Positions 1-64,000 of a DNA stretch of 64,000 nucleotides are shown here, one piece after another. This stretch comes from Candidatus Undinarchaeota archaeon (GTDB lineage Archaea > SpSt-1190 > JASMDC01). The notes under the pieces were generated by a model that made no database searches, was not told the origin of the DNA, and saw nothing but the letters and a program-made list of their open reading frames with translations. The translations under genes were made by a program, and so were the position numbers. The number at the start of each line of letters is the position of its first letter. Positions within the stretch are counted from its first letter, which is position 1. The DNA lies in assembly GCA_964519305.1 (NCBI GenBank), contig CAZFHY010000011.1, forward strand, positions 70,400 to 134,399, given 5' to 3'.

Positions 1-3000
1 TACACTGATAGTTCTCCTGGCAGTAGCAGTCACTTGCGCACGCTGCACCAAGGCCCTGGCGGACGCGACAATCGTTGTCGCAGCACCAACCTGTGAAACC
101 ATCGCCCTCGCATGCCGAGCCCGCGTTCCCCGCGGCACATGCACCGCACTTATAGGTACCGCCATCGCTGATGCACAGGCCAGAGGAGCACTGGGAGAAG
201 GATGTACATGCCTGGCCGTTCTTGTACAGGCACTCGTTCCCAGTGCACGAGTACTCGGCCTTGCACTGACAGTCTGCGTTGCATGTGGCGAACAGCCCTC
301 CCCGCTCATCGAGCGTGAAACACCCGTTCTGACAGCATACGCCCTCGGTGCCGGCCCCTTCGTAGCAGGTCGCGCCGACCACTCCACAGAGCACTACGCA
401 CTGGTCGTTGAAACAGAACGAAGGGAGCCCACAACACTTGTTCTGGCATACGGTTCCTTTGGTGGGATCGTCCACGAAGCACTGGTTCGGACTGACAAGT
501 GCTCCGTTGCATACGCCATCAAGGCTGCATAGCTTCTGGGAACAGTCGTCGCTCTGAGTGCAGCTCCTGCCCTCCTTGAGCTTGCACTTCTTTCCCGCGT
601 CCGTATCCGTGCAGCCGAAGGCTTCGCCGCAGTTGCAGTTCTGGGCGCATGCTCCGTCCTGGCCGACCGGAGCGGTACAAGCGCCGGCGCAGCACCAACC
701 AGTGACACCATCAGCGGTGCAGTTGAAGCTAGTGTCCTTTCCGGCACAACCCCCGCAAACGTAGGCACCGCCCGCGGTACCCATGACACACACACCACTG
801 GAGCACTGGGACCATGTGGTGCAGGCCTCGCCATCCTCCTTCTTGCACTTGTTCCCCTCGCAACGGAGACCCTCATCGCATTCGCAATGGTCAGTACAGT
901 CCTCATCGAGCCCCAGAGGGGCGATGCACTGGTTGAGGCAGCACCGGCCGGTGGCGGTCTCCGATTTACATGCATAGGTCAGGTCCTTCCCCTCACAAGT
1001 GCCGCAGGTGTAATCACCGCCCGGGGTTCCTTGGACACACACACCGCTGGCACACTCCGACCAGAGCGTGCACGGGCCGCCCACCTCCTTCTTGCACTTC
1101 TTGTTGGCCTCCGGGCCCGTGCATATGAGACCTCCGGTGCACTGACATGTGACCGCGCAGGCATCGCCCGAAGGCAACCGCTCCACTTCGCGAACGCAAC
1201 CGTCGTTGCAGCACTTTCCCTCTTGGCCGCCCTGGGATCCCACGGTCTTGTAGCAGGTCGCCCCTCCCGTCGCGCATCCCGTCCCGCAGATGTCAGGCTC
1301 TGTGCCTGTATCGCAGACAGTGGCACAACATGCGCCAGCGCACACGGTACCTGATGGATTTCCAGTGAGCATGCATTTGGATCCGGTGGCGGGGGTACTA
1401 CAGAGCCCGCTCGCGTCACAGAGTGCGGAGGAACACTGACCGCTATCAGTGCAGGCCTGTCCGTTGACCTTTCTGCAGGTCTTGCTACCTTCCTCACCGG
1501 CACATTCGGTGTTCTCGACGCACTGACAGTCGGCCGTGCAGGCCGTGCCTACATCACCGGGGGCCGAACATGTGTTCGCACAGCACCGTCCGTCTGCGAC
1601 CCCGTTGGCGATACATGATGTCCCGTCGTTCCCTGTGCACGATCCGCAGGTGCCGTCAACACATACGCTGTTGGCGCATTCGGACCAGGTCGTACAGTCC
1701 TGACCGTCCACCCGCTTACACTTGGTGCCCGAGCACTCGAAGTTTGCCAGACAATGGCAGTCCTGCGTACATCCACCATCGAGACCCGTGGGGGCGATGC
1801 ACTGGTCGTTACAGCACCATCCTGTGATGCCCTCGGCCTTGCAGGAGAAGGTCGCGTCCTTGGCCAGACAGGTGCCGCAAACGTAATTACCGCCCGCGGT
1901 CTGTTGGACGCACACGACGCTGGCGCACTCGTCCCAGGCGGTGCAGGGTTCACCGGCAGCAAGTCGGCAGGTCTTACTACCCTCCGGGCCACCGCATGCG
2001 AGCCCGTCCTGGCACTCGCATGTCTCGGTGCATGATACGCCTGCATCCTTTCTTTCGGCTTCACGGACACATTGATCATTGCAGCATGTCCCCTGCTGAC
2101 CACCTTGTCCTCCGGCAGTCTCGTAGCAGGTCTCTCCAGCTGTGGCACAGGCGGCATCACATGTGTCGGGTTCAGTGCCCGTGTCGCAGATGTTGCTGCA
2201 GCACGCTTCATTGCACACCGAACCGGTCGGATTCCCTGAGAGCAGGCAGGCGGCTCCGGTCGCAGGCGTACCACAGAGGCCCGTTGCTGCACAGCGCTTT
2301 GAAGCGCACTGGCCGCTATCGGTGCACGTCTGTCCAGCCTCCTTCTTACAGCCGTCGTCGGTGCACTCCAGATTTGTATCGCACTTGCAGGCCACACCTC
2401 CGCAGTCACCATCAAGGGCGAGAGGGGCGACACATGTGTCCTGACAACACCACCCTGCGGCCACACCTTCCTTTGTACAGGCCGTGAGATCGTCCTTGTC
2501 GGTGCAGGTGTCACAGGTTCCGTCCACGCACACACCGCTAGCGCACTCTGTCCCGGCCGTGCAGACCTGACCATTGGCCTTCAGGCACTTCTTTGAACCT
2601 TCGTCCCCAACGCAGTCCAGGTTCTCCTGACAGTGGCAATTCAATGTACAGGAGCCTCCCGCCGCTTCGAGGACGACACATTCGCCATTGCACAGGGAAT
2701 AGCCGTCCTCGCAGGTGGTAGTGGAGCATGCGTTTTCTTCACAGAGGAAATGGGAGCAATCCGCTGCCGCGCAGCACTCACCACCAGCTACCCAGGCCGT
2801 ATCGCAGCACACGCCCCCGGTCTTTGCCTTGCATCCATGGCCGTTGTCGCACTCCTGACAGTCGTTGCACGTCACATCGATGCATATCTTGTCTGAGCAG
2901 GTCTTGCAGTTATCGCATTCATCATCGGAACAGCAGTCCTTCCCAGCGAACCAGAATCCCATACAGCATATGCCGCCGGTCTTGTCCACGCATGCGTGGT

Positions 3001-3157
3001 CCACGAGGTCCTGGCAGGGGGTGCACACGAGGTCGACGCAGTTACCGCCCTCACAGCTAGCGTCGGCGTCACAATCATCGTTGGTGGTACACGCGGCGGA
3101 TAAACCTATAACTAAGAAAAGCACGAGCACTATGATTGTCCGTGCGGAGAGTCTCAT
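1..3157 (-). CDS. Giant secreted Cys-rich repeat protein, 3' end beyond window (more than 1052 aa in window). Signal peptide MRLSARTIIVLVLFLVIGLSAAC, then 10 or more tandem ~85-aa repeats of the type C..DC.C......C.G.EGSK.C.....G..CT....C.S..CV.GT.GG.Y.CGTC..KD.T..C...G.TGWCC...C.AP.GLDG.C.
   Basis: I scanned every minus-strand codon from the ATG (forward 'cat' at 3155-3157) down to position 1 and found no stop. The frame is absent from the ORF track only because it has no in-window stop. The repeats are extremely Cys-rich. The start overlaps the stop of the upstream gene (ATGA at 3154-3157). Confidence 0.8.
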   Translation of the reverse strand, partial: MRLSARTIIVLVLFLVIGLSAACTTNDDCDADASCEGGNCVDLVCTPCQDLVDHACVDKTGGICCMGFWFAGKDCCSDDECDNCKTCSDKICIDVTCNDCQECDNGHGCKAKTGGVCCDTAWVAGGECCAAADCSHFLCEENACSTTTCEDGYSLCNGECVVLEAAGGSCTLNCHCQENLDCVGDEGSKKCLKANGQVCTAGTECASGVCVDGTCDTCTDKDDLTACTKEGVAAGWCCQDTCVAPLALDGDCGGVACKCDTNLECTDDGCKKEAGQTCTDSGQCASKRCAATGLCGTPATGAACLLSGNPTGSVCNEACCSNICDTGTEPDTCDAACATAGETCYETAGGQGGQQGTCCNDQCVREAERKDAGVSCTETCECQDGLACGGPEGSKTCRLAAGEPCTAWDECASVVCVQQTAGGNYVCGTCLAKDATFSCKAEGITGWCCNDQCIAPTGLDGGCTQDCHCLANFECSGTKCKRVDGQDCTTWSECANSVCVDGTCGSCTGNDGTSCIANGVADGRCCANTCSAPGDVGTACTADCQCVENTECAGEEGSKTCRKVNGQACTDSGQCSSALCDASGLCSTPATGSKCMLTGNPSGTVCAGACCATVCDTGTEPDICGTGCATGGATCYKTVGSQGGQEGKCCNDGCVREVERLPSGDACAVTCQCTGGLICTGPEANKKCKKEVGGPCTLWSECASGVCVQGTPGGDYTCGTCEGKDLTYACKSETATGRCCLNQCIAPLGLDEDCTDHCECDEGLRCEGNKCKKEDGEACTTWSQCSSGVCVMGTAGGAYVCGGCAGKDTSFNCTADGVTGWCCAGACTAPVGQDGACAQNCNCGEAFGCTDTDAGKKCKLKEGRSCTQSDDCSQKLCSLDGVCNGALVSPNQCFVDDPTKGTVCQNKCCGLPSFCFNDQCVVLCGVVGATCYEGAGTEGVCCQNGCFTLDERGGLFATCNADCQCKAEYSCTGNECLYKNGQACTSFSQCSSGLCISDGGTYKCGACAAGNAGSACEGDGFTGWCCDNDCRVRQGLGAACASDCYCQENYQC

Positions 3158-4452
3158 TCTATCATCTGCCGTGCCCTCTGGACACGCTCGAGGGCAGTCT
3201 CTAATCGTTGCAGACCTTCTGACAGCGCACCCCCCTGTACCAGCTCGACGCCCTGTGAGAGGTCGGTCTTGACCTCGTCCAATAAGAATAGCATTCGGGT
3301 ACTATTTAAGGGTTCCGACGCGGCACTGCGTTCTTCATCAATCCATGCTCGCCGACCTGACGGGCTGATCTCGGCCCAGCGTTCCCAGCGCGACCGGCCC
3401 CGCTCACGCCACCCTTCCTCCCATGCTTCTGTGAACTTGCCCTCGTGCGCGAGCATATCGAAGACAGCGGGATCCGTGAGGCGGTCACGCAGCCATCCTA
3501 GATGCCATGTTTCGTCAACAGGGATCCGTTTCGAGGCCGCGCTCCAAGCAGGAAGGTCCTCCAGTGCATGTCCCGCGGAAGCGCCGGCGGGATCATCCAC
3601 AACTTCCCTGCGTACGAGGGGCCCGACACCTCTACCGCCCACTGTTGCCTCCTCGATCCCACCCATGACGGTTGTGTAGGCCGTCTCCGTTCCATCCATG
3701 CTCCCGACCACCACTACTTCCGAAAGATGTCCGGCCAAGGATGCGAGCTGAGGGGCATCGTTGCAGTGGAGGTACATCATATCGTCGACCGGACGTACGG
3801 GGAGTGATAGCGAGGACGAAGTCACGGGATCGCAATAGAGGACTGCACGCGTCCCCTCGAGTGTGGGTGACAGTGTTGTAAGGGTGCTGCCACATAGACC
3901 GAGAGTGAGGTCGATATCGGGGGCGAACACTGCCGATGGTTCTAGCCGTCGAACCTCGCTCGCAACCGCAGCTGTAAGATGACCGGGAACTATGAGAAGT
4001 GGAGCGGAACTAAGGCCCCGCGCCCTGATTATCGACACAAGGTCGTCCTGACGAACGATGGACACCGTGTCCGAACTCCCCCAGAAGAACCGTGACACCT
4101 CTAAAGAAGTACCCGTGGCCGTAGCGCCCCATAAGCGGACGGTGCGCGCATGAGCTGCGAGATCCACCTCTAGGGCGGGCGGGAGCACCGCAGGGCCCCC
4201 CACGAGCACCACCAGACGGGGCTTCATCTGCTCGAGAACGCTCAGGGAATGGGACCCAAGTCTACCGTCCGTTGCGAGCACGGGCGCACCCACAATGCGG
4301 GCCGCTTGGGCTGCAAGAGCACAGTCAAAGTGAGTGGTGGTCGAACAGATGAGGGCAGTGTCCACTTGTGGCCCGACCTGGCTCCCTATACCAGCAAGCG
4401 TGGTGCTGAGGAGCAGGAAAACGATACATATGGCTGTGAATACCCGGGTCAT
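3154..4452 (-). CDS. Secreted protein with N-terminal signal peptide and three ~90-aa repeats resembling cell-wall-binding (CWB2-like) repeats, plus a charged W/E/R-rich C-terminal domain.
   Basis: 432-aa ORF. The hydrophobic N-terminus MTRVFTAICIVFLLLSTTLAG is a signal peptide. There is an internal triple repeat (…VLVGGPAVLP… / …LLIVPGHLTA… / …VVVVGSMDGTE…). ATGA start/stop overlaps on both sides (4449-4452 and 3154-3157) imply translational coupling. Confidence 0.7.
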   Translation of the reverse strand: MTRVFTAICIVFLLLSTTLAGIGSQVGPQVDTALICSTTTHFDCALAAQAARIVGAPVLATDGRLGSHSLSVLEQMKPRLVVLVGGPAVLPPALEVDLAAHARTVRLWGATATGTSLEVSRFFWGSSDTVSIVRQDDLVSIIRARGLSSAPLLIVPGHLTAAVASEVRRLEPSAVFAPDIDLTLGLCGSTLTTLSPTLEGTRAVLYCDPVTSSSLSLPVRPVDDMMYLHCNDAPQLASLAGHLSEVVVVGSMDGTETAYTTVMGGIEEATVGGRGVGPLVRREVVDDPAGASAGHALEDLPAWSAASKRIPVDETWHLGWLRDRLTDPAVFDMLAHEGKFTEAWEEGWRERGRSRWERWAEISPSGRRAWIDEERSAASEPLNSTRMLFLLDEVKTDLSQGVELVQGGALSEGLQRLETALERVQRARQMIE

Positions 4453-5414
4453 CGCCCGAGCGCCCCCCGCTTGAGGATGACGCGGTTGGTCTTACCGACA
4501 GGGGAACGGGAAATGATGTCGCGCCCCTCCAGGCCTGAGAGGATTCGGCTGAGCTTGGCCTTGGAGAAGTCCGTGGTCCGTTGGAGCTCCTTCTGAAGAG
4601 GGGGTTCGTCTGCTGCTAGGAGGGCCTCTATGACGATGCGCTCATTGTCCTCCATAACTGACAGGATCTCCTCTTCCCGCACTTCTTCCTCATGGTGCAG
4701 CTGTCGCACTCCGACCGAGTAGCCGAGGACGAAGAACACGACAGCCAAGCCGACCGCTATGGGCGTTTGGTCGGTCGGGGGTGGAGCGGGTCCCGTGGTG
4801 GGGCCTCGGGCTGCCTTCTCGAATCCTACGTAGAAGGTCATCTCCTCGCCCGGTTCAAGGCCCCCCCGTCGCCATTCGAACGAGAGTTGTCGACCGTCCG
4901 TACGCACGATCGCGTTAGGGTAGAGCACTGGCCGGGCCTGGGACGCTCGCCGCTGGAGGCTGACGGGCAGTACGAAGCCCTCCGGTAGGTGGGCGACGAG
5001 CTTGAAATCGAGCACCGGGTCCTCCGCTCTGTATGTCAAGGAGAAGTCCATCCCTTCTTCTACACTCCGCACGAGCTCACTCGTGCTGAACCTAAGACTG
5101 ATGTTCACGATTCCCTCAGGAGCCAGTGGTTGCCTGAAAGGGATGACGACCTCCTTGGTGTTCCATGGCCCATCACGCACTGAATATGTGATGTTCCCCT
5201 GGGCGTCGAATACCTCCAGATCCCTCATACCGCCCCACAGCGAGAACGTCGTGGAGTCGAGTGGCGCACCAGCAGTGTTCTCCCCTACGATATCGATACG
5301 CTCTACACATGTCCCGTCTGGAGCGATTTCGATGTCGATGTAAAGTGAGTGGAAATACATATCGGCCAAGGAGGGAGCAAGCAGGAGGAACGCCACGAGA
5401 GGCCAGATTCGCAT
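4449..5414 (-). CDS. Membrane-anchored one-component regulator: signal peptide, extracytoplasmic domain, single TM, cytoplasmic winged-helix HTH (MarR/ArsR/TrmB-like).
   Basis: 321-aa ORF. N-terminal MRIWPLVAFLLLAPSLA, TM helix IAVGLAVVFFVLGYSV, C-terminal …LQKELQRTTDFSKAKLSRILSGLEGRDIISRSPVGKTNRVIL. It is a paralog of complement(50486..51421), sharing LPEGF/YVLPV and RPV..PNAI.RTDGR.L.FEW.RR motifs. Confidence 0.7.
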   Translation of the reverse strand: MRIWPLVAFLLLAPSLADMYFHSLYIDIEIAPDGTCVERIDIVGENTAGAPLDSTTFSLWGGMRDLEVFDAQGNITYSVRDGPWNTKEVVIPFRQPLAPEGIVNISLRFSTSELVRSVEEGMDFSLTYRAEDPVLDFKLVAHLPEGFVLPVSLQRRASQARPVLYPNAIVRTDGRQLSFEWRRGGLEPGEEMTFYVGFEKAARGPTTGPAPPPTDQTPIAVGLAVVFFVLGYSVGVRQLHHEEEVREEEILSVMEDNERIVIEALLAADEPPLQKELQRTTDFSKAKLSRILSGLEGRDIISRSPVGKTNRVILKRGALGR

Positions 5415-5458
5415 TGCCTCGGCGGAACGCGTCCATACTTTTTATTTATATACCAGCG

Positions 5459-6637
5459 CTATCGACGCTGCCAAGCGCCACCTTGCTGTCCTTGCTGTGG
5501 CCAGCGATCCCATCCCGGTGCCGCCCGGTACATCCCGGGAGCGCGCCCATATGCTTGTGGTGGCTGCCCCCATTGCTGCTGGCCGGGGGGCGGCTTAACG
5601 TCTTCACTCTTACTCTTGTCAAGGTAATAGGTCTTGACGAGGTATACGCCCAGAAGGGGCAGGAGCACTATCTCGAGAGCATCGTAGATGTTCTTGATAT
5701 ACATGATATAGCTGAAGAATGTCTTAGTGAGGATGTACTCGAAGATGCCCATAGGGGAAACCGTAATGGTATACTTCGTCGCAAAAAGCTCTTGGGCCTG
5801 ATCCGATCGTATTTTTATGATGATATCGCTCGGTTCTTGCTCCCGTCCGGCGAGGTAGGGGGCGATCAGGTCAACCCTGAACTGTTCCAAATCACCGGGT
5901 TCCATAGGTTTGATCTGCTTGTACCAGTTCTTCATACCGAACGAGCCATTGATGATGTCCACTACGTAGCTGTCGGTGATGTTGCCTGCGTTCTCCACAT
6001 CGAAGTAGAACACATGCTCCTCGCCCTCCTGGATCTCTACGTTCGTGTGGGGGAACTTGACAGAGGGAAGGCAAACACAGTCCTCCGTGTTCCGGCAGTT
6101 CTCACCGATGCTTGGGACACAGGCCGTGTCGTTACATCCTTCAGGGGTACAGTCCAGGGAGCATGAGAGACATTCGGCAGGTTCGCAAGTCCCGTCACCG
6201 CACCGAAGGATGCAGCGGTGTAGCGTCGAGTTGCAGGCCTCATCGGGATTATCGCAGCCACAGTCCTCACAGCACGATCCCGATGTCTCGAAGGGTTTCT
6301 CGCACTTCCCGTCACCGCACTCTATCTCATAGCAACCCCGCTCGTCGGCCCGTTCGTGGTTCGGATCGCAGTAGCGATCGAAACAGGGGCAGTCGGTCGG
6401 GACATTGTCACAGTTCTCACCGAGCTTGACGTCGCATACACGGTTGTTCTTACATGTGTCCTTTGAACAGTCATCGTCACAGAGGCCACACTCATGCTCG
6501 CACTTCCCGTCGGGGCACACGGAGGCCGTGCATTTGGTATACTTGCAGTGGTGACCCAGTTGGCACATGGAGTCGCAAAGGCAATAACCTCCGTCTCCCG
6601 GGATAACTGAGACACAACCCTTCTCTCCGTTGCACAC
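5459..6637 (-). CDS. Cys-rich (CGDGKCE-type repeats) extracytoplasmic protein with one TM and a Q/G/P-rich cytoplasmic tail. The 5' end is uncertain: the frame is open upstream to about 6817 and encodes a signal-peptide-like LGVLIGLLLVLAAGC segment but no canonical start.
   Basis: 392-aa ORF starting from GTG. There are many CxxC/CGDG motifs. TM segment is ALEIVLLPLLGVYLV. Upstream, the in-frame codons from 6817 to 6638 contain no ATG/GTG/TTG. Confidence 0.6.
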   Translation of the reverse strand: MCNGEKGCVSVIPGDGGYCLCDSMCQLGHHCKYTKCTASVCPDGKCEHECGLCDDDCSKDTCKNNRVCDVKLGENCDNVPTDCPCFDRYCDPNHERADERGCYEIECGDGKCEKPFETSGSCCEDCGCDNPDEACNSTLHRCILRCGDGTCEPAECLSCSLDCTPEGCNDTACVPSIGENCRNTEDCVCLPSVKFPHTNVEIQEGEEHVFYFDVENAGNITDSYVVDIINGSFGMKNWYKQIKPMEPGDLEQFRVDLIAPYLAGREQEPSDIIIKIRSDQAQELFATKYTITVSPMGIFEYILTKTFFSYIMYIKNIYDALEIVLLPLLGVYLVKTYYLDKSKSEDVKPPPGQQQWGQPPQAYGRAPGMYRAAPGWDRWPQQGQQGGAWQRR

Positions 6638-6840
6638 CTTACCGTCACCGCAAGGGAATCCACAACCTATGGCGTTTAAGACGCAGGACCCGGACCGACA
6701 GAGCGACTTGGTACAGGGATTGTCGTCAATGCATTCAAGGTCGGTCTGACATCCGGCGGCCAGGACGAGTAGCAGGCCAATCAGGACTCCTAGGGTGCGT
6801 GCGGTGGGGATGTGACGTCACCTCGCGGCGCCGCAGACCT

Positions 6841-7170
6841 TCATTTTCCGTTGTCCTTTCGTCGAGAGAGGATCTCGAGCCCGGCATTGATGCCCATAAG
6901 GAGCTCGTTTATCTCGTGGGGGTCCGTCGTCGCCTCCAGCCTAGCTATGAGTTCATTGATTTTATAGCTAACGATACGGTCGAGCGGCCGAGCTTCCCCC
7001 TTCTTCTCATCCGACACCCCCAGTTTCGAGCAACGGGGACAGATGACCTTGCCCTTCACCTTGAAGAGGGGTGAACCACAAGAGGGGCAATGCTTGGAGA
7101 GCATCTTGCCTCCAGATAGAAGGAGTGCGGTCATTTCCTTGAGCGGGTCTTCCTCCTCCATCGTGCTCAC
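6841..7170 (-). CDS. UPF0148 / Sjogren-scleroderma autoantigen-1-like zinc-ribbon protein (archaeal family).
   Basis: 109 aa. Motif HCPSCGSPLFKVKGKVICPRC. Confidence 0.6.
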   Translation of the reverse strand: MSTMEEEDPLKEMTALLLSGGKMLSKHCPSCGSPLFKVKGKVICPRCSKLGVSDEKKGEARPLDRIVSYKINELIARLEATTDPHEINELLMGINAGLEILSRRKDNGK

Positions 7171-7223
7171 TGGACCGCTCCTAAAGCCGATGGCTTAAGA
7201 ATGTTAGCCCCTTCGTATTTTCA

Positions 7224-7979
7224 ATGGTCGATGTGGAAGTGCGGTGCCAGACCGGATCACTCGCAGGCTACACCTTGGTCATGGGTTTTCCTGACGTAGG
7301 GCTCGCCGGCGCGATAGCTGCAGAGCATATCGCTGCGAAAGCAGGGATGCGTGAAGTGGGCCACATCCAATCGGACCGGATCGTCCCACTTGCGGTCGTC
7401 GAGGAAGGAGTCGTCGCACGACCCATCTCCATCTACATCTCCAAGCGTCGCAAGCTCGCCCTCATTCGCTCCTATGTCCATCTGCCTCCGCGGTTGGCCC
7501 ACGAAGTGTCCCGCGCAGTTGTGGGCTGGGCCCATGAAACAGGGATCTCCGAGGTGATCTGCTTTGCAGGCGTGCTCATAGAAGAGGGCCAGGACGGTGG
7601 CGAAGACGTGTACGTGGCCACCACGACTAAGGGGGCTTTAGGCGGAGACCGCCTCCAACGTCTACTGAACCGGGATGACGTGTATCCCTGGACAGGCTCT
7701 GTGTACGGGTTCGTAGGGCAGATCCTGCTCGATTGCATCGATGTCGACCTCCCTGCCGTCTCCCTTGTAGTGGAGACGCGGGCCGACTATCCGGATGCCC
7801 GGGCAGCAGCTACTTGCATACGCACACTTAATCGATATCTCAACCTACGCATTGATCTGGAGCCCCTTATGGAGGAGGCCAAACTCATCGAGGAGCAGAT
7901 GAAGTCGGTAGTGGAGCACGCTGGCCGACTCCATCAACAACTCGAACAGACTACGAGCGCGAACCTGATGTTCAGGTAG
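7224..7979 (+). CDS. Proteasome assembly chaperone (PAC2) family protein.
   Basis: 251 aa. The N-terminal motif YTLVMGFPDVGLAGAIAAEHI matches the PAC2 GFPG.G.VG signature. The C-terminus ends in a hydrophobic-aromatic-X tail (MFR) that resembles an HbYX tail. Confidence 0.55.
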   Translation: MVDVEVRCQTGSLAGYTLVMGFPDVGLAGAIAAEHIAAKAGMREVGHIQSDRIVPLAVVEEGVVARPISIYISKRRKLALIRSYVHLPPRLAHEVSRAVVGWAHETGISEVICFAGVLIEEGQDGGEDVYVATTTKGALGGDRLQRLLNRDDVYPWTGSVYGFVGQILLDCIDVDLPAVSLVVETRADYPDARAAATCIRTLNRYLNLRIDLEPLMEEAKLIEEQMKSVVEHAGRLHQQLEQTTSANLMFR

Positions 7980-7988
7980 TCCCTACAC

Positions 7989-9026
7989 TTATGGAAGGGG
8001 ATCGACCTCGGCCTCGTACCGGTCGGCTGTGGGGAATTCGCGGACGATCGCGCACCGTAGCCCATCCCGTGCCATTTTTCGAGCTACTGCAGATGAGGTC
8101 TCGATACGTTCCTTCTCTGGATCGGGAGCCCATGAGCGCCGGGGGACTGCGGCCATCACATGGGGATCAGTAGTGTATACGACACCTTTCTCTAAAAGGC
8201 CGTCATCAGTAACGCGCTCGAACGGCCTGCGCAGGTTCCGGGCGGTGCGGATGTATCGATTAGTTAGCTGGATCCCGTCCTTGAGACGTGATGGGCAGAG
8301 GTGGACCGCAAGTGACGTGTGCTCCTCCGCCCAGCGGACGAGCTCTATGCCGAGCTCGTAACTACCGTCCACGACGCATCCCTCGGGTGAAGGGATAAGT
8401 CCGTGCTCACGCATGGCGGATCCCGTTCTGTCCGTGTACTCCAGTTCGTTAAGATTGCAGAATGCGGCTCCCGCATCATCCAGAAAGCGCAAGTGCGCTT
8501 TTAGGTGTTCGCCATCGCCAGGGATGACGGGCACTTCAGCACCAACGGCCCAATCCAGTTCTAGTGCGTGCTTCACAGCATCCTTTGCGAAGTGGAACCG
8601 TATCTCGTCGACCCCGGCTTCATGCAACTGTGAGAGCACTGTTGGTGTCGCCCGGGAGCCGTCCGTGTATAGGTGGACATGGAAACGCTCTCCCTGATGC
8701 TCCTTCAGGAGGCGGACCAGATGGACTGTCCGGTCCATTCTGGCGAGGGGATCGCCACCCGTGACGCCAGCACCGAGGGCCCGCATACGCTCTGCCTCAA
8801 GGATGATGTCCTCGTCCTGTGCAATAGGTCGTTCGTTGGCCCAAGCGTCGTCCACCTCTCGTCGCCGGTCGGAGAGCGGGCAGTAGAAACACCCTTGACC
8901 ACATACTCCCGTGACAAAGAGCACGAGCTTGGCCCCTTTTATACAGAGGCGGCATCCTGTGGGGAGTCGTCCGGTGTAGGGAGCGTCTGCTTTTGTGTAC
9001 CGCATTCGTGGGACACCTCGGGGCAT
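7989..9026 (-). CDS. Radical SAM domain protein (PflX-like putative activating enzyme).
   Basis: CGQGCFYCP (C-x3-C-x2-C) motif preceded by CRLC. 345 aa. Confidence 0.65.
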   Translation of the reverse strand: MPRGVPRMRYTKADAPYTGRLPTGCRLCIKGAKLVLFVTGVCGQGCFYCPLSDRRREVDDAWANERPIAQDEDIILEAERMRALGAGVTGGDPLARMDRTVHLVRLLKEHQGERFHVHLYTDGSRATPTVLSQLHEAGVDEIRFHFAKDAVKHALELDWAVGAEVPVIPGDGEHLKAHLRFLDDAGAAFCNLNELEYTDRTGSAMREHGLIPSPEGCVVDGSYELGIELVRWAEEHTSLAVHLCPSRLKDGIQLTNRYIRTARNLRRPFERVTDDGLLEKGVVYTTDPHVMAAVPRRSWAPDPEKERIETSSAVARKMARDGLRCAIVREFPTADRYEAEVDPLP

Positions 9027-9089
9027 TTACTCTGCAATAGTAACGTTTATATACTCATTCAGGGTACAGAATCTAGGTAGGGACGACCT

Positions 9090-10022
9090 ATGACAACGAT
9101 CAAACAGTTCACAATAGAGCGCATAGAAGCCGTTTTCGTGATGCTGCTGATGCTCGTCATCATCGCAGCGCTGAACGAGGAGGTCCGTATGCTCTTCGTG
9201 TTCCCAATCTTCCTGCTGCTGTTGGGAACCCTGATACAAGTAGGTTTCAAGACAGGGATCCTAGTGCAGCTCGATGACTACGAACGGGCGATCGTGCTCC
9301 GTCGTGGTCGTTTCCACCGCATCTCCAAAGCGGGGTGGAACATTAAGCTACCCTGGCTCGAGGAGATGAAGATCGTCGACCTTCGACAGAAGACGATGAA
9401 CCTCCCTCCCCAGCAGGCCTATACCGCTGACGAGGTCAAGGTCCATGTGGACACTGTTGTGTTCTACAAGGTCATCGATCCGCGCAAGGTCGTGCTCGAG
9501 GTGGACCACTTCACAGAATCACTTGAGGAGTACGTCCGCTCTGCGCTTCGTGACATAGCAGGCAATCTAACTGTTGTGGAACTCATTGGCGAGATCGAGA
9601 AGGTCAACGACCTCGTTAAGGCCAAGATAGAGCCTTTCACCTCGGACTGGGGAATCAATATCGTCGGTGTCCAGATCACCAATGTCCAGCTACCGCAGAC
9701 CATTGAATCTGCCATGCAGCAGCTCAAGCGGCAGAAGGACCTGTGGGCCGCAGCCCGTTGGCAGGCCAAGGCCCGTCAGATGGAGATCGAGTCGCTCGCC
9801 CATGCTGCCAAGCACCTCGACGACCGGGCCCTAAAGTACCTCTACCTAAAGGAGGCGCTGCCCAAGCTCGCTGAGGGCGAGGGCAACAAGGTGTTCTTCC
9901 CTGTGGACTTCAAGGGCGGTGACATGTCCAACGCTATGAGCATGGACCGCATGATGGAGAAGGAGAAGAAGGCCGAGGCCGAACAGGCGACCACCGCTCC
10001 GCCCCACATCCGCCAGCGGTAG
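9090..10022 (+). CDS. SPFH/band-7 (stomatin/prohibitin-like) membrane protein.
   Basis: N-terminal TM segments. Band-7 core: IVLRRGRFHRISKAGWNIKLPWLEEMKIVDLRQ…NIVGVQITNVQLP. Coiled-coil C-terminus. Confidence 0.75.
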   Translation: MTTIKQFTIERIEAVFVMLLMLVIIAALNEEVRMLFVFPIFLLLLGTLIQVGFKTGILVQLDDYERAIVLRRGRFHRISKAGWNIKLPWLEEMKIVDLRQKTMNLPPQQAYTADEVKVHVDTVVFYKVIDPRKVVLEVDHFTESLEEYVRSALRDIAGNLTVVELIGEIEKVNDLVKAKIEPFTSDWGINIVGVQITNVQLPQTIESAMQQLKRQKDLWAAARWQAKARQMEIESLAHAAKHLDDRALKYLYLKEALPKLAEGEGNKVFFPVDFKGGDMSNAMSMDRMMEKEKKAEAEQATTAPPHIRQR

Positions 10023-10285
10023 TGCATCTGTGACCGTGTCGCGCGCACTCCTCAGAAAGGAATAAGATCCTGATTACGCACTGGAATGCAAATGTGCTGC
10101 GGTAGTCGTCGACCAGTGAGTTATCGTGGCCACGCAGACTATGGATCGGGTGGATATTCTATCTGTACGGGAGGCTCGGGTGCTACCTATGGCGGGTACG
10201 GCTCGGGAAAAAGCTATCCTCAACGGTACTGATCGGGCCGCTCAACCGCAACACTTATAGGGCGGACCCTCCGCCAAGGCGCACA

Positions 10286-10579
10286 ATGTATGCTCTGGAC
10301 GACCTCGAGACGGTCGGATATGCCGCGTCCATGGACGTGACCGGCTACTCGACGACCAACGATCTGGAGGCCGAGGACTGGGCCATGATCGGTATCGGGG
10401 CGGCTGTTGCCGTGGGTGTCGGTGCGCTCGTCTATGGGGTGGCCACAGGCAAGATAAACTGTGACCAAGAGTACTCTCCCCGCACGGGTGGCGATGATGC
10501 AGTTGACTGGTTGCTGAATCCAGCGAACCCTGCCAGCCCTATCTCGCCGCTGAACCCTGCCAGTCCCATTTGGAACTAA
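10286..10579 (+). CDS. Small hypothetical membrane protein with a C-terminal NPA(N/S)P.SP repeat.
   Basis: 97 aa. TM helix IGIGAAVAVGVGALVYGVATG. Repeat LLNPANPASPISPLNPASPIWN. The competing antisense ORF 10220..10663 is Arg-rich and less protein-like. Confidence 0.3.
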   Translation: MYALDDLETVGYAASMDVTGYSTTNDLEAEDWAMIGIGAAVAVGVGALVYGVATGKINCDQEYSPRTGGDDAVDWLLNPANPASPISPLNPASPIWN

Positions 10580-10652
10580 TGTTACTACTGCCCCGTGGTA
10601 AACTATATAAAGGGCAAATGACATAGGATAGAGAAGCAGAGAGGAGCGAACT

Positions 10653-12539
10653 ATGGAATACACCGGCGATCGGGAGGTGGACCTGCAGGCAATCCCATTG
10701 GAGGCTAAGTTGGATGCCGCCGTGGGCTACCTGCTATCGACGCCTTACGAGCAATTGGAAGCCGGTGAACGCAACCTGCGTAACCATATCCTGGCCAAGA
10801 ACGGGGCCCCTAACTATAGGGCCGGCGAGGAGCTAATCTCTACAATGGAAGGTGTCGCGTACGTCGCCAACGAGTATGGCGAGAAGGATGCGGCCAAGTT
10901 CTCAGCAGGTATACAAGCTCCTTTGACACAGATGCTCACAGTGATGGAGCGGGACGTTGAGGAGCTCTACCAAGCGGCCAACAAGGACGAGAGACAGGTG
11001 CTCGAGAAGGCCTCCTTCTCCGAGCTGTACACCCGGGTCATGGACAATCATGACTCCCATCTGCGCGAGCTCATCGACTCATCGGCTCCCTACTCCGAGA
11101 TAATGGCGAAGGCAAAGGAGTACGATGAGGAGCACACGGGCTCGCTCTCACCGGCCGCCGAGACAATACACGACTTTTCGGTCCAGGTGGACCGTGACCG
11201 TCGCGGTATATCACGACAGGCATTCCTTATCCCTTACGGCCTTGTATCCATGGGTACGGCCGCTGCAGCCGGTGACATAGCTGGTGGCCTGCACCGTATG
11301 GCCAATATCGGTGTGCTCTCATACGGACGAGAAGGCGTCCGTCGCGGTATCGAGATGGGCCAGAAGGGTACCAAATACATGGAGAAGCTCGACGGGGCCA
11401 TCGACAAGTACCTACTCGATCCCATCAACGAAAAGTTCGACAAGGACTATCATTGTGAAGCCTTTACCAAGGGCTACGAGAAGTTCCTGGACGGCGTGGA
11501 CGTTGTGAACGAGAAGATGGCACAGTACACCGGGTTCGATCTGGCGTCCACCGCAGTGTTCGGCAGCCAGATCGCCCTGGGCATCATGTCACCCTATGCT
11601 CTCATCCCACTGGCCGCGCTGATCAACGTGCCGCGACTGGGCATGTATGTCTATGACAAGTTCAAGAAGAAGGATGATGGTTCACACCTCGTGGACGAGG
11701 TCAACAAGGAGCAAGGCATGTTCTCCAAGTTCTGGAACCGGTTCAAGAGGACGCTAAACCTTGGATTCTCTGTTGGTGACCACTACGTCAATCCCCTAGC
11801 GCTCAAGGCCGGGAAGAAGGTCACCAAGGACGACCTCGATAACGAGATAATCGACGATATACTCAAAGAACTTGAAGGCCAGTACTCACCGAACGTGATA
11901 AAGGGGGTGGGCGATTACCTCCATAATAATCTGGTCCTGGGAGAGAAGGAGAAGGAGCGCATCCGTGGCGTCACCGACGCCAACCTTGGATGTGTGGTGA
12001 AGTCAAAGGTCGGCGAGCGGGACCTTAGTACCGGAAGGTACAACTGGGTGCCCGAGTACGCCGCAAAGGTCGCAACCGACCTCAAGGTGCCCTATGAAGA
12101 GGCCAAAGGTCACCGGGCCGAGACATCCCGTCATGACGACGGCACCGTCGAGGACATCCTTGTGTACAAGGCAGGCCCTGAAGGTAAGGAGGAAGCCGAA
12201 GTAGTGTACCGCCGGACCTCTAATGGGTTCGAAGGAACAATCGTGCCAATCCTCGACCGCCATGCGGGGAAGGGCGGGCTGGTGGAGGTCCCCATCTTCG
12301 AGGAGGGGAGTATCGCCCGCTACGACATGTTCGAGTACGAGGTGGGGATAACCGACCTGACAGATAAGGAAGGTGCCAAGCGAATCCTCTTCCACGAGGC
12401 CAAGCACCTGGCGCACGACCTCTCCTATTGGGAGGGCCTCAGGGGTCTCGGGGAGAAAGTAATCGCTGAGCGCCTCAAGGAGCGGCAGACACCAGCTGAC
12501 GCCCCCGATGGCCGGGCCGAGGCGGCCGGTACCGCTTAG
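10653..12539 (+). CDS. Large hypothetical protein (628 aa), K/E/D-rich, with no recognisable domain.
   Basis: Long clean ORF with good coding composition. Its lysine-rich composition differs from neighbouring genes. Confidence 0.6.
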   Translation: MEYTGDREVDLQAIPLEAKLDAAVGYLLSTPYEQLEAGERNLRNHILAKNGAPNYRAGEELISTMEGVAYVANEYGEKDAAKFSAGIQAPLTQMLTVMERDVEELYQAANKDERQVLEKASFSELYTRVMDNHDSHLRELIDSSAPYSEIMAKAKEYDEEHTGSLSPAAETIHDFSVQVDRDRRGISRQAFLIPYGLVSMGTAAAAGDIAGGLHRMANIGVLSYGREGVRRGIEMGQKGTKYMEKLDGAIDKYLLDPINEKFDKDYHCEAFTKGYEKFLDGVDVVNEKMAQYTGFDLASTAVFGSQIALGIMSPYALIPLAALINVPRLGMYVYDKFKKKDDGSHLVDEVNKEQGMFSKFWNRFKRTLNLGFSVGDHYVNPLALKAGKKVTKDDLDNEIIDDILKELEGQYSPNVIKGVGDYLHNNLVLGEKEKERIRGVTDANLGCVVKSKVGERDLSTGRYNWVPEYAAKVATDLKVPYEEAKGHRAETSRHDDGTVEDILVYKAGPEGKEEAEVVYRRTSNGFEGTIVPILDRHAGKGGLVEVPIFEEGSIARYDMFEYEVGITDLTDKEGAKRILFHEAKHLAHDLSYWEGLRGLGEKVIAERLKERQTPADAPDGRAEAAGTA

Positions 12540-12587
12540 CTCATTCCCACCAAAAGTTTCATAAAACTCCATCCTAGTGCGACCATC

Positions 12588-12872
12588 ATGTCGATGGAGG
12601 ACTACCGGACCCGCATCGATGCCGTCGATGAGCGGCTCGTGGGGGTGCTCGCTGAGCGCATGGCCCTTGTACGTGAGGTGGCCGTGTACAAGAAGGAGCA
12701 CGGGGTGGATGTCCACCAGCCGGACCGTATGCGGCAGCTCTTCGCCCGTGTGCGGGAGCTGGGCGATCCCAAGGGGCTTGATCCCGACTTCGTCGAACAG
12801 CTCTATCGGGACATAGTGGACGAGGCCATGCGAATCGAGCACGAGGTCATGGGCTCCGGGGACCGCGAATAA
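12588..12872 (+). CDS. Chorismate mutase (AroQ class).
   Basis: 94 aa. R.RID.VD..L..LLA.R…V…K motif pattern of AroQ. Confidence 0.7.
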   Translation: MSMEDYRTRIDAVDERLVGVLAERMALVREVAVYKKEHGVDVHQPDRMRQLFARVRELGDPKGLDPDFVEQLYRDIVDEAMRIEHEVMGSGDRE

Positions 12873-12942
12873 CGCTCCTGCCGCCCAAAGCCTAGATTAT
12901 TAAACCAAATCTCCCTCTGGCGGGGGCCTGGGGAAGATAATC

Positions 12943-13551
12943 ATGGATTTAGAGATAATTGATAGGAATTACGGCTCGGACTTCGACCAGCTCCTGGGCG
13001 ATGCCGAGAATAACCTCAAGGACGACAGCTTCTACCTGACCGTGGTCGACGTCTTCGGCCAATACGCCGTCGGGCTCACCTACCAGTCGGCCGAGGGCGT
13101 GTACGGCGCCGGGGCCGGTCCTCTGAGCCAGGAGGAGGCGCAGGCCATCGTAGAGAAGATCGACGAGGCCACCTCCGACACCGGGTTCGGACCGAGCTTC
13201 GCTGTGTACGAGGGCGCAGTTGCCCGGGTGGGTGACACAGTCGTCCGTGTTCATGGCACAGGGATGGGCCAGCTGTCCGACGCGACCGACGGTTACGTGG
13301 ACAAGCTCGGCCGTGACGGCGCTACGGGCGAGTTCGGCTACATGGTACAGGACACCTTCCTTTTCGGGGACATGTTCATAGGGAGCATCAGGTCGGGCGA
13401 CGATGTGTACTTCGTGTCCGGCTTCACCGATGAAGAAGCAACAAATGCCTTCCTGGGCGAGCTCGAGACCGCAGGCTACACGGTCCGCGAGGGTATAAAT
13501 CAAGATGATCTAGAGCTCCTTGAGAAGCTCAATCCCGAACAAGTGAACTAA
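12943..13551 (+). CDS. Acidic hypothetical protein (202 aa).
   Basis: Clean ORF. Very acidic (D/E/G-rich). No recognised domain. Confidence 0.5.
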   Translation: MDLEIIDRNYGSDFDQLLGDAENNLKDDSFYLTVVDVFGQYAVGLTYQSAEGVYGAGAGPLSQEEAQAIVEKIDEATSDTGFGPSFAVYEGAVARVGDTVVRVHGTGMGQLSDATDGYVDKLGRDGATGEFGYMVQDTFLFGDMFIGSIRSGDDVYFVSGFTDEEATNAFLGELETAGYTVREGINQDDLELLEKLNPEQVN

Positions 13552-13638
13552 CGACCAGTCTTCAATTACCACCCCCCAGGCCGGGGGCGGTCTACCATCC
13601 GCCCCCGGCCACCCAAACCCTTATATTGTTCCCTCACG

Positions 13639-15165
13639 GTGAGCGCCGCAGGCATGGAGGGACGAGAGCGAGCGGGCGTAAAGCGGCCCGTCTTCCGCGA
13701 ACTGTCAACGGTACCCTCACCCATCCAGCTTTTCGACGCTCTCTTCAAAGAGTGGCGTGCGGACGAGCCCTCCGTCACGGGACGCGAGGTCCGGGAAGAG
13801 CCCCCCGCGCTACTCTACAGCGGGATGGATCCCAGTGACCTCGGACGACACTCGTTCATTGCCATCCACCCCTTCGCCCGCATCATTACTAAGGGAAAAG
13901 ACATCGAGGTGTCCGACCGGGCGGGATCGGAGCATCCTGCAGCGAATCCTTTGGATGCGCTCGGATCATTGTTAAACCGATATCGTGCTGAGAAGTTACC
14001 TGGACTCCCGCCATTCCAGGGCGGTGCCGTGGGATACATCGCCTACGAGCTCAACCGTTTCATCGAGAATGTGCCGGTCAACAATCCTGATGATCTACAG
14101 GTCCCAGATATCTACTTCGTGCTGTACGACACCGTCATCGCCTACGACCATGTCTCAGGCCGTGCGTTCGTTATCTCCACCGGCTTCGTTGATAATGCCG
14201 AGGAGACGGTGCGTTCGTTGGCCGAGCGACTAGAGGCCATTACGCCGGGAACACCGCCCTGGCGTCCCCCATTCCCCCCACCCTCAGAGCCCTCGGATTC
14301 TCCCGAGGCTCTATTGGCCACCTGCGCACCATCGACAGGGGATCCTCACGTCCTAACAACCGAGGATTACGGACGACGGGTCAATATCTGTCAGGAACAT
14401 CTGTTCGCAGGGGATATCTACGAGGTCAACTTCACGCACCGCATCTCCCGCCCATATTCCAGTGACGCATGGGAGTTGTTCAAGGAGACGGCGCGTATCA
14501 ATCCCGCGCCCTTCTCAGCGTTCCTTGACCATGGCGACTTCTGGGTCGTTTCCGCCTCGCCTGAGCGCTTCTTCCTCAAGAGCGACAAGCACATGGCCTG
14601 TCGGCCCATGAAGGGGACCCGTATGCGTGGCACTACAACCGAGGAGGACGAGGCTCTGAAGAAGGATCTGGCGGCCTCCATCAAGGACCGGGCCGAGAAC
14701 CTTATGATATGCGATCTCATCCGCAACGATCTGGGCCGCATCTGCACGATCGGCTCAGTACAGGTGCCCGAGCTCATGGTGGTCGAGACCTACGCCACCG
14801 TGCACCAGATGGTGTCCAACGTCATCGGTGAGCTCGAGGACGACAAGGACATCGCGGATTGCTTGAGGGCGCTGTTCCCTGGAGGTTCCATGACAGGTGC
14901 ACCCAAGGTCAGTGCGATGGGCATCATCGATGACACCGAGAACGTGGTCCGCGGTATCTACTCCGGTTGCATTGGCTATATCGGATTAGACGGTGACGTC
15001 GACATGAACATCGTCATTCGGACCATCATACTGCGGAACGGTCGCGCCTATGTGAACACCGGCGGGGCTATCGTGGCGGACTCTACCGTCAAGGGCGAGC
15101 ACGAGGAGTCCTTGCTCAAGGCAAAAGCGCTCCTGCAGGCCATGGCGAACCAGGAGGGCATCTGA
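13639..15165 (+). CDS. Anthranilate / para-aminobenzoate synthase component I (chorismate-binding enzyme, TrpE/PabB family).
   Basis: 508 aa. Chorismate-binding C-terminal signature …FPGGSMTGAPKVSAMGII…GIYSGCIGYIGLDGDVDMNIVIRT…. Confidence 0.85.
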   Translation: MSAAGMEGRERAGVKRPVFRELSTVPSPIQLFDALFKEWRADEPSVTGREVREEPPALLYSGMDPSDLGRHSFIAIHPFARIITKGKDIEVSDRAGSEHPAANPLDALGSLLNRYRAEKLPGLPPFQGGAVGYIAYELNRFIENVPVNNPDDLQVPDIYFVLYDTVIAYDHVSGRAFVISTGFVDNAEETVRSLAERLEAITPGTPPWRPPFPPPSEPSDSPEALLATCAPSTGDPHVLTTEDYGRRVNICQEHLFAGDIYEVNFTHRISRPYSSDAWELFKETARINPAPFSAFLDHGDFWVVSASPERFFLKSDKHMACRPMKGTRMRGTTTEEDEALKKDLAASIKDRAENLMICDLIRNDLGRICTIGSVQVPELMVVETYATVHQMVSNVIGELEDDKDIADCLRALFPGGSMTGAPKVSAMGIIDDTENVVRGIYSGCIGYIGLDGDVDMNIVIRTIILRNGRAYVNTGGAIVADSTVKGEHEESLLKAKALLQAMANQEGI

Positions 15166-15767
15166 TGTACCTCCTGCTGGATAACTATGACTCCTTCACG
15201 TACAACCTCTATCAGTGGATGGTGGAGGAGGGCGCCTCTCCGATGGTCGTGCATAGGAACGACCAGATAACAGTGGACGAAGTGGACAGGTGGGTGCAGG
15301 AGGGGAAGCTCACTGCTCTGGTGGTCTCCCCCGGGCCCAGCACACCTGACGATGCGGGCATCTCCAAGGCCCTTATCGCCAGGCTCCACGGTCGTGTCCC
15401 GGTCTTCGGTGTGTGCATGGGACACCAGTGCATCACCGAGGTGTTCGGTGGACGGGTGGTGCGTGCCCGCAAACCCATGCATGGAAAAGTGGTACCCATC
15501 CACCATGACGGGAAGGGCGTGTTCAGCGGGCTCTCCAATCCATTCGATGCAACCCGCTACCATTCTCTAGTGGCCGAACCATCATCCATCCCAGCTTGTC
15601 TGGAAGTGACGGCCCATGCCGATGATGACGACATAATGGGATTGCGTCACAGGGAAGGCCTGACCATCGGTGTACAGTTCCATCCCGAGTCCATCATGAC
15701 CAAGGAAGGAAAGCGCCTGCTAAGGAACTTCATTGAACTGGTCGACGCCTACTGGGCCGAACGATGA
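15165..15767 (+). CDS. Glutamine amidotransferase, class I (TrpG/PabA component II).
   Basis: 200 aa. Motifs …PVFGVCMGHQCI… and …VQFHPES…. Start overlaps the TrpE/PabB stop (TGATG). Confidence 0.85.
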   Translation: MYLLLDNYDSFTYNLYQWMVEEGASPMVVHRNDQITVDEVDRWVQEGKLTALVVSPGPSTPDDAGISKALIARLHGRVPVFGVCMGHQCITEVFGGRVVRARKPMHGKVVPIHHDGKGVFSGLSNPFDATRYHSLVAEPSSIPACLEVTAHADDDDIMGLRHREGLTIGVQFHPESIMTKEGKRLLRNFIELVDAYWAER

Positions 15768-15776
15768 GGGGCCGCC

Positions 15777-16289
15777 CTACTTCTTCGCGGGCGCAGGGCC
15801 TGGTTTTCCGGCCCGTACCTTCTCGACCCCGGCCTTGATGGTATCCTCTCGGAATCCGGCATCCCTCAGCTGTTTGATGAGGAGATCGAGCTCGGTCTTG
15901 GGATTGGACCGGATGAAGCCGATGACCGCAGGTAGGTTGGGGTCCTCGGGCTCTACGCCCTCGGCCTCCACCGCGACCGGAGCAGCACCCTTGCCGGCCG
16001 CCGCGTTGGCGACCTCGGCGAGCTTTTCAAGGAATCGCGCCTGCATATAGTCCATCCGGAAGAACAGGAAGGAGAAACCCAGCGCCACGGACGCAAGGAT
16101 GCACAGGAAGAAAATGAACAGGATTATGAGGGTATTGAGGAGCACATTAGCAATTACGTCGAATGGCTCACCTGACTCTACGCTCATGAACATGCTCGAG
16201 ATGACGAGCGCCATAACGATTATGAGCGCTACAGCGATGCTGTAGAGAAGGGACATCTTGATTTTTTCTTCAACCATGACTAACACCAC
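15777..16289 (-). CDS. Small membrane protein (2 TM) with an A/G/P-rich C-terminal tail.
   Basis: 170-aa ORF. TM helices LLYSIAVALIIVMALVISSMF and IILFIFFLCILASVALGFSFLFF. Confidence 0.45.
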   Translation of the reverse strand: MVLVMVEEKIKMSLLYSIAVALIIVMALVISSMFMSVESGEPFDVIANVLLNTLIILFIFFLCILASVALGFSFLFFRMDYMQARFLEKLAEVANAAAGKGAAPVAVEAEGVEPEDPNLPAVIGFIRSNPKTELDLLIKQLRDAGFREDTIKAGVEKVRAGKPGPAPAKK

Positions 16290-16369
16290 CTATTAGCTGA
16301 TATGTGATACCGGGGCATGTTTTAAAAAGATAGACCCCTGCGCCGGACAATCAATCCTCCTCTATCGGA

Positions 16370-17299
16370 TTATCTGCCCATGAGGAGGGCCATGACGGCT
16401 TTCTGGACGTGAAGGCGGTTCTCTGCCTGGTCCACGACCACCGATGCGGGGGAGTCCATCACATCGCTGGTGAGCTCCTCCTCCCGGTGAGCGGGAAGGC
16501 AGTGCATAACGATCGCGCCCTTCTTGGCCTTTGCCACAAGGGCAGCGTTGACCTGATATGGAGCGAAAGCCTTCAGACGCTTAGCACGCTCCTCGTCCTT
16601 GCCCATGCTCACCCACACGTCCGTGTAGATGGCATCAGCACCGGCCACTGCTTCCTCAGGATCATTGGTGATGGTCACGTTCACGACCTCGCTGGCGCGG
16701 GATACGAACTCCTTGCGCGGTTCGAATCCCTTGGGACATCCCACTGCGATGTCGACGCCCAGTTTCGCGCAGGCATTGAGAAGGGAGTGTGTGACGTTGT
16801 TGTCGCCGTCCCCCACGAATGTCAGCTTCTTCCCATCCAACGGTCCGAGCTTCTCCCACATGGTGAACAGGTCGGTGAGCCCCTGGCAGGGGTGGAGGAG
16901 GTCGGACAATCCGTTGATCACGGGCACGCGGGACGCCTCTGCGAGCTGTGTGATGTGCTCATGGGTGAACACACGGGCCATGATCCCGTCAAGGTAACGG
17001 GACACGACACGTGCGAAGTCGGGCACGGTCTCCCCGCGGCCCAGCTGGACATCGTTCCACCCCAGATAGATTGCGTGGCCACCGAGCTGGGTCATGCCCA
17101 CCTCGAAGGATACCCTGGTCCTTGTGGAGGGTTTCTGGAAAAGCATGCCCAGTGTCTGGCCCTCCAGGAAATGATGCCGCTTCCCGGCAAAGGTCTCGAG
17201 CTTGATGTTCTCCGCGAGGCGGAAGATCTTCCAGACCTGTTCCGTTGTCAAATCCTCTATGGATGTCAGGTCCTTGATACCGAGCTTGCTGCTCATCAT
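16370..17299 (-). CDS. argF: Ornithine carbamoyltransferase.
   Basis: 309 aa. STRTR carbamoyl-P motif (FQKPSTRTRVSFE), and DxxxSMG / HCLP motifs (HCLPAHREEE). Confidence 0.9.
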   Translation of the reverse strand: MMSSKLGIKDLTSIEDLTTEQVWKIFRLAENIKLETFAGKRHHFLEGQTLGMLFQKPSTRTRVSFEVGMTQLGGHAIYLGWNDVQLGRGETVPDFARVVSRYLDGIMARVFTHEHITQLAEASRVPVINGLSDLLHPCQGLTDLFTMWEKLGPLDGKKLTFVGDGDNNVTHSLLNACAKLGVDIAVGCPKGFEPRKEFVSRASEVVNVTITNDPEEAVAGADAIYTDVWVSMGKDEERAKRLKAFAPYQVNAALVAKAKKGAIVMHCLPAHREEELTSDVMDSPASVVVDQAENRLHVQKAVMALLMGR

Positions 17300-17313
17300 C
17301 GTTCACCTCCGGT

Positions 17314-18198
17314 TCAGTCGCGCCAGTCGGTAGGCAGGCACATACATCGTGGGCCGCCGCCGCCCTTCACCAGCTCGTTGCCCTCAATCTCAAGCACCTC
17401 GATGTCGTGGGCGCGCATGCGTGCATTGGTCTCAGGATTTATGTCGTAGGCTACGACCTTGCCCCTATCGAGCCTTAGGACGTTGGTGCCCTTTGTGCGC
17501 TGTTCGCCCAGGGACACAGGGATCCAAGTGTCGATAGTGTCCAGTTCCTCGAGGGTCTCAGTGGAGAACACCGGAGGGAAGAAGAGGGCCATCCCCTTGT
17601 CTAGGATGGTGAGCACCATGTTGAGGTGGAGATAATATTTCTTTGGTACGAGCGGGACCGGTATGAGAGTGATATCACGTTCCCGGCATAGGGTCCGCAG
17701 CTGGCGGTAGCCCTCGATATTCGTTCGAGGCCCTATCCCTAGAAGGGCCGTATCATGGTCAAGGAAAGTGAAGTCGTTCCCCTCGAAGGTGGCGGGGGAC
17801 GAGAGCTTGACGGTCCTGAGCCCGAGGTTATTGAAGACGTTCTCAGCGACGATGCTCTCGGGCTGTCGCACCGGGTGCTGGAAGGATGATACAACGAACA
17901 CATCGCCCAGAGAGGTCCCAAGGTCGTTGGTGAAATACAGATTCGGATCGCGCAGTAGATGGCCGGGTCCACTGTACTTATCCCGTACCTGATGCACGGA
18001 AACGCCCTCCGATGCAAGGAGCTCGATGAATGCACGATGCTGTTGTCGCAGATTGTCGGGATTAGGCACGTCAGTGAAGTACAGTTCCTTCCGGTTGTCA
18101 GGGGTTACATCCCCCGCTTCCTCACCGGGCGTGTGAACGAGGACATTGGCGATACGTCTAAGCTTGGAAGGCATAGCTCGCTCCGAGGACGCCAACAC
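17314..18198 (-). CDS. Amidinotransferase-superfamily hydrolase (arginine deiminase / dimethylarginine dimethylaminohydrolase-like).
   Basis: 294 aa. C-terminal catalytic-Cys motif GGGPRCMCLP typical of the ADI/DDAH fold. Adjacent to an OTCase, as in arginine/citrulline catabolism. Confidence 0.55.
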   Translation of the reverse strand: MLASSERAMPSKLRRIANVLVHTPGEEAGDVTPDNRKELYFTDVPNPDNLRQQHRAFIELLASEGVSVHQVRDKYSGPGHLLRDPNLYFTNDLGTSLGDVFVVSSFQHPVRQPESIVAENVFNNLGLRTVKLSSPATFEGNDFTFLDHDTALLGIGPRTNIEGYRQLRTLCRERDITLIPVPLVPKKYYLHLNMVLTILDKGMALFFPPVFSTETLEELDTIDTWIPVSLGEQRTKGTNVLRLDRGKVVAYDINPETNARMRAHDIEVLEIEGNELVKGGGGPRCMCLPTDWRD

Positions 18199-18227
18199 TT
18201 AAAACTGTATTATCCGGATGGAGCACC

Positions 18228-19868
18228 ATGGTGTTCTGGGCTGACCAGGTCGCCGACGAGATAATCTCGCGTGACGCCTTCAAATACATCGAGCGCCCCT
18301 TCTCCACACAACGACATGAAGTGGAGACTGGGACGTCAATATCCGGGGTGCCCCACATCGGGAACGCCTCAGATATTATCCGTGGTGAGGCTATCCGACG
18401 GGCATTGGCCGAGAAAGGAGTGGATGTCACCCTTTCATGGGTGGCTGACGATATGGACCCCTTTCGCAAGGTGCCATCCAACCTGCCGCCATCGTATAAA
18501 GAGTTCATCGGCATGCCCGTCTGCTCTTTACCCGATCCCTTCGGTTGCTGCGATGGTTACGTTGACCATTACGTAAACCTCTTCATTACCAGCCTCGAGC
18601 GGTTCGGTGTACGGCCTGTCGTCCGATCCGGACGGTCGTTGTACACGACAGGTCAGCTGGCGCCCTTCGTGCGAAAGGCTCTGGAGAAACGGGACCTTGT
18701 TCGTGAGATCCTTGATAATTACCGTAAGGAGCCCCTCTCCGAGGACTGGATCCCCTACTCGCCGATATGTTCCAGTTGTGGAAAGATAGCCACGACCCGG
18801 GCGGTGTCCGTTGAGGGCGACAAGGTCGCCTATGTTTGTGAGGACACCGATGTGGCCGAGGGCACTACTGAAGTGGAGGGATGCGGCCATGAGGGGACGG
18901 CCGACATCACGAAGGGGGATGGAAAGCTCCCCTGGAAGCCTGAATGGGCCGCCCGCTGGGCGCTCTTCGGAGTAACCTGCGAGCCTTTTGGAAAGGAGCA
19001 TGCCACCATTCCGGGAGGATCATTCTGGGTGAACGGCGAGCTCTGCGAACGCGTGTTCGACTGGCCTGAACCGTATCCCGTGATATACGAGTTCGTGCTC
19101 GCTGCGGGGGGTCAGAAGATGTCCTCGTCCAAGGGGAACACGGTATCAACATGGGAGTGGCCGGAGATCGCCCCGCCAGAGGTCCTCAAGCTGTTCTTCT
19201 ACAAGAAACTCCAGAAACAACGGGAGTTCGACATAACCGAGATCCCCCGTCAGGTGGACGACCTCGACCAGCTTGAACGAGTGTTCTTTGGGCTGGAGGA
19301 AGAGGAGAACGAGAAGAAGCTCGAACACCTTCGCCGTCTATACACGATGTGCCAGGTCGATAGCGTCACTGATGCTTACACCGACCCCATCCCCTTCAGG
19401 TTCGCAGCCATAATTGCTCAGATAGTCCCGGATGACGAGAAGGAACAGCGGGCAATCGACCTACTACGCAGGACCGGCCACCTGTCCAAGGAGCTCACCG
19501 ATGATGGCCGTGCACGTGTGCGCGAGCGACTGGAGCAGGCCGGTAACTGGGTTGAGCGACACGCTCCCCCGGGATTGCGCATACTCATCACCGAGTCTGT
19601 GAGCGACGAGATAAAATCGATGCTCACACCTGAACAGCGGGCCGCTCTTCAGGACATCGCCGCCGCATTGGGCGATGAGGGGATATCGGAGGAGGATCTG
19701 AACAAGGCGATCTTCGATGCAGCGCGAGCTCATGGCCTCTCCAACAAGCAGTTGTTCGCTGCTAGTTATCGCGTTCTCCTTGGGAAGAAGTTCGGCCCCC
19801 GTCTCGCCCCCTTCCTCCTCACACTTGATCGTGACTTCGCTCGCCAGCGCCTGGGCGAGCTGGCCTAG
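18228..19868 (+). CDS. lysS: Lysyl-tRNA synthetase, class I (archaeal type).
   Basis: 546 aa. HIGN (HIGH-like) motif in GVPHIGNASD, and KMSSSKG (KMSKS-like). Confidence 0.9.
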   Translation: MVFWADQVADEIISRDAFKYIERPFSTQRHEVETGTSISGVPHIGNASDIIRGEAIRRALAEKGVDVTLSWVADDMDPFRKVPSNLPPSYKEFIGMPVCSLPDPFGCCDGYVDHYVNLFITSLERFGVRPVVRSGRSLYTTGQLAPFVRKALEKRDLVREILDNYRKEPLSEDWIPYSPICSSCGKIATTRAVSVEGDKVAYVCEDTDVAEGTTEVEGCGHEGTADITKGDGKLPWKPEWAARWALFGVTCEPFGKEHATIPGGSFWVNGELCERVFDWPEPYPVIYEFVLAAGGQKMSSSKGNTVSTWEWPEIAPPEVLKLFFYKKLQKQREFDITEIPRQVDDLDQLERVFFGLEEEENEKKLEHLRRLYTMCQVDSVTDAYTDPIPFRFAAIIAQIVPDDEKEQRAIDLLRRTGHLSKELTDDGRARVRERLEQAGNWVERHAPPGLRILITESVSDEIKSMLTPEQRAALQDIAAALGDEGISEEDLNKAIFDAARAHGLSNKQLFAASYRVLLGKKFGPRLAPFLLTLDRDFARQRLGELA

Positions 19869-20795
19869 GTGACATGGATGTACTATCGCCCTGCTCTTGC
19901 GCTCATCGTCCTCGTGCTCGTGCTCATGGCGCCGGCCGTAGCTCGAGAGTGCGACTACCTCGGCACGGTGGTGGCGGTCAACGACGATGGCATGATCGTA
20001 GAGGTGTCTACCTTCCGCGATCCCCCCACGGGCAGAGTATCGAACGAGCTGCGGAACATAACGTGGACGAGCCTCCCCGGTAGCATGGGCGGGGCCGCAG
20101 TAGTTGGGCTCCATGCGGAGTTCGCGGCGAACTGTGACGCTTGGGATGAACGCGCGGTACGGGAAGATGCAGCGATAGTGCTCTACCCGGACAACTTCAC
20201 CCGAGAGCCTATCTATGCATACAACCGCCTCCCCAACGTGAAGGGGGTCACCATCACGCTCGGAGAGGGCGAGCCGTTGGCCAAATGCCCTGGCTGCTGC
20301 TGTTCAGGAGAATACCCCGTCAGTCTCACACGGAACGGGACAGCTGTCACAGAAAAGCTCATGCGTACAGGACAGTCGTTGTGCGTCCAAGGATTCAAGG
20401 TCCGTATGCTCGAAGCGACAGTGTACGGCGAGGATGCCGCGTCACGCTGCTTATGCCGGGCACGGACAGAACTGCTCACTGGCGAGGTGTCCCCGGACAC
20501 GTGTGCCATCGAGGACATGCTCGTGGAGGTGGATACCATCACCGCCCGTCTCGGCGATCCCATGGTGGAGAACGCTATGGCTCGGCGGCGTCAGATCGTC
20601 CATGAACAGATCGCGCAAGGTGACCTGGCGGCGGCTCGGGGAACTGCCGAGCACGCTCTCGCCCAGGCACGACGACTTGATACCAAGACCCGGACCATAA
20701 ACGTCACCGCGACCATCCTCGGGACCGTGGGGATGGTGGCCATCGCGTACTTCTGGATGAACCGGGAGCGAAAGGATAAGGTCGACATCTTCTGA
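19869..20795 (+). CDS. Secreted, C-terminally TM-anchored hypothetical protein.
   Basis: 308 aa. Signal peptide ALALIVLVLVLMAPAVA. Cys-containing ectodomain. C-terminal TM helix ILGTVGMVAIAYFW. Confidence 0.55.
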   Translation: MTWMYYRPALALIVLVLVLMAPAVARECDYLGTVVAVNDDGMIVEVSTFRDPPTGRVSNELRNITWTSLPGSMGGAAVVGLHAEFAANCDAWDERAVREDAAIVLYPDNFTREPIYAYNRLPNVKGVTITLGEGEPLAKCPGCCCSGEYPVSLTRNGTAVTEKLMRTGQSLCVQGFKVRMLEATVYGEDAASRCLCRARTELLTGEVSPDTCAIEDMLVEVDTITARLGDPMVENAMARRRQIVHEQIAQGDLAAARGTAEHALAQARRLDTKTRTINVTATILGTVGMVAIAYFWMNRERKDKVDIF

Positions 20796-20874
20796 AGCTC
20801 GGCCTGGCCGGGGAAGGACATTTAAGTTTTGTTCCTGCCGCTGACGATAGGAACGCAACAGTGAGGTTGATATA

Positions 20875-22041
20875 ATGAAGAAGAACGGTACTTTCTTGTT
20901 CACCTCCGAGGCCATGACAGAAGGCCATCCGGACAAGGTGTGCGACCAGATCTCTGACGAGATGCTCGATTCGATTCTGCGCCAGGATCCCTTGGCGCGT
21001 GTGGCCTGTGAAACCATGGCCGGGATGGGTTTCATCATCGTCACAGGCGAGATCACCACGACCGCCTACGTTGACGTCCAGTCCCTTGTGCGCAAGGTGC
21101 TAAAAGAGATCGGTTACAGTAAGCCCGAGTACGGCTTCGACTACGGCTCAGTTGGTGTCCTCACATCCATCCATGAGCAGAGCGGCGATATCGCGATGGG
21201 CGTGAACGAGGGCGCGAAGAAGGCGGTCGGCGCCGGTGACCAAGGGATGATGTGCGGATTCGCCTCCAACGACACTCCGAGCCTCATGCCTATGCCCATA
21301 GACATGGCCCACCAGCTCGCACTCAAGCTCGCCGCCGTTCGCAAGGATGGCAGCCTCTACTATCTCCGACCTGACGGCAAGACGCAGGTCACGATCGAGT
21401 ACAAGGACGGCAAGCCTGTTCGAGTACACACGGTGGTCATCGCGGCCCAACATGATCCTGACGTCACACTTGAGAAGCTGCGAAAGGACATCGCAGAGAA
21501 GGTCGTCAAACCTATCTGCGGGAAGCTGATGGACAAGAACACCAAGGTCTTCATCAACAACACTGGCCGCTTCGTTCTCGGTGGGCCCGTGGCGGACTCG
21601 GGATGTACCGGGCGTAAAATCATCGTGGACACCTACGGCGGTATGGGCTCTCACGGGGGCGGCGCCTTCTCAGGAAAGGACCCTACCAAGGTCGACCGGA
21701 CAGCTGCTTACATGGCCCGCTACATCGCCAAGAACATCGTGGCCGCTGAACTCGCCGAGGAGTGCGAGGTACAGCTTGCGTACGTCATTGGTGGCGTGGG
21801 GCCTCTGTCCGTGTACGTGGACACTCGCGGTACCGGAAAGATACCCGACGACGAGCTTGTGAAGCTCGTGGAGAAACACTTCCCCATGGAACCAGGTGCA
21901 ATGATCAAACACTTGGACCTTCGCCGGCCTATCTTCCGCAAGACCGCATGTTATGGCCACTTCGGTCGCGACGACCCGGACTTCACCTGGGAGCGCACCG
22001 ATAAAGTGGCAGGGCTCAAGAAGGACGCCGGCCTCAAGTAA
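20875..22041 (+). CDS. metK: S-adenosylmethionine synthetase, bacterial/eukaryal MetK type (not the archaeal MAT type).
   Basis: 388 aa. [19 protein letters not shown] and [19 protein letters not shown] motifs. Confidence 0.9.
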
Positions 22042-22069
22042 GGGAGGCCTCGACCGCGTGACCGGGGCC

Positions 22070-23374
22070 ATGGTGAACGACCTGGCCCCGGCACGTAATC
22101 TTATTCTGGAAATACTTGGACGTGCCCTTAAAGAAGCGGACCCGGCAGCTGCTGTACGTGCGTCCCTCAAGCTCGATGGCGATATTCTTGAGGCTGCAGG
22201 GGAGCGCATCCCACTCGGAATAGATAGCAACGTGTTCGTTATCGCTTTCGGAAAAGCGGCGCCCGCGATGGCGGAAGCGGCCGAGGAAATATTGGATGAT
22301 AAGCTCGCTGGGGGCGTGGTAATAGCGCCGCCAGGTCTTTCTCTAACATCCGATCGACTTGATTTCATTATAGGTGGGCATCCTGTGCCTGACCAAGGTA
22401 GCGTCCAGGGGGCCAAGGCCGCAATTGCTGTTGCAGAAGCGGCCGGCGAAGGGGATATTGTCCTCGTCCTCGTCTCGGGGGGTGGCTCCGCGCTACTCAC
22501 CGCTCCGGCCGGCATTTCACTGGCGGAGATGCGAACGCTCACACAAGCGCTCTTGGCGAGCGGCGCTCCCATATATGACCTGAACGCGGTACGAAAGCAC
22601 ATATCACTAGTGAAAGGAGGACGTCTAGCGGCCGCATGTCATCCTGCCCGGACCATAGCCCTCCTGATTTCCGACGTGGTGGGGGACGATATGTCGGTCA
22701 TAGCGTCCGGTCCCACGGTACCTGATCCGACAACCTGCGCGGACGCCAAAGCGGCACTAGTGCGCGCCGACATCGATGCGTCATCAACGGTAAAGGATAT
22801 ATTGGAGGTCAACGAATCACCCAAATCCGGGGACCCGCGTCTTGTGCACGTCACCACCAGGCTAATTCTAGGCAATGAGGGTGTTCTGAAAGCGTGCTGT
22901 CGACTCGCGCGAGAAATGGGGGTGAATCCCATCCTACTCTCGGGCGAGCTCGAAGGAGAGAGCAGGGACGTGGGTCGTGCACATGCGGCCCTCGCCCGTT
23001 CGGTGCTCGATGCGGGTGTACCCGTGGAACGACCCGCCCTTCTTGTATCTGGTGGTGAGACCACGGTCACAGTACGCGGTACGGGGACCGGCGGTCCTAA
23101 CCAGGAGTTCGCACTTGCCTGTGTGCGATTCTTGGATGGTCTTCCAGTTGTCGCGCTGGCAGTGGATTCCGATGGTCATGACGGCCCCACCGACGCAGCG
23201 GGTGCGGTCGTGGACGGGACCTCGCTCCGTCGGGCTCGTACAGCTGGGCTCGATCCCGATTCCTTTCTTGAACAGAACGATGCCTATGCTTTCTTCGAGG
23301 AAATCGATGACCTTCTACGCATGGGGCGAACGGGAACGAACGTGAACGATGTACGAATCATCTACATCTCTTGA
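22070..23374 (+). CDS. Glycerate kinase (MOFRL family, GckA/TtuD-like). An alternative GTG start at 22058 is possible.
   Basis: About 434 aa. MOFRL signature …VLVSGGGSALL… / …LLSGELEGESRDVG… / …LLVSGGETTVTVRGTGTGGPNQEFAL…. Confidence 0.8.
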   Translation: MVNDLAPARNLILEILGRALKEADPAAAVRASLKLDGDILEAAGERIPLGIDSNVFVIAFGKAAPAMAEAAEEILDDKLAGGVVIAPPGLSLTSDRLDFIIGGHPVPDQGSVQGAKAAIAVAEAAGEGDIVLVLVSGGGSALLTAPAGISLAEMRTLTQALLASGAPIYDLNAVRKHISLVKGGRLAAACHPARTIALLISDVVGDDMSVIASGPTVPDPTTCADAKAALVRADIDASSTVKDILEVNESPKSGDPRLVHVTTRLILGNEGVLKACCRLAREMGVNPILLSGELEGESRDVGRAHAALARSVLDAGVPVERPALLVSGGETTVTVRGTGTGGPNQEFALACVRFLDGLPVVALAVDSDGHDGPTDAAGAVVDGTSLRRARTAGLDPDSFLEQNDAYAFFEEIDDLLRMGRTGTNVNDVRIIYIS

Positions 23375-23440
23375 CCATACTCTTCAATCTAGTCCGGGTT
23401 ACGGTTGTCATAACACGTAAAGTGGGGCCTGAATGTATCC

Positions 23441-24736
23441 CTAGAACGCCTCAAGGAATGCGGTGTACTCTCGCACCGTGGCGTAGAGATCGTCCGCGTG
23501 GACAACCTCGGCCTCGGCAGAGTGCATGGACCAGATGGCGGGTCCCGAGTCGACCACGGAAGCACCCTTCTGAGCGATGAACTTGGCGATCGTACCGCCG
23601 CCACCGCCGTCGACCTGAGCGTAGAGCGTTGGTTGGTAGGCGATACCCTCACGTTCGTTCATGTCCTGAAGGCGCTCTGAGAGTCCGATGGGTGATTCTG
23701 AGGCGCCGTACTTACCGCCCCGCCCTGTGTAGGGGGCGATAGTGACGCCCTTGCCCGCATGTGCCCCGTTGGCCACGTCGTAGTTCTCGGGGAAGATCGG
23801 ATTGTAAGCGGCCTTCACGTCGGCGGAGATACCGTCCGACGCCATGACGACCTCTCGCTTGAACGCGTCGGGATCACTGATGTAGGGGACCTCCTGTCGC
23901 GCAGCAGTGTAACCCTTCTCATCGATGGACTCCCTTGCCTTTACCCCTCCGACCACGCCTGCGACCTTGTCGATCACATAGTCGAAGAACGCGCCTTGGG
24001 CGCCGGTCTTGCCGTTGGAGCCGATCTCCTCCTTATCGAAGGCGAACGCGATGGCTGTACGGGCGGGTGTGTCGATACCTGTGATGGCCTTGGTGGCCGC
24101 ATACGAGCAGATTGTGTCATCGTGCTGGCCCACGAGTGTCTCCCCGACACGGTAGGGCTCGGCGCGAGGGACAATGGTGAGGGATGCGTTGAGAAGGTCC
24201 TTCTCGGTGATATCTGTCCCGGCGCTCTCTGAGAGCGCAGCATAGAAGTCATCCTTGGTGAAGTATCCGGTGAACACATCGAGCTTCTCGCCGGGGAAAG
24301 CGTCACCCACCTTCTGGTTGGCCTGTTTATCGAGGTGGGGGAGCTTCTCGGGTACAGTGGCCAGGTCGAGCTGGACCTGGTATGTCTTCCCGTCCTTGGC
24401 GATCTCTCCTCGGAGCTCAAGGGGACGTGCGAACCACTGGTGCTTCTTGATCCCTCCGTAGTACTGGGCGTCGACGAAGACACCATCACCCGAGTCGAAC
24501 ACACCCTCCGCTGCCCGCTTGACATGGAGTTCTGGAGTGTCGAGGTGGGCGAACAGCATATTGACGCCCTCGGAAAGTTCTTTCGAACCGATGACTATAC
24601 CGGCCACATCACGGTAGTCCTCCGAAGCCACGTAGACCTTCCGGCCAGCGAGCTCCTCACTGGACACTCCCGCGGAGATATCCTTTTCAAGCTCTTCTAC
24701 AGGAACAAATCCTGCGGCCTCCAGTCGTCGGACCAT
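23441..24736 (-). CDS. M18-family aminopeptidase (aspartyl aminopeptidase-like), paralog 1. The true start is probably upstream of the annotated ATG, because homology to paralog 2 continues upstream in-frame without a canonical start.
   Basis: 431 aa from the ATG. Motifs …HVKRAAEGVFDSGDGVF…, …QVDGGGGGTIAKFIAQKGASVVDSGPAIWSMHS…. Upstream in-frame …DAIAQDYLEFQKASRTAPDTGRE aligns with the paralog-2 N-terminus. Confidence 0.8.
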   Translation of the reverse strand: MVRRLEAAGFVPVEELEKDISAGVSSEELAGRKVYVASEDYRDVAGIVIGSKELSEGVNMLFAHLDTPELHVKRAAEGVFDSGDGVFVDAQYYGGIKKHQWFARPLELRGEIAKDGKTYQVQLDLATVPEKLPHLDKQANQKVGDAFPGEKLDVFTGYFTKDDFYAALSESAGTDITEKDLLNASLTIVPRAEPYRVGETLVGQHDDTICSYAATKAITGIDTPARTAIAFAFDKEEIGSNGKTGAQGAFFDYVIDKVAGVVGGVKARESIDEKGYTAARQEVPYISDPDAFKREVVMASDGISADVKAAYNPIFPENYDVANGAHAGKGVTIAPYTGRGGKYGASESPIGLSERLQDMNEREGIAYQPTLYAQVDGGGGGTIAKFIAQKGASVVDSGPAIWSMHSAEAEVVHADDLYATVREYTAFLEAF

Positions 24737-24853
24737 CTCACGGCCGGTATCGGGGGCGGTGCGTGACGCTTTCTGGAACTCCAGGTAGTCCTGGGCGATG
24801 GCGTCCCGTTCCGTGTTCCCGTTACTGGTCGCGTTCAGATGTAACCCTCCTGT

Positions 24854-26275
24854 TCAGCTCTCGAGGTAGGCTTCGATCTCCTGCTCGCAGGAGTAAAGGT
24901 CGACCACGTGGGCGATCTCAGATGCGGGGGAGTGCATGCTCCAGAGAGCGGGGCCTGTGTCGATAGTGTCGACCCCCTTCTGGGCGATGAACTTGGCGAT
25001 CGTACCGCCGCCTCCGCCATCCACCTTGCCGAGGAGACCCGGTTGGTAGGGGATGGAGTTGCGAGCGTTGATTGTACCGAGCTCCTCCGTAGCGCCGATC
25101 GGCGCCTCGGATGTGGAGTACTTGCCTCCCGAACCCGTGTACGGGGTGACCGTAACGCCCTCGCCGAGGTGGGCCGAGTTGCGTGGATCGAAGTTCTCGG
25201 GGAAGATCGGATTGTATGCGGCGTTGACGTCCGCCGAGAGCGCCTTGGAGGCGTAGAGCACTTCGCGCTTGAACGCGCCGGCGTCCCTGAGGAACTGCTC
25301 CTCTTTGTACACATCGCCGAACTCCTTGTCCTTGAGCTTCTCGGCGACCTCTGCGCCCTTGATCATTCCAGTGACCTTGTCGACCACATAATCGAAGAAG
25401 GCTCCTTGGCCCCCGGTCTTACCGTTGGAGCCGATCTCCTCCTTGTCAAATCCGATGACGACTGCTGTGTGTTTTGGAGTTCCGATGCGGGTTATGGCCT
25501 CGGTCTGGGTGTAAGTGCATATAGTGTCATCGTGCTGGCCGACGAGAGCCTCGCCCACACGGTAGGGGTCGCCCCGGGGGACGACAGTGAGGTACGAGTT
25601 GACCAGATCGTCCTTAGTGATCTCGATGCCTGCCTTATCGGACACGGCAGCGAGGAAGTCGGCCTCCTTGAAGTATCCGGTGAACACGTCGAGCTTCTCT
25701 CCCGGGAAGGCGTCGCCCACCTTCTGACCTGACTGCTTGTCGAGGTGGGGGAGCTTCTCTGGCACAGTGGCGAGGTCGATGGTGAAGTGGTGGAGCTTGC
25801 CGTCCTTGGACACCTCTCCTCGGAGCTCAAGGGGGCGTGCGAACCATTGGTGTTTCTTGATACCGCCATAGTACTGCGTGTCGAGGAACACTCCATCGCC
25901 AGAGTCGAAGATACCGCCCTCAGCACGCTTGACGTGGAGCTCGGGCTTGTCCATGTGGGCGTAAGAGAAGTTCATGCCCTGCTCCAGGCCCTCTTCTCCG
26001 ATGACGATGCCTGCGACGTTCCGAAAGTCCTCAGAGGCGATGTAGACCTTCTGACCCACGAGCTCCTCGTACGCGGTGCCGTCCTTGATCTCCTCCTCCA
26101 AATCCTCTATGGGCCGGAATCCTGCAGACTCCAGGCGGCGGACAGTCTCCCTACCCGTCTCCCATACGGTCTTTGATTCCTTCTGGAACTCGAGATAGTC
26201 TTTGGCCATCTCGTCCATTTCACCTCGCTGGGTGTCTGTGAAGTTGTCGATCGCGCGGGTCTTTTCTTCTTCCAT
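24854..26275 (-). CDS. M18-family aminopeptidase, paralog 2.
   Basis: 473 aa. About 65% identical to paralog 1. Same GGGGGTIAKF…SMHS motifs. Confidence 0.85.
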   Translation of the reverse strand: MEEEKTRAIDNFTDTQRGEMDEMAKDYLEFQKESKTVWETGRETVRRLESAGFRPIEDLEEEIKDGTAYEELVGQKVYIASEDFRNVAGIVIGEEGLEQGMNFSYAHMDKPELHVKRAEGGIFDSGDGVFLDTQYYGGIKKHQWFARPLELRGEVSKDGKLHHFTIDLATVPEKLPHLDKQSGQKVGDAFPGEKLDVFTGYFKEADFLAAVSDKAGIEITKDDLVNSYLTVVPRGDPYRVGEALVGQHDDTICTYTQTEAITRIGTPKHTAVVIGFDKEEIGSNGKTGGQGAFFDYVVDKVTGMIKGAEVAEKLKDKEFGDVYKEEQFLRDAGAFKREVLYASKALSADVNAAYNPIFPENFDPRNSAHLGEGVTVTPYTGSGGKYSTSEAPIGATEELGTINARNSIPYQPGLLGKVDGGGGGTIAKFIAQKGVDTIDTGPALWSMHSPASEIAHVVDLYSCEQEIEAYLES

Positions 26276-26469
26276 GAGTTATCACCTATGAGTAGTAACG
26301 TTTCGCTTGCATACTTATAGTGTCAAAGTCATATATAAATGTTTCTCCCGGGCAGTGGTGAATGCCCTCACAAGCTAGCATTCTGCAGGTTTTTCACCCT
26401 TGTATGCAGATGATTTAGAGATTCTTGGAATGGACTTAGAAACGTGAGGGCCGCCCCCACAAACAGGGA

Positions 26470-26529
26470 GCGGCAGGTAGGGGGGGAGGGAGAAAAAGGG
26501 AAAGAAGGGAGAAAAGGGGTACAGGGGAT
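26470..26529 (-). terminator. Pyrimidine/T-rich tract immediately after the stop of the 26530..26841 gene (archaeal oligo-T terminator-like). It is a polypurine tract on the + strand.
   Basis: Minus strand reads …CTTTTAGATCCCCTGTACCCCTTTTCTCCCTTCTTTCCCTTTTTCTCCC…. Confidence 0.3.
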
Positions 26530-26841
26530 CTAAAAAGCCTTCTTTAGTGAAAAATAGATATCGTCGAAGTAGCGCTTGTCGACGTTTATGAGTTCGTCCG
26601 AGCCATCCTCAAGGAGCAATCGGAGTCTGCGGAAGTCCATGACTCCCTCTGATCCGACATCTATAATAGAGTCCCTGGGGAAGGACTTCCACTGGGCGTT
26701 GAGCCGCTCGACGTGCTTAATATGTAGCTCGTCGGATGTGATTACGCAGCAAGGATTCCTGCCGACCACCTTAGCATTATCTAGGCACATCAAGTCGGCT
26801 GGTGTGAACATCGGGGAGCCCTCCGCTTTTGTTATCATCAT
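26530..26841 (-). CDS. Hypothetical protein (103 aa) in an AT-rich island.
   Basis: Clean ORF flanked by AT-rich sequence, with a TATA-like TTTATATA about 25 nt upstream on the minus strand (26860-26870). Confidence 0.4.
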   Translation of the reverse strand: MMITKAEGSPMFTPADLMCLDNAKVVGRNPCCVITSDELHIKHVERLNAQWKSFPRDSIIDVGSEGVMDFRRLRLLLEDGSDELINVDKRYFDDIYFSLKKAF

Positions 26842-27015
26842 GGAGTGACAACAGCAGGGCGCATATATAAAAGACCCTGAAACTCACGGTTTTTTCAGGG
26901 ATAATTTCAGAAAAATAAATGCTTAAAAACCGGAATAACGTGATATAAACGTTCCAGAAGGTTCCAATAGAATAATATGCCAGTAATGGAAGAAATGGAG
27001 AAGAATACTCGCGTA

Positions 27016-27306
27016 TTACTGTTTCGTACTGTCCTGCTCATGCCAATTGAAGCCAGTCGATGCGATATGGTGTGGGGCTAACCTCCGCACGAGCGGCCAA
27101 TGGGTGCTGGTGCGTGGCATATAGTCCCTGCAACCACACGCAGGGCATGCCCGGGTAACACAATCGGGGTGGAAATGTTTTCCACAAGATGGGCATGTAA
27201 CGTAGTCGCGTTCTATTTCACCCTTGCATGCAGCGCACACGACAGCATCATCGACCACGGTGAATGCCTCTTGCCTCAGGGTGATAACGCGCTCTCGACA
27301 TCGCAT
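27016..27306 (-). CDS. Small zinc-ribbon protein (CxxC…CPxCG…CPACGC). Possibly the frameshifted C-terminus of the upstream 339-aa gene.
   Basis: 96 aa. Three Cys pairs. Overlaps the preceding gene by 31 nt in another frame. Confidence 0.4.
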   Translation of the reverse strand: MRCRERVITLRQEAFTVVDDAVVCAACKGEIERDYVTCPSCGKHFHPDCVTRACPACGCRDYMPRTSTHWPLVRRLAPHHIASTGFNWHEQDSTKQ

Positions 27307-28295
27307 CTTCCCTTGATCATGGCCTCTTCCTTCAGGGAGTGGCCTTCATACGCGATGGACATAATTGCGCGATTGAAGAAAGCACGTAGCTGTTTACCAT
27401 GGACCGGTATGATTGCGCCCATCTCGTCCGCGAGTTCCGGAACGTTGACGCTCCCGAGCGGGACGCCGACCTTCTCGAACACCCATAGGTAATGATTGAT
27501 GTAAGCCTCAACATCGATCATACCAACGGCGAGGACCTTTCCGCTTAACACAGCCTTGCGGGATTCAATTGAGATAGGCCACCTGCCAAGGTCGTCAATT
27601 TTCATATCATCTCGTGGATTAATGAGGGGGTCAAGGAGGTTGAACAGGAAAGGTTTACCTCGTATCTTCTCTTGCATGAGCGATGCGATTTGATCGAGCG
27701 CCTCGTTATTGGCTTTCTTATCGGCTTCTGCAGGGAATGCAGCTATTACAAATCCATCCTCCAAATTGCGCATCACAAGATCATCATCTTCGAGAGCACT
27801 CATGACGACCTCCTCCCACGCAGCGCGGGGTGCGAGGAGCTCAGGGGTGGCGGCAACGAGTATTTGGGTTTGCGCACCCTCGCCCGGACCGTGGTGCACG
27901 ATTCGGGGGAGTGCAAGGTCAAAACGGCGCATTGTGCCCATGCTCTCGATGATGTCGGCCGTTTCATCATCGTTCGCTCCTTGAGCGACATAGACGGCCA
28001 CAGGGGTTCCGGTCGACTCACCTTCTGCAGGGAAACCGACCAGCAATGCGTTCGGCGGGATGCCTTTAGGTGGAGCAGTTAGTGGCTCGAATGAAACTGT
28101 GTAATCGTTCATGGTGCTCCCGACATAGGAGATGCTCCACAGTGTCGATACCTTCAGGCCGCTCTTCTTAAGTGATCGGACGGATCGTTTCAGATGACCC
28201 TCGAGATCAGGGAGATACCTGAAGATGGGGAAAGGGAGGTTAGCTAGCCCGGGGATAGCTCCTTTGGCCTTTTTTTCGGCCACCCTATTCGCCAA
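27276..28295 (-). CDS. Hypothetical protein (339 aa), domain not recognised.
   Basis: Long clean ORF with protein-like composition. Confidence 0.55.
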   Translation of the reverse strand: MANRVAEKKAKGAIPGLANLPFPIFRYLPDLEGHLKRSVRSLKKSGLKVSTLWSISYVGSTMNDYTVSFEPLTAPPKGIPPNALLVGFPAEGESTGTPVAVYVAQGANDDETADIIESMGTMRRFDLALPRIVHHGPGEGAQTQILVAATPELLAPRAAWEEVVMSALEDDDLVMRNLEDGFVIAAFPAEADKKANNEALDQIASLMQEKIRGKPFLFNLLDPLINPRDDMKIDDLGRWPISIESRKAVLSGKVLAVGMIDVEAYINHYLWVFEKVGVPLGSVNVPELADEMGAIIPVHGKQLRAFFNRAIMSIAYEGHSLKEEAMIKGRCDVESALSP

Positions 28296-28545
28296 TCTCG
28301 ACGGCGTTACCGATGGCTTGGCCAGGCAAGCCCTTTTCGAACCGTGCCCTTAGCGCTCCCTTGTTCCCATGAGTGTGGGTGAGGGTGCCGACGAGGGCCT
28401 TTCCACCGGTGCTGGTCCACGTGACCTTCTTACCTATGAGGTCCTTGGCTTTGTCCTTGGACTCGATGCCCTCGACCTTAACGATATACTGGTTGGTTTG
28501 TTGGGTGTGTCGTCCCATGCGGTAATTTGCGATCGTTCCCTTCAT
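28285..28545 (-). CDS. rpl35ae: Ribosomal protein L35Ae.
   Basis: 86 aa, MKGTIANYRMGRHTQQTNQYIVKVEGIESKDKAKDLIGKKVTWTSTGGKALVGTLTHTHGNKGALRARFEKGLPGQAIG. ATG at 28543-28545 overlaps the stop of the upstream gene (ATGA). Confidence 0.75.
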   Translation of the reverse strand: MKGTIANYRMGRHTQQTNQYIVKVEGIESKDKAKDLIGKKVTWTSTGGKALVGTLTHTHGNKGALRARFEKGLPGQAIGNAVEIGE

Positions 28546-29765
28546 TTTCTTGCCCCCTTGACGAACTGTGGGGTGAGGTCCACTACGGCCCGGGAGGGGA
28601 ACTCCACTCCGACACGGATGATGCTGGTGCGGTGCTCCTTCTCTAAGGCGTTCAAGATGATCTGCACTAGGCCCTGGCCGATTACGGGTACGAAGCTGGA
28701 TGTTTCGATGGTCTTGAAGAGCAGACTGGGTTCGCTCTCCTTGAACTTGCCCACCTCCATCTTCTCGTTCACCGGGGCCACCCACACGTGCTTAAGGTTC
28801 TTCTCATGGTAGATTGCGATATAGAGTTCCTGCTCGAACACCCATGCATAGCCCCGCTTCTTACCGCCTTCGTAGAGCCAGAACACCTTGGCGGTGTTCT
28901 TGAGCTTGTCCTTGAGCTGACGTGCGCGTTCGCCCTTCTTTAGGAAAGTATCGGAGATCTCCTCCATCTTCTTACAGAAGTCCTCCACTTCCCGTTGGAA
29001 CGTGTCAATGTCACTAGGTGTGATCTTTGAAGCGGTCTCGTGTTCGATGTCCTTGTGGATAAGGAATATCTTGTTGTATGTCTCGATATATTTTGCGTCG
29101 ATGAGCCCTGGTTTGAGGAGATGTTCCTCGATGGCACCGCCGATCTCCTTGGGGCGGGCGGGGGGCATATCGAGCGCCATGAGCGCACCGTTGGCGGACC
29201 ACGAAGCAGCCCGGAAAAGCCTCTCTGCGCTCCACTCCATGTATTTATCGACACGCTTGAGGTATGATTTGGAACCGTCCATCTGCTTCCAAACCGCTTC
29301 GCGGGTGGGTCGGACTGCCCCTGAGAGCAGGAGCTTCTTGATGGGCTTGAAGAACCCGGAATCGTACACCGGTACACCCTCGCGAACGAAATTGAAGAAG
29401 ATAGCGTCCCCGTGGCGGATATAATCCCAGAACTCGGTTACCAGATGGAGTTGGATGTGGAGCTTTTTATCCATCTGTGCCGCGATCTCAGAGAGCTTTC
29501 TGTGTAGCTTCTCACGGATCTCTTGGGGCATACCTCCGCGTTCGACGGTATCATCGACGATGACAAGGACGTCGATATCGCTCGTTGACTTGAAGTCACC
29601 ACGAGCAAAAGAGCCGAAAACGATGACGGCGCGGGTATACTGACCGAATTTCTCTCGCACGATGCCGGTGAACCGCTTCACGACCTCAATCCGCTTCTTG
29701 ACCGCTAGCTTCTTGAGGTTCTTACGCGGAGTTACCGACCGCTTGGGCTCTTCCTTCTCTGCCAT
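28542..29765 (-). CDS. Nucleotidyltransferase-domain protein (Pol-beta-like NTase N-terminus, long helical C-terminal region).
   Basis: 407 aa. Motif VIVFGSFARGDFKSTSDIDVLVIVDD. Confidence 0.65.
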   Translation of the reverse strand: MAEKEEPKRSVTPRKNLKKLAVKKRIEVVKRFTGIVREKFGQYTRAVIVFGSFARGDFKSTSDIDVLVIVDDTVERGGMPQEIREKLHRKLSEIAAQMDKKLHIQLHLVTEFWDYIRHGDAIFFNFVREGVPVYDSGFFKPIKKLLLSGAVRPTREAVWKQMDGSKSYLKRVDKYMEWSAERLFRAASWSANGALMALDMPPARPKEIGGAIEEHLLKPGLIDAKYIETYNKIFLIHKDIEHETASKITPSDIDTFQREVEDFCKKMEEISDTFLKKGERARQLKDKLKNTAKVFWLYEGGKKRGYAWVFEQELYIAIYHEKNLKHVWVAPVNEKMEVGKFKESEPSLLFKTIETSSFVPVIGQGLVQIILNALEKEHRTSIIRVGVEFPSRAVVDLTPQFVKGARK

Positions 29766-29932
29766 GGCGCTCCCCGGATGCTAGAGCGTGTAGTTTTTTA
29801 AAGTATCCGGCTCGGGGGCGCTCGCCGTACGCGGGTCCGGGACCCAATCCGTTTTAAAGATTACACGCATTCTAATCCTTCACTGCCGGCCAACCAAGTC
29901 TGTTGCGGCGGACGTAAAGGGAGGATGCGAGT

Positions 29933-30412
29933 ATGCCCATGAAAAAGCACGAGTTCGACAGGAAGCGTACAAAATGGTTGCGTGAGAAACAGATCCTTAT
30001 GGGGAGGATAGTTCGCTTCCTTCGGGAGAATGCCGAGACTGTATACTCGGGTGAGGAACTTGAGAAGCAGTTCGGTAAGTTCCTCCGGTTCGAATATGGG
30101 GCCCTTCTCAAGGATGCTATAGTGGTGCGTATGGAGGGGATGTCGTACTTCTACAGTCCCCCGCCCGACCTCAATCCCCGCCTTTCCGTAGATACATGGG
30201 TTGAACATGACTACTGCACCTATGAGCATGGCTCGGATCGGTGTACCGTCCTGGGTAAGAGTGGCGTCATCACACGCATCGTGGAGCCTGATCTGGATGC
30301 CGACGTGTTCGAACACCGGTACGAGGTGGACTTCGACAACACCATCCTTACACTCAAGAGCAACAACCTTCGTATCATGACCGAATCCGAACGAGAGGGG
30401 GGGTCCCGATAG
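29933..30412 (+). CDS. Hypothetical protein, possibly a winged-helix regulator at the 5' border of the BMC locus.
   Basis: 159 aa. N-terminal KRTKWLREKQILMGRIVRFLRENAETVYSGEELEKQFG. Its TAG stop (30410-30412) overlaps the putative ATA start of the next gene. Confidence 0.45.
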   Translation: MPMKKHEFDRKRTKWLREKQILMGRIVRFLRENAETVYSGEELEKQFGKFLRFEYGALLKDAIVVRMEGMSYFYSPPPDLNPRLSVDTWVEHDYCTYEHGSDRCTVLGKSGVITRIVEPDLDADVFEHRYEVDFDNTILTLKSNNLRIMTESEREGGSR

Positions 30413-30888
30413 CCATCCTAGCAATCCCTGCACGTGGATCGGACCAGGCTGCACTCGTTGCCTCGGATCTCGGTTCGGCGCCCTATATCCTTATCATAGA
30501 CACGGAAACGAAGGGTGTAGATGCCGTTCGTAACCGGCCTGAACGGGATGGTGGGGAGCCAGGCGAACGGGCAGCCCGACTAATCATAGCTAGAAATGCA
30601 ACGACCGTTCTCTTGGGGGACGCGGACCCCCGGGCAGTGGCAATGCTCGAGGCAAGTGGCGCAGAGGTCCGGCGAGGCCACAGTGGGGCTGTGACCGTGG
30701 TGCTGGAGCGACTGGAACCAAAAGGGGCCATCGGCGTGGACGAATGTTTCTGTCCGAATTGCAGCTACGCTCAGCGGCGCACTGGAACGCGGCCCTGTTA
30801 CCAACGCAAATGCCCTCAGTGCGGCAGTACCATGGACCGGCGATGGGTTACCCCCTATAAGTGGGGCGCATTTAATCCGGGACGGTAA
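30409..30888 (+). CDS. Dinitrogenase FeMo-cofactor-binding-fold (Nitro_FeMo-Co / NifX-NifB-like) protein fused to a C-terminal Cys4 zinc ribbon. The start is non-canonical or uncertain.
   Basis: In-frame translation from 30412: AILAIPARGSDQAALVASDLGSAPYILIIDTETKGVDAVRNRPE…ARLIIARNATTVLLGDADPRAVAMLEASGAEV… matches the family, which normally begins MKIAIP. Then CFCPNCSYAQRRTGTRPCYQRKCPQCG. There is no ATG/GTG/TTG between the stop at 30289 and the TTG at 30613. Confidence 0.55.
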   Translation: MAILAIPARGSDQAALVASDLGSAPYILIIDTETKGVDAVRNRPERDGGEPGERAARLIIARNATTVLLGDADPRAVAMLEASGAEVRRGHSGAVTVVLERLEPKGAIGVDECFCPNCSYAQRRTGTRPCYQRKCPQCGSTMDRRWVTPYKWGAFNPGR

Positions 30889-30915
30889 CCAAAAGCGGAG
30901 GCCGCCGCGCCCTCC

Positions 30916-30928
30916 ATAATATTAAATA
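30916..30928 (+). promoter_or_regulatory. TATA-box-like element (ATAATATTAAATA) about 40 nt upstream of the first BMC shell gene.
   Basis: AT-rich motif in otherwise GC-rich intergenic sequence, at a plausible archaeal TATA distance. Confidence 0.3.
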
Positions 30929-30965
30929 GCTTAGCGTCCTCGCCCTCTCCCGATAACGAGAGCGG

Positions 30966-31613
30966 ATGCCCATGACCGAACAGAAGGTGCAGCTAAGATG
31001 CTACAGCTACATAGACATGATGCAGCCACAGTTCGCCTCGTACTTCGCCACAGTGGCCCGAGGTTACCTCCCAAAGGCAGGCCAGGCCGCCCTCTTCATC
31101 GAGATCGCTCCGGGGATGCCTATCAATCGGATCACTGACGTGGCCGTCAAAGCCACCTCCGTCACCGTCGGCGAGCTCATCGTCGAGCGATCCTTCGGAT
31201 TCCTGGAAATCCACCACGACTCACAGGCCGAAGTGATGCAGGCGGGTCAGGCAATCCTCGATTATCTGGGTATCGACGAATCCGACCGGCTCAAGCCCAA
31301 GCTAGTCACAAACCAGATCATCAAACGGGTGAACGATTATCACTCTATGCTCATCAATCGCAGTACCAAAGGGATGATGCTCGTGCGGGACCAGTCCCTG
31401 TACATAGGTGAGACCGTACCTGCGGGCTATGCTGCGTACGCTGCCAACGAGGCCGAGAAGGCCGCTGATATCAACATTATCAACGTGCGCGCTGTTGGGC
31501 GTTTCGGACGGTACTATATCGGCGGGACCGAGTCAGAGGTCCAAGCGGCCATGCAGGCCGCGACCGTTGCGGTGAACGCTCTGGAAGGTAAGGAAGAGGA
31601 GCGAAAGAAATAG
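30966..31613 (+). CDS. BMC-T shell protein (tandem/permuted BMC domains, EutL/PduB-like).
   Basis: 215 aa. Two BMC-domain halves (…FGFLEIHHDSQAEVMQAGQAILDYLG… and …VGRFGRYYIGGTESEVQAAMQAATVAV…). Confidence 0.75.
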   Translation: MPMTEQKVQLRCYSYIDMMQPQFASYFATVARGYLPKAGQAALFIEIAPGMPINRITDVAVKATSVTVGELIVERSFGFLEIHHDSQAEVMQAGQAILDYLGIDESDRLKPKLVTNQIIKRVNDYHSMLINRSTKGMMLVRDQSLYIGETVPAGYAAYAANEAEKAADINIINVRAVGRFGRYYIGGTESEVQAAMQAATVAVNALEGKEEERKK

Positions 31614-31637
31614 ATACCCCGAGCCCCGCACCGGGTG

Positions 31638-31649
31638 TTATAATTTAAA
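31638..31649 (+). promoter_or_regulatory. TATA-like element (TTATAATTTAAA) upstream of the BMC-H gene. A GGAGG Shine-Dalgarno-like motif lies at 31706-31710.
   Basis: Motif position relative to the 31721 start. Confidence 0.3.
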
Positions 31650-31720
31650 GGAATACGTACGTTATACCTATCTCCCGAAGGGAGAACTGTTCACTGAAAG
31701 AGTATCGGAGGCTACCATAA

Positions 31721-32035
31721 ATGGAAGGTAACATCGCACTCGGCATGATTGAAACACGGGGCCTTGTAGGCTCTATCGAGGCCGCGGACGCCATGGTCAA
31801 GGCGGCACGGGTCAATCTCATTGGCAAGGAATTCATCGGTGGAGGCTATGTCACCGTGATGGTACGTGGTGATGTGGGAGCCGTGAAGGCTGCTGTCGAC
31901 GCTGGCGCTGCTGCTGCTAAGCGCGTCGGTGAGCTAGTGTCTGTGCACGTCATACCTCGCCCTCATGGCGAGGTGGAGTACATCCTCCCCAGTATCGACA
32001 CGGCGGCCGAGCATCCGGTCGTCAAGAAGAAATAG
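31721..32035 (+). CDS. BMC-H shell protein (Pfam00936, PduA/EutM-like hexamer).
   Basis: 104 aa. [30 protein letters not shown]…[26 protein letters not shown]. Confidence 0.9.
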
Positions 32036-32047
32036 GGTCGCATCGTG

Positions 32048-32078
32048 AGACCGCCCCCGGTCACATCGGGGGCGGTCT
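32048..32078 (+). terminator. Perfect 12-bp GC-rich stem-loop (AGACCGCCCCCG-gtcacat-CGGGGGCGGTCT) immediately after BMC-H. Attenuator/terminator-like.
   Basis: Inverted repeat read directly from the sequence. No oligo-T follows, so a function as an intrinsic terminator is uncertain. Confidence 0.35.
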
Positions 32079-32110
32079 GACCCGGTATCTGGGAAGAGGG
32101 GTCGTCTCGT

Positions 32111-32839
32111 ATGGACGCTGATGAGCTGATTGAGGAGATTACGACTGAGGTCATCAAGCGTTTCGATCCAACTTTTATCCGTATAGAGGATCGTCGTATT
32201 CTTGTCGTGCTCCACACTCCCGATAGGCATGTGCCTCAGGCCCTGACACGGCTCCTTGAGGATGTCGGTCCGCCGGGTGATCGGGATATCCTGGTCACCC
32301 CGGAAGTGCGTTCTTACTTGGCAGGACTCGGTATCAATTGTCGGGACCACGCTCGCGACGTCCTAGAGCCTGATGCAGTTCCCGGGATCCTCCATCGCCT
32401 CCACGAATATCGCATGGTTGTCGTCCCGGCTTTGAACTTCCATACAGTGCGCGCTATCGCCGAGCTGCGTGACGAGGATCCATTCGCACAACTTGTGCTC
32501 CAAGCACTGCTACGAGGATTGAAGGTTGTGATGCTCACCGATGCACTAGTACCTGCACATCGCGAGGGGGCGTCCGTGGCCCCCGGCCTTACGGCCGCGG
32601 CCGAGGATAACTTAAAAAAGCTACTTACCTACAACATCGTGCTCGTACGGCTTGATGAGATTGGGGCGGCGGTGGCCGAGAAGAAAGCACCTATGTCCAA
32701 GGACCTCATCACCGAGCAAGACATCATTGACCTCAAGAACGGCGATGTGACCGGACTAAGGGTGTCCCCCCGGGCCATCGTGACGCCGCTGGCGCGCGAC
32801 AAGGCGAAGGAATTGGGCATCACGATCATCCGGGAATGA
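32111..32839 (+). CDS. BMC-associated protein of unknown function with an N-terminal encapsulation-peptide-like helix. Its central domain is homologous to the N-terminal extension of the DeoC at 40069..41487.
   Basis: 242 aa. N-terminal MDADELIEEITTEVIKRF (amphipathic). Segments ILVVLHTPDR…, RMVVVPALNFHTVRAIAELRD…LKVVMLTDAL align with DeoC residues about 53-190. Confidence 0.7.
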   Translation: MDADELIEEITTEVIKRFDPTFIRIEDRRILVVLHTPDRHVPQALTRLLEDVGPPGDRDILVTPEVRSYLAGLGINCRDHARDVLEPDAVPGILHRLHEYRMVVVPALNFHTVRAIAELRDEDPFAQLVLQALLRGLKVVMLTDALVPAHREGASVAPGLTAAAEDNLKKLLTYNIVLVRLDEIGAAVAEKKAPMSKDLITEQDIIDLKNGDVTGLRVSPRAIVTPLARDKAKELGITIIRE

Positions 32840-32877
32840 GGTTCGGGGGGCTTGTACGGCGAGAGGGGTAAGCGTCA

Positions 32878-33192
32878 ATGGACGTATGCAAGGTAATAGG
32901 CGATATCGTCAGCACACGAAAGGACCCTAAGGCAGAGGGTTTCAAGCTACTTGTAGTACAACAGTTGGACATGCTTACCCAAAAACCCAAAGGCTACACC
33001 CTTGTGGCGGCAGATACAGTCGGTGCCGGCATGGGCGAAGTCGTGCTGGTTGTGCGCGGGAGCTCTTCGCGTATGACACAGCTTACCAATGAGAAACCCA
33101 TCGATGCAGCCATCATGGGGATCATCGACTACATACATATCGACGGGGAGCGGGTGTACTCCAAGTACCCCGACCGCGACCTGGAGACCTAG
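32878..33192 (+). CDS. BMC-P vertex protein (EutN/CcmL/PduN family, Pfam03319), paralog 1.
   Basis: 104 aa. MDVCKVIGDIVSTRKDPKAEGFKLLVVQQLD. Confidence 0.85.
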   Translation: MDVCKVIGDIVSTRKDPKAEGFKLLVVQQLDMLTQKPKGYTLVAADTVGAGMGEVVLVVRGSSSRMTQLTNEKPIDAAIMGIIDYIHIDGERVYSKYPDRDLET

Positions 33193-33203
33193 GGGGATAG
33201 AAC

Positions 33204-34634
33204 ATGGAAGTCACCGAGGACCAGATATCAAACATCGTCGAGGCAGTGCTCAAGAACGTGCAGAGCCAACTGGGCGACATGCCTGCGGCACGCGCGGGAA
33301 CTTCTCCGAAAGGTGAGGACGGGATCTTCGCAACCATTGACGAGGCCGTCACGCACGCGCTCGCGGCGCAGGAACAGTTCGTAGAACTGGGGCTGTCCAA
33401 GCGCGTCGAGATAATCCGGGCTATCCGGGATGCCATGGAAGAGAACGCGCGCACCTTGGCCGAGATGGCAGTGCGTGAGTCCGGGTTCGGCCGGATCGAG
33501 GACAAGGTCAAGAAGAACCTGCTCGCAGCCAAGAAGGCCCCGGGTACCGAGGCACTGCCTGCCGCCGCTAAGAGCGGCGACGATGGCCTCACACTCGTGG
33601 AACGAGGTCCTTACGGTGTCATCGGTTCCATCACACCCACAACCAATCCCGTGGCCACCATCACATCAAATGCCATCTCGATGCTCGCCGGGGGCAACAG
33701 CGTCGTGTTCAATCCCCATCCGAGGTCAAAGGGCGTCACCAACCGTGCAATCCAGATCATCAACCAGGCCGTCGTGACAGCGGGGGGTCCTCCGAACCTT
33801 CTCGGTTCTGTCATCGAGCCGACCATCGAGACATCGAACGAACTGATGAACCATCCGAGGATAAGGATGCTGATGGTCACCGGCGGTCCCGGCGTTGTGA
33901 CCGTGGCCATGAAGACCGGTAAGAAGGTCGTGGCCGCAGGTCCGGGAAATCCGCCTGTCATCGTGGACGATACCGCGAACATCCCTAGAGCCGCTAAGGA
34001 CATCGTGGACGGGGCAAGCTTCGATAACAATGTGCTTTGCATCGCTGAGAAGGAAGTGTACTGTTTCGAGGACGTCACCGACCCGCTCAAAGAGGAGATG
34101 AAGAAGCACGGCGCCTACGAGATCAGCGGTAAGCAGATCGAGGACCTGATATCCCTCGTGTTCGTGGATCCCGCCGGGGAACATCCCAAGGTCAACACGA
34201 AGTGGGTGGGTATCGACGCTTGGCGCATACTCAGAGAGATCGATATCCGCGTCAACGAGGATGTCCGGCTCATTATTGCCGAGGTCCCCGATGAACATCC
34301 TTTCGTCAATGCCGAGATGCTCATGCCCGTGCTACCTATCGTACGGGTGAGCACCATCGAGGAAGCGCTGGAGAGAGCGAAGCGCGCCGAGCACGGTTTC
34401 CGCCACACGGCCTGCATGCACTCTGAGAGCGTCTCCAACATGAGCTATGTAGCACGCTATATAGACACTACAATATTCGTCAAGAACGCCCCCTCCTATG
34501 CCGGTCTCGGTTTCGGTGGCGAGGGGCATGCCTCCCTGAGCATCGCCGGACCGACGGGGGAGGGTATCACAGGGCCTTTTGCCTTCACCCGCGAACGACG
34601 GTGCGTGCTCGCGGGATCCTTCCGTATCGTGTGA
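33204..34634 (+). CDS. CoA-acylating aldehyde dehydrogenase (PduP/EutE-like) with an N-terminal encapsulation peptide.
   Basis: 476 aa. N-terminal MEVTEDQISNIVEAVLKNV. Catalytic Cys in NNVLCIAEKE. ALDH fold motifs. Confidence 0.9.
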   Translation: MEVTEDQISNIVEAVLKNVQSQLGDMPAARAGTSPKGEDGIFATIDEAVTHALAAQEQFVELGLSKRVEIIRAIRDAMEENARTLAEMAVRESGFGRIEDKVKKNLLAAKKAPGTEALPAAAKSGDDGLTLVERGPYGVIGSITPTTNPVATITSNAISMLAGGNSVVFNPHPRSKGVTNRAIQIINQAVVTAGGPPNLLGSVIEPTIETSNELMNHPRIRMLMVTGGPGVVTVAMKTGKKVVAAGPGNPPVIVDDTANIPRAAKDIVDGASFDNNVLCIAEKEVYCFEDVTDPLKEEMKKHGAYEISGKQIEDLISLVFVDPAGEHPKVNTKWVGIDAWRILREIDIRVNEDVRLIIAEVPDEHPFVNAEMLMPVLPIVRVSTIEEALERAKRAEHGFRHTACMHSESVSNMSYVARYIDTTIFVKNAPSYAGLGFGGEGHASLSIAGPTGEGITGPFAFTRERRCVLAGSFRIV

Positions 34635-34645
34635 GTGAGTGAACC

Positions 34646-35980
34646 ATGGCCAAGAAACCCATCGACGCTATCAGGGACGCAGGTATTGTAGGGGCCGGAG
34701 GTGCCGGTTTCCCCACCCATGTCAAGTTGTCAGCAAAGGTCGACACAGTGATCGTCAACGGCGCTGAGTGTGAACCACTGCTCAAGGTGGACCAGCAGCT
34801 CACCGCCCTCCACGCCGAGGGGGTGGTCGCGGGTCTAGAGACAGCCATGGAGCTCACTGGTGCCGAGCGCGGTATCATCGCTCTTAAAGCGAAGTACAAG
34901 GCAGCCATCGAAGCGTTAACCCCTCTTATCGAGGGCAAGGACAACATAAGTATCGAGCTGCTGGGTAACTTCTACCCGGCAGGTGACGAGCAAGTGCTCG
35001 TGTATGAACTGTTGGGACGTATCGTGCCCGAGGGGGGCATCCCCTTGGAAGTCGGCGTAGTGGTCCAGAATGTGGGCACACTTATCAATATCGCAAAGGC
35101 CGTGAAGGGCGGAGTCCCGGTCACATCCCGGGCGTTGACCGTCGCTGGCGCTGTGGCGGAGCCCATGACCGTTGAGGTCCCTGTCGGGACGCCCCTACGC
35201 GAGCTCGTGGCCATGGCCGGTGGACCCACCGACGAGCCCTATAGCGTCCTTGTGGGAGGTCCTATGATGGGGAAGGTCGAGACCGACCTTGATACACCTA
35301 TCGACAAGACTACCTCTGGTATCGTCGTCCTCCCGTCGGACCATCCGCTCATGATCAAGAAGCAGGACGATATGTCCCGCAAGCTCAAACTTGCTCGGGC
35401 GGTGTGCATAAGGTGCAGCCTCTGCACACAGACCTGCCCACGCAGCTTGTTGGGCCACCATCTCTGGCCGGACCGGCTAATGCGTGCAATGGCCTACAAT
35501 GTCACGTGCGATCCGTCCGACCTCACAAACGCATTCCTGTGTGTCGAATGTGGTGTCTGCACGACCTACGCCTGTCCAATGGGACTGGACCCGTGTGCTA
35601 TGAACCGGGAGATCAAGGCACGTCTGGCCAAGGAGGGAATGGACAATCCCCATCGGGCCAAGGACCTGACCCCGAACCAGTACCGCTCGACACGCAAGAT
35701 ACCGACCTACCGGCTCGTCGGCCGACTGGGCCTGCTGGAGTACGATCGCGAGGCACCAGTGCGAGCGGTCGACCACCCTGTCCGAAAGGTGCGCATACCG
35801 CTCAAGCAGCACATCGGCGCACCCGCCAAGCCCACGGTGATCGTGGGCGATATCGTGAAGGAAGGGGATGTCATCGCCGAGATCCCAGAGGGGGCCCTGG
35901 GGGCCCGTGTTCACGCGTCCATTGCGGGGCGCGTTACTAAGATACTCGACCACATCGAGATAACCGCGGAGGAGAAGTGA
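34646..35980 (+). CDS. PduS-like Fe-S flavoprotein (RnfC/NuoF-related: Complex1_51K/SLBB N-terminus, two 4Fe-4S motifs, RnfC_N-like barrel at the C-terminus).
   Basis: 444 aa. GAGGAGFPTHVKL…VIVNGAECEPLL; CIRCSLCTQTCP and CVECGVCTTYCP ferredoxin motifs; C-terminal GDVIAEIPEGALGARVHASIAGRV. Confidence 0.8.
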   Translation: MAKKPIDAIRDAGIVGAGGAGFPTHVKLSAKVDTVIVNGAECEPLLKVDQQLTALHAEGVVAGLETAMELTGAERGIIALKAKYKAAIEALTPLIEGKDNISIELLGNFYPAGDEQVLVYELLGRIVPEGGIPLEVGVVVQNVGTLINIAKAVKGGVPVTSRALTVAGAVAEPMTVEVPVGTPLRELVAMAGGPTDEPYSVLVGGPMMGKVETDLDTPIDKTTSGIVVLPSDHPLMIKKQDDMSRKLKLARAVCIRCSLCTQTCPRSLLGHHLWPDRLMRAMAYNVTCDPSDLTNAFLCVECGVCTTYACPMGLDPCAMNREIKARLAKEGMDNPHRAKDLTPNQYRSTRKIPTYRLVGRLGLLEYDREAPVRAVDHPVRKVRIPLKQHIGAPAKPTVIVGDIVKEGDVIAEIPEGALGARVHASIAGRVTKILDHIEITAEEK

Positions 35981-35984
35981 TCAT

Positions 35985-36533
35985 ATGGTCCATGCTATCG
36001 GTCTTGTAGAAACCAACAACGTCGCCAAGGGCATCGAGTGCTGTGACGTGATGCTCAAGCGCTCGGATGTCGAGGCTATCGCCTCCTATCCAGTCTGTCC
36101 CGGGAAGTACATAATCCTCATCGCTGGCGAGGTGGCAGCAGTACGTTCGTCGGTGGACGCGGGCAAGCTTCAGGCCCAAGACTCCCTGGTGGACGACTTC
36201 GTTATCCCGAACATCCATCCACAGGTATTCCCTGCCATCCAGGCCACGACCGATGTGGACAATCTCCAGGCATTGGGTGTCATCGAGACCTTCTCGCTCT
36301 CATCCTGCATCGTGGCTGCCGACTTCGCGGTGAAGGCCGCGGACATCACGCTCATCGAGATCCGTCTCGGACGTGCTCTCGGGGGCAAGTCATTCGTCAC
36401 CTTGACGGGGGATACGGCCGCTGTTCGTTCAGCGGTCCAGGCCGGAGTGGAATCCGTGCGCGAGGACGGGCTCCTCCTTGACTACGTGGTGATCCCCTCA
36501 CCCCACCCCAACCTCCTTGAGTCCATCGTGTAA
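35985..36533 (+). CDS. BMC-T shell protein (tandem canonical BMC domains, PduT-like).
   Basis: 182 aa. Two BMC repeats (AIGLVETNNVAKGIECCDVMLK… and ALGVIETFSLSSCIVAADFAVKAADI…). Confidence 0.85.
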   Translation: MVHAIGLVETNNVAKGIECCDVMLKRSDVEAIASYPVCPGKYIILIAGEVAAVRSSVDAGKLQAQDSLVDDFVIPNIHPQVFPAIQATTDVDNLQALGVIETFSLSSCIVAADFAVKAADITLIEIRLGRALGGKSFVTLTGDTAAVRSAVQAGVESVREDGLLLDYVVIPSPHPNLLESIV

Positions 36534-36561
36534 TCCGGACAACTGAGGTGACACCGCGCTC

Positions 36562-36867
36562 ATGGAGACACCGACGGGCTGGGGGGACGCCCTCGGAATG
36601 GTGGAAACGCGGGGTCTAGTCGGTGCTGTTGAGGCTGCCGATGCCATGGTCAAGGCAGCACGGGTCTCGTTAGCGGGTCTTGAGCGTATTAGTGGTGGAC
36701 TCGTGACGGTGATGGTGCGAGGTGATGTTGGAGCAGTGAAAGCTGCAGTAGATGCCGGGGCCGCTGCTGCCCAGAGGGTCGGTGAACTCGTTGCGGTCCA
36801 CGTCATCCCCCGTCCCGACGAACTGGTCGAGGGCGTCCTTCCGCATGGCCCAGGGGGAAGATTGTAG
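36562..36867 (+). CDS. BMC-H shell protein, paralog 2.
   Basis: 101 aa. [30 protein letters not shown]…[26 protein letters not shown]. Confidence 0.85.
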
Positions 36868-37158
36868 ATGCTCATTGCCAAGGTAGTGGGAAATATCTGG
36901 GCCACTCAGAAGATACCGGTGCATGCGGACCAGAAGATAATGGTCTGTGTTCCGGTCGACCTCAAGGGGACATCCGAAGGTGACACTTTCCTGGCCATCG
37001 ACCGTGCACAGGCCGGGATCGGGGATGTCGTGCTAGTATCCCAAGAGGGAAAGTGCTGTAACATACTTATCGGTCGCGAATGGGCGGCCTGCAACTCTGC
37101 TATCCTGGGGGTAGTGGACTTCATTGAGACAGAGGAAGAATCAACACAGTTTGCGTGA
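36868..37158 (+). CDS. BMC-P vertex protein, paralog 2.
   Basis: 96 aa. MLIAKVVGNIWATQKIPVHADQKIMVCVPVD. Stop overlaps the TIM start region. Confidence 0.85.
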   Translation: MLIAKVVGNIWATQKIPVHADQKIMVCVPVDLKGTSEGDTFLAIDRAQAGIGDVVLVSQEGKCCNILIGREWAACNSAILGVVDFIETEEESTQFA

Positions 37159-37160
37159 TC

Positions 37161-38084
37161 ATGATGGACGACGAAGAACTAGCAAAAGTGGTGAGAGATG
37201 TGGTACTCTCGAAACTCCAAGAGAAAGAAGCCCGGGACGCGCTTTCGACGTCCCCTGAAGACATGTCCTCTGACGGGACCATCCCTCGTCATAACTATGC
37301 AGAGGCGGGTCATCCCCCTCTCATCGTAGCGGCGAATTGGAAGATGCACATGGATAAGCAATCGACGATCGAGTACGCCCAGGCGTTCGATCCGCCTGCC
37401 AGGGACGACCTCGCTGTTGTCGTTTGCCCACCCTATTATCTGCTATCCCTGCTCAAAGAGGCCTTGGATGACAAGCCCGTGGGGGTTGGTGCCCAGAACA
37501 TGCACCCTGAGCCAAAGGGGGCTTTCACAGGGGAGCTATCTCCGCTAATGCTCGCTGATGCGGGCTGCTCGCACGTAATCCTTGGCCACTCCGAGCGCCG
37601 ACATATCTTCGGTGAGACCGATGAACAGATCAATCCGAAGGTGGCGGCTGCCCTGGGCGCGGGGATTGCTCCAATCCTATGTGTAGGGGAGACGCTCGAC
37701 CAAAGGGAAGATGGTTCGACCATGCGCGTGATCACTAACCAGCTCACCCTTGGTCTCAATCGCATATCCATCAACGAGGTGCGCCCCCTGATAATTGCCT
37801 ACGAACCTGTGTGGGCTATCGGCACAGGGCGAGTTGCAACGCCCGAGCAAGCGCAAGAGGTCCATGCACATATCCGTGGAGTGCTCAAACAGCTCTATTC
37901 CTACAACGTTGCCCGGGACACACGCATCCTCTATGGCGGTTCTGTGAAACCGGCCAATGCTGGTGAGCTCGCACTCCAGCCCGACGTGGATGGATTCCTC
38001 GTGGGTGGTGCAGGCCTCAAACCGGACTCCTTCACCGAGATAATCCGCAACTCCCTGCACGCATTGGAGGGGGATGGTTCATAG
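37161..38084 (+). CDS. tpiA: Triosephosphate isomerase, bacterial-type (about 250-aa core) with a roughly 50-aa N-terminal extension carrying an encapsulation-peptide-like helix.
   Basis: Motifs AANWKMH, GHSERR, AYEPVWAIGTG, GGSVKP. N-terminal MMDDEELAKVVRDVVLSKLQEKEA. The frame is also open from the GTG at 37155. Confidence 0.9.
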   Translation: MMDDEELAKVVRDVVLSKLQEKEARDALSTSPEDMSSDGTIPRHNYAEAGHPPLIVAANWKMHMDKQSTIEYAQAFDPPARDDLAVVVCPPYYLLSLLKEALDDKPVGVGAQNMHPEPKGAFTGELSPLMLADAGCSHVILGHSERRHIFGETDEQINPKVAAALGAGIAPILCVGETLDQREDGSTMRVITNQLTLGLNRISINEVRPLIIAYEPVWAIGTGRVATPEQAQEVHAHIRGVLKQLYSYNVARDTRILYGGSVKPANAGELALQPDVDGFLVGGAGLKPDSFTEIIRNSLHALEGDGS

Positions 38085-38096
38085 GGGTGAAGGTGG

Positions 38097-38579
38097 TTGG
38101 ACTTCACTAAAGGAACTCGTGTCGTGATCGGTAGTGACCACGGTGGATTCGAGATCAAGGAGGCAGTGAAGGACCACCTCCAGCGTTTAGGATATTGTGT
38201 GGTGGACCTCGGATGCCATTCGCCTGATCCGGTGGACTATCCCGATATAGCCTTCCTTGTCGCCAGTGCCATAGCGACCAACGACGACACGGCCGGTATA
38301 ATGGTGGATGGTGTCGGTGTTGCTTCTGCCATGGTGGGGAACAAGGTACCTGGCGTGCGGGCCGCACCGGTATACGATGTGTTCTCGGCCCGGTCCAGTC
38401 GTGAGCACAACGATGCTAACATGCTCACTCTTGGTGCGAGGGTCACGGGGCCTGGCTTGGCGTGCCTCGTCGCCGAGGAATGGCTTGGAACCCCCTTCGG
38501 TGGGGGGCGACACGAACGACGGGTGAATAAGATCAGGGATATCGAGGCCCGGTTCATCCGGAGGGTGCCTCTGAAATAG
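38097..38579 (+). CDS. rpiB: Ribose-5-phosphate isomerase B (RpiB/LacAB family). TTG start.
   Basis: 160 aa. RVVIGSDHGGFEIKE…GVGVASAMVGNKVPGVRAA…NDANMLTLGARV. Confidence 0.85.
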   Translation: MDFTKGTRVVIGSDHGGFEIKEAVKDHLQRLGYCVVDLGCHSPDPVDYPDIAFLVASAIATNDDTAGIMVDGVGVASAMVGNKVPGVRAAPVYDVFSARSSREHNDANMLTLGARVTGPGLACLVAEEWLGTPFGGGRHERRVNKIRDIEARFIRRVPLK

Positions 38580-38916
38580 TACACCTAAGAACAAGGATTT
38601 CCCATCAGGGGGTATAAGTCGAGGGCCAGGTGTTCCCTGGCCCCCATAAGTCGTAGACTGGAATGAGAAAAAACTACTTTTTTATCGAACTAATTGAAGA
38701 AACAACCAATTAATCGATATTATGAAGAGAACTTCGCCAATACGCGAATTTAATGAAGAATACCAAGATTGGAAAGATTATACGGGATATATTTGCTCCT
38801 TGCGCCGAAAAAAGGCAATAATGTGCGGAGTGTGGCGGCCTACGCAAAGGTTCTAGATAATGCTTTTAATTAATGAGCGACCACTTGCTTGTGGACGAAC
38901 CTAGGACAAGGAGAGT
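38580..38916 (+). other. AT-rich (about 35% GC) 337-nt non-coding island inside the BMC locus, upstream of the pilin-like gene. Likely carries its promoter.
   Basis: Sharp compositional drop relative to the flanking roughly 60% GC genes. Multiple TATA-like tracts (TTTTTATCGAACTAATTGAAG…, GCTTTTAATTAATGAG). Confidence 0.4.
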
Positions 38917-39654
38917 GTGACCATGAGAATCCGAATGAAACGACTTGTGCGGTCCAAGCGTGGTGTGACACCCGTTATTGCCATTATTCTGTTGCTAATG
39001 ATGACAGTAGCAGCGGCAGGTGCGGCCTATCTTTGGATTACTAAGATACAGAAGACCATCACCACACAGGCTGAGAAGCAGATCATGACCAGTTTCCAGC
39101 AGGGAACACTGCAGGTCATCTCTGCCTATGCGTGTGAATCGAACTGCACGACCAACGGTGAAAGGGGCTGTGACGACAGGTCCAAGGTCAGTGGTGAAGT
39201 GTTCAAATACCATGGTAATGCCCCCGAGTCGACGTGGGGTGGAAACCTGACGGACGAGGGATGTTCGCTTGGAGGAGCATTGTGCTTCCTAGTGCGAAAC
39301 ACTGGAAATACTGTTGTGCGTATGAGCGATCTTGGTTCAGCCCAGGTCGTCTACGAGCTGCCCGAGGCGCCCGAGCTCGGTGAGCGCCCGCTGATGAGCA
39401 AGACAATCGGTGCGACCTTCAGCGGTGGCGGCACGGATGCGTGCTGCAAGTTCTCTGAGGTAGCTTCGGAAGGTAAGTGCGGAAACCAAAAATCCGTGGC
39501 CAGCAGAGAGACCTTCATCATCAGCTTCTTCGGAAAGTTCAAGACCTCGAATGGCGAGTCCCGAAGAATGTGGTACAGCGATGTGAAGGACCAGCGCATC
39601 ATCGTGAGCATGAACCTGCCCAGCGGGTTCAAGGTCTCACACCAGGTTGTGTAA
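38917..39654 (+). CDS. Type IV pilin-like / archaeal class III signal-peptide protein (DUF361-like), with a Cys-containing globular domain.
   Basis: 245 aa. N-terminal …RSKRGVTPVIAIILLLMMTVAAAGAAYLW with a KRG|VTPVIA prepilin-peptidase-type cleavage site. Confidence 0.6.
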   Translation: MTMRIRMKRLVRSKRGVTPVIAIILLLMMTVAAAGAAYLWITKIQKTITTQAEKQIMTSFQQGTLQVISAYACESNCTTNGERGCDDRSKVSGEVFKYHGNAPESTWGGNLTDEGCSLGGALCFLVRNTGNTVVRMSDLGSAQVVYELPEAPELGERPLMSKTIGATFSGGGTDACCKFSEVASEGKCGNQKSVASRETFIISFFGKFKTSNGESRRMWYSDVKDQRIIVSMNLPSGFKVSHQVV

Positions 39655-39778
39655 AAGCACAGAGATCGTGGACGGATAAAGAACTGGTGAGAGGGGCTCC
39701 GGTCATGGCCGGGGCCCTCATATTCTTCTTCTAGAGCCTGTGACAACCTATTTAAAGCTGCAGCGCTCCCTTCCCGCC

Positions 39779-40069
39779 ATGCTCCTAGCGCAGGTGGTGG
39801 GCAATGTCGTGTGTACGCGAAAGGACCCCCATCTCAAGGGTATAAAGCTCCTTGTGGTACAGCGCGTCAATGAGGCCGGAGAGGTCATTGGGCGTCACCA
39901 GGTCGCTGTCGATGCACTGGGCACGACCGGACCTGGCGAGTTGGTATATCTTGCCACAAAGAAGGAGGCAGCACACCCGTTCGAGGGCCACTTTCTCCCC
40001 GTGGACCTCGCGATAATTGGACATGTAGAGGGAGTGAACATACCCGATCCAACACTGGTCAGGGGTTGA
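39779..40069 (+). CDS. BMC-P vertex protein, paralog 3 (the frame is also open from the ATG at 39740).
   Basis: [30 protein letters not shown]… EutN/CcmL fold. Stop TGA 40067-40069 overlaps the DeoC start. Confidence 0.8.
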
Positions 40070-41487
40070 TGACAATGGTTCAGGATGCTGATATCGAATC
40101 GCTTGTTAAGAAGGTCACAGAGCAGGTAATGAAGCGAATGGAAGCGCCCAAGAAAGCGTGTCCAGAGTCTGTCGCTCCATCGAGTCCCTCTGGAGGGGTG
40201 CTCGTTGTACTTGCTGGGGAACGCGGTGATGTGGACGCTGTGCTCGACCAGGTGCGGTGCATCTGTGCAGAGGCCTCCGATGCAACCATCGTGCTAGCGA
40301 ACGGAGCGGAGGCGCTCTTTCCGAGTTCGAGGCTCTCTGTAGCAGCGCCCGGAGCGACAATCCTGACCGAGAGCGATTGCCCTGATGTGCTCAACCTTCT
40401 CAAGGGTGCATCTGTGGTATTTATCCCCCTTCTGGACCTTGCATCGGCCTCGAAGATCGCTGATACCGTTACAGACACACTACCTGTCAAGCTCGCAGTG
40501 TTCGCAGCTCTTCAGGGAAAGACTGTCGTAGCGGCGCGTGACGGTATCCCTTCTGCGTGTATCCCCTTGGAACAGGTACCCGATGGTGCCCGCAAACGCT
40601 TGGAAGGTATGCTCGGGGACCTAGAGGAGCTAGGACTCACTCTTGTAGATCTTGCCGATATCGCAGGAGGGAAGAAGGTATCCCTCGTGTGCGCACAGGG
40701 AAAGGGTGAGGAGTGCCTGGCATGCGGTCTTTGTGTCATCAACAATGCCGACAGTGTCCGGGGCATACTCGCTGCTGGCGCTGACCGCATCGGTGCAGCG
40801 GCGGGAACCCGGATCGAGGACAAGGAGATCGCTAATACTATCGACCACACGCTGCTCAAGCCCGACGCCACCACCGAACAGATACGCAAGTTGTGTGAGG
40901 AGGCCATCCAGTACGAGTTCGCCTCGGTGTGCGTCAATCCCGCAAACGTCAAGCAAGCCGCCGACTTGGTGAAGGGATCAAAAGTGAAGGTCACTACTGT
41001 CATAGGCTTCCCGTTGGGCGCCACAACACCCACGACCAAGTCCATCGAGACGCGTGACGCCATCGCAAATGGCGCAAATGAGATCGACATGGTCATCAAC
41101 GTAGGTGCGCTGAAATCCGGGGACGACGACCTCGTCCGTCGCGATATTGAAGCCGTTGTGGAAGCGGCCCAAGGTCAAGCGATCGTAAAGGTAATCCTTG
41201 AGACCGCGCTCCTGAACAAGGATGAGAAGGTCCGCGGCTGTCTCTTGGCCAAGATGGCCGGTGCCGACTTCGTCAAGACCTCTACAGGATTCGGGCCTTC
41301 GGGTGCCACTGTGGAGGACATCGCGCTCATGCGGGCAACCGTCGGCCCCGACATGGGAATAAAGGCATCAGGTGGAATCCGTGATACCGAGACCGCGAAG
41401 GCCATGATCGCAGCGGGAGCAACCCGCATAGGCGCATCCGCATCAGTCGCTATAACGAAAGGCGACGAGGGCGGTGAAGGTTACTAG
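40069..41487 (+). CDS. deoC: Deoxyribose-phosphate aldolase (DeoC) with a roughly 260-aa N-terminal extension: an encapsulation-peptide-like helix, a domain shared with the 32111..32839 protein, and a CxxCxxC motif.
   Basis: C-terminal DeoC core …[15 protein letters not shown]…VCVNP…[12 protein letters not shown]…VKVILET…VKTSTGFG…GIKASGGIR…. N-terminal [33 protein letters not shown] motif at about residue 225. Confidence 0.9.
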
Positions 41488-41493
41488 TAGCCA

Positions 41494-42171
41494 ATGGCCA
41501 ATCCCGACTGGTTGCGACAGCGTATCTGTGATATTGGCAGACGTATGTATGAACACCGATATGTGGTGGCGACATCAGGAAATATCTCTGCCAGATGCGG
41601 GGATGATTTGTTCATCACCACTCCTTCCGGAGTGTGCAAGGGTGAGATGTCGCCTGACCAGCTCGTGATCGTGGACGGTGCCGGCCAGCTCGTTCGTCAG
41701 GATTGTCTGTACAGGCAGTCTTCTGAGTTCAGGCTCCATTTGGCGGCGTACACCGTACGACCCGATGTGGCGGCGGTTGTCCACGCACACCCTCCGTTCT
41801 GTACTGCCTTCGCTACAGCGCGAATCCCATTGGACCGTGCAGTTCTGCCTGAGAGCGTGCTGACCGTGGGTGCTGTGCCCTTGGCATCCTATGCAACCCT
41901 CTCGACGTGGGAGGTACCGGAATCTGTGGCGCCGTTCCTTGCTGAGGCCAACGCGGTGCTCCTTGCCAATCACGGTGTCGTGACATTCGGTGGCGATCTC
42001 GAGGAGGCGTATCACCGACTGGAGGAGGTGGAGCATCTTGCCGAGACGGTGTACAGGGCCCGTCGTCTTGGTGGGGAAGTGGCCCTTACATCTGATGAGC
42101 TCGCGGCCCTGGATAACGTGCGGAGGAAGATGGGGCACCCGAAGGGTGCTCCCTGTCGACCGCTCGAGTGA
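41494..42171 (+). CDS. Class II aldolase/adducin-family protein (FucA/AraD/MtnB-like).
   Basis: 225 aa. ATSGNISAR…HLAAY…VVHAHPPFCTAFA… metal-binding His motifs. Confidence 0.85.
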   Translation: MANPDWLRQRICDIGRRMYEHRYVVATSGNISARCGDDLFITTPSGVCKGEMSPDQLVIVDGAGQLVRQDCLYRQSSEFRLHLAAYTVRPDVAAVVHAHPPFCTAFATARIPLDRAVLPESVLTVGAVPLASYATLSTWEVPESVAPFLAEANAVLLANHGVVTFGGDLEEAYHRLEEVEHLAETVYRARRLGGEVALTSDELAALDNVRRKMGHPKGAPCRPLE

Positions 42172-42173
42172 AG

Positions 42174-44954
42174 CTATTTTACCACGATTGCGGGCTTCCC
42201 GGGTAATGCCCGGGTGGACTTAGCGTCCTTCGAGAGGGTCTCGCGAACGACCTCCACAGTGCATCCGAAACGCTTTGACACCATAGGGGCAACCAGTTCC
42301 AGAGCCTTGGCTTCGTTGTCCTCAGATAGCACGAGAGCCGGTACCCACGAGGGATTCTTCAGGAGGCGTGGGATGAGCTGCGAGATCTGCTTACCGTACC
42401 GACGGAGCGTGTCAACTTCCATGACGGCCTTTATGAGCGTACCCTGATCGCGTTCATCACCAGATACTTCCGAGTACCGTCGCATGAAGTCATACTTCCA
42501 GTCGGCAGCTCCGATGAGCGTGATAGCATCGTGCTTGTTGCTGCCCAGAATGCCCTGGATCTCAACTACATCGTCGCAGATCGCGCTGTAGAGGCCCCAC
42601 TGGTACTCGGCCTCTGGTGTGAGCACATTTGGATCGTACTCAGGCCACTGTGCCAGCGAGATGAATCCCTCCCTACCGTGGTGCGCCCACACTTCCTCAG
42701 CGATGTGTGGTGTGATGGGGGCCACGAGCAGTGCGAGGTTCCGCACACATTCCTCGTATATCTTACGGTTGACACTCCCCAGCTTGTACCGGCTGAGCTC
42801 CTTGGAGAATGCCATCACATCATGGATCGCCCAGCGGAACAGTAACTGTTCGTAGTTACGGGTAGCATCGCGGATGGTGCGGTGGAGCAGGAAGAGCATG
42901 TGCTCGTCCGTTGATGTGATGTCCTCACGCACGTCAGAGGGGTGCTCACCAAGTGTGTGGTGGAGCCTATAGAGGAATTTGCTCGCGTTCTCCAGTCCCT
43001 GGTCTGCCCACTCGAACTCCTTCTCGGGATTCGAACCGAAGAGGATGAACAGACGCGAGGCGTCGGCCCCCGCCCGCTCGATGAGTTCCATGACGTTGAC
43101 GGTGTTCCCTAGGCTCTTGGACATCTTTGCAGAGCGCATGACGTAGGGATTCCCGCACTCGACACATTTCCCCTCTTCGTGCCTGCCGGGTTGGAGGAGG
43201 ACATCGCACATCTCACAGAACGGTGCTTCCTTGTTCACCATGCCCTGACACAGGAGGGCCGAGAAGGGCTCGTCGATACGATGGAGCCCCATGTCCCGGA
43301 GCGCCTTCATGAAGAAACGGGCGTAAAGCAGGTGCAACACTGCGTGCTCGATCCCGCCAATGTACTGGTCCACGGCCATCCAGTACTGGGCCGCGTCCCG
43401 AGAGAAGGGAGTATCGTTCTCTTGAGGGGAGCAGTACCTCAGGAAGTACCAGGACGAGTCCACGAAGGTGTCCATCGTGTCCGTCTCGCGTCGAGCGGGC
43501 TTACCGCACGTGGGGCAAGTCGTGTTCACGAAATCCTTGGAGGTTTCCAGGGGATTCCCGCTCCCGCTGAACGTGACGTCCTTTGGGAGCACAACAGGCA
43601 GCTGGTCCTCGGGCACGGGGACGATGCCGCACTGGTCGCAATAGATAATCGGGATCGGAGTGCCCCAGTATCGCTGACGGGAGATTAACCAGTCACGAAG
43701 CCGGTAGTTCACCGTAGGGCCGCCCTTGCCCATCTCCTTGAGCTTCTGGCCGATGGCGTCTATGGCCTCTCGGTTCTCCCAGTCGTCGAACTCGGCCGAG
43801 TTGACCAGTTCGCCATCCTCGATGTATGCGCGGTGCATCTTGTCCGCTTCAAGCTTGTAGCCCCGGGGCTGGATGACCACGGTGATCGGGATGTCGAACT
43901 TCTTGGCGAACTCGAAGTCGCGCTGGTCATGAGCTGGGACTGCCATTACGGCTCCAGCACCATATTCATAGATGACGAAATTCCCAACATAGATCGGGAT
44001 CTCCGTACCGAGGATGGGGTGTATGGCGTGCTTTCCGATGAACATGCCCTTCTTCTCATGCTCCGCGTCGGTCCGCTCGAACTTATCCTCCAGTTGCACT
44101 TCGGCAAGGAAGGCGTTGAACTTATCCTCGTACTCGGTGCCTTTCACCCATGCGCGCACCCAGGGGTGCTCGGGAGCGAACACCATGAAGGTAACGCCGT
44201 AGAGCGTGTCGGCGCGGGTCGTGAAGATGGGTACGGTCTCGCCTGTACCTTTGACCTCGAAATCGATGATAGTACCCTCGCTACGCCCGATCCAGTTGCG
44301 CTGCATGATCTTGACGCGCTCTGGCCAATCAAGGCCCTCTAGACCGGACAGCAGCTCTTCTGCATAATCGGTGATCTTGAAATACCACTGGGTGAGGTCC
44401 TTATACTCCACAGTGGAGGAGCAGCGCCAGCACTTGCCGTTTATGTTCTGCTCGTTGGCCAATACGGTGGCGCACGACGGGCACCAGTTCACGATGGCCC
44501 CGCGTCGGTCCACCAGGCCTTTCTCCATGAGCTTGATGAATATCCATTGGTTCCATCGGTAATAGTCCTCAGTGCAACTCTGGATCTGACGGTCCCAGTC
44601 GTAGCTGAGCCCCATGCGCTTCTGTTGGACCTTTATTGCGTTGATGTTTTCCCAGGTCCAAGTCTCAGGATCTGCGCCGTGCTTGATGGCAGCGTTCTCC
44701 GCGGGCAGGCCGAACGCATCGTATCCCATGGGGTAGAGCACGTTACATCCCCGCATGCGCTTGAAGCGTGCGAGCGTGTCGCCAAGAGCGTAGTTACGCA
44801 GGTGACCTGCGTGGAGGGTCGCTGAGGGATAGGGATACATCTCGAGGCAGTAGAACTTCTTCTTGGTGGGATCCTCAGAGACCTTGAAGATGCCGGCCTC
44901 CTCCCAACGCTTCTGCCATGTCTGTTCAATCCGAGTGTGGTCGTAACCGCTCAC
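42174..44954 (-). CDS. leuS: Leucyl-tRNA synthetase (archaeal type).
   Basis: 926 aa. HAGHLRNY (HIGH) and KMSKSLGN motifs. Archaeal-type editing-domain arrangement. Confidence 0.95.
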
Positions 44955-47020
44955 TGGCTATTCCCTCCGTTTTCTCCGTTCCGTTCCCGGGAAGGGCATT
45001 CCATGTTCAGGCACATCCTCCACGGCCGCCTGCCGCCACCCTTAACCGTGATCCGGGGGTGATTGCATGTCGGACAGGGTTTCTTGCTACCTATGATGTT
45101 CCCGCGCTGGGGGAGGGGGTAAGAGTTGGAACACGTGGGGTAGTTGGAACATCCTGCGAAGCGCTTACCGCTCTTCTTGCTCCGGATGATGCGGACGTCA
45201 CCGTTACCGCATACCGGACAGGGACCTATGACCAGGGCTGCTCGGTTGGTGGCCCTGATAGCATCAGCAAGTTCTTTGCCGATCTTTTCCTCGTTGGACT
45301 TGAACTCCGTTAGGATATCCTCTAGCTTGGTCTGAAGTCGCTCTAGCACCTCTTTCCGGTCGGTCTTCTGCTCCCGGATGCGGGCCATGTCATTCTCGAA
45401 CTGGCGTGTGAGCTCGACATCGAGGATTCGCGGGCTGTACTTGGTAAGGATGGAGTAGACCTGAAGGCCTAGCTCAGTGACCTCGAGCACGTCCCCGGTC
45501 AGGTACCCGCGCGTTGAAAGAGTGTCCACCGTGGCTGCTCTGGTCGCCTTTGTGCCGATGTTCTCCTTCTCCATCCGCTTGACGAGTGACGCGGGCGAAA
45601 AGCGTCGGGGGGGCTGAGTCTCCTTCGAAAGAAGGTCGATACTCTTCACACCGACCTCCTGCCCCTTGAACATGTCCGGGAGGAGCACCTCTTCGAACTT
45701 GGCAAAAGGCCCGTAGAGTGTGTGCCAGTTAGGCTCCACTGTGCGCTTCCCCTCTGCGATGAAGTCTTCCTCACCCACGCGGATTGTGACCTTCAGGCTC
45801 TCTCGAACGGCGGGTTCCCCAAAGACTGCAAGGAACCGGCGGGCGATGAGGTCGAAGAGCTTGCGCTCCTGATCGGTAAGCATCTTGGGCTTCTCACCCG
45901 TGGGGTAGATGGCAGGGTGAGCGGGATCCTCTTTCTTCCCTTCTTTGGGGACGAGCTTCTTCATGCCCAATAGGATCTCGACCTCTTTGGGGAACAGGGA
46001 GGCAAGTCCCTTGAGGATCTCTTTGAATCCGATGCGTTCTGGGAGCTTCTGGCTCGATGTGCGGGGGTACGATATGAGACCTGACTCATAGAGCGTCTGA
46101 GCAAGCTCCTGAGTGCGTGTGGGGGCGAAGCTGAACTGCTTGTACGCCTCTGATTGTAGTGATGTGAGGTCGAAGGGCGGTGGTACGGCCTGCTTGAACT
46201 TCTTCCGGGATACATCCTGTACGATACCGGGATCGGCCTGGGCACGTGAATGAGCATCCTTGGCCTCATCCTCCTTCCAGAACTTGTCGGCGACGTGGAG
46301 TGCCATGATCTCAGTACCTTCCACCATGGCATTGAGCTCAAGCTGCCAGAACGGCGTTGGTTCGAATGCCCTGATTTCGAGCTCGCGCTCGCAGAGGATG
46401 GCGAGCGTGGGGCCTTGGACGCGGCCTGTGCTCATGACCTTGAACATTCCGACAGCGTTCTTGATGGCCAGTGTAAGGGCCCGTGATAGGTTGATTCCGA
46501 AGAACCAGTCGGCCACATGACGGGTGAGCCCCGCTTCCACCATTCCCCAATCGAGAGAAGGATTTGCCTTATCGAAAGCCTCTTCAAGTTCGTGTTTGGT
46601 AAGTGTGGAGAAGTGCATCCGGGCGCCGTCCTTCTTTTTACAGGCGAACCTCAGCACATTGAATCCGATGACGCTTCCCTCTATGTCGAAGTCGCAGGCC
46701 ACTACGAAGTGCTCGGCACCCTTGGCTGCCGTCTTGAGGGCTGTAAGGTACTTCTTCGTGTAGGCTCCATCCTTGCGAACCTCGTGCGCAGGTGCCCAGT
46801 CCACGTTGAACACCGGGTACACCCAGCCCTTCTTGTCATTCTGACGGAGAGAGTAGATGTGGCCTACGGCGGCAGCAACGACGATCTTCTGACCTTTTCG
46901 AGTGAGTGTATACGATGAGACACCCTTACTTCCTTTCTTGGTCACCTCCCCGTCGGCCAAGGCCGCGGCAATTCGGGCAGCCGCCCGTGGTTTCTCCGCG
47001 ATGATAAGGGTGTGACCCAT
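44951..47020 (-). CDS. topA: DNA topoisomerase I (type IA, archaeal form with C-terminal zinc ribbons).
   Basis: 689 aa. Toprim N-terminus TLIIAEKP…DFDIEGS. C-terminal CPVCG…CSNYPTC…CPTC Zn ribbons. Confidence 0.9.
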
Positions 47021-47130
47021 TGCGGAAGGACGGACGCGAGCCCGGTTTTATAAGTTTTCGGGGAATGCTTGACAGTGACACCCTCGGTTCTTCACCAAGG
47101 TTTTTAAGCCGCTTTCATTCTTTCGCATCC

Positions 47131-48915
47131 ATGGGCAAGGCCAAGATTGAGGCTAAGGATGGTGCAAAGATTCTCCTTATGGGGAACGAGGCGGTGGCTC
47201 GTGGTGCGCTTGAGGCCGGAGTGACCGTTGCCTCGGGTTATCCGGGGACCCCGTCCAGCGAGATTATCGAGACCTTGGCACCTGTCGCCACTGCCCGCGA
47301 TATCCATGTGGAGTGGTCCATCAATGAGAAGGTAGCCCTCGAAGTGGGAGCAGGTGCTTCTTACGCGGGCGCCAGGGTACTTGTCACTATGAAGCATGTA
47401 GGGCTCAACGTCGCAGCGGACCCTTTCATGTCCCTGACAAACACCGGCACCGTGGGCGGCCTTGTGATTGCTGTAGGTGATGATCCAGGGATGCATTCAT
47501 CGCAGAACGAGCAGGACTCACGGATGTATGTGAAGGGCGCAAAAACCCTCGCACTCATACCCGCCGACCCGCAGGAGGCCAAGGATTTCCTCGTGGCCGG
47601 TTTCGAGTTCTCTGAGAGGTTCGAGGTCCCCGTCATTCTTCGACTCACGACCCGCGTGTGCCATACTCGTGGTCCGGTGACCTTCGGACCGGACCCTCGC
47701 CCGGAGCGTAAGGGTTCGTTCACAAAGGATCCGGGACGGTTCATAATGATCCCGGGTAACGCTCGCAGGCGTTATCGCCAGCTCTTGGATCGGCAGCCTG
47801 ACATAATGACGGCAATCGAGGCCTTCCCTCATAACCGTCTGGATGGCGAGGGGGATATCGGTGTCATCGCTACAGGGCCAGCCGCTAGATGTGCAAAAGA
47901 GGCCGTGGCCCGGGCCGGGCTGAATGCAGTAATCCTCACAGTGGCTACCTATCCGCCCCCGTTAGCCCTCATCAAGGAGCTCGATAATCGAGTAGAGCGC
48001 ATCTATGTTTTCGAGGACGGAGATCCCTTCCTAGAGGAGGATGCCCTTCGCGTTTGCACCCATGAGGTGTGTGGGAAGCTCTCCGGTCACGTGAAACAGG
48101 ATGGGGAGATGACCGTTGATCGGGCTATGACCGCCTTGGGACAGGAGCAGAGCGCCCCTGTCGCGGAGACGGTCCCTCCACGCCCCCCCGTACTCTGCCC
48201 TGGTTGCTCCCATCGAGCAGCTTACTATGCCATGAAAAGGGCAAAGTGCAAGGTTGTGGCGGGCGATATCGGTTGCTATACTCTGGGGCTCGCACCCCCC
48301 CTGAAAGGGATCGATACCTGTCTCGACATGGGGGCCAGCATAGGGAAAGCGGCTGGTATGGACTTTGCCGGTCTTGATGAACGTCCCTCAGCGGTCATAG
48401 GCGATTCAACCTTCTTTCACTCAGGCATCACAGGCATCATTAATGCTGTATACAACAAGGCCCGTATCACGGTTGTCATCCTTGACAACCGCATCACTGC
48501 GATGACCGGTCACCAGGAACATCCCGGAACGGGACGGCTCGTCACCGGCGAACCTGCGCCCGCGGTCGATATGGAGGCATTGGTACGCGCCTGTGGTGTC
48601 GAGTTCGTACGAATCACGGACCCTCTGGACCTTCCTGCCACTATCGCTGTACTCAAGGAGGCGAATGCCCACAATGGCGTGTCCGTGGTAATTGTCCGCA
48701 GCCCATGTGTGTTCAAGGCCGAACGCAAGAAGTTCGTCCCGGCCGTGGACGGTTGCGAAGATTGTCAGGTCTGTATCAATACATTCGGATGCCCTGCCAT
48801 CGTCCGTGTCGAAGGCGGTGTCGCTATCGACAAGGCATTGTGCACGTCCTGCGGAGTATGCGCACAAGTATGCCCGCATGGGGCGTTCGTTCTACCGGGG
48901 GGTGAGGACGAGTGA
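47131..48915 (+). CDS. iorA: Indolepyruvate:ferredoxin oxidoreductase alpha subunit.
   Basis: About 594 aa from the ATG at 47131 (the frame is open from 47020). TPP-binding and C-terminal 2x[4Fe-4S] motifs (CEDCQVCINTFGCPA…CTSCGVCAQVCP). Confidence 0.85.
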   Translation: MGKAKIEAKDGAKILLMGNEAVARGALEAGVTVASGYPGTPSSEIIETLAPVATARDIHVEWSINEKVALEVGAGASYAGARVLVTMKHVGLNVAADPFMSLTNTGTVGGLVIAVGDDPGMHSSQNEQDSRMYVKGAKTLALIPADPQEAKDFLVAGFEFSERFEVPVILRLTTRVCHTRGPVTFGPDPRPERKGSFTKDPGRFIMIPGNARRRYRQLLDRQPDIMTAIEAFPHNRLDGEGDIGVIATGPAARCAKEAVARAGLNAVILTVATYPPPLALIKELDNRVERIYVFEDGDPFLEEDALRVCTHEVCGKLSGHVKQDGEMTVDRAMTALGQEQSAPVAETVPPRPPVLCPGCSHRAAYYAMKRAKCKVVAGDIGCYTLGLAPPLKGIDTCLDMGASIGKAAGMDFAGLDERPSAVIGDSTFFHSGITGIINAVYNKARITVVILDNRITAMTGHQEHPGTGRLVTGEPAPAVDMEALVRACGVEFVRITDPLDLPATIAVLKEANAHNGVSVVIVRSPCVFKAERKKFVPAVDGCEDCQVCINTFGCPAIVRVEGGVAIDKALCTSCGVCAQVCPHGAFVLPGGEDE

Positions 48916-49502
48916 ATATCAATATCTGTGGTGTCGGTGGCCAGGGTGTGCTGTTCGCCTCAAAGACATTAGCTAACGCTTTCCTTCTGGAGGACAGACC
49001 TGTAATTTGTGCTGAGACCCACGGCATGTCCCAGCGTGGGGGTTTCCTCCTGACACACCTCCGAACGGACGGGGATGCGGTCGCCCCTCTCATACCCGAC
49101 AAGGCCTGCGACCTCATGGTCTCCTTTGAGCTACTTGAGCCCATGCGTCAGACAGGACTTCTTTCCAATGAGAGCCGTGTGGTCGTGAACGACCTTCGGA
49201 TCGTTCCATTGCCCGTGACTCTCGGACTTGCCGAGTACCCTCCTCGGGAGGAGATCCTCAAGTGCTTGGGACGCTACACTGAACATCTGGAAGTTGTGGA
49301 TTTTACCGCTGCCGCCCTCCGGTTGGGCGGTCCGATCCTCGCCAACGTCGTGGCCTTGGGTTATCTCGCAGATGGGCTCCCCCTGGAGACGAAAAGCATT
49401 AAAAAGAGCATAACTGAAGGCTCACCCGAGCGGTTCGCCGCTACAAACACCGCAGCCTTCAAGCTAGGGATGGAGATACGTCGTGGAACTGCCGAACCTT
49501 AG
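48912..49502 (+). CDS. iorB: Indolepyruvate:ferredoxin oxidoreductase beta subunit.
   Basis: 196 aa. NINICGVGGQGVLFASKTLANA. Overlaps the iorA stop. Confidence 0.85.
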   Translation: MNINICGVGGQGVLFASKTLANAFLLEDRPVICAETHGMSQRGGFLLTHLRTDGDAVAPLIPDKACDLMVSFELLEPMRQTGLLSNESRVVVNDLRIVPLPVTLGLAEYPPREEILKCLGRYTEHLEVVDFTAAALRLGGPILANVVALGYLADGLPLETKSIKKSITEGSPERFAATNTAAFKLGMEIRRGTAEP

Positions 49503-50316
49503 GATAATCCCCCTATCCCAGACCCACATCCACGAACACACCCTCGATAAGCCTGCGCGTCGCATTGCGGACCTTATCGCTCACTCAGGTCTCCAGCGCA
49601 ATCCGATCATCGCGGCTGAAGTGGACGGGGATTACATTGTCATAGACGGGATGCACCGGTTCGCTGCCCTTGAGCGCCTGAAATGTAATGGGATAGTGGC
49701 ATGTATAGTGGATTACTTCGACGCTAGCATCGAGCTTAAAGGCTGGTACTTGTCCCTTGACAACTTGAGCTCGGACGAGCTATGCGCAATAATCGAACGC
49801 ACAGCGCCCCATCTAGAGCGACAGGAACTACCTGTTACCGAGGCCCAGAAGAGGATGACCGAGCGTACTGCATCGTTCGGTGTACTTGCGCGGGGTGAGG
49901 CCCACGTGCATGTCTATACGCCTAAAGACGGCTTTGATCTCGAACGATTCATAACTATGGACCAAGCGGTTCTCAAGGCGATTCAAGAGCACGGTACCAC
50001 ATATCGCCTTGTGGGCGATGAGCCCTGTGATAAGATTCTCGCAGCAGATCCCCAGTGCGCTCTGCTTCTCCTTCGTCCTGTGTATCGCAAGCAGGAGGTT
50101 GTTGATCGAGCGCTGGCGGACAAGCTATTCCCTCCCAAGTCAACTCGTCACGTAATCCCCGGCCGGCCACTCCGGCTCGATATACCTCTTAGCATCCTCC
50201 GATCGGACCTTACAGCGGAACAGATGGACAGGATTCTGTGCGAGGAGACCCGAAACCGCTGGAAGCTCCAGAAGATACGTCACTATCCCGAACCGGTCTT
50301 CATCTATGATGAGTGA
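49483..50316 (+). CDS. ParB/sulfiredoxin-fold (ParB-like nuclease domain) protein.
   Basis: 277 aa. …IIAAEVDGDYIVIDGMHRFAALERL… resembles the ParB-N DGHHR motif. Confidence 0.5.
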   Translation: MELPNLRIIPLSQTHIHEHTLDKPARRIADLIAHSGLQRNPIIAAEVDGDYIVIDGMHRFAALERLKCNGIVACIVDYFDASIELKGWYLSLDNLSSDELCAIIERTAPHLERQELPVTEAQKRMTERTASFGVLARGEAHVHVYTPKDGFDLERFITMDQAVLKAIQEHGTTYRLVGDEPCDKILAADPQCALLLLRPVYRKQEVVDRALADKLFPPKSTRHVIPGRPLRLDIPLSILRSDLTAEQMDRILCEETRNRWKLQKIRHYPEPVFIYDE

Positions 50317-50365
50317 GGTCGGGGCCGGGCTGTCCCCACAAGCTTTATAGGTTTACAGGCGCCGT

Positions 50366-50440
50366 ACGAACGTGCGGGCTCGTGGTCTAGCCTGGATATG
50401 ACGTCTGGCTTCGGACCAGAAGGTCGCGGGTTCGAATCCT
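50366..50440 (+). tRNA. tRNA-Arg (anticodon TCG), CCA not encoded.
   Basis: 75-nt cloverleaf folded by eye: acceptor GGGCTCG/CGGGCCC (one G-U pair), anticodon stem TCTGG/CCAGA with loop CTTCGGA, T-arm GCGGG-TTCGAAT-CCTGC, discriminator A. Confidence 0.8.
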
Positions 50441-50485
50441 GCCGGGCCCATGGGGGGGGCTTCGTGCCCCTCCCTCCCTATCCTA

Positions 50486-51421
50486 TCACTCCAGGTCCTC
50501 GCGCTCGACCAGCAAAGTGATGCGGTTGGTGCGCCCCAGCGGGCTTTTCTTCAGGATGCCTCGCTTCTCCAGGTCCCGGACCATATAGGACACCTTCGCT
50601 TTTGAGTACCCGACGACCCTCGCAAGATCGTTCTGCTTCAGTTCACCTTCGGATTCAAGAAGGGCATCGACTACCTGTCTCTCATCATCCCTGAGTACGA
50701 ATCCGAATGTCCGGGGCTTACGGGCCGTGCGTGGGAATGACTGGCCTATCCGGAAGGCTGCAGCTACGGCGATGACCGCTGCCACGGCCCAATACGGTGT
50801 GCTGCTTCGTGCAATGGGATTGAAACGAACGAAGTACCAAAGGCTCTCCTCGCTGGCCAGGTCGCGTCGCTCCCACTCGAACTCGAGCTTCCTTCCATCC
50901 GTGCGTATAATGGCGTTGGGGCTGATTACCGGACGTAGCTGTGACGGTTCTTTGTCCAGTTCCACGGGGAGTACATAACCCTCAGGAAGGATTAACGTGA
51001 GGCGGAAGAGTGCTGTGTCGGAGAGCAGTGAGAACCTGGTGGATAGTTCATACGAGTCATCAGCTCGGCGAACGCAATCTGACTTGTCGTACTCGATATA
51101 CATGATCTTAGAGTCCCGCTCGACCAACGGTTCTCGATACGGGAAATGGAAGAGCGTGTCTGCTTCACGAGCAGTCTGGCGATACTCCAATGGACCCCCT
51201 GTATCGTAAACCTTCACCTGCTGAACGCCCTTGGGGAGCACATGGTTGATTCCGATGAGGCGATACGGTTCTCCCTGCTCTATGGTCTTGTTCAGTGCGA
51301 TGTGGAAATGACATGCGAGGTCGTCACCCACGGAAACTGTGACTACTTGCTCCTCAATAATGCGTCCGCTGGCGAGAGCGAGTAGGATGAACGCGATAAG
51401 GATATCAGTGCGAAATCCCAT
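50486..51421 (-). CDS. Membrane-anchored winged-helix regulator, paralog of complement(4449..5414).
   Basis: 311 aa. Signal peptide, LPEGYVLPVELDKEPSQLRPVISPNAIIRTDGRKLEFEWERR, TM helix YWAVAAVIAVAAAFRIG, C-terminal wHTH …LARVVGYSKAKVSYMVRDLEKRGILKKSPLGRTNRITL. Confidence 0.7.
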   Translation of the reverse strand: MGFRTDILIAFILLALASGRIIEEQVVTVSVGDDLACHFHIALNKTIEQGEPYRLIGINHVLPKGVQQVKVYDTGGPLEYRQTAREADTLFHFPYREPLVERDSKIMYIEYDKSDCVRRADDSYELSTRFSLLSDTALFRLTLILPEGYVLPVELDKEPSQLRPVISPNAIIRTDGRKLEFEWERRDLASEESLWYFVRFNPIARSSTPYWAVAAVIAVAAAFRIGQSFPRTARKPRTFGFVLRDDERQVVDALLESEGELKQNDLARVVGYSKAKVSYMVRDLEKRGILKKSPLGRTNRITLLVEREDLE

Positions 51422-51660
51422 CTAATCATTCATTAGCTTTTATGAAATATATATATTTCCCAATAGCGCGTCTAAACCTCAAATAAACCGCTATTAACAT
51501 AGATTAACATTAATGAATATTAATACCTTATTTGAAGGCCAAATCATCCGTTTTCGACTAACCATTAACGGACGTTAGCAGAAGGATTAATAAAGCCTGA
51601 GCAACTACACTATATTGCACTTGTCTCCCTTCCTTTCTCTCTTCTTTCTTATTTTATAGA
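51422..51660 (+). other. AT-rich (about 30% GC) 239-nt intergenic island between divergent/tandem minus-strand genes.
   Basis: Compositional outlier. Multiple TATA-like tracts (AAATATATATATTTCC, TTAATACCTTATTT). Confidence 0.4.
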
Positions 51661-52113
51661 TTATTCAGATGAATCTACTTCTGTAGAAGATGGGCTCCCC
51701 TTGCCCTTTTTTCTCACTTCAGACATGACATTTTCCCACTCCAGGGGGCGCCCCCACATGTTTACGGCGATTCTGACTAGAATTGGATCGTCGGTTCCAG
51801 ATATCAGAGCGCCCGTAAGTGCTGAAGCCTTGTCGAAGCGGAGCACGAAAGCAGATCCGCGGGAGGCAGGTGAAGCTGGAACTTCGGGAGGGAAGCGTGA
51901 AATGACCTCCCGAATGGCCCGGGAACTCTCGATACGCCCCTCGATGATGGTGATGGGATTGCCGAAGTGACCTGAAGCGGAACGTACGTTCAGTACGATA
52001 TTATCGGGAAGGATCGTGCGAAGTGCAGTCCTTACCTTCTCCACCGACTCTGTTGCGTGGCAGAAAGCCTTCGCCGAGAGGGAGGAGAACCTCAAACCTT
52101 TTCCGTGCCCCAT
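51661..52113 (-). CDS. UPF0201 / COG1325 family protein (predicted RNA-binding, exosome-associated).
   Basis: 150 aa. AFCHATESVEKVRTAL motif typical of the family. Adjacent to rpl15e, as is common in archaea. Confidence 0.5.
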   Translation of the reverse strand: MGHGKGLRFSSLSAKAFCHATESVEKVRTALRTILPDNIVLNVRSASGHFGNPITIIEGRIESSRAIREVISRFPPEVPASPASRGSAFVLRFDKASALTGALISGTDDPILVRIAVNMWGRPLEWENVMSEVRKKGKGSPSSTEVDSSE

Positions 52114-52640
52114 CCCTTGTTGGCCAGACCACGACCACGCTTTCCTGCAGTGGTAATACCACGGAATGCACGACCGCGGTGGGACCCCTCAGCGATCCAT
52201 GATAGTTTCCGGTCAGCTTTGATCGTAGGGTGGTTCGGATCAATCATGATGACCTCGTACCAAGCAGAGACGCCGTCGTTCCCCACTAGATAGGAGTTGA
52301 GGACCTCAAGATTGGCATACTTCCGAGAAGCGTGCACCTCAGCGATGGTCTGAAGGTTCTTTCCGGGTGAGAATTTGACGGCACCCGCTCGCTTAGGGCG
52401 ACGACCATGGACCGGGCGAGTGCGCTTGCGACCGCCCTTCTTGACACGGGAACGTACCACGAGGACGCCCTGTTTGGCCTTATAGCCAAGGGACCGTGCC
52501 TTATCGAGGCGGGTCGGGCGGTCTACGCGGACCACGGAACCCTCTGATCGCCATTTGATATAGCGCTCCCTTTGTGCGTCCTTGAATGGGGACACCTTGG
52601 TCTTGCGCCATGCGAGTGCCATGTGCTTGTACATGCTCAT
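52092..52640 (-). CDS. rpl15e: Ribosomal protein L15e.
   Basis: MSMYKHMALAWRK…RVDRPTRLDKARSLGYKAKQGVLVVRSRVKKGGRKRTRPVHGRRPKRAGA… From the internal ATG at 52638-52640 (the frame is open to 52694). Confidence 0.9.
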   Translation of the reverse strand: MSMYKHMALAWRKTKVSPFKDAQRERYIKWRSEGSVVRVDRPTRLDKARSLGYKAKQGVLVVRSRVKKGGRKRTRPVHGRRPKRAGAVKFSPGKNLQTIAEVHASRKYANLEVLNSYLVGNDGVSAWYEVIMIDPNHPTIKADRKLSWIAEGSHRGRAFRGITTAGKRGRGLANKGWGTEKV

Positions 52641-52733
52641 CCTTTTCACCTGAAGAACATCAGCTGCTGATGGTTTCGGCACGTCTTCGCCCAATCGTTT
52701 TAAACCTTTTGGAAGAAACGAGCGCCCCGGGCC

Positions 52734-54764
52734 TCAATGCTCATGGTCATGCTCGTCTTCAAGGTCATCGTCATCCTCGAGCTCCTCTTCCTCCTCGTCA
52801 GGGGGATCGGGGGGCGGCATCTCGGGTTTCTCGGGGGTAGATCGTTCACTTGTTGGTATGGGTTCCGGCGGTGGCGTGCGGTATGTTAGGAGTACGATCA
52901 CGAACACGATGACAACGACCATGATGAGAAGGCTCTTGAGGACCTTTCCCGTGGGATCCGATCGGGCCACGGTCGTGACGTTATCGGGAGTCGGCGATGC
53001 GATCTGAGTCCCGTTGACCGACATCTCTGCAAGCTGTGTGAAGCATACCAGTGAGCCATTGATGGTGGTCAGGCTCGCATTGAACGCTCCAGGCAGCATA
53101 GGGGACATTCGCTGCCGGCAAACATCCCTGATAGCCTCAAGAACGAGACGGTCTGTAACCGAGGCGTTCGCGATTATATCCGTCGTTAAAACCATTTCCC
53201 CGCCGTCGAGGGCATCTGCGATCTCACGGGTCTTGGACGTCTCCGAGAGACTAGTTATCAAACGCTGGACGTCTGTGTCGATCCAAACCTCCATAGCGAG
53301 AGGGAGGAGGTTGATGCACACATCGTCCGGAACGGGTGGTTGGCATGCGGTGTACATGCTCAGGTGGTACTGGTCACCCAGGGTCGTCGAGAGGGTGATA
53401 CCCAGAGAACAGGTCTTGTTCACGAGCATGGTGTGATTTGACTCCCACGCCCATTTGTACACGCTCTCGAGCCCCATCAGTACTTGAAAGTCTTTTTCCC
53501 AGGTCTGGTTGGCCGATGCATAAGGGCTCGCAAGCAGATCGAGGAGCTCACCTGCCCGGTCGTTCTCAAGCCGACCATATATGCGGACTGCCTTGAATGT
53601 GAGGGGGATATACTGGAGCTCCCGTGTCCTGATGATATTCAGGATGTTGTCCAAGCTAGCTAGGTAGTAGGTATCTGCTTTCACGGGTTCTCCGGCTTTC
53701 TTGTAGAGTTCTGCGATACCGAAGGACCATTGGGCAAGAGCGTTCTCGGGCAAATCGCTGCCAGTGGGGATGGCCTTCCGATAGGCCTCAGCGGCAGCGA
53801 GGTAACGTTCCTGCACACGTTCGCGATCGCACAGACGTTCGTATACACGAGCAGCTGCTTCATGGTCCTCAGCACGTCGCATCCCCTCCGTGGCATTGGC
53901 CGCTTCGTCAAGACGCTGGGCGTAGAGCTGGAGGGTACGCTCCGCTTTATCAATGGACCCGATATCGGTGAAGGCTTGGGCCAGAGGTTCGTAATAGGTG
54001 AGGTCCGCGTTGAGTTTGTTCGAGTACCAGGGGATAAGTGCGTTCTGGATTGAGGCCAACTCTTCGACGTCGTCAAGGAGGCGGTACTGCTCGGCAAGGG
54101 TCCTTAGGTCGTTCCAGCGGGTCTTGTTGGCCGAATCCTGGGCCACGATCCGACGGAGTAATCCTGTCGCTTTTCGCCTGCAGAACTCTTCATTGGCCAC
54201 GTTCAGCATCAGTCTGTAATACCGGGCGGCCTCGATATAGGTATAGGCCGCATCACGCATGGTCCGTGGCTCGTCCTCCTGAAGGTCTGCAGTGTGACGG
54301 ATACTGGAAGCCATGTAGGCGATGTATCGCTCCTCCTCAACACGGATACGGATGGGGAAGGTGAATGAACGGTTGGTATAGTGTATGGCGATACCGCCCT
54401 CCCATAGACCCGGATCCGTTGTGTTGAAGCTTATGCGTTCGATTCGCAGTTCCCGATCGCGATCTAAGAGCAGTGTCGTGTTCTCGAACCAACGCATCCG
54501 CTTTACGGAACTCTCGGAGCGAATGGATACCTCGGTGATGTTCGTGACATTCACCAAATCACCGGTGGGGAGGAGCGTGACGTTCTGGGGTGAGCCAAGG
54601 TTGTGGAAAGCAAAGGGTCCGTTGGTGATGTTGACGGGGAGCTCGGCCGTTGACACGACCATATGCTGAATTGCCGGATCGTAGAGCTGGATGGCCAAAT
54701 CGTCCTCGGCCATGACCGTAAGAACGAGAAGGAGTGCAAGGATGACGGCACCGCGGCGGGACAT
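52734..54764 (-). CDS. Large secreted surface protein with at least 16 N-glycosylation sequons, a C-terminal TM anchor and an extremely acidic cytoplasmic tail.
   Basis: 676 aa. Signal peptide AVILALLLVLTVMA. C-terminal LIMVVVIVFVIVLLTY then PPDPPDEEEEELEDDDDLEDEHDHEH. Confidence 0.7.
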   Translation of the reverse strand: MSRRGAVILALLLVLTVMAEDDLAIQLYDPAIQHMVVSTAELPVNITNGPFAFHNLGSPQNVTLLPTGDLVNVTNITEVSIRSESSVKRMRWFENTTLLLDRDRELRIERISFNTTDPGLWEGGIAIHYTNRSFTFPIRIRVEEERYIAYMASSIRHTADLQEDEPRTMRDAAYTYIEAARYYRLMLNVANEEFCRRKATGLLRRIVAQDSANKTRWNDLRTLAEQYRLLDDVEELASIQNALIPWYSNKLNADLTYYEPLAQAFTDIGSIDKAERTLQLYAQRLDEAANATEGMRRAEDHEAAARVYERLCDRERVQERYLAAAEAYRKAIPTGSDLPENALAQWSFGIAELYKKAGEPVKADTYYLASLDNILNIIRTRELQYIPLTFKAVRIYGRLENDRAGELLDLLASPYASANQTWEKDFQVLMGLESVYKWAWESNHTMLVNKTCSLGITLSTTLGDQYHLSMYTACQPPVPDDVCINLLPLAMEVWIDTDVQRLITSLSETSKTREIADALDGGEMVLTTDIIANASVTDRLVLEAIRDVCRQRMSPMLPGAFNASLTTINGSLVCFTQLAEMSVNGTQIASPTPDNVTTVARSDPTGKVLKSLLIMVVVIVFVIVLLTYRTPPPEPIPTSERSTPEKPEMPPPDPPDEEEEELEDDDDLEDEHDHEH

Positions 54765-54826
54765 TACCTGTCATCCTTCCTGCTAAAAGCTTATATTGTT
54801 TGTAGCGGCCGCGCGGTGCGATTACG

Positions 54827-55726
54827 ATGTCACAGGAGGCCGGGACGATGGGCGGGACACTCACCCTCTACGACTATTGCTGCAACGCCCTTGCCCGCTC
54901 CTCCTTTCCGTCTGTGTCGGTTACCGGCGCTGGTTGCGCTCTGGACTGTGCTCATTGCGGCAGGACCTTCCTCCGTCACATGCATGCTGCTACGACGCCG
55001 GAGAGATTATCCTCGTTCCTTGACGAGCTCTGGACCGGGGGGGGTACGGGCTGTCTTGTGTCCGGGGGTTGTGACCGTGATGGACGTGTCCCCCTCCGCC
55101 CATTCATTCCAGTGCTTGCAGAGGCCAAACGGGCGACTGAGCTGCAGCTCAACGTCCATTGCGGCTTGGTGGACGCGGAGGACGCCCGACTCCTAGCAAC
55201 AACCGATATCGACGTGGTTTCCCTGGACCTCATCGGGGACCGCGCGACCGCCCGTGAGGTTTACGGGCTCGACCGAGGGCCGGAGGATTATCTTGGTAGC
55301 TATCGGGACCTGGTCGCTTCAGGGCTCCCCGTGGTACCGCACATCACCATCGGACTCCACTTCGGTCAGGTCCGGGGGGAACGGACCGCTCTCGAGATGG
55401 CTGCGTCCATGGACGCCCCCCTGGTCGTGTTCCTCATCCTTCTCCCCACCCCTGGTACCCGGATGGCCGATGTCGAACCGCCATCAGCGGATATCGTGAC
55501 CGAGGTGTTCGCGTCCGCGCGCGAGCTCCTCCCGGGGACAGAGCTTGCTCTCGGATGTATGCGACCCCGGGGCCCAGATGGCAGGGCTATCGAGCTGTTG
55601 GCCCTTGATCACGGTTTCGAACGAATGGCCATGCCCTCGCTTGAGGTCCACTCGGCCGCTCGCCGTCGGGGGATTGAGGTCATCAAAGCCAAGGGATGCT
55701 GTACGCTCCCTGTGCCGCGCGGGTAG
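54827..55726 (+). CDS. Radical SAM domain protein.
   Basis: 299 aa. GCALDCAHCGR (C-x3-C-x2-C) near the N-terminus. Confidence 0.6.
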   Translation: MSQEAGTMGGTLTLYDYCCNALARSSFPSVSVTGAGCALDCAHCGRTFLRHMHAATTPERLSSFLDELWTGGGTGCLVSGGCDRDGRVPLRPFIPVLAEAKRATELQLNVHCGLVDAEDARLLATTDIDVVSLDLIGDRATAREVYGLDRGPEDYLGSYRDLVASGLPVVPHITIGLHFGQVRGERTALEMAASMDAPLVVFLILLPTPGTRMADVEPPSADIVTEVFASARELLPGTELALGCMRPRGPDGRAIELLALDHGFERMAMPSLEVHSAARRRGIEVIKAKGCCTLPVPRG

Positions 55727-55773
55727 CGTAAACCGGGATAGATTCTTAAAACAAGAAATACATTATTGGTCCG

Positions 55774-56148
55774 ATGGACGACGATGAGCTCTCGCGTATA
55801 AAAGCGCGGAAGCTTGCAGAGATGAAAAGCCGCATCGAGCAGGAAGAGGCCCAGAAAAATGAGGAAGAGCAGTATAAGGCCCTGATCGGTGCACGCCGCA
55901 ATCAGCTGCTCAAGGAGATACTAGCGCCCTCAGGAAAAGAGTATCTTGGAAAGATTCGCACGTCCAAGCCTGACCTGGCACGGACAATCGAGGACACACT
56001 TATACTCCTGATATCTAGAGGACGACTGAGGGGGAAGGTGGATGAGCTCGCCATTAAAGTACTTGAGAGGCGGATTGAGCGTAAAGAACCCTCCATTACC
56101 ATCGCCCGCCGGGGTGAGAACCCCTTGACCTTTGGACCAGGCGAGTGA
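55774..56148 (+). CDS. PDCD5/TFAR19-family dsDNA-binding protein (archaeal COG2118).
   Basis: 124 aa. …LLKEILAPSGKEYLGKIRTSKPDLARTIEDTLILLISRGRL…. Confidence 0.65.
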   Translation: MDDDELSRIKARKLAEMKSRIEQEEAQKNEEEQYKALIGARRNQLLKEILAPSGKEYLGKIRTSKPDLARTIEDTLILLISRGRLRGKVDELAIKVLERRIERKEPSITIARRGENPLTFGPGE

Positions 56149-56169
56149 GGATAACGCGGAGTACGAAAT

Positions 56170-57663
56170 ATGGTCGACAATGCTACCCTTGCCGTGAGCG
56201 AAATCCCACCGCTCGGACCATCCCTCGGTCCACAGGACCTAGACTACCTTGCACGTATCTCAGAACCGATAGGGGAGACCTTCCTTGAAGTGATTTCCAA
56301 TCCCGTTGCGGTTGTAGTTACGGGACTCTCGGGAATCATCATGGGCCAGGTGCTCAAGAACACGACGTTCTTCAACACCAAGGGATGGGAGATCGAAATC
56401 ACAGTCCTCCTAATTCTTATTTCCTTGACCGTGGGCGTAGAGAGCGTACAGGAACTCCCTCTCATGGCGCGACATGCCATCGCGGTAGTCCTATGGATTG
56501 CTTATCTGTTCAAGTACGTAACGGCAGGCGCCACACGCAATAAAGCGCGGGAACTGGCGGCCGGGACCGTTATAGGCGGAACGCTCACCATCGTAGGCAT
56601 TGTCCTATTTATCCCGGAAACGCTCCCCAAGGCCTTCATTCTTCCTGTATTACTTGTTGGTGGGAGCCTGGGAGTATGGATAGGATCCTCGGTCGCTGAG
56701 ACCGTATACACAAGCATCCACCACTTGCTCGGCGCCCGTAGGGAGGAACGACATGGCTCTTACACATCTCGGATCGGGGGATACGCCAATGTCCCCCGTC
56801 CTGACGGGCGTCAGCGACGGGATTATCGGCTATGGATCACTCGGTACGCTCCACGCGAGCTCCTTGGCCGCTCGGGTGCGGAGGACAAACGTTACGCCCC
56901 GGGCACCGTGGACGGTGAGGGTGATAGTAAGGGCGATGGAAAGACGAAATACGGTAACCGTGTCACCCGCTACATCCGAAAGCTCCGGGGGCTTCCCGAG
57001 GTGGGGGGGCCTGATGATGCTAAAGAACCCGCTGAGGAGGAAATCCCACCAGAGAAAGATACCGCCCCGGACTCCCTCATCGATGACGAACCACCACTCC
57101 CTATTGAGGATGCAGCCCCGAGCGCGAAGGTCACCGTTACGAGCCCCACTCGACTTCCGTATGGTGCACCTCAGGTGACCTACGACCATACCGTCACACG
57201 GTTCCTTGATCGGGCAAAGAAGGTTTTTGAACCGAAAGTGTACGAACGGCTGGAGGGCGCACTGAACACAGTCTCCGCGCTTGATGCACGAGCAGTGGTA
57301 TCGACCATGGTGAAGACCTCGGCGGCCATGAAGAGCTACAACAGGACCGGGCCCCAGGAACCGTTGAAGATTGGTACCTTCCTCACACGGTTCATTATCC
57401 CAATACTGGGTGACGATGGTTCCGGGATCCGGGACGTCGTGTGGTACGGAGGTCTGGCGACCGACCTACTGGGGATCGGATTGGATCCCCGCCCAACACT
57501 GGAGGTATTCGCCCGTTTCATCGCGCGTGAGCGTTCAGGTGCGTTTTCAGTGACGATTGAGAAGAAGCGTGAGCTTGCACGTTTGGCCGTCAATCTGGCA
57601 AATTCGGGGGATGATCCGTCCGTCCGTCTCCAAGAGGGTATGGGGCGTTTGGGCTATCTATGA
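56170..57663 (+). CDS. Hypothetical membrane protein (4-5 TM N-terminal domain, long soluble C-terminal region).
   Basis: 497 aa. Multiple hydrophobic helices in the first roughly 190 aa. Confidence 0.5.
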   Translation: MVDNATLAVSEIPPLGPSLGPQDLDYLARISEPIGETFLEVISNPVAVVVTGLSGIIMGQVLKNTTFFNTKGWEIEITVLLILISLTVGVESVQELPLMARHAIAVVLWIAYLFKYVTAGATRNKARELAAGTVIGGTLTIVGIVLFIPETLPKAFILPVLLVGGSLGVWIGSSVAETVYTSIHHLLGARREERHGSYTSRIGGYANVPRPDGRQRRDYRLWITRYAPRELLGRSGAEDKRYAPGTVDGEGDSKGDGKTKYGNRVTRYIRKLRGLPEVGGPDDAKEPAEEEIPPEKDTAPDSLIDDEPPLPIEDAAPSAKVTVTSPTRLPYGAPQVTYDHTVTRFLDRAKKVFEPKVYERLEGALNTVSALDARAVVSTMVKTSAAMKSYNRTGPQEPLKIGTFLTRFIIPILGDDGSGIRDVVWYGGLATDLLGIGLDPRPTLEVFARFIARERSGAFSVTIEKKRELARLAVNLANSGDDPSVRLQEGMGRLGYL

Positions 57664-57726
57664 GCGCCCGAACCCCGCAGCTACGCTTTTATGTCTTATC
57701 CTCCCACACGGCCACCGGCGAACACA

Positions 57727-59004
57727 ATGTGCGATACCTTTGAAATCACCGAAATAACTGCGCGTCAGATCATCGACTCTCGCGGTAATCCCACCATCGA
57801 GGTGGACGTTGCGGGTGGCATCGGTTTCGGAAGGGCGGCAGTCCCGTCCGGTGCATCAACAGGGACACATGAGGCCCTTGAACTCCGTGACAAAGGTAAG
57901 GGTTGGCTCGGTAAGGGCGTGCTCAAGGCAGTCAAGAATGTCAACGAGGTAATCGCTCCCGAGCTCATCGGGATGGATGTCCGTGATCAGGTCGCCATCG
58001 ATCGGCTCATGCTCGAACTTGACGGGACGAAGAACAAAGGCAAGCTCGGGGCCAACGCCATCCTTGGCGTGTCCCTGGCGTGCGCTCACGCTGCTGCGGA
58101 CTCGGTGGATCTCCCTCTTTACCGCTACCTCGGTGGGACAGCTGCAAACGTCCTTCCCGTCCCTATGATGAACGTCCTGAACGGTGGAGTTCATGCTGGG
58201 AACGCCATAGAGTTCCAAGAGTTCATGCTCATGCCTATTGGTGCCAGCAGCTTCGCCGAGGGCCTGCGCATGGGAGCGGAGTGCTACCACTCGCTCAAAG
58301 CATACCTGAAGAAAGCCTACGGCGGGGACGCCGTGAACGTGGGTGACGAGGGCGGATTCGCCCCGCCCTGCAAGACAGTGGACGAGGGTCTTGACGCCCT
58401 GATGGCCGCTGTGAAGAACGCCGGCTACATTCCCGGCGAGGACATAGTCATCGCTATGGACTGCGCCGCTGCTGAGTTCTATGACACCAAGAAGAAGGCC
58501 TATATTGTCGGTGGCAAGCCCATCTCCAGCGAGAAGCTCCTCGCTCTCTACGCGGACATCTGCTCCCGCTATCCTATAGTCTCCATCGAGGACCCCTTCG
58601 ACCAGGAGGATTACGGGGCCTATGCTCGAATGACCAAGGACCTGGATATCCAGGTCGTGGGCGACGATCTCTTCGTTACCAACGTGGAGCGGATTCAGCG
58701 CGGTATAGACCTAGGCGCAGCCAATGCTCTTCTACTCAAGGTCAACCAGATCGGGAGTCTCACTGAGTCCATCGCTGCTGCTAACCTCTCATTCCGGAAC
58801 GGGTACGGCGTAGTGGTATCACACCGCTCCGGTGAGACGGAGGACACGACCATTGCCGATATTGCCGTGGCCCTGGCCTGTGGCCAGATCAAGACCGGTG
58901 CTCCCTGTCGTAGCGAAAGGAACGCCAAGTACAACCAGCTACTGCGCATAGAGGAGGAGCTGGGCGAAGCGGCCGTGTTCCCCGGCAGGGACTTCCGCGC
59001 CTAG
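57727..59004 (+). CDS. eno: Enolase (phosphopyruvate hydratase).
   Basis: [19 protein letters not shown]…[15 protein letters not shown]… motifs. Start taken at the ATG at 57727 (the frame is open from 57691). Confidence 0.9.
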
Positions 59005-59020
59005 GACCGTCCGAGGTACT

Positions 59021-60421
59021 GTGAACGTGGACGAGCTCGTCGCTGGGATACGGGGCGAACTGGAGCCGGAGCCGCTAGAGGCTGAACGCATACGGTCTCT
59101 TGCGAAGCGTGTGCTGGCTGCTGGCGCCGATCAGGCGAGTCAGTTGGGGATGTCTGCCCGCCCTGTACTCGTGGGCTCGGTAGCGAAGGGTACTTGGCTT
59201 CCCGGTGCCCGTGATGTGGACGTCTTTCTCCTCTTCCCACAAGAGCTCTCCCGCGAGGCGTTGCGTGAACAAGGTCTAGCCCTCGGTCAGGCCGTTGTGA
59301 AGTCCTTGGGTGGGACCGCAACCGTAGCTTATGCCGAACATCCCTATGTGAAGGGCGAAGTGGATGGTTTCGCTGTTGATCTTGTCCCTGCTTATCAGGT
59401 GGACGCTGCAACGAAGAAGGTGTCCAGTGTGGGACGCACCCCTTTTCACACGAAATACGTGTGTGAGCGCATCGACGAGTCACAACGGAGCGAAGTGCGC
59501 CTTCTCAAGCGTTTCTGCACCGGATGCGATCTCTATGGTGCGGACACGAGGACGCAGGGGCTTTCGGGGTATCTGTGCGAGCTGCTCGTGCTCCATTATG
59601 GTTCATTAATCGACGTGTTGGAGGCTGCGGCCTTGTGGGAGCCGCCGATCATCATCGATATTGAGGGTCACCGTGACGAAGGGACAAGATTCTCAGAGCC
59701 ACTTATAGTCATCGATCCCGTCGATCCCCGCCGGAACGTTGCTGCTGCTCTCTCATCGGAGAATCTCCACAAATTCACCTATGCAGCACGTGACTTCCTA
59801 GGGGGGCCGCACCGGCAATTCTTCTTTCCGGCCCCGATCCCCGATCTAAACTGGGATGATCTTCCCCGCAAACTGTCCGGCGATAGACTCGTACTGGTGA
59901 CATTCGAGCCTCCGGATGTGGTCCCTGACCAGCTCTGGCCACAGCTTCGACGGTTCGCCCGCTCCCTGGTAACACAGGCCGAGCGCGAGGGATTCGTCGT
60001 CAGGGCGAACGAAGTGTGGTCCGATGAGAACAAGCTGGCCGTAGTGGCGCTACGGGTGTCAACCTATCGATTGGCACCCACAAGGGTACATCATGGTCCT
60101 TTGCTGGATGCTCCAGGGCCCCATCAGAAGGCCTTTGTAGAGAAACACCGGGCCTTCACTCCACGGGTACACAACCGCCAGTGGGAGGTCGTGCTCCCCC
60201 GCGAGCACACGCTTGTGGAGACGTTCATAGAGGAGGCGGTCATCACAGACGAACAAGGATTAATCCGCATCGGATGTCCTCGCGGTCTTGCTTCAACAGT
60301 AGCGACGAATGGTAGCATGGTAACGATGGAGGCATTGGAGGAGGCCTTCATTGGGAACGACGGGATCCGACGTTTCCTCAACGGCTGGCTTTCTCCTCGT
60401 CGGCGTTGGGAGTGGGACTGA
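59021..60421 (+). CDS. cca: CCA-adding tRNA nucleotidyltransferase, archaeal class I type.
   Basis: 466 aa. …VLVGSVAKGTWLPGARDVDVFLLF…AYAEHPYVKGEVDGFAVDLVP… archaeal Cca motifs. Confidence 0.85.
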   Translation: MNVDELVAGIRGELEPEPLEAERIRSLAKRVLAAGADQASQLGMSARPVLVGSVAKGTWLPGARDVDVFLLFPQELSREALREQGLALGQAVVKSLGGTATVAYAEHPYVKGEVDGFAVDLVPAYQVDAATKKVSSVGRTPFHTKYVCERIDESQRSEVRLLKRFCTGCDLYGADTRTQGLSGYLCELLVLHYGSLIDVLEAAALWEPPIIIDIEGHRDEGTRFSEPLIVIDPVDPRRNVAAALSSENLHKFTYAARDFLGGPHRQFFFPAPIPDLNWDDLPRKLSGDRLVLVTFEPPDVVPDQLWPQLRRFARSLVTQAEREGFVVRANEVWSDENKLAVVALRVSTYRLAPTRVHHGPLLDAPGPHQKAFVEKHRAFTPRVHNRQWEVVLPREHTLVETFIEEAVITDEQGLIRIGCPRGLASTVATNGSMVTMEALEEAFIGNDGIRRFLNGWLSPRRRWEWD

Positions 60422-62396
60422 CCGCACCATCATCCTCGTCAATGGACTTTTCCGTGTGCCCTGTAGCTGCGATACGCTTGTCAACTATGCTACCGATGAG
60501 GAAAAGGAACGCCGTGAAGCCGGCGAGCACTCCTACCCGTATCCGGTCATCACGGTTGTGCTCCGCAGTGATGGTAAGGTCGACAGCACGTTCCTTTGTG
60601 GAAACGGCAGCTTCCAGGGATACATTGAATGCCTCTGAGTGAGCGTTAGTACGCGCGGTATCGAGCAGCGCCTCCAGTTCCCGGACCTTCTCTGCCCCGA
60701 CACCGGACAGGCTTTGATTGGCGGCGCCCCGGAGCTCTTCTAGTGCAAACTCCGCCGATGCTATGGCGGTCAGACAATCAGTATAACCCTTGATACGCGT
60801 CTCCAGTACGGCTCCCTGTAACGCAAGCTCACGTGCGGGATCGACCACGCGACCATAGGACGAACTGTTGAACCGTGTTTCCAAGCTCAGGTACTCTTCC
60901 GTTAGCCGTGTGTATTCACTATGGTATCGCTTCTGGACGGCATTTTCAGCTCCGATGAACGCGGGCATGGCCGTGTTCAGTGTACGGGACGCTGTAACGA
61001 GGGAGGCTAGTGCCGCATCATGATTGTCCTTGATAGCTTCAAGGTTCTTCCTGAGCGTGGTAGCGAGGTCGCTGGCAACCGAACAAGCGTCCAGTGCTGC
61101 TTCCACACGTGAACGCTCAGGTAGCAATTGTGATGCCTTGAGCCGGTCGAGGAATACCTGGGCGATCCCCAGCTGCGAGCGCACATCGAGAATGCCCTTC
61201 TCCACCTCCACTGCAGCAGTGTCGTTCAGGGAGACTGCCATTGAGCTCTTCAGTTCCAGGGTTCTGTTGAGGATGAGTGATGCCGAGGTGTACGCCGAGG
61301 ATACCATGGTGTCTATGTCGGCACGTACCTCCTCCGCTGCCAGCGTTGTGCTGCGTTGGGCCTGCTGCGCGTTGTCCAGCGCGGTGAGCGTGAAGTCCTG
61401 CCCCTCTTCTGTCAAACCGGCATCCAGTCGGTTGAGGGCGCTCGTGAGGGCCGTTGTGGCCTGCTCGCGATGGGTCCGTGCCCGGTGGAGCAGATCGTCG
61501 TACTTCTGTGTTGTCAGTCCCTTCTCTGACAAGTACGTGATTATCGCCTCGGTAGTACCGAGCTGGGCGGCGGTCTCGATGGTGAGGTTCTCGACGGCCT
61601 CCACCTGAGTGCGGAGCCCGGCGGTACGCTCTTGACTTCGCCCCATGGCCTCAAGAGCGATGTCTTGTGCGGCATCCGCATAGAGTTGAGCGTCCAGGAA
61701 CTTGCTCTCCGCCTCACTGAGGTGTGAGAGGGCTGAGATGGGATCACCTGAACTCGCAGCGGTATCTGCGGATTCGAGCGCCTTGACACCGGCGCCCACT
61801 AGGCCTTGAGCGCGGACAAGGTCGCCGTCTGCGGTCGTCATGTCCAGCCCGATTGTGCGTGCCTCCTGGACCCGGTCCCTTGATAGATTCAATTTCCCTT
61901 CCACGGTCTGACGCAGTATGGCCGCAGAGAGCAGACGGTCGCTGGCCTGTTTTCCCAGTCGTTCCCGGTCCCTGAAGGACCGCTGGAGGGAAATGGATGT
62001 GGCGTTCGCTTCCTTGGCAAAGTCGCGTGCCTCTTGGATGTGGGAACGTGCGAGTGTATGGTATCCCATGAATAGCTCGTCGGATACCTCGCGATAATCG
62101 GCGGATTTTGTGAGATAGGACCGGGCTGTATCGAGCTCAACCAGCGCTTCACTAAGCGATGTCAATGCAACGGTCCGGTTGATAGCTTCATCGAGGCGGT
62201 TGACGGTCTCGTTGATATAGAGCACGAGGGATTTTGCATCGCTCATGCTCGCCGCAGTAATATCGAGCTCTGCATCGAAGTCCGTAGTGAACGTGGGCAC
62301 AGGGATCGTAGTGTTAGAGGTGCCATTGTCGTCCTCACTCAGTCCGGGGACTACTAGGAGCAGGAAGAGGACGAGGGGGAGCGTTGCCCTACGCAT
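60378..62396 (-). CDS. Secreted alpha-helical (coiled-coil-like) surface protein with N-glyco sequons and a C-terminal TM anchor.
   Basis: About 672 aa. Signal peptide MRRATLPLVLFLLLVVPGLS. C-terminal TM VGVLAGFTAFLFLIGSIV. The frame is open to 62420. Confidence 0.6.
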   Translation of the reverse strand: MRRATLPLVLFLLLVVPGLSEDDNGTSNTTIPVPTFTTDFDAELDITAASMSDAKSLVLYINETVNRLDEAINRTVALTSLSEALVELDTARSYLTKSADYREVSDELFMGYHTLARSHIQEARDFAKEANATSISLQRSFRDRERLGKQASDRLLSAAILRQTVEGKLNLSRDRVQEARTIGLDMTTADGDLVRAQGLVGAGVKALESADTAASSGDPISALSHLSEAESKFLDAQLYADAAQDIALEAMGRSQERTAGLRTQVEAVENLTIETAAQLGTTEAIITYLSEKGLTTQKYDDLLHRARTHREQATTALTSALNRLDAGLTEEGQDFTLTALDNAQQAQRSTTLAAEEVRADIDTMVSSAYTSASLILNRTLELKSSMAVSLNDTAAVEVEKGILDVRSQLGIAQVFLDRLKASQLLPERSRVEAALDACSVASDLATTLRKNLEAIKDNHDAALASLVTASRTLNTAMPAFIGAENAVQKRYHSEYTRLTEEYLSLETRFNSSSYGRVVDPARELALQGAVLETRIKGYTDCLTAIASAEFALEELRGAANQSLSGVGAEKVRELEALLDTARTNAHSEAFNVSLEAAVSTKERAVDLTITAEHNRDDRIRVGVLAGFTAFLFLIGSIVDKRIAATGHTEKSIDEDDGAVSPTPNADEEKASR

Positions 62397-63414
62397 TGTC
62401 CTTCTCCTCCTTCTGATCACTCATATGACAGCTCCCATGGCGCACGCTCTCGGCCAATCCAAGTCCAATACCCATGGCGAGCGGTCCATAGATAAGCCCT
62501 ACCGGTCCCATAGTCAACGGTCCGGCGATAAAAGCAACAAGTACGAGAAGAGGGTGGATCCCAGCATAGCTGCCCCCTATCTTGGGGTAGAGATAGAGGT
62601 TTGCGTACCCGGTGAGCACGACGAACCCGTATACGAACACAGCAACGGCCTTAAGGGCACTCCCGGTCATGAACTCCACGATTGCTACTGGCACGAACAC
62701 GGCATAGGGTCCGACGATGGGGAGGAGGGATGCGACCAGGGTGACCGCCCCGAGAAGTGCTGCATGGGACAGGCCCAGGATGGCGTATCCGATACCGGCC
62801 AATACACCGATGAAGATCGATGTGATAAGATGTCCGTAAAGCATCCCTCGGAGCACGTTCCCGACCGGCACCCAGATGGTCTCGAGCCATGACCTCAAGT
62901 GAGGGGGGATGAGGGAACACGCATAGCGCTCGGCCTCACGTCCCGAGAGGAAGTAGTAGAACATCGTAGCGAACATCATCAATAGTTGGATGAGCGCGAG
63001 AGGGAGGCTCAGAGAGATGCTCTGGACGCTCTCCTCGATAGTGCTCAGCATAGGCGTAAGGCCGGCCACCACCTTCGTTGGTAGGAACCGACGTAACACG
63101 ACCTCGCTGGCAGAGGACGATCCAATCTCTGTCATCATCTCACCCACATCGACCACAATGGAGTAGGCCGCGTAGAGACCAAGGAAGATGAGCGGTGCAG
63201 CCAGCAACAGGGTAGTGATGGCGGCGGCCAGGGTATCGGAATGGACCTTGCGCTTGATCGCTTCGTCCATAGGACGGAGTACATAAGCGAGCACAGCACC
63301 GGCCAACACTACGTCCACAAGCGGCTTGAGGACGTAGAGGATGAATAGGATCGCGAGGATGGACAGAACGCTCTTCAGCAGCGTGCCAGCCCCCTCGTCA
63401 CTCGATACTAGCAT
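62389..63414 (-). CDS. AI-2E family transporter (PerM/UPF0118) membrane protein.
   Basis: 341 aa. 7-8 TM helices with family-typical …LAYVLRPMDEAIKRK… and GLIYGPLAMGIGLGL. Confidence 0.7.
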   Translation of the reverse strand: MLVSSDEGAGTLLKSVLSILAILFILYVLKPLVDVVLAGAVLAYVLRPMDEAIKRKVHSDTLAAAITTLLLAAPLIFLGLYAAYSIVVDVGEMMTEIGSSSASEVVLRRFLPTKVVAGLTPMLSTIEESVQSISLSLPLALIQLLMMFATMFYYFLSGREAERYACSLIPPHLRSWLETIWVPVGNVLRGMLYGHLITSIFIGVLAGIGYAILGLSHAALLGAVTLVASLLPIVGPYAVFVPVAIVEFMTGSALKAVAVFVYGFVVLTGYANLYLYPKIGGSYAGIHPLLVLVAFIAGPLTMGPVGLIYGPLAMGIGLGLAESVRHGSCHMSDQKEEKDNA

Positions 63415-63911
63415 GAGATGGGCAGCGACTCTAACGTATTTATATATGAATGAATTTCCTCGACATGGAACGCGTTATCCATCTGGACCAAGGGCATCCC
63501 ACAACATGGACACAGGAAATCGTGCTCGAAGGCCAGGTCGAACGCCTCCCTGAGGCATCCTTTCGTGCATCGGAAGAAGTGGTTCTCACGCTCGAAGGTC
63601 AGCTTCTGCTTCAGAAGGTGTATGGTACGTCGGCGGGTCTTGTCCACCAGCTCGACCAGACGTGGGAGGTCCAAAGACCAGAAGTAGATCCACCATCCAT
63701 CCTGGCCCCTCTCCTTGCGGAACCTGACCAGCCGGCTCTCATACAGGCGTTGGAGCGTGCCGCGGACTACATGCATATCCATATTGAGCCGAGTCGCCAG
63801 CTCGTTCTCTGCTACCTCGTTCATCCCGTCCAGACATCTGACTATCTCGATCGCGCGGATCCCACCCAAATCTGCGATGAGGTCCAGCACTGGCACTTTT
63901 GTGAGGAGCAT
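63408..63911 (-). CDS. tfe: Transcription factor E, alpha subunit (TFE/TFIIE-alpha homolog).
   Basis: 167 aa. N-terminal winged helix. C-terminal Zn ribbon FRCTKGCLREAFDLAFEHDFLCPCCGMPL. Confidence 0.75.
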   Translation of the reverse strand: MLLTKVPVLDLIADLGGIRAIEIVRCLDGMNEVAENELATRLNMDMHVVRGTLQRLYESRLVRFRKERGQDGWWIYFWSLDLPRLVELVDKTRRRTIHLLKQKLTFERENHFFRCTKGCLREAFDLAFEHDFLCPCCGMPLVQMDNAFHVEEIHSYINTLESLPISC

Positions 63912-64000
63912 AGTGGACCCTTCCCGGGGGATATAAATCTCTCAATAGAGCGAGTCCGAGAAGTGCCCGTCCATGCCGGGTGTTGAGCGCACCCCACCCT

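Follow-up and report, generated by a model that had tools for sequence, protein, structure and literature searches.

Bacterial microcompartments of the SPU type (Sutter et al. 2021; Dwyer, Sutter and Kerfeld 2024, PMC11585597) combine an N-terminally extended DERA, an aldehyde dehydrogenase (AldDH), a PduS homologue, an RPI in which Cys66 is replaced by Asp, a triplet of BMC-P proteins, at least one BMC-Ts and, where PTAC is absent, a BMC-Tdp. Dwyer et al. found the DERA of SPU loci to be active and to bind RPI. In their account DERA is the signature enzyme of all SPU types, TPI and aldolase are accessory enzymes, and loci without PTAC typically carry Tdp. Du et al. (bioRxiv, November 2025; PMC12747264) described microcompartments of archaea and showed for the Hodarchaeales homologues that shells assemble and that recruitment depends on the encapsulation peptide. 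The few sentences of that paper on SpSt-1190 and JASLWR01 give for SpSt-1190 two BMC-H, one Ts, an extra Tdp, three BMC-P and no PTAC, and report that the SpSt-1190 loci have SPU enzymes and cluster with Myxococcota. A pilin insertion, a NifX-like gene and co-divergence with the flanks are not mentioned there.

We analysed a stretch of 64,000 nucleotides (the window), which at positions 30966-42171 of the forward strand encodes a complete set of SPU-type shell proteins and enzymes. Its composition is exactly that stated by Du et al. for SpSt-1190, and it shares all the features of SPU microcompartments listed above; one difference is that the host of the window is an archaeon. The earlier note was thus right in recognizing a complete SPU-type locus in an archaeal chromosome, but as Du et al. 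already include SpSt-1190 among the archaeal microcompartments, the novelty claimed for it no longer holds. Its count of twelve genes was too low, since 15 co-directional open reading frames extend from Tdp to the aldolase, among them those for a "DUF" protein of 242 aa and for an archaeal pilin-like protein, and two conserved open reading frames lie upstream. In Pfam and NCBIfam profile searches all shell and enzyme genes were recovered as intact reading frames on one strand. The features are as follows (position in the window, strand, description).

29933-30412, +, hyp159, conserved 159-aa ORF (no Pfam match at E ≤ 10)
30409-30888, +, NifX/NifB-like (Nitro_FeMo-Co) domain with C-terminal CxxC...CxxC zinc ribbon (PF02579, 42.8 bits, cut-off 26.3)
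30889-30965, no strand, conserved intergenic region (TATA-like ATTAAATA at 30921)
30966-31613, +, BMC-Tdp, permuted tandem of the CcmP/CsoS1D/HO-5816 class with gated large pore (PF27545 and PF00936)
31721-32035, +, BMC-H1 (PF00936, E = 2.4e-30)
32111-32839, +, "DUF" protein with flavoprotein fold, encapsulation peptide and PduM-like C-terminal tail
32878-33192, +, BMC-P1 (PF03319, E = 1.2e-28)
33204-34634, +, CoA-acylating AldDH (PRK15398/NF011927, 645 bits, cut-off 403)
34646-35980, +, PduS/RnfC-like metabolosome NADH dehydrogenase, MNdh (PF01512, SLBB, Fer4_17, RnfC_N)
35985-36533, +, BMC-Ts, tandem, PduT-like (PF00936 twice, 161.7 bits)
36562-36867, +, BMC-H2 (PF00936, E = 6.7e-30)
36868-37158, +, BMC-P2 (PF03319)
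37155-38084, +, bacterial-type triosephosphate isomerase, TPI (TIGR00419, 196 bits, cut-off 131)
38097-38579, +, SPU-type RpiB homologue (PF02502; NF004051, 158.5 bits, cut-off 135)
38580-38916, no strand, AT-rich spacer (GGGCCAGG...CCTGGCCC hairpin, T7 run, GC dip to 0.54)
38917-39654, +, archaeal type IV pilin/archaellin-like protein with class III signal peptide (TIGR02537, 37.6 bits, cut-off 20)
39740-40069, +, BMC-P3 (PF03319, E = 3.6e-22; start of the gene callers at 39779)
40066-41487, +, DERA fusion (deoC), the signature enzyme (TIGR00126, 285 bits, cut-off 117, residues 255-464)
41494-42171, +, class II (FucA/AraD-family) aldolase (PF00596, 172 bits)

The permuted BMC-T had been taken for EutL-like. 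Its best solved relatives are instead HO-5816 of H. ochraceum (PDB 5v74, E = 8e-66), CcmP and CsoS1D, and the CcmP model NF053796 matches with 264 bits. We therefore reject the EutL class and assign the protein to the double-stacking Tdp class. The best solved relatives of the BMC-Ts are 3nwg (E = 9e-63) and PduT, and its pore cysteine lies in a CPGK motif at residue 38. The adjoining MNdh matches RnfC structures (E = 1e-62) and carries an FMN/NADH domain and two 4Fe-4S motifs, with Cys motifs at residues 254 and 299. The pair thus has the layout of the PduS-PduT (MNdh-BMC-Ts) conduit; cluster binding and electron transfer are predicted by homology.

Encapsulation peptides are found on four proteins, namely the "DUF" protein, AldDH, TPI and DERA. 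In AldDH an N-terminal amphipathic helix is followed by a P/G/S linker, and in TPI peptide and linker take up about 55 aa (the PF00121 match begins at residue 57). With the archaeal TIM model TPI scores just 47 bits. The DERA fusion, for which more than 100 full-length homologues exist, is composed of the encapsulation peptide, a flavoprotein-fold domain, a 4-Cys motif (residue 209) and the aldolase. Its N-terminal extension of 250 aa thus holds a full flavoprotein-fold domain, whereas the characterized SPU6 extension comprises about 70 residues. The "DUF" protein is paralogous to this N-domain. In the RpiB homologue the catalytic Cys66 is replaced by Asp71 (alignment to 3he8 and 1nn4), a substitution present in all 22 related loci, and the protein is probably a partner of DERA and not an R5P isomerase. 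As noted earlier, neither PduL nor an alcohol dehydrogenase is encoded in the locus. A tblastn search of the window with a PduL query sequence gave a best E-value of 0.38; the same query recovered PduL in 56 bacterial loci.

Among bacterial systems we compared the SPU loci of Myxococcota/"Deltaproteobacteria" (L028, L045, L048, L050 and L075). These share the order DUF-P-AldDH-MNdh-Ts-H-P-TPI-RpiB-P-(H)-FlavDERA-AldoII, and the archaeal and these bacterial loci, which have their gene order in common, form one clade with 100% neighbour-joining bootstrap. Most of their genes are 46-62% identical to those of the window, and BMC-H reaches 84%. Directly 5′ of the DUF gene, however, PduL takes in these bacterial loci the place that Tdp-H1 occupies in the archaeal one, and the GC content of the bacterial loci is 0.70-0.73 in four of five and 0.52 in L048, compared with 0.57 in the window. 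The combination of TPI and aldolase with Tdp also differs from SPU1 and SPU4, which typically have TPI, aldolase and PTAC but no Tdp. Type II AMC loci of the Hodarchaeales (Asgard) share with the window Flav+DERA, DUF, AldDH, MNdh-Ts, RPI, TPI, class II aldolase and a Myxococcota-like origin. They lack Tdp, carry PTAC and/or citrate synthase and have a P2 with a K/R-rich, DNA-binding disordered tail, whereas the window has Tdp, neither PduL nor citrate synthase, and a P2 of 96 aa without such a tail (K+R fraction 0.07). JASLWR01-type loci (L011, L009) have a single H, placed before DERA, and are just 50-62% identical to the window.

Among named genomes, ETNP3_MAG_31 (GTDB SpSt-1190, 3.85 Mb, 97% complete, from a Pacific oxygen-deficient zone) is the closest. 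The window represents a sister species, with about 89-90% nucleotide identity over the locus, and we assign the host to SpSt-1190 from the published classification of this relative with 95% protein identity. Of the archaeal markers named previously in the flanks, L35Ae (2.2 kb upstream of the locus), TopA (2.8 kb downstream), L15e, TFE, the class I CCA enzyme, class I LysRS and IorAB stood up, and PAC2 can be added; the adjacent LeuRS did not, as its core is bacterial-type (TIGR00396, 968 bits). This LeuRS, together with the fact that the closest relatives of all BMC genes are bacterial, could suggest an artefact of assembly or binning, in which archaeal DNA was falsely linked to a BMC fragment from a bacterium, for example a myxobacterium. 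But the same sequence and junctions occur in five assemblies from different pipelines (ENA, JGI, Logan), among them a 238-kb scaffold. In a sister genome (L086) at about 90% nucleotide identity the locus is again complete with its two junctions, and the left junction is reproduced in ETNP3_MAG_31. Synonymous divergence of most locus genes (dS 0.29-0.56) matches that of the flanking LeuRS, TopA and IorA (0.39-0.48), tetranucleotide profiles and codon usage are those of the flanks (RSCU r 0.954, baseline 0.956), and the cluster itself contains an archaeal pilin gene. These observations, with the low dN/dS of the locus genes, exclude a chimeric assembly, and a mis-joining, hardly credible on this evidence, is effectively refuted. 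The cluster is native to the archaeal chromosome.

One could still argue that the cluster is a horizontally transferred island, of recent arrival or in decay, which no longer makes a compartment. PTAC is missing, the pilin gene interrupts the cluster, the RpiB homologue has lost its catalytic Cys, and in one population (assembly L004) AldDH carries the nonsense SNP E209*. However, absence of PTAC together with Tdp and the Cys-to-Asp change are normal in SPU subtypes. Two species have all 14 BMC genes in intact form and under purifying selection (dN/dS 0.025-0.13; 0.044 for BMC-H1). The composition is fully ameliorated, and a deeper relative (L091) retains the architecture. We thus regard this reading as very unlikely; the locus is vertically inherited.

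By analogy with the homologous bacterial and Hodarchaeales systems, we suggest that the compartment works as follows. H1, H2, Ts and Tdp would form the facets of the shell, with P1-P3 closing its vertices, and the N-terminal amphipathic peptides would recruit the "DUF" protein, AldDH, TPI and DERA. [quoted passage not shown] AldDH could then convert acetaldehyde, CoA and NAD+ to acetyl-CoA and NADH. Reoxidation of NADH by MNdh would pass electrons via its Fe-S clusters to a 4Fe-4S cluster in the Ts pore and on to the outside of the shell. TPI would interconvert G3P and DHAP, and the class II aldolase probably supplies a second input by splitting a ketose-1-phosphate into DHAP and an aldehyde. 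As there is no phosphotransacylase, the gated pore of Tdp is the presumed route by which acetyl-CoA and CoA are exchanged. A similar route, with cofactor recycling via the PduS-like protein and the BMC-T, had been proposed before and fits current models, the CPGK pore cysteine and the two 4Fe-4S motifs.

It is possible that a functional compartment has another main substrate. Fuculose-, ribulose- or rhamnulose-1-phosphate could be split by the class II aldolase into DHAP, which the encapsulated TPI would take up, and lactaldehyde or glycolaldehyde; alternatively the aldolase could condense G3P and DHAP as proposed by Dwyer et al. The PF00596 aldolase and the peptide-tagged TPI are conserved in the clade, and FucA and ribulose-1-P aldolase are among the best sub-threshold matches of the aldolase, for which none of the NCBIfam equivalogs searched reached its own cut-off. 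Dwyer et al. list both enzymes as accessory, which is compatible with such a use. On the other hand DERA, the SPU signature, is present at equivalog score with an encapsulation peptide, and no such peptide was identified on the aldolase, whose Pfam alignment starts, at the N-terminus, with residue 9 of the domain. The deoxyribose-5-phosphate and ketose-1-phosphate routes are moreover not mutually exclusive. We consider a different main substrate unlikely, though with some chance of being right, and favour deoxyribose-5-phosphate.

The pilin gene within the cluster is variable (48% identity in L086, two copies in L006) and has no counterpart in the bacterial and JASLWR01-type loci that we compared (L007-L075). 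The preceding spacer probably divides the cluster into separate transcription units, to judge from its hairpin and base composition. The pilin gene that interrupts the cluster has an AT-rich region of its own upstream and is accompanied by a hairpin resembling a terminator (39693-39718), so the distal genes for P3, DERA and the aldolase need not be co-expressed with the rest.

Upstream of Tdp, the NifX-like frame is open yet has no ATG, GTG or TTG until 30613 and was missed by gene callers. It is intact in L006 and L086 (dN/dS 0.14), and a copy with 62% identity lies immediately 5′ of Tdp in L091; the Myxococcota/"Deltaproteobacteria" loci have no such gene. The TAG stop of hyp159 overlaps an ATA at 30409, and this "ATAG" overlap is conserved in L006 and L086. 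With 90% identity in ETNP3_MAG_31, hyp159 is possibly the first gene of the cluster. The following intergenic region is 95% identical to L006, compared with about 89% across the whole region, and is a candidate archaeal promoter and 5′ UTR for the shell and enzyme genes.

In summary, we hold it to be very probable that the window carries an intact, vertically inherited SPU locus in a chromosome of SpSt-1190, that this locus derives from a bacterial one of the Myxococcota kind, and that it serves a metabolosome of the type suggested above. The host would be an uncultured archaeon that lives freely in marine oxygen-deficient zones and has a genome of about 4 Mb. Apparently new are the conserved NifX-like gene without a canonical start codon, the homology between the "DUF" protein and the N-domain of DERA, and the variable pilin cassette inside the cluster.

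The gene content of the locus was obtained by listing the open reading frames and scanning them against Pfam and NCBIfam, and the two BMC-T proteins were refined against solved structures.

Genes of the microcompartment locus (positions in the window)
30966-31613, forward strand: BMC-Tdp, resembling HO-5816 (H. ochraceum), CcmP and CsoS1D; double-stacking
31721-32035, forward strand: BMC-H1, single PF00936 domain
32111-32839, forward strand: 'DUF' protein, 242 aa, encapsulation-peptide motif
32878-33192, forward strand: BMC-P1, PF03319 above gathering score, 104 aa
33204-34634, forward strand: CoA-acylating aldehyde dehydrogenase (AldDH), PRK15398/NF011927, 645 bits, cut-off 403
34646-35980, forward strand: MNdh, a PduS/RnfC-like flavo-iron-sulfur protein, PF01512
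35985-36533, forward strand: BMC-Ts, resembling 3nwg and PduT, CPGK at residue 38
36562-36867, forward strand: BMC-H2, single PF00936 domain
36868-37158, forward strand: BMC-P2, PF03319 above gathering score, 96 aa
37155-38084, forward strand: triosephosphate isomerase (TPI), TIGR00419, 196 bits; archaeal TIM model, 47 bits
38097-38579, forward strand: RpiB homologue, Asp71 at the catalytic Cys position
38917-39654, forward strand: pilin-like open reading frame, TIGR02537, 37.6 bits, cut-off 20
39740-40069, forward strand: BMC-P3, PF03319 above gathering score, 109 aa
40066-41487, forward strand: deoC product (DERA) with a 250-aa N-terminal extension, TIGR00126, 285 bits, cut-off 117, residues 255-464
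41494-42171, forward strand: class II aldolase, PF00596

The earlier note had claimed an intact BMC locus in an archaeal chromosome. The claim is borne out, as the shell and enzyme genes are verified by HMM (the two H genes with E values of 2e-30 and 7e-30) and archaeal genes lie on both flanks. Two BMC-T proteins are indeed present and one is permuted, but it is not EutL-like as had been thought; by structure comparison it belongs to the CcmP/CsoS1D/HO-5816 class. The TPI scores far higher with TIGR00419 than with the archaeal TIM model and is thus of the bacterial type. The best partial NCBIfam matches of the class II aldolase are OtnC, AraD, FucA and ribulose-1-P aldolase, and none of the NCBIfam equivalog cut-offs is reached. 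MNdh carries an FMN/NADH-binding domain and two 4Fe-4S motifs (CxxCxxCxxxC at residue 254 and CxxCxxCxxxxC at residue 299), and the PduT-like tandem protein BMC-Ts has kept the pore cysteine within its CPGK motif. These are the sequence features of a putative electron conduit between MNdh and BMC-Ts.

An amphipathic helix followed by a Pro/Ser/Gly-rich linker is the classical layout of an encapsulation peptide. The DUF protein, AldDH, TPI and DERA share an N-terminal amphipathic motif of about [DE]x[IL]xx[IV]xxxV and then a Pro/Ser/Gly linker, and these four proteins are predicted to be the cargo. In the RpiB homologue Asp71 aligns with the catalytic Cys of 3he8 and 1nn4 (Cys66 in E. coli RpiB), and the same Asp occurs in each of 22 related loci. 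Dwyer, Sutter and Kerfeld (2024, PMC11585597) reported the change from Cys66 to Asp in all RPIs of sugar-phosphate-utilising (SPU) loci, a negligible R5P isomerase activity and a 1:1 complex of DERA and RPI. The characters which define an SPU locus (Sutter et al. 2021; Dwyer et al. 2024) are all found in the window, namely the extended DERA, the acylating AldDH and the Cys66 to Asp RPI, and for the shell the BMC-P triplet, at least one BMC-Ts and a Tdp where the phosphotransacylase PduL (PTAC) is absent. A Tdp is typical of those SPU loci that lack PTAC (Dwyer et al. 2024, PMC11585597).

Between its flavoprotein-fold domain and the barrel, the extended DERA contains a C-x8-C-x2-C-x2-C motif (residues 209-223, window 40690-40734) which is also kept in the family consensus. 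The four cysteines might bind a metal or an Fe-S cluster; we found no discussion of this motif in the microcompartment papers on SPU and archaeal loci. Over 15 kb, a near-identical assembly (ENA ERZ23498658) has just two SNPs relative to the window, and the one at window position 33828 changes AldDH codon 209 from GAG to TAG. This stop is either a natural null allele of this core enzyme or a sequencing error.

The surroundings of the locus are archaeal. Besides the genes listed here the flanks carry class I LysRS, an archaeal TopA (TIGR01057, 739 bits), IorAB and PAC2, so that archaeal or archaeo-eukaryotic diagnostic genes are found on both sides.

Marker genes in the flanks (positions in the window)
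28285-28545, reverse strand: L35Ae
42174-44954, reverse strand: hybrid LeuRS, directly abutting the locus
52092-52694: L15e
59021-60421: class I CCA-adding enzyme
63408-63911: TFE

Of the flanking genes first taken as archaeal, L15e, L35Ae, Cca, TFE, TopA, LysRS-I and IorAB hold; LeuRS does not. Its core is of the bacterial type (TIGR00396, 968 bits, residues 4-779), and its C-terminal domain is archaeal-like (TIGR00395/NF008957, residues 605-925). Since LeuRS has the same dS as the genes next to it, it did not arrive recently. The S-adenosylmethionine synthetase (20875-22041, forward strand) is of the bacterial/eukaryotic MetK type (TIGR01034, 554 bits) and not of the archaeal MAT type, which makes it a further housekeeping gene of bacterial derivation in this genome. 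The window also contains tandem paralogous M18 aminopeptidase genes (23441-24736 and 24854-26275, reverse strand), and four long open reading frames of 497-680 aa (10653-12539, 52734-54764, 56170-57663 and 60378-62420) have no significant match in Pfam or NCBIfam.

A chimeric assembly, in which the locus is misjoined to the archaeal flanks, is excluded by four independent lines. First, the identical MNdh protein is recorded in 31 blocks of the assembly collection and present on 24 of 24 contigs read; five fetched loci (ENA, JGI and Logan, one of them on a 238-kb scaffold) match the window at 99.99-100% identity, and three of the five span both junctions. Second, a sister genome with about 90% nucleotide identity (L086, 57.8-kb contig) has the whole locus, both junctions and the same LeuRS-TopA-IorAB-DUF7343 order downstream, and the left junction is reproduced in ETNP3_MAG_31. 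Third, dS is 0.29-0.56 in most genes of the locus and 0.39-0.48 in LeuRS, TopA and IorA, and the BMC genes have dN/dS values of 0.025-0.13 and no stop codon. The shell genes are thus intact and not pseudogenised, and the similar dS together with the low dN/dS shows that locus and flanks have co-diverged under purifying selection. Fourth, the tetranucleotide profiles match those of the flanks, and codon usage (RSCU r 0.954) is at the flank-versus-flank baseline of 0.956. The GC content is 0.57 in the window and 0.70-0.73 in four of the five Myxococcota/'Deltaproteobacteria' loci considered below. The locus lies in the chromosome, is inherited vertically and evolves under purifying selection.

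In a single scan of the genome collection the best match was JASMDC010000003.1, 'Candidatus Undinarchaeales archaeon isolate ETNP3_MAG_31', with 95% amino acid identity in MNdh and the same synteny in the left flank. Most proteins of locus and flanks are 86-99% identical and syntenic. ETNP3_MAG_31 stems from the Eastern Tropical North Pacific oxygen-deficient zone, is classified as SpSt-1190, is 97% complete (3.85 Mb, GC 0.60) and is probably free-living according to its authors, who nowhere mention microcompartments (Zhang et al., mBio 2024, PMC10936187). Identity, synteny and this published classification place the window genome in SpSt-1190, to all appearance, and it is a sister species of ETNP3_MAG_31.

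PduL is missing from the window, as the earlier note had stated. The best tblastn E-value is 0.38, whereas the same query matches 56 bacterial loci at E≤1e-19, strong positive controls by which alone it is validated. Likewise citrate synthase (PF00285) gave no Pfam match in the 15 open reading frames from Tdp to the aldolase or in the two upstream ones. In five of five Myxococcota/'Deltaproteobacteria' loci PduL is directly upstream of the DUF gene; in one of these we had sought the PTAC downstream and found a histidine kinase there, with PduL upstream instead. In the archaeal loci this position is taken by Tdp, and two further metagenomic loci are Tdp-first and PTAC-less. Both the link between a missing PTAC and Tdp and the exit of acetyl-CoA via Tdp have already been proposed for bacterial SPU loci (Dwyer et al. 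2024, PMC11585597). In one of the two metagenomic loci (L092) AldDH and MNdh are separated by two small open reading frames and a gene for an AAA_15/AAA_21 ATPase (13219-14809), an insertion that resembles a defence or mobile cassette within the BMC operon.

The five Myxococcota/'Deltaproteobacteria' loci have the common order DUF-P-AldDH-MNdh-Ts-H-P-TPI-RpiB-P-H-FlavDERA-AldoII, where FlavDERA is the extended DERA, and most of their genes are 46-62% identical to those of the window. In a neighbour-joining tree of AldDH, MNdh and Ts (1057 columns) they form a clade with the archaeal sequences (100% bootstrap). Archaeal monophyly, for the window, ETNP3, another archaeal MAG, JASLWR01 Thermoplasmatota and one relative of the latter, has a bootstrap of only 34%. 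In the flanks of the two JASLWR01-type loci we found no archaeal marker genes, and their archaeal status is taken from the record titles and the preprint by Du et al. A deeper relative of the window (L091, 2.9-kb contig, GC 0.695) has the window-specific order NifX-like-Tdp-H1-DUF-P1-AldDH with 57-93% identity. We also came across a locus on a 530-kb contig (GCA_041890195.1, JBEEQD010000007.1) with the order PTAC-H-DUF-P-AldDH-MNdh-Ts-H-H-TIM-RpiB-P-H-P-DERA. Its neighbours encode JAB and WD40/beta-propeller proteins, and it is possibly a type II microcompartment locus from Asgard archaea.

In a screen of over 15,000 genomes of archaea, Du et al. (bioRxiv, 18 November 2025, PMC12747264) described SPU-type 'archaeal microcompartments' from three groups, namely Hodarchaeales, SpSt-1190 and the order JASLWR01 (Thermoplasmatota). 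They find an additional Tdp and no PTAC in SpSt-1190 and JASLWR01, the loss of one H in JASLWR01, and clustering of both types with Myxococcota BMCs. For Hodarchaeales proteins they demonstrate shell assembly (TEM) and recruitment dependent on the encapsulation peptide. A companion preprint on a cultured Hodarchaeales strain mentions archaeal microcompartments too. The window matches their SpSt-1190 type on every point (two H, Ts, an extra Tdp, three P, no PTAC) and likewise groups with Myxococcota BMCs in our tree. The Hodarchaeales type differs: its P2 has a K/R-rich disordered DNA-binding tail, which P1, P2 and P3 of the window lack, and it releases CoA by means of PTAC and/or citrate synthase, whereas the window locus has neither and carries Tdp. 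The first observation and its mechanistic reading were thus largely right, but the novelty assumed in the earlier note is superseded: the discovery, including SpSt-1190 and its composition, is already published in this preprint. Apparently unreported in the papers considered here are the co-divergence and purifying selection, the homology of DUF protein and DERA N-domain with their flavoprotein fold, the NifX-like gene with its putative non-canonical start and the pilin cassette.

Profile-profile comparison shows that the DUF protein is homologous to the DERA N-domain, a relation for which BLASTP gave no match. A word-index search found no more than 3 homologues of the DUF protein. Because these are too few for an alignment of their own, the structure was predicted from a mixed alignment with DERA fusions, in which the C-terminal ~40 residues are unreliable. 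The model predicts a flavoprotein fold for both the DUF protein and the DERA N-domain.

Upstream of Tdp there is an open reading frame that is absent from the ENA and JGI gene calls in all assemblies examined.

~30409-30888, forward strand: NifX-like open reading frame, Nitro_FeMo-Co (PF02579), 42.8 bits, cut-off 26.3, with a zinc ribbon

It is intact in both relatives (ETNP3_MAG_31 and L086; dN/dS 0.14) and adjoins Tdp in L091 too. No ATG, GTG or TTG occurs before position 30613. In three of three genomes the TAG stop of the preceding 159-aa reading frame (29933-30412) overlaps an ATA codon ('ATAG'), which suggests termination-reinitiation at a non-canonical start. A frameshift fusion of the two reading frames is tentatively rejected since the G7 run is not kept in ETNP3_MAG_31 and the ATAG overlap is. 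The spacer of 77 bp that precedes Tdp is better conserved (95%) than the region overall (about 89%) and, with its TATA-like ATTAAATA, is a candidate promoter. A sigma-70 and terminator scan of the region gave nothing above chance.

The pilin-like open reading frame matches the archaellin/type IV pilin N-terminal domain (TIGR02537), and therefore an archaeal-type gene sits inside the BMC cluster. Pfam gave nothing at E≤0.01, and at E≤10 its sole match was Pilin_N, below threshold (E 0.04). An AT-rich spacer of 337 bp, containing a hairpin and a T7 run, lies between RpiB and the pilin gene; another hairpin follows this gene. Between the sister species the pilin is hypervariable, with only 48% identity in L086 (8785-9579), and ETNP3_MAG_31 has two tandem copies, one per allele type (14212-15449). 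Thus, the pilin behaves as a variable cassette whose insertion is specific to this lineage.

From gene content and motifs we infer the following steps as the most likely working model. Deoxyribose-5-P would be cleaved to G3P and acetaldehyde. Then, acetaldehyde would be oxidised to acetyl-CoA, with production of NADH. MNdh could regenerate NAD+ and pass the electrons to the cluster in the Ts pore. TPI, and probably a ketose-1-P aldolase branch, would handle the triose phosphates, and acetyl-CoA and CoA would be exchanged via Tdp. By analogy to the Hodarchaeales homologues a closed polyhedral shell enclosing the enzymes is predicted here from the genes.

It is conceivable, if rather unlikely as a whole, that the SpSt-1190 compartment is a separately domesticated archaeal variant and not a mere bacterial copy. 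In such a variant a gated Tdp may replace PTAC, with export of acetyl-CoA to cytoplasmic metabolism, for example to an ADP-forming acetyl-CoA synthetase. The NifX-like/zinc-ribbon protein may have been recruited as a lineage-specific accessory, with a non-canonical start coupled to the upstream reading frame, and might serve MNdh and Ts as a cofactor or Fe-S carrier. The type IV pilin cassette, which evolves fast, could connect deoxyribose catabolism in oxygen-deficient waters with the uptake of DNA from outside the cell.

It was long held that protein-shelled metabolic organelles occur in Bacteria alone. Archaeal microcompartments have been in the literature for less than one year, and SpSt-1190 is essentially uncharacterised. 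The value of the window is corroboration with a few modest unreported details, not a new phenomenon. It is an independent and strong genomic confirmation from a less-studied archaeal carrier, a probably free-living member, with a genome of ~4 Mb, of a DPANN-associated lineage from oxygen-deficient zones. The presence of such organelles in archaea changes the Bacteria-only view and bears on the horizontal transfer of whole organelle modules.

Follow-up and report, generated by a model that had tools for sequence, protein, structure and literature searches.

A flavoprotein-fold module with a putative scaffolding role in an archaeal sugar-phosphate-utilisation microcompartment operon

The operon and its cargo genes

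The window, meaning the whole 64 kb stretch of archaeal DNA analysed here, carries a microcompartment operon of the sugar-phosphate-utilisation (SPU) type at positions 30966-42171, as identified from Pfam matches of shell proteins and enzymes. Genes for DERA (PF01791), RpiB (PF02502) and an aldehyde dehydrogenase (AldDH) cluster with BMC-H, BMC-T and BMC-P shell genes. The operon is dedicated to sugar-phosphate breakdown and belongs to an archaeal carrier, the archaeal markers L35Ae, L15e, PAC2 and class I CCA enzyme flanking it. A syntenic copy is present in L001. The gene order is H-p242-P-AldDH-PduS-T, where p242 is a standalone protein of 242 residues. The encoded PduS is of the type with FMN and two [4Fe-4S] clusters, and an Fe-S-type BMC-T bears a CPGK motif.

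Four cargo proteins are encoded on the plus strand, and the ORFs and N-termini quoted for them in the earlier note are present in the sequence. The first, p242 (32111..32839; AlphaFold2 (AF2) model with a pLDDT of 88.6), combines an N-terminal helix of the encapsulation peptide (EP) type with a flavoprotein-fold domain and a small C-terminal domain resembling the C-terminus of PduM and the N-terminus of EutQ. The CoA-acylating AldDH (33204..34634) matches PF00171 from residue 43. The triosephosphate isomerase (TIM, also TPI; 37155..38084) has a 55-aa N-terminal extension and matches PF00121 from residue 57. DeoC (40066..41487) is a Flav-DERA fusion, consisting of an EP-type helix, a linker, a flavoprotein-fold domain, an extension with four cysteines and a duplicated strand, and the DERA barrel. 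The DeoC ORF opens at TTG 40066; its true start is likely ATG 40075, because the 95%-identical homologue P0004 begins MVQD.

Targeting helices

The earlier note had described EP-like helices on AldDH, TIM, DeoC and p242, and this description is confirmed. The N-termini of 60 gene proxies in the window were scanned for a hydrophobic spacing pattern, followed by calculation of mean hydrophobicity (mean H) and hydrophobic moment over 16 residues. The pattern occurs at 14 N-termini. Only those of the four cargo proteins are amphipathic (mean H -0.26 to 0.06; moment 0.34-0.49); the other 10, signal peptides or TM segments, are hydrophobic instead (mean H 0.33-0.83; moment 0.07-0.35). The helices comprise residues 3-18 of p242 (DADELIEEITTEVIKR; 32117..32164; moment 0.43, mean H -0.12), residues 4-20 of AldDH (33213-33263; moment 0.48), about residues 6-22 of TIM (37170-37220; moment 0.34) and residues 8-26 of DeoC (40087..40143). 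AF2 models those of p242 and DeoC as helical at exactly these residues, and in DeoC a disordered linker follows (residues 27-39, pLDDT below 50).

All four N-termini show the terminal amphipathic helix of ~15-20 aa and the poorly conserved linker that characterise EPs. Such an extension is absent from non-compartment homologues, cytosolic DeoC of Bacillus, Paenibacillus and Streptococcus beginning at the barrel. Of 55 homologues, 95% conserve I17, 96% V21 and 80% L25 of the DeoC helix, and the EP motif is kept in both families, A1 and A2 (57 fusions, 63 standalone proteins). A TIM homologue in L003 bears a similar N-terminal extension. For related archaeal operons, the accessible text of Du et al. 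(2025, bioRxiv 10.1101/2025.11.08.687404) reports predicted EPs on Flav+DERA, AldDH and a small protein termed "DUF", all three of which were recruited to shells in GFP assays only with their EPs present; AldDH EPs were tested in a related operon. The N-terminal extension of an SPU DERA causes insolubility and was read as an EP, according to the accessible text of Dwyer et al. (2024, Commun Biol 7:1562). Residues 1-23 of PduM are likewise known from the literature as a functional signal sequence. The evidence thus supports the view that the N-termini of AldDH, TIM, DERA and p242 behave as EPs of the standard helix-and-linker type, which would drive these proteins into the compartment core. The helix of p242 may pack on the adjoining domain instead of acting as a free EP, since its pLDDT is high (about 90) and the linker short (~10 aa).

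Encapsulation of TIM had been considered unusual, which is not confirmed. In SPU loci, a TIM with an EP is the normal case: TPI is regular in SPU1/SPU4 and in type II AMC, the TPI-containing archaeal operons described by Du et al. 2025 in its accessible text, and an N-terminal EP on SPU4 TPI was already predicted in the 2024 literature.

A flavoprotein-fold domain common to p242 and DeoC

The N-terminal domain of DeoC and p242 are true homologues, as the earlier note had proposed, although only profile methods reveal this. The pairwise comparison suggested there, BLASTP of p242 against DeoC, yields nothing significant (best E-value 0.68, in the wrong region), and the DeoC N-domain on its own finds no matches in a word-index search. 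Both results would suit the view that there is no real relationship, with the similarity stemming from composition or generic Rossmann-like patterns and the helices being ordinary structure. However, an HMM built from 55 DeoC-fusion homologues, the window sequence being left out, matches p242 residues 1-192 with 58.8 bits (E 2.6e-20), an independent match across 190 residues, and reaches 46 bits when p242 is stripped of its EP. The homology is assigned a probability of 100% by hhalign, and phmmer with the DeoC N-domain recovers fused and standalone proteins alike. Moreover, secondary-structure elements follow in identical order in the AF2 models of both proteins, both models match one fold family, and the EP motif is conserved in the fusion and standalone families. 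The HMM and fold matches refute the absence of a relationship, which is hardly conceivable any more. The common unit consists of EP, linker and a ~160-aa domain, with p242 1-192 matching DeoC 8-205. The domain itself covers residues 29-190 of p242 (32195..32680; matched by Foldseek and the DeoC N-domain HMM) and residues 44-200 of DeoC (40195..40665). Both proteins would descend from one ancestral module made up of an EP, a linker and an HFCD/flavoprotein-fold Rossmann domain.

The domain had been called novel, a label that the fold contradicts: it is the HFCD/flavoprotein (PF02441) fold, and the fusion already bears the name "Flav+DERA" in the accessible text of Du et al. 2025. The p242 domain matches UbiX, EpiD, DmrB and PPC-DC in Foldseek (probability 1.0, E about 2e-5). 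In structure comparisons of the predicted models, the domains of p242 and DeoC have the Rossmann-type fold of the HFCD flavoproteins EpiD, CoaC/CoaBC, UbiX, DmrB/AfpA and DpaB, but they share only 8-20% identity with them, do not conserve the FMN-binding and catalytic motifs, and differ in the added EP and the BMC context. PF02441 (Pfam gathering score 22.7 bits) is matched by 56 of the 63 standalone relatives and 10 of the 57 fusions; p242 and the DeoC N-domain show no match to it even at E<10. The relatives also match TIGR02536 "eut_hyp", the AfpA and MJ0208 models and, weakly, the CoaBC and CoaC NCBIfam models.

The flavin-binding motifs, which we take to be a Gly/Ser-rich β1 loop and PxxxNT...GxxDxL, partly on the model of EpiD and CoaC, are found in neither p242 nor DeoC. 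The family consensus at the FMN-motif sites reads TGG / LSxxA / PxLTxNTAAKxAxGIxDTL; p242 has HTP / VTPEV / PALNFHTVRAIAELRDEDP, and DeoC has AGE / LANGA at the first two sites. The Gly-rich β1 loop and the conserved Asn/Thr of PxxxNT are thus lost in both, and FMN binding has presumably been lost with them. Because these motifs are degenerate, the role of the shared domain in both window proteins is probably structural rather than redox. The ancestral protein may have been a real flavoprotein, given that most standalone relatives keep flavoprotein motifs, as indicated by their PF02441 matches, and p242 and DeoC could have retained the capacity to bind flavin.

A catalytic function has also been weighed. 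An active decarboxylase or prenyl-FMN-type enzyme, handling a cofactor inside the compartment, e.g., in CoA/pantetheine-related chemistry, would agree with the closest solved folds (UbiX, EpiD, TvaF, PPC decarboxylase and DpaB) and with the weak CoaBC/CoaC matches among relatives. This is nevertheless improbable, as every score lies far below the family cut-offs and the window copies have degenerate motifs. Furthermore, EUT, PDU, SPU and archaeal loci all contain the domain despite their unrelated chemistries, pointing to a function generic to the organelle, and the truncated relative PduM lacks most of the domain, yet is a functional structural protein.

A structural role has a precedent in the same fold. 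HFCD proteins form trimers or dodecamers, and in CoaBC the N-terminal HFCD domain is the dodecamer core, organising the fused second enzyme. In the DERA fusion, the module would similarly target the signature enzyme and give it a platform for oligomerisation, resembling CoaBC, whose dodecameric core displays its second enzyme.

The DERA-specific extension

Between the flavoprotein-fold domain and the TIM-barrel catalytic domain (residues 253-465; 40822..41460), DeoC contains an extension that is also present in SPU DERAs without the flavoprotein-like domain. The CxxCxxC motif that had been placed within the shared domain belongs here: ECLACGLCV is present at DeoC residues 216-224 (nt 40711-40737), but it follows the shared domain and has no counterpart in p242. 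The motif in fact involves four cysteines, C209-x7-C217-x2-C220-x2-C223 (40690..40734), a candidate metal/Fe-S site located in a linker region predicted by AF2 with low confidence (pLDDT 42-65). Among 55 homologues, 82-84% retain each of the cysteines, and all have G221. The element is missing from one whole fusion subclade, and in other SPU DERAs it has lineage-specific spacing or, in some, is absent. A ferredoxin-type 4Fe-4S site (PF00037) is not found in the window DeoC, which has no CxxCxxCxxxCP, no downstream CP and no Fer4 match; 2 of the 57 fusions match Fer4 weakly, at about 1e-3. Judged from the sequence, the four-cysteine element probably binds a metal (Fe-S or Zn).

The pre-barrel segment that follows (residues 226-247; 40741..40806) is a copy of the DERA C-terminal helix/strand. 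It aligns to DERA residues 439-458 in hhalign (probability 92%, E 5e-7), and its best PDB sequence match is the DERA C-terminus. G238, A239, R241 and G247 are invariant, and the segment is present in all SPU DERA extensions. According to the accessible text of Dwyer et al. 2024, SPU DERA carries an amphipathic helix and a short structured extension without counterpart in cytosolic DERAs. The window DERA has the pre-barrel "GAxRIG" segment in common with these enzymes, but differs in the 160-aa flavoprotein-fold domain inserted between EP and extension. The cysteines and the duplicated C-terminal strand are not mentioned in that text.

The cysteines invite a redox interpretation, in which the domains bind FMN and the DERA element binds [4Fe-4S]. 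A relay with PduS/MNdh and the Fe-S BMC-T would then re-oxidise AldDH-made NADH in the lumen, or DERA would be redox-regulated. The fold family comprises FMN enzymes and electron carriers such as DmrB/AfpA, with relatives matching AfpA and MJ0208, and flavin-binding Pfams recur in BMC loci (Axen 2014). The high conservation of the four cysteines, the invariant G221, placed as in ferredoxin CxxCGxC, and the two weak Fer4 matches point in the same direction. A four-cysteine element adjoining a flavoprotein-fold domain, in an operon with PduS and a CPGK-motif BMC-T, is equally what would be expected of a redox module. On the other hand, the FMN-binding residues are gone from both window proteins along with any PF02441 match, the cysteine region is predicted at low confidence, and the DERA reaction does not need redox chemistry. 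Because the cysteine element is patchy and lineage-specific in spacing, a dispensable structural metal site fits better than an obligatory relay. The redox interpretation is therefore possible but doubtful.

p242 and PduM

The C-terminal small domain of p242 (residues 198-241, ITEQDI...IVTPLARDKAKELGITII; 32702..32833) matches NCBIfam PduM models at positions 112-153 and EutQ at positions 2-46. The match to PduM models reaches 2e-4, yet its scores derive from the C-terminal 45 aa only and fall far short of the family cut-offs (TIGR04493, 19.5 vs 50 bits; NF011957, 21.4 vs 179 bits). Conversely, the family HMM detects E. coli PduM with 31.4 bits, by way of the EP+β1 region and the C-terminal domain; residues 118-162 of this PduM alone score 21.8 bits. 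The similarity is limited to these two regions. Like PduM (TIGR04493, PF15953), p242 has the signal sequence pattern, the ~45-aa C-terminal domain and a gene immediately upstream of a pentamer gene. At 163 aa, PduM is shorter than p242 and lacks the greater part of the flavoprotein-fold domain; p242 falls outside the PduM equivalog family. The p242 gene sits between BMC-H and BMC-P, as pduM precedes pduN, and the window order parallels pduM-N-(O)-P-S-T. A 261-aa family member fills the pduM slot in a PDU operon.

p242 also resembles the TIGR02536 "eut_hyp"/PF02441 accessory proteins of EUT2, GRM3 and PDU loci, in which a flavoprotein-fold domain is followed by a small C-terminal domain. It is highly divergent from them, with degenerate flavin motifs, and its TIGR02536 score of 41.8 bits (E 9e-11, model positions 55-206) against a cut-off of 152.6 bits marks it as a homologue, not a member.

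PduM mediates core-shell binding, and the N-terminus of EutQ is required for EutM binding. A 2025 study states that PduM is without known homologues outside Pdu compartments; the C-terminal domain that p242 has in common with PduM and EutQ, and its position in the pduM slot, are new here. The shared domain and the operon slot favour reading p242 as a long-form PduM-like structural protein and suggest a linker between core and shell. In this model, p242 would be anchored to the cargo core by its EP and would oligomerise through the HFCD-type domain, and its C-terminal domain would reach shell or shell-linker proteins and so connect the core with the shell.

Proposed role of the module

The earlier suggestion of a microcompartment-associated module is supported, and scaffolding is the best-supported of its proposed roles, a structural function being favoured by the degenerate FMN motifs. 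The preferred reading, to which we assign a probability of roughly 60%, is an SPU operon with EP-bearing cargo whose shared module is structural, forming a PduM-like core-shell linker in p242 and a platform in DERA, the latter with a probable four-cysteine metal site. Within this reading, the helices, the homology, the fold, the synteny and the conservation of motifs are observed directly, whereas oligomerisation, core-shell linking, loss of FMN binding and metal binding are inferred.

A broader model is speculative and rather unlikely as a whole. It holds that the module of EP, HFCD fold and PduM C-terminal domain is one ancient, widespread core-organising scaffold of catabolic microcompartments, encompassing PduM, TIGR02536 "eut_hyp", the archaeal "DUF" and the "Flav" of Flav-DERA. 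HFCD-like trimers or dodecamers would act as nuclei for the cargo core. In SPU and archaeal systems, the scaffold would be fused to the signature enzyme via a metal-binding four-cysteine hinge and the duplicated barrel strand, the metal site adding redox- or metal-dependent control of assembly or DERA activity. 

Independently of this broader model, placing PduM, the TIGR02536 proteins, the archaeal "DUF" and the Flav domain of DERA in one family, which would share a known oligomerising fold, provides a concrete and testable model for cargo-core organisation and the core-shell tie. This bears on what PduM and the "flavoprotein" accessory genes of EUT, PDU, GRM and SPU loci do. The EP sequences, the candidate scaffold and the candidate metal site are also engineering handles for SPU and archaeal compartments.

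Comparison with archaeal AMC operons

Most of the system, namely the targeting helices, Flav+DERA, the EP-bearing DUF and TPI operons, is already described for related systems. As far as the accessible text of Du et al. 2025 goes, the archaeal AMC has the same DERA-flavoprotein fusion, AldDH, PduS/MNdh, RPI, TPI and class II aldolase, the same shell set (H, Ts with CPGK and three P) and the same small EP-bearing "DUF" between H1 and P1. That text contains no statement that "DUF" is homologous to "Flav" or PduM, and does not mention the cysteine element. In contrast to the AMC operons as described there, the window carries a Tdp (CsoS1D_N) shell gene, has no PTAC or citrate synthase within its 64 kb, and encodes a BMC-P2 without a K/R-rich tail. 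For archaeal compartments it adds nothing categorically new, being one further non-Hodarchaeales example. The presence of Tdp and the absence of PTAC and citrate synthase fit the SpSt-1190/JASLWR01-type operons, which Du et al. 2025 describe briefly, and not the Hodarchaeales ones.

The shared flavoprotein-fold domain

The 242-aa protein p242 (32111-32839) and the N-terminal region of DeoC, the 473-aa DERA encoded at 40066-41487, are homologous, as the earlier note had proposed. Pairwise BLASTP between the two gave no signal. This null result is not counted as a refutation; the profile methods are decisive. An HMM was trained on the first 255 alignment columns of 55 DeoC relatives, excluding the window DeoC and the sequence 95% identical to it. 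It matches p242 over residues 1-192 with 58.8 bits (E 2.6e-20, single comparison), and still with 46 bits without the encapsulation peptide (EP). Alignment of the two families with hhalign gave 100% probability, a value that is not independent because the standalone relatives in the alignment had been chosen for their resemblance to DeoC; the HMM test is independent.

With full-length DeoC as the query, 8,000 DeoC-family proteins were obtained at E <= 1e-20. Among the 120 best listed, most align over ~90-99% of the query with 45-56% identity, and the N-terminal region is therefore present in them too. A word-index homologue search limited to DeoC residues 1-250 gave no matches, whereas the full-length query and an exhaustive phmmer search did find relatives. 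The phmmer search, using residues 1-255 against 1.8 billion representatives, yielded 101 matches, a mixture of ~470-aa fusions and ~260-aa standalone proteins whose alignment extends from the EP as far as residue ~200. With the ~260-aa proteins, p242 can be aligned over its whole length. A locus search with the DERA-fusion alignment was saturated with cytosolic DeoC genes, and about seven fused loci were among the matches listed. Bacterial fused forms occur in Polyangia, Riflebacteria, Elusimicrobia, and Armatimonadetes. Homology between the segment preceding the DeoC barrel and the C-terminal domain of p242 was also considered; hhalign reaches this region without confidence, and no claim is made.

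In the AlphaFold2 models of p242 and DeoC, the secondary-structure elements follow an identical order, and both models match HFCD flavoproteins. Foldseek hits of p242 include UbiX, EpiD, TvaF, DmrB, and PPC decarboxylase, with a probability of 1.0 and E values of ~2e-5. The corresponding Pfam family PF02441 is matched by 56 of the 63 standalone relatives and by 10 of the 57 fusions; in p242 and the window DeoC it was not detected, even at E<10. The shared domain is thus not new but a strongly diverged domain with the flavoprotein fold.

The consensus of the standalone family retains three motifs regarded as flavoprotein hallmarks, FTGGxxG, VLSxxAE, and VPVLTxNTAAKxAxGIxDTL, which align with DpaB and TvaF. 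At these positions p242 contains HTPDRH, VTPEV, and PALNFHTVRAIAELRDEDP, and the window DeoC contains AGERG, LANGAE, and a third stretch of 19 residues. Across the fusion family, 27 columns of the N-terminal domain are conserved at >= 70%, compared with 162 in the DERA domain. Judged by these motifs, the window copies are probably structural rather than redox-active. HFCD proteins are obligate trimers or dodecamers, and in CoaBC the N-terminal HFCD domain constitutes a dodecameric core that displays a fused second enzyme. In a comparable geometry, the fusion would act as a multivalent, EP-studded hub, because DERA itself is dimeric.

The name "Flav+DERA" was already given to this fusion by Du et al. 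(2025 preprint, PMC12747264). Of the interpretation put forward in the earlier note, a BMC-specific module that probably serves scaffolding is retained, but its novelty is not.

Relationship of p242 to PduM

Beyond the shared module, p242 carries a confidently modelled (AlphaFold2) C-terminal domain of 45 aa (ITEQDI...IVTPLARDKAKELGITII). The nearest NCBIfam model of p242 is TIGR02536, "ethanolamine utilization protein" (E 9e-11, far under the cut-off). For the 45-aa domain, the matching regions in known proteins are the C-terminus of PduM and the N-terminus of EutQ. According to published work, EutQ requires its first 100 residues for binding the shell protein EutM.

A 261-aa family member composed of EP, PF02441, and C-terminal domain is encoded between pduL and pduN in a Firmicute-type PDU operon (locus L089, 8001-8786). 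By comparison with the E. coli pdu operon, this is the pduM slot. E. coli PduM itself (163 aa; L091, 15449-15940) reaches 31.4 bits with the family HMM, contributed by the EP and first strand (residues 3-50) and by the C-terminal domain (118-162). PduM therefore looks like a shortened family member. In published work, PduM mediates the binding between core and shell; its residues 1-23 are a functional signal sequence, and the protein has been thought to lack homologues outside Pdu. Contrary to that statement, the sequence comparison indicates that PduM may be a truncated flavoprotein-fold protein.

The gene order also mirrors the pdu operon, with BMC-H, p242, BMC-P, aldehyde dehydrogenase, PduS, and BMC-T corresponding to pduM-N-(O)-P-S-T. 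Homology and synteny together suggest that p242 is a long-form PduM-like core-shell linker. Synteny likewise points to p242 as a homologue of the protein termed "DUF" by Du et al. (PMC12747264), for which the locus tags of H1 and P1 are one gene apart. The apparent homology of "DUF" to both the "Flav" domain and PduM is an incremental new point.

Small proteins of 110-146 aa are found in the SPU6 loci of Anaerolineae (L028, 14903-15268; L068, 14681-15013; L019, 6281-6637; L063, 14528-14968; L033, 13868-14230). Their first ~45 residues match the PduM-C/EutQ-N-like domain of the p242 family with E values of 1e-7 to 7e-6. Such matches suggest that this small domain is a mobile BMC module.

Predicted N-terminal targeting helices

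A hydrophobic spacing pattern was sought in the first 28 residues of 60 non-overlapping long ORFs, which served as gene proxies for the window. The pattern occurs in 14 of them. Ten are hydrophobic signal or TM segments, with a mean hydrophobicity of 0.33-0.83 and a helical moment of 0.07-0.35. Amphipathicity is confined to the other four, namely the aldehyde dehydrogenase, TIM, DeoC, and p242 (mean hydrophobicity -0.26 to 0.06, moment 0.34-0.49), which fall inside the EP range quoted by Du et al. (PMC12747264). AlphaFold2 places a helix at residues 3-18 of p242; in DeoC, the predicted helix spans 8-26 and leads into a disordered linker (27-39). The Pfam domain begins at residue 57 in TIM and at residue 43 in the aldehyde dehydrogenase. 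In cytosolic DeoC, the N-terminus lies directly at the barrel. The EP consensus M..d.LV..It.eVl.RL is kept across the 57 DERA fusions and 63 standalone relatives, and TIM of a related locus bears an N-terminal extension of the same kind.

The four EP-like N-termini recognised in the earlier note thus hold, but they are of an already known kind. EPs were predicted on Flav+DERA, the aldehyde dehydrogenase, and "DUF", and EP-dependent recruitment was reported, by Du et al. (PMC12747264). Contrary to what had been supposed, an encapsulated TIM is not unusual: an N-terminal EP was predicted on the SPU4 TPI by Dwyer et al. 2024, and the original definition of SPU loci already included TIM. The class II aldolase, RpiB, and PduS were rejected as additional EP carriers, their Pfam domains beginning <= 9 residues from the N-terminus. 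The C-terminal helix of the aldolase presumably represents a normal FucA-type tail and not an EP.

Cysteine element and pre-barrel extension of DERA

The motif ECLACGLCV is present in DeoC, but it is not part of the shared domain to which it had been assigned. The conserved unit consists of four cysteines, C209, C217, C220, and C223, each found in 82-84% of homologues, together with an invariant G221; one fusion subclade lacks the unit. It follows the shared domain and falls within a stretch modelled with low confidence; nothing equivalent is present in p242.

DERA genes from 84 loci were compared. Every compartment-associated DERA among them contains a conserved "V..VV.aGA.R[IVL]" segment directly before the barrel, including those without the flavoprotein-fold domain from Anaerolineae SPU6, Bacteroidota, and several Elusimicrobia. 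The segment usually follows three or four cysteines (ORFs in L006, L007, L008, L010, L015, L017, L024, L028, L042, and L050), and cytosolic DeoC has neither. The cysteine element therefore belongs to an extension specific to DERA. Its spacing is lineage-specific: C-x3-C-x4-C-x3-C in Anaerolineae, C-x4-C-x6-C-x3-C in Riflebacteria, CC-x4-C-x4-C in Bacteroidota, and CPxC in some Elusimicrobia. The cysteines are absent from the DERA extensions of Acidimicrobiia (L051, L081) and of L037. The element is plausibly a metal site, with Fe-S or Zn as candidates; that its spacing varies and that some lineages lack it speaks against an obligatory electron relay.

The pre-barrel segment (window 40741-40806, DeoC residues 226-247; also in L006, L008, L011, L024, L028, L042, and others) is a copy of the C-terminal helix/strand of DERA. 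The two align in hhalign with 92% probability (E 5e-7), and the best PDB sequence match of the segment is the DERA C-terminus. Possible readings are a docking site and a barrel element that is either swapped or competing. Among the SPU papers searched, none was found to mention a Cys-rich DERA extension. This element and the duplicated barrel strand add a second incremental point.

In a subset of the standalone flavoprotein-fold BMC proteins (P0135, P0138, P0139, and P0145), an insertion that follows the conserved "GADP" motif contains a CxxC or CxC pair, at a position different from that of the DERA element.

Operon and host context

The operon is contiguous on the + strand (30966-42171) and is an SPU-type metabolosome in an archaeon. 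Its first gene (30966-31613) encodes a 215-aa permuted tandem BMC protein (Tdp, CsoS1D-like), with CsoS1D_N matched in a near-identical homologue. It is followed by BMC-H, p242, BMC-P, aldehyde dehydrogenase, a PduS/RnfC-type FMN/Fe-S protein, a tandem BMC-T with a CPGK motif, a further BMC-H and BMC-P, TIM, RpiB (38097-38579), a 245-aa pilin-like protein (38917-39654), a third BMC-P, DeoC, and the class II aldolase. Archaeal markers flank the operon, namely L35Ae (28285-28785), L15e (52092-52694), PAC2 (7224-7979), a class I CCA-adding enzyme (59021-60421), and a PDCD5-like dsDNA-binding protein. No PduL/PTAC homologue was found in the 64-kb window.

Archaeal SPU-type systems were reported by Du et al. 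(PMC12747264), who briefly mention that non-Hodarchaeales operons (SpSt-1190, JASLWR01) possess an extra Tdp gene and lack PTAC. The window agrees on both points; its system belongs to a known kind, as a new and divergent member. Identical copies of the p242 sequence are present on at least 24 contigs of up to 238 kb from different public metagenome assemblies (L085-L087 among them), so the organism is widespread and well sampled. In the L086 assembly, the aldehyde dehydrogenase gene is broken into two ORFs. A relative at 95% amino-acid identity (L001) has an identical gene order.

In RpiB, the residue corresponding to the catalytic Cys66 of the E. coli enzyme is an Asp (IMVDGVGVA). According to Dwyer et al. 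2024, this substitution occurs in all SPU RPIs, whose ribose-5-phosphate isomerase activity is negligible. The 245-aa protein between RpiB and the third BMC-P has no Pfam match. It carries an archaeal class III (type IV pilin-like) signal peptide (KRGVTPVIAIILLLMMTVAAAG), and a 264-aa counterpart is encoded at the equivalent position in L001.
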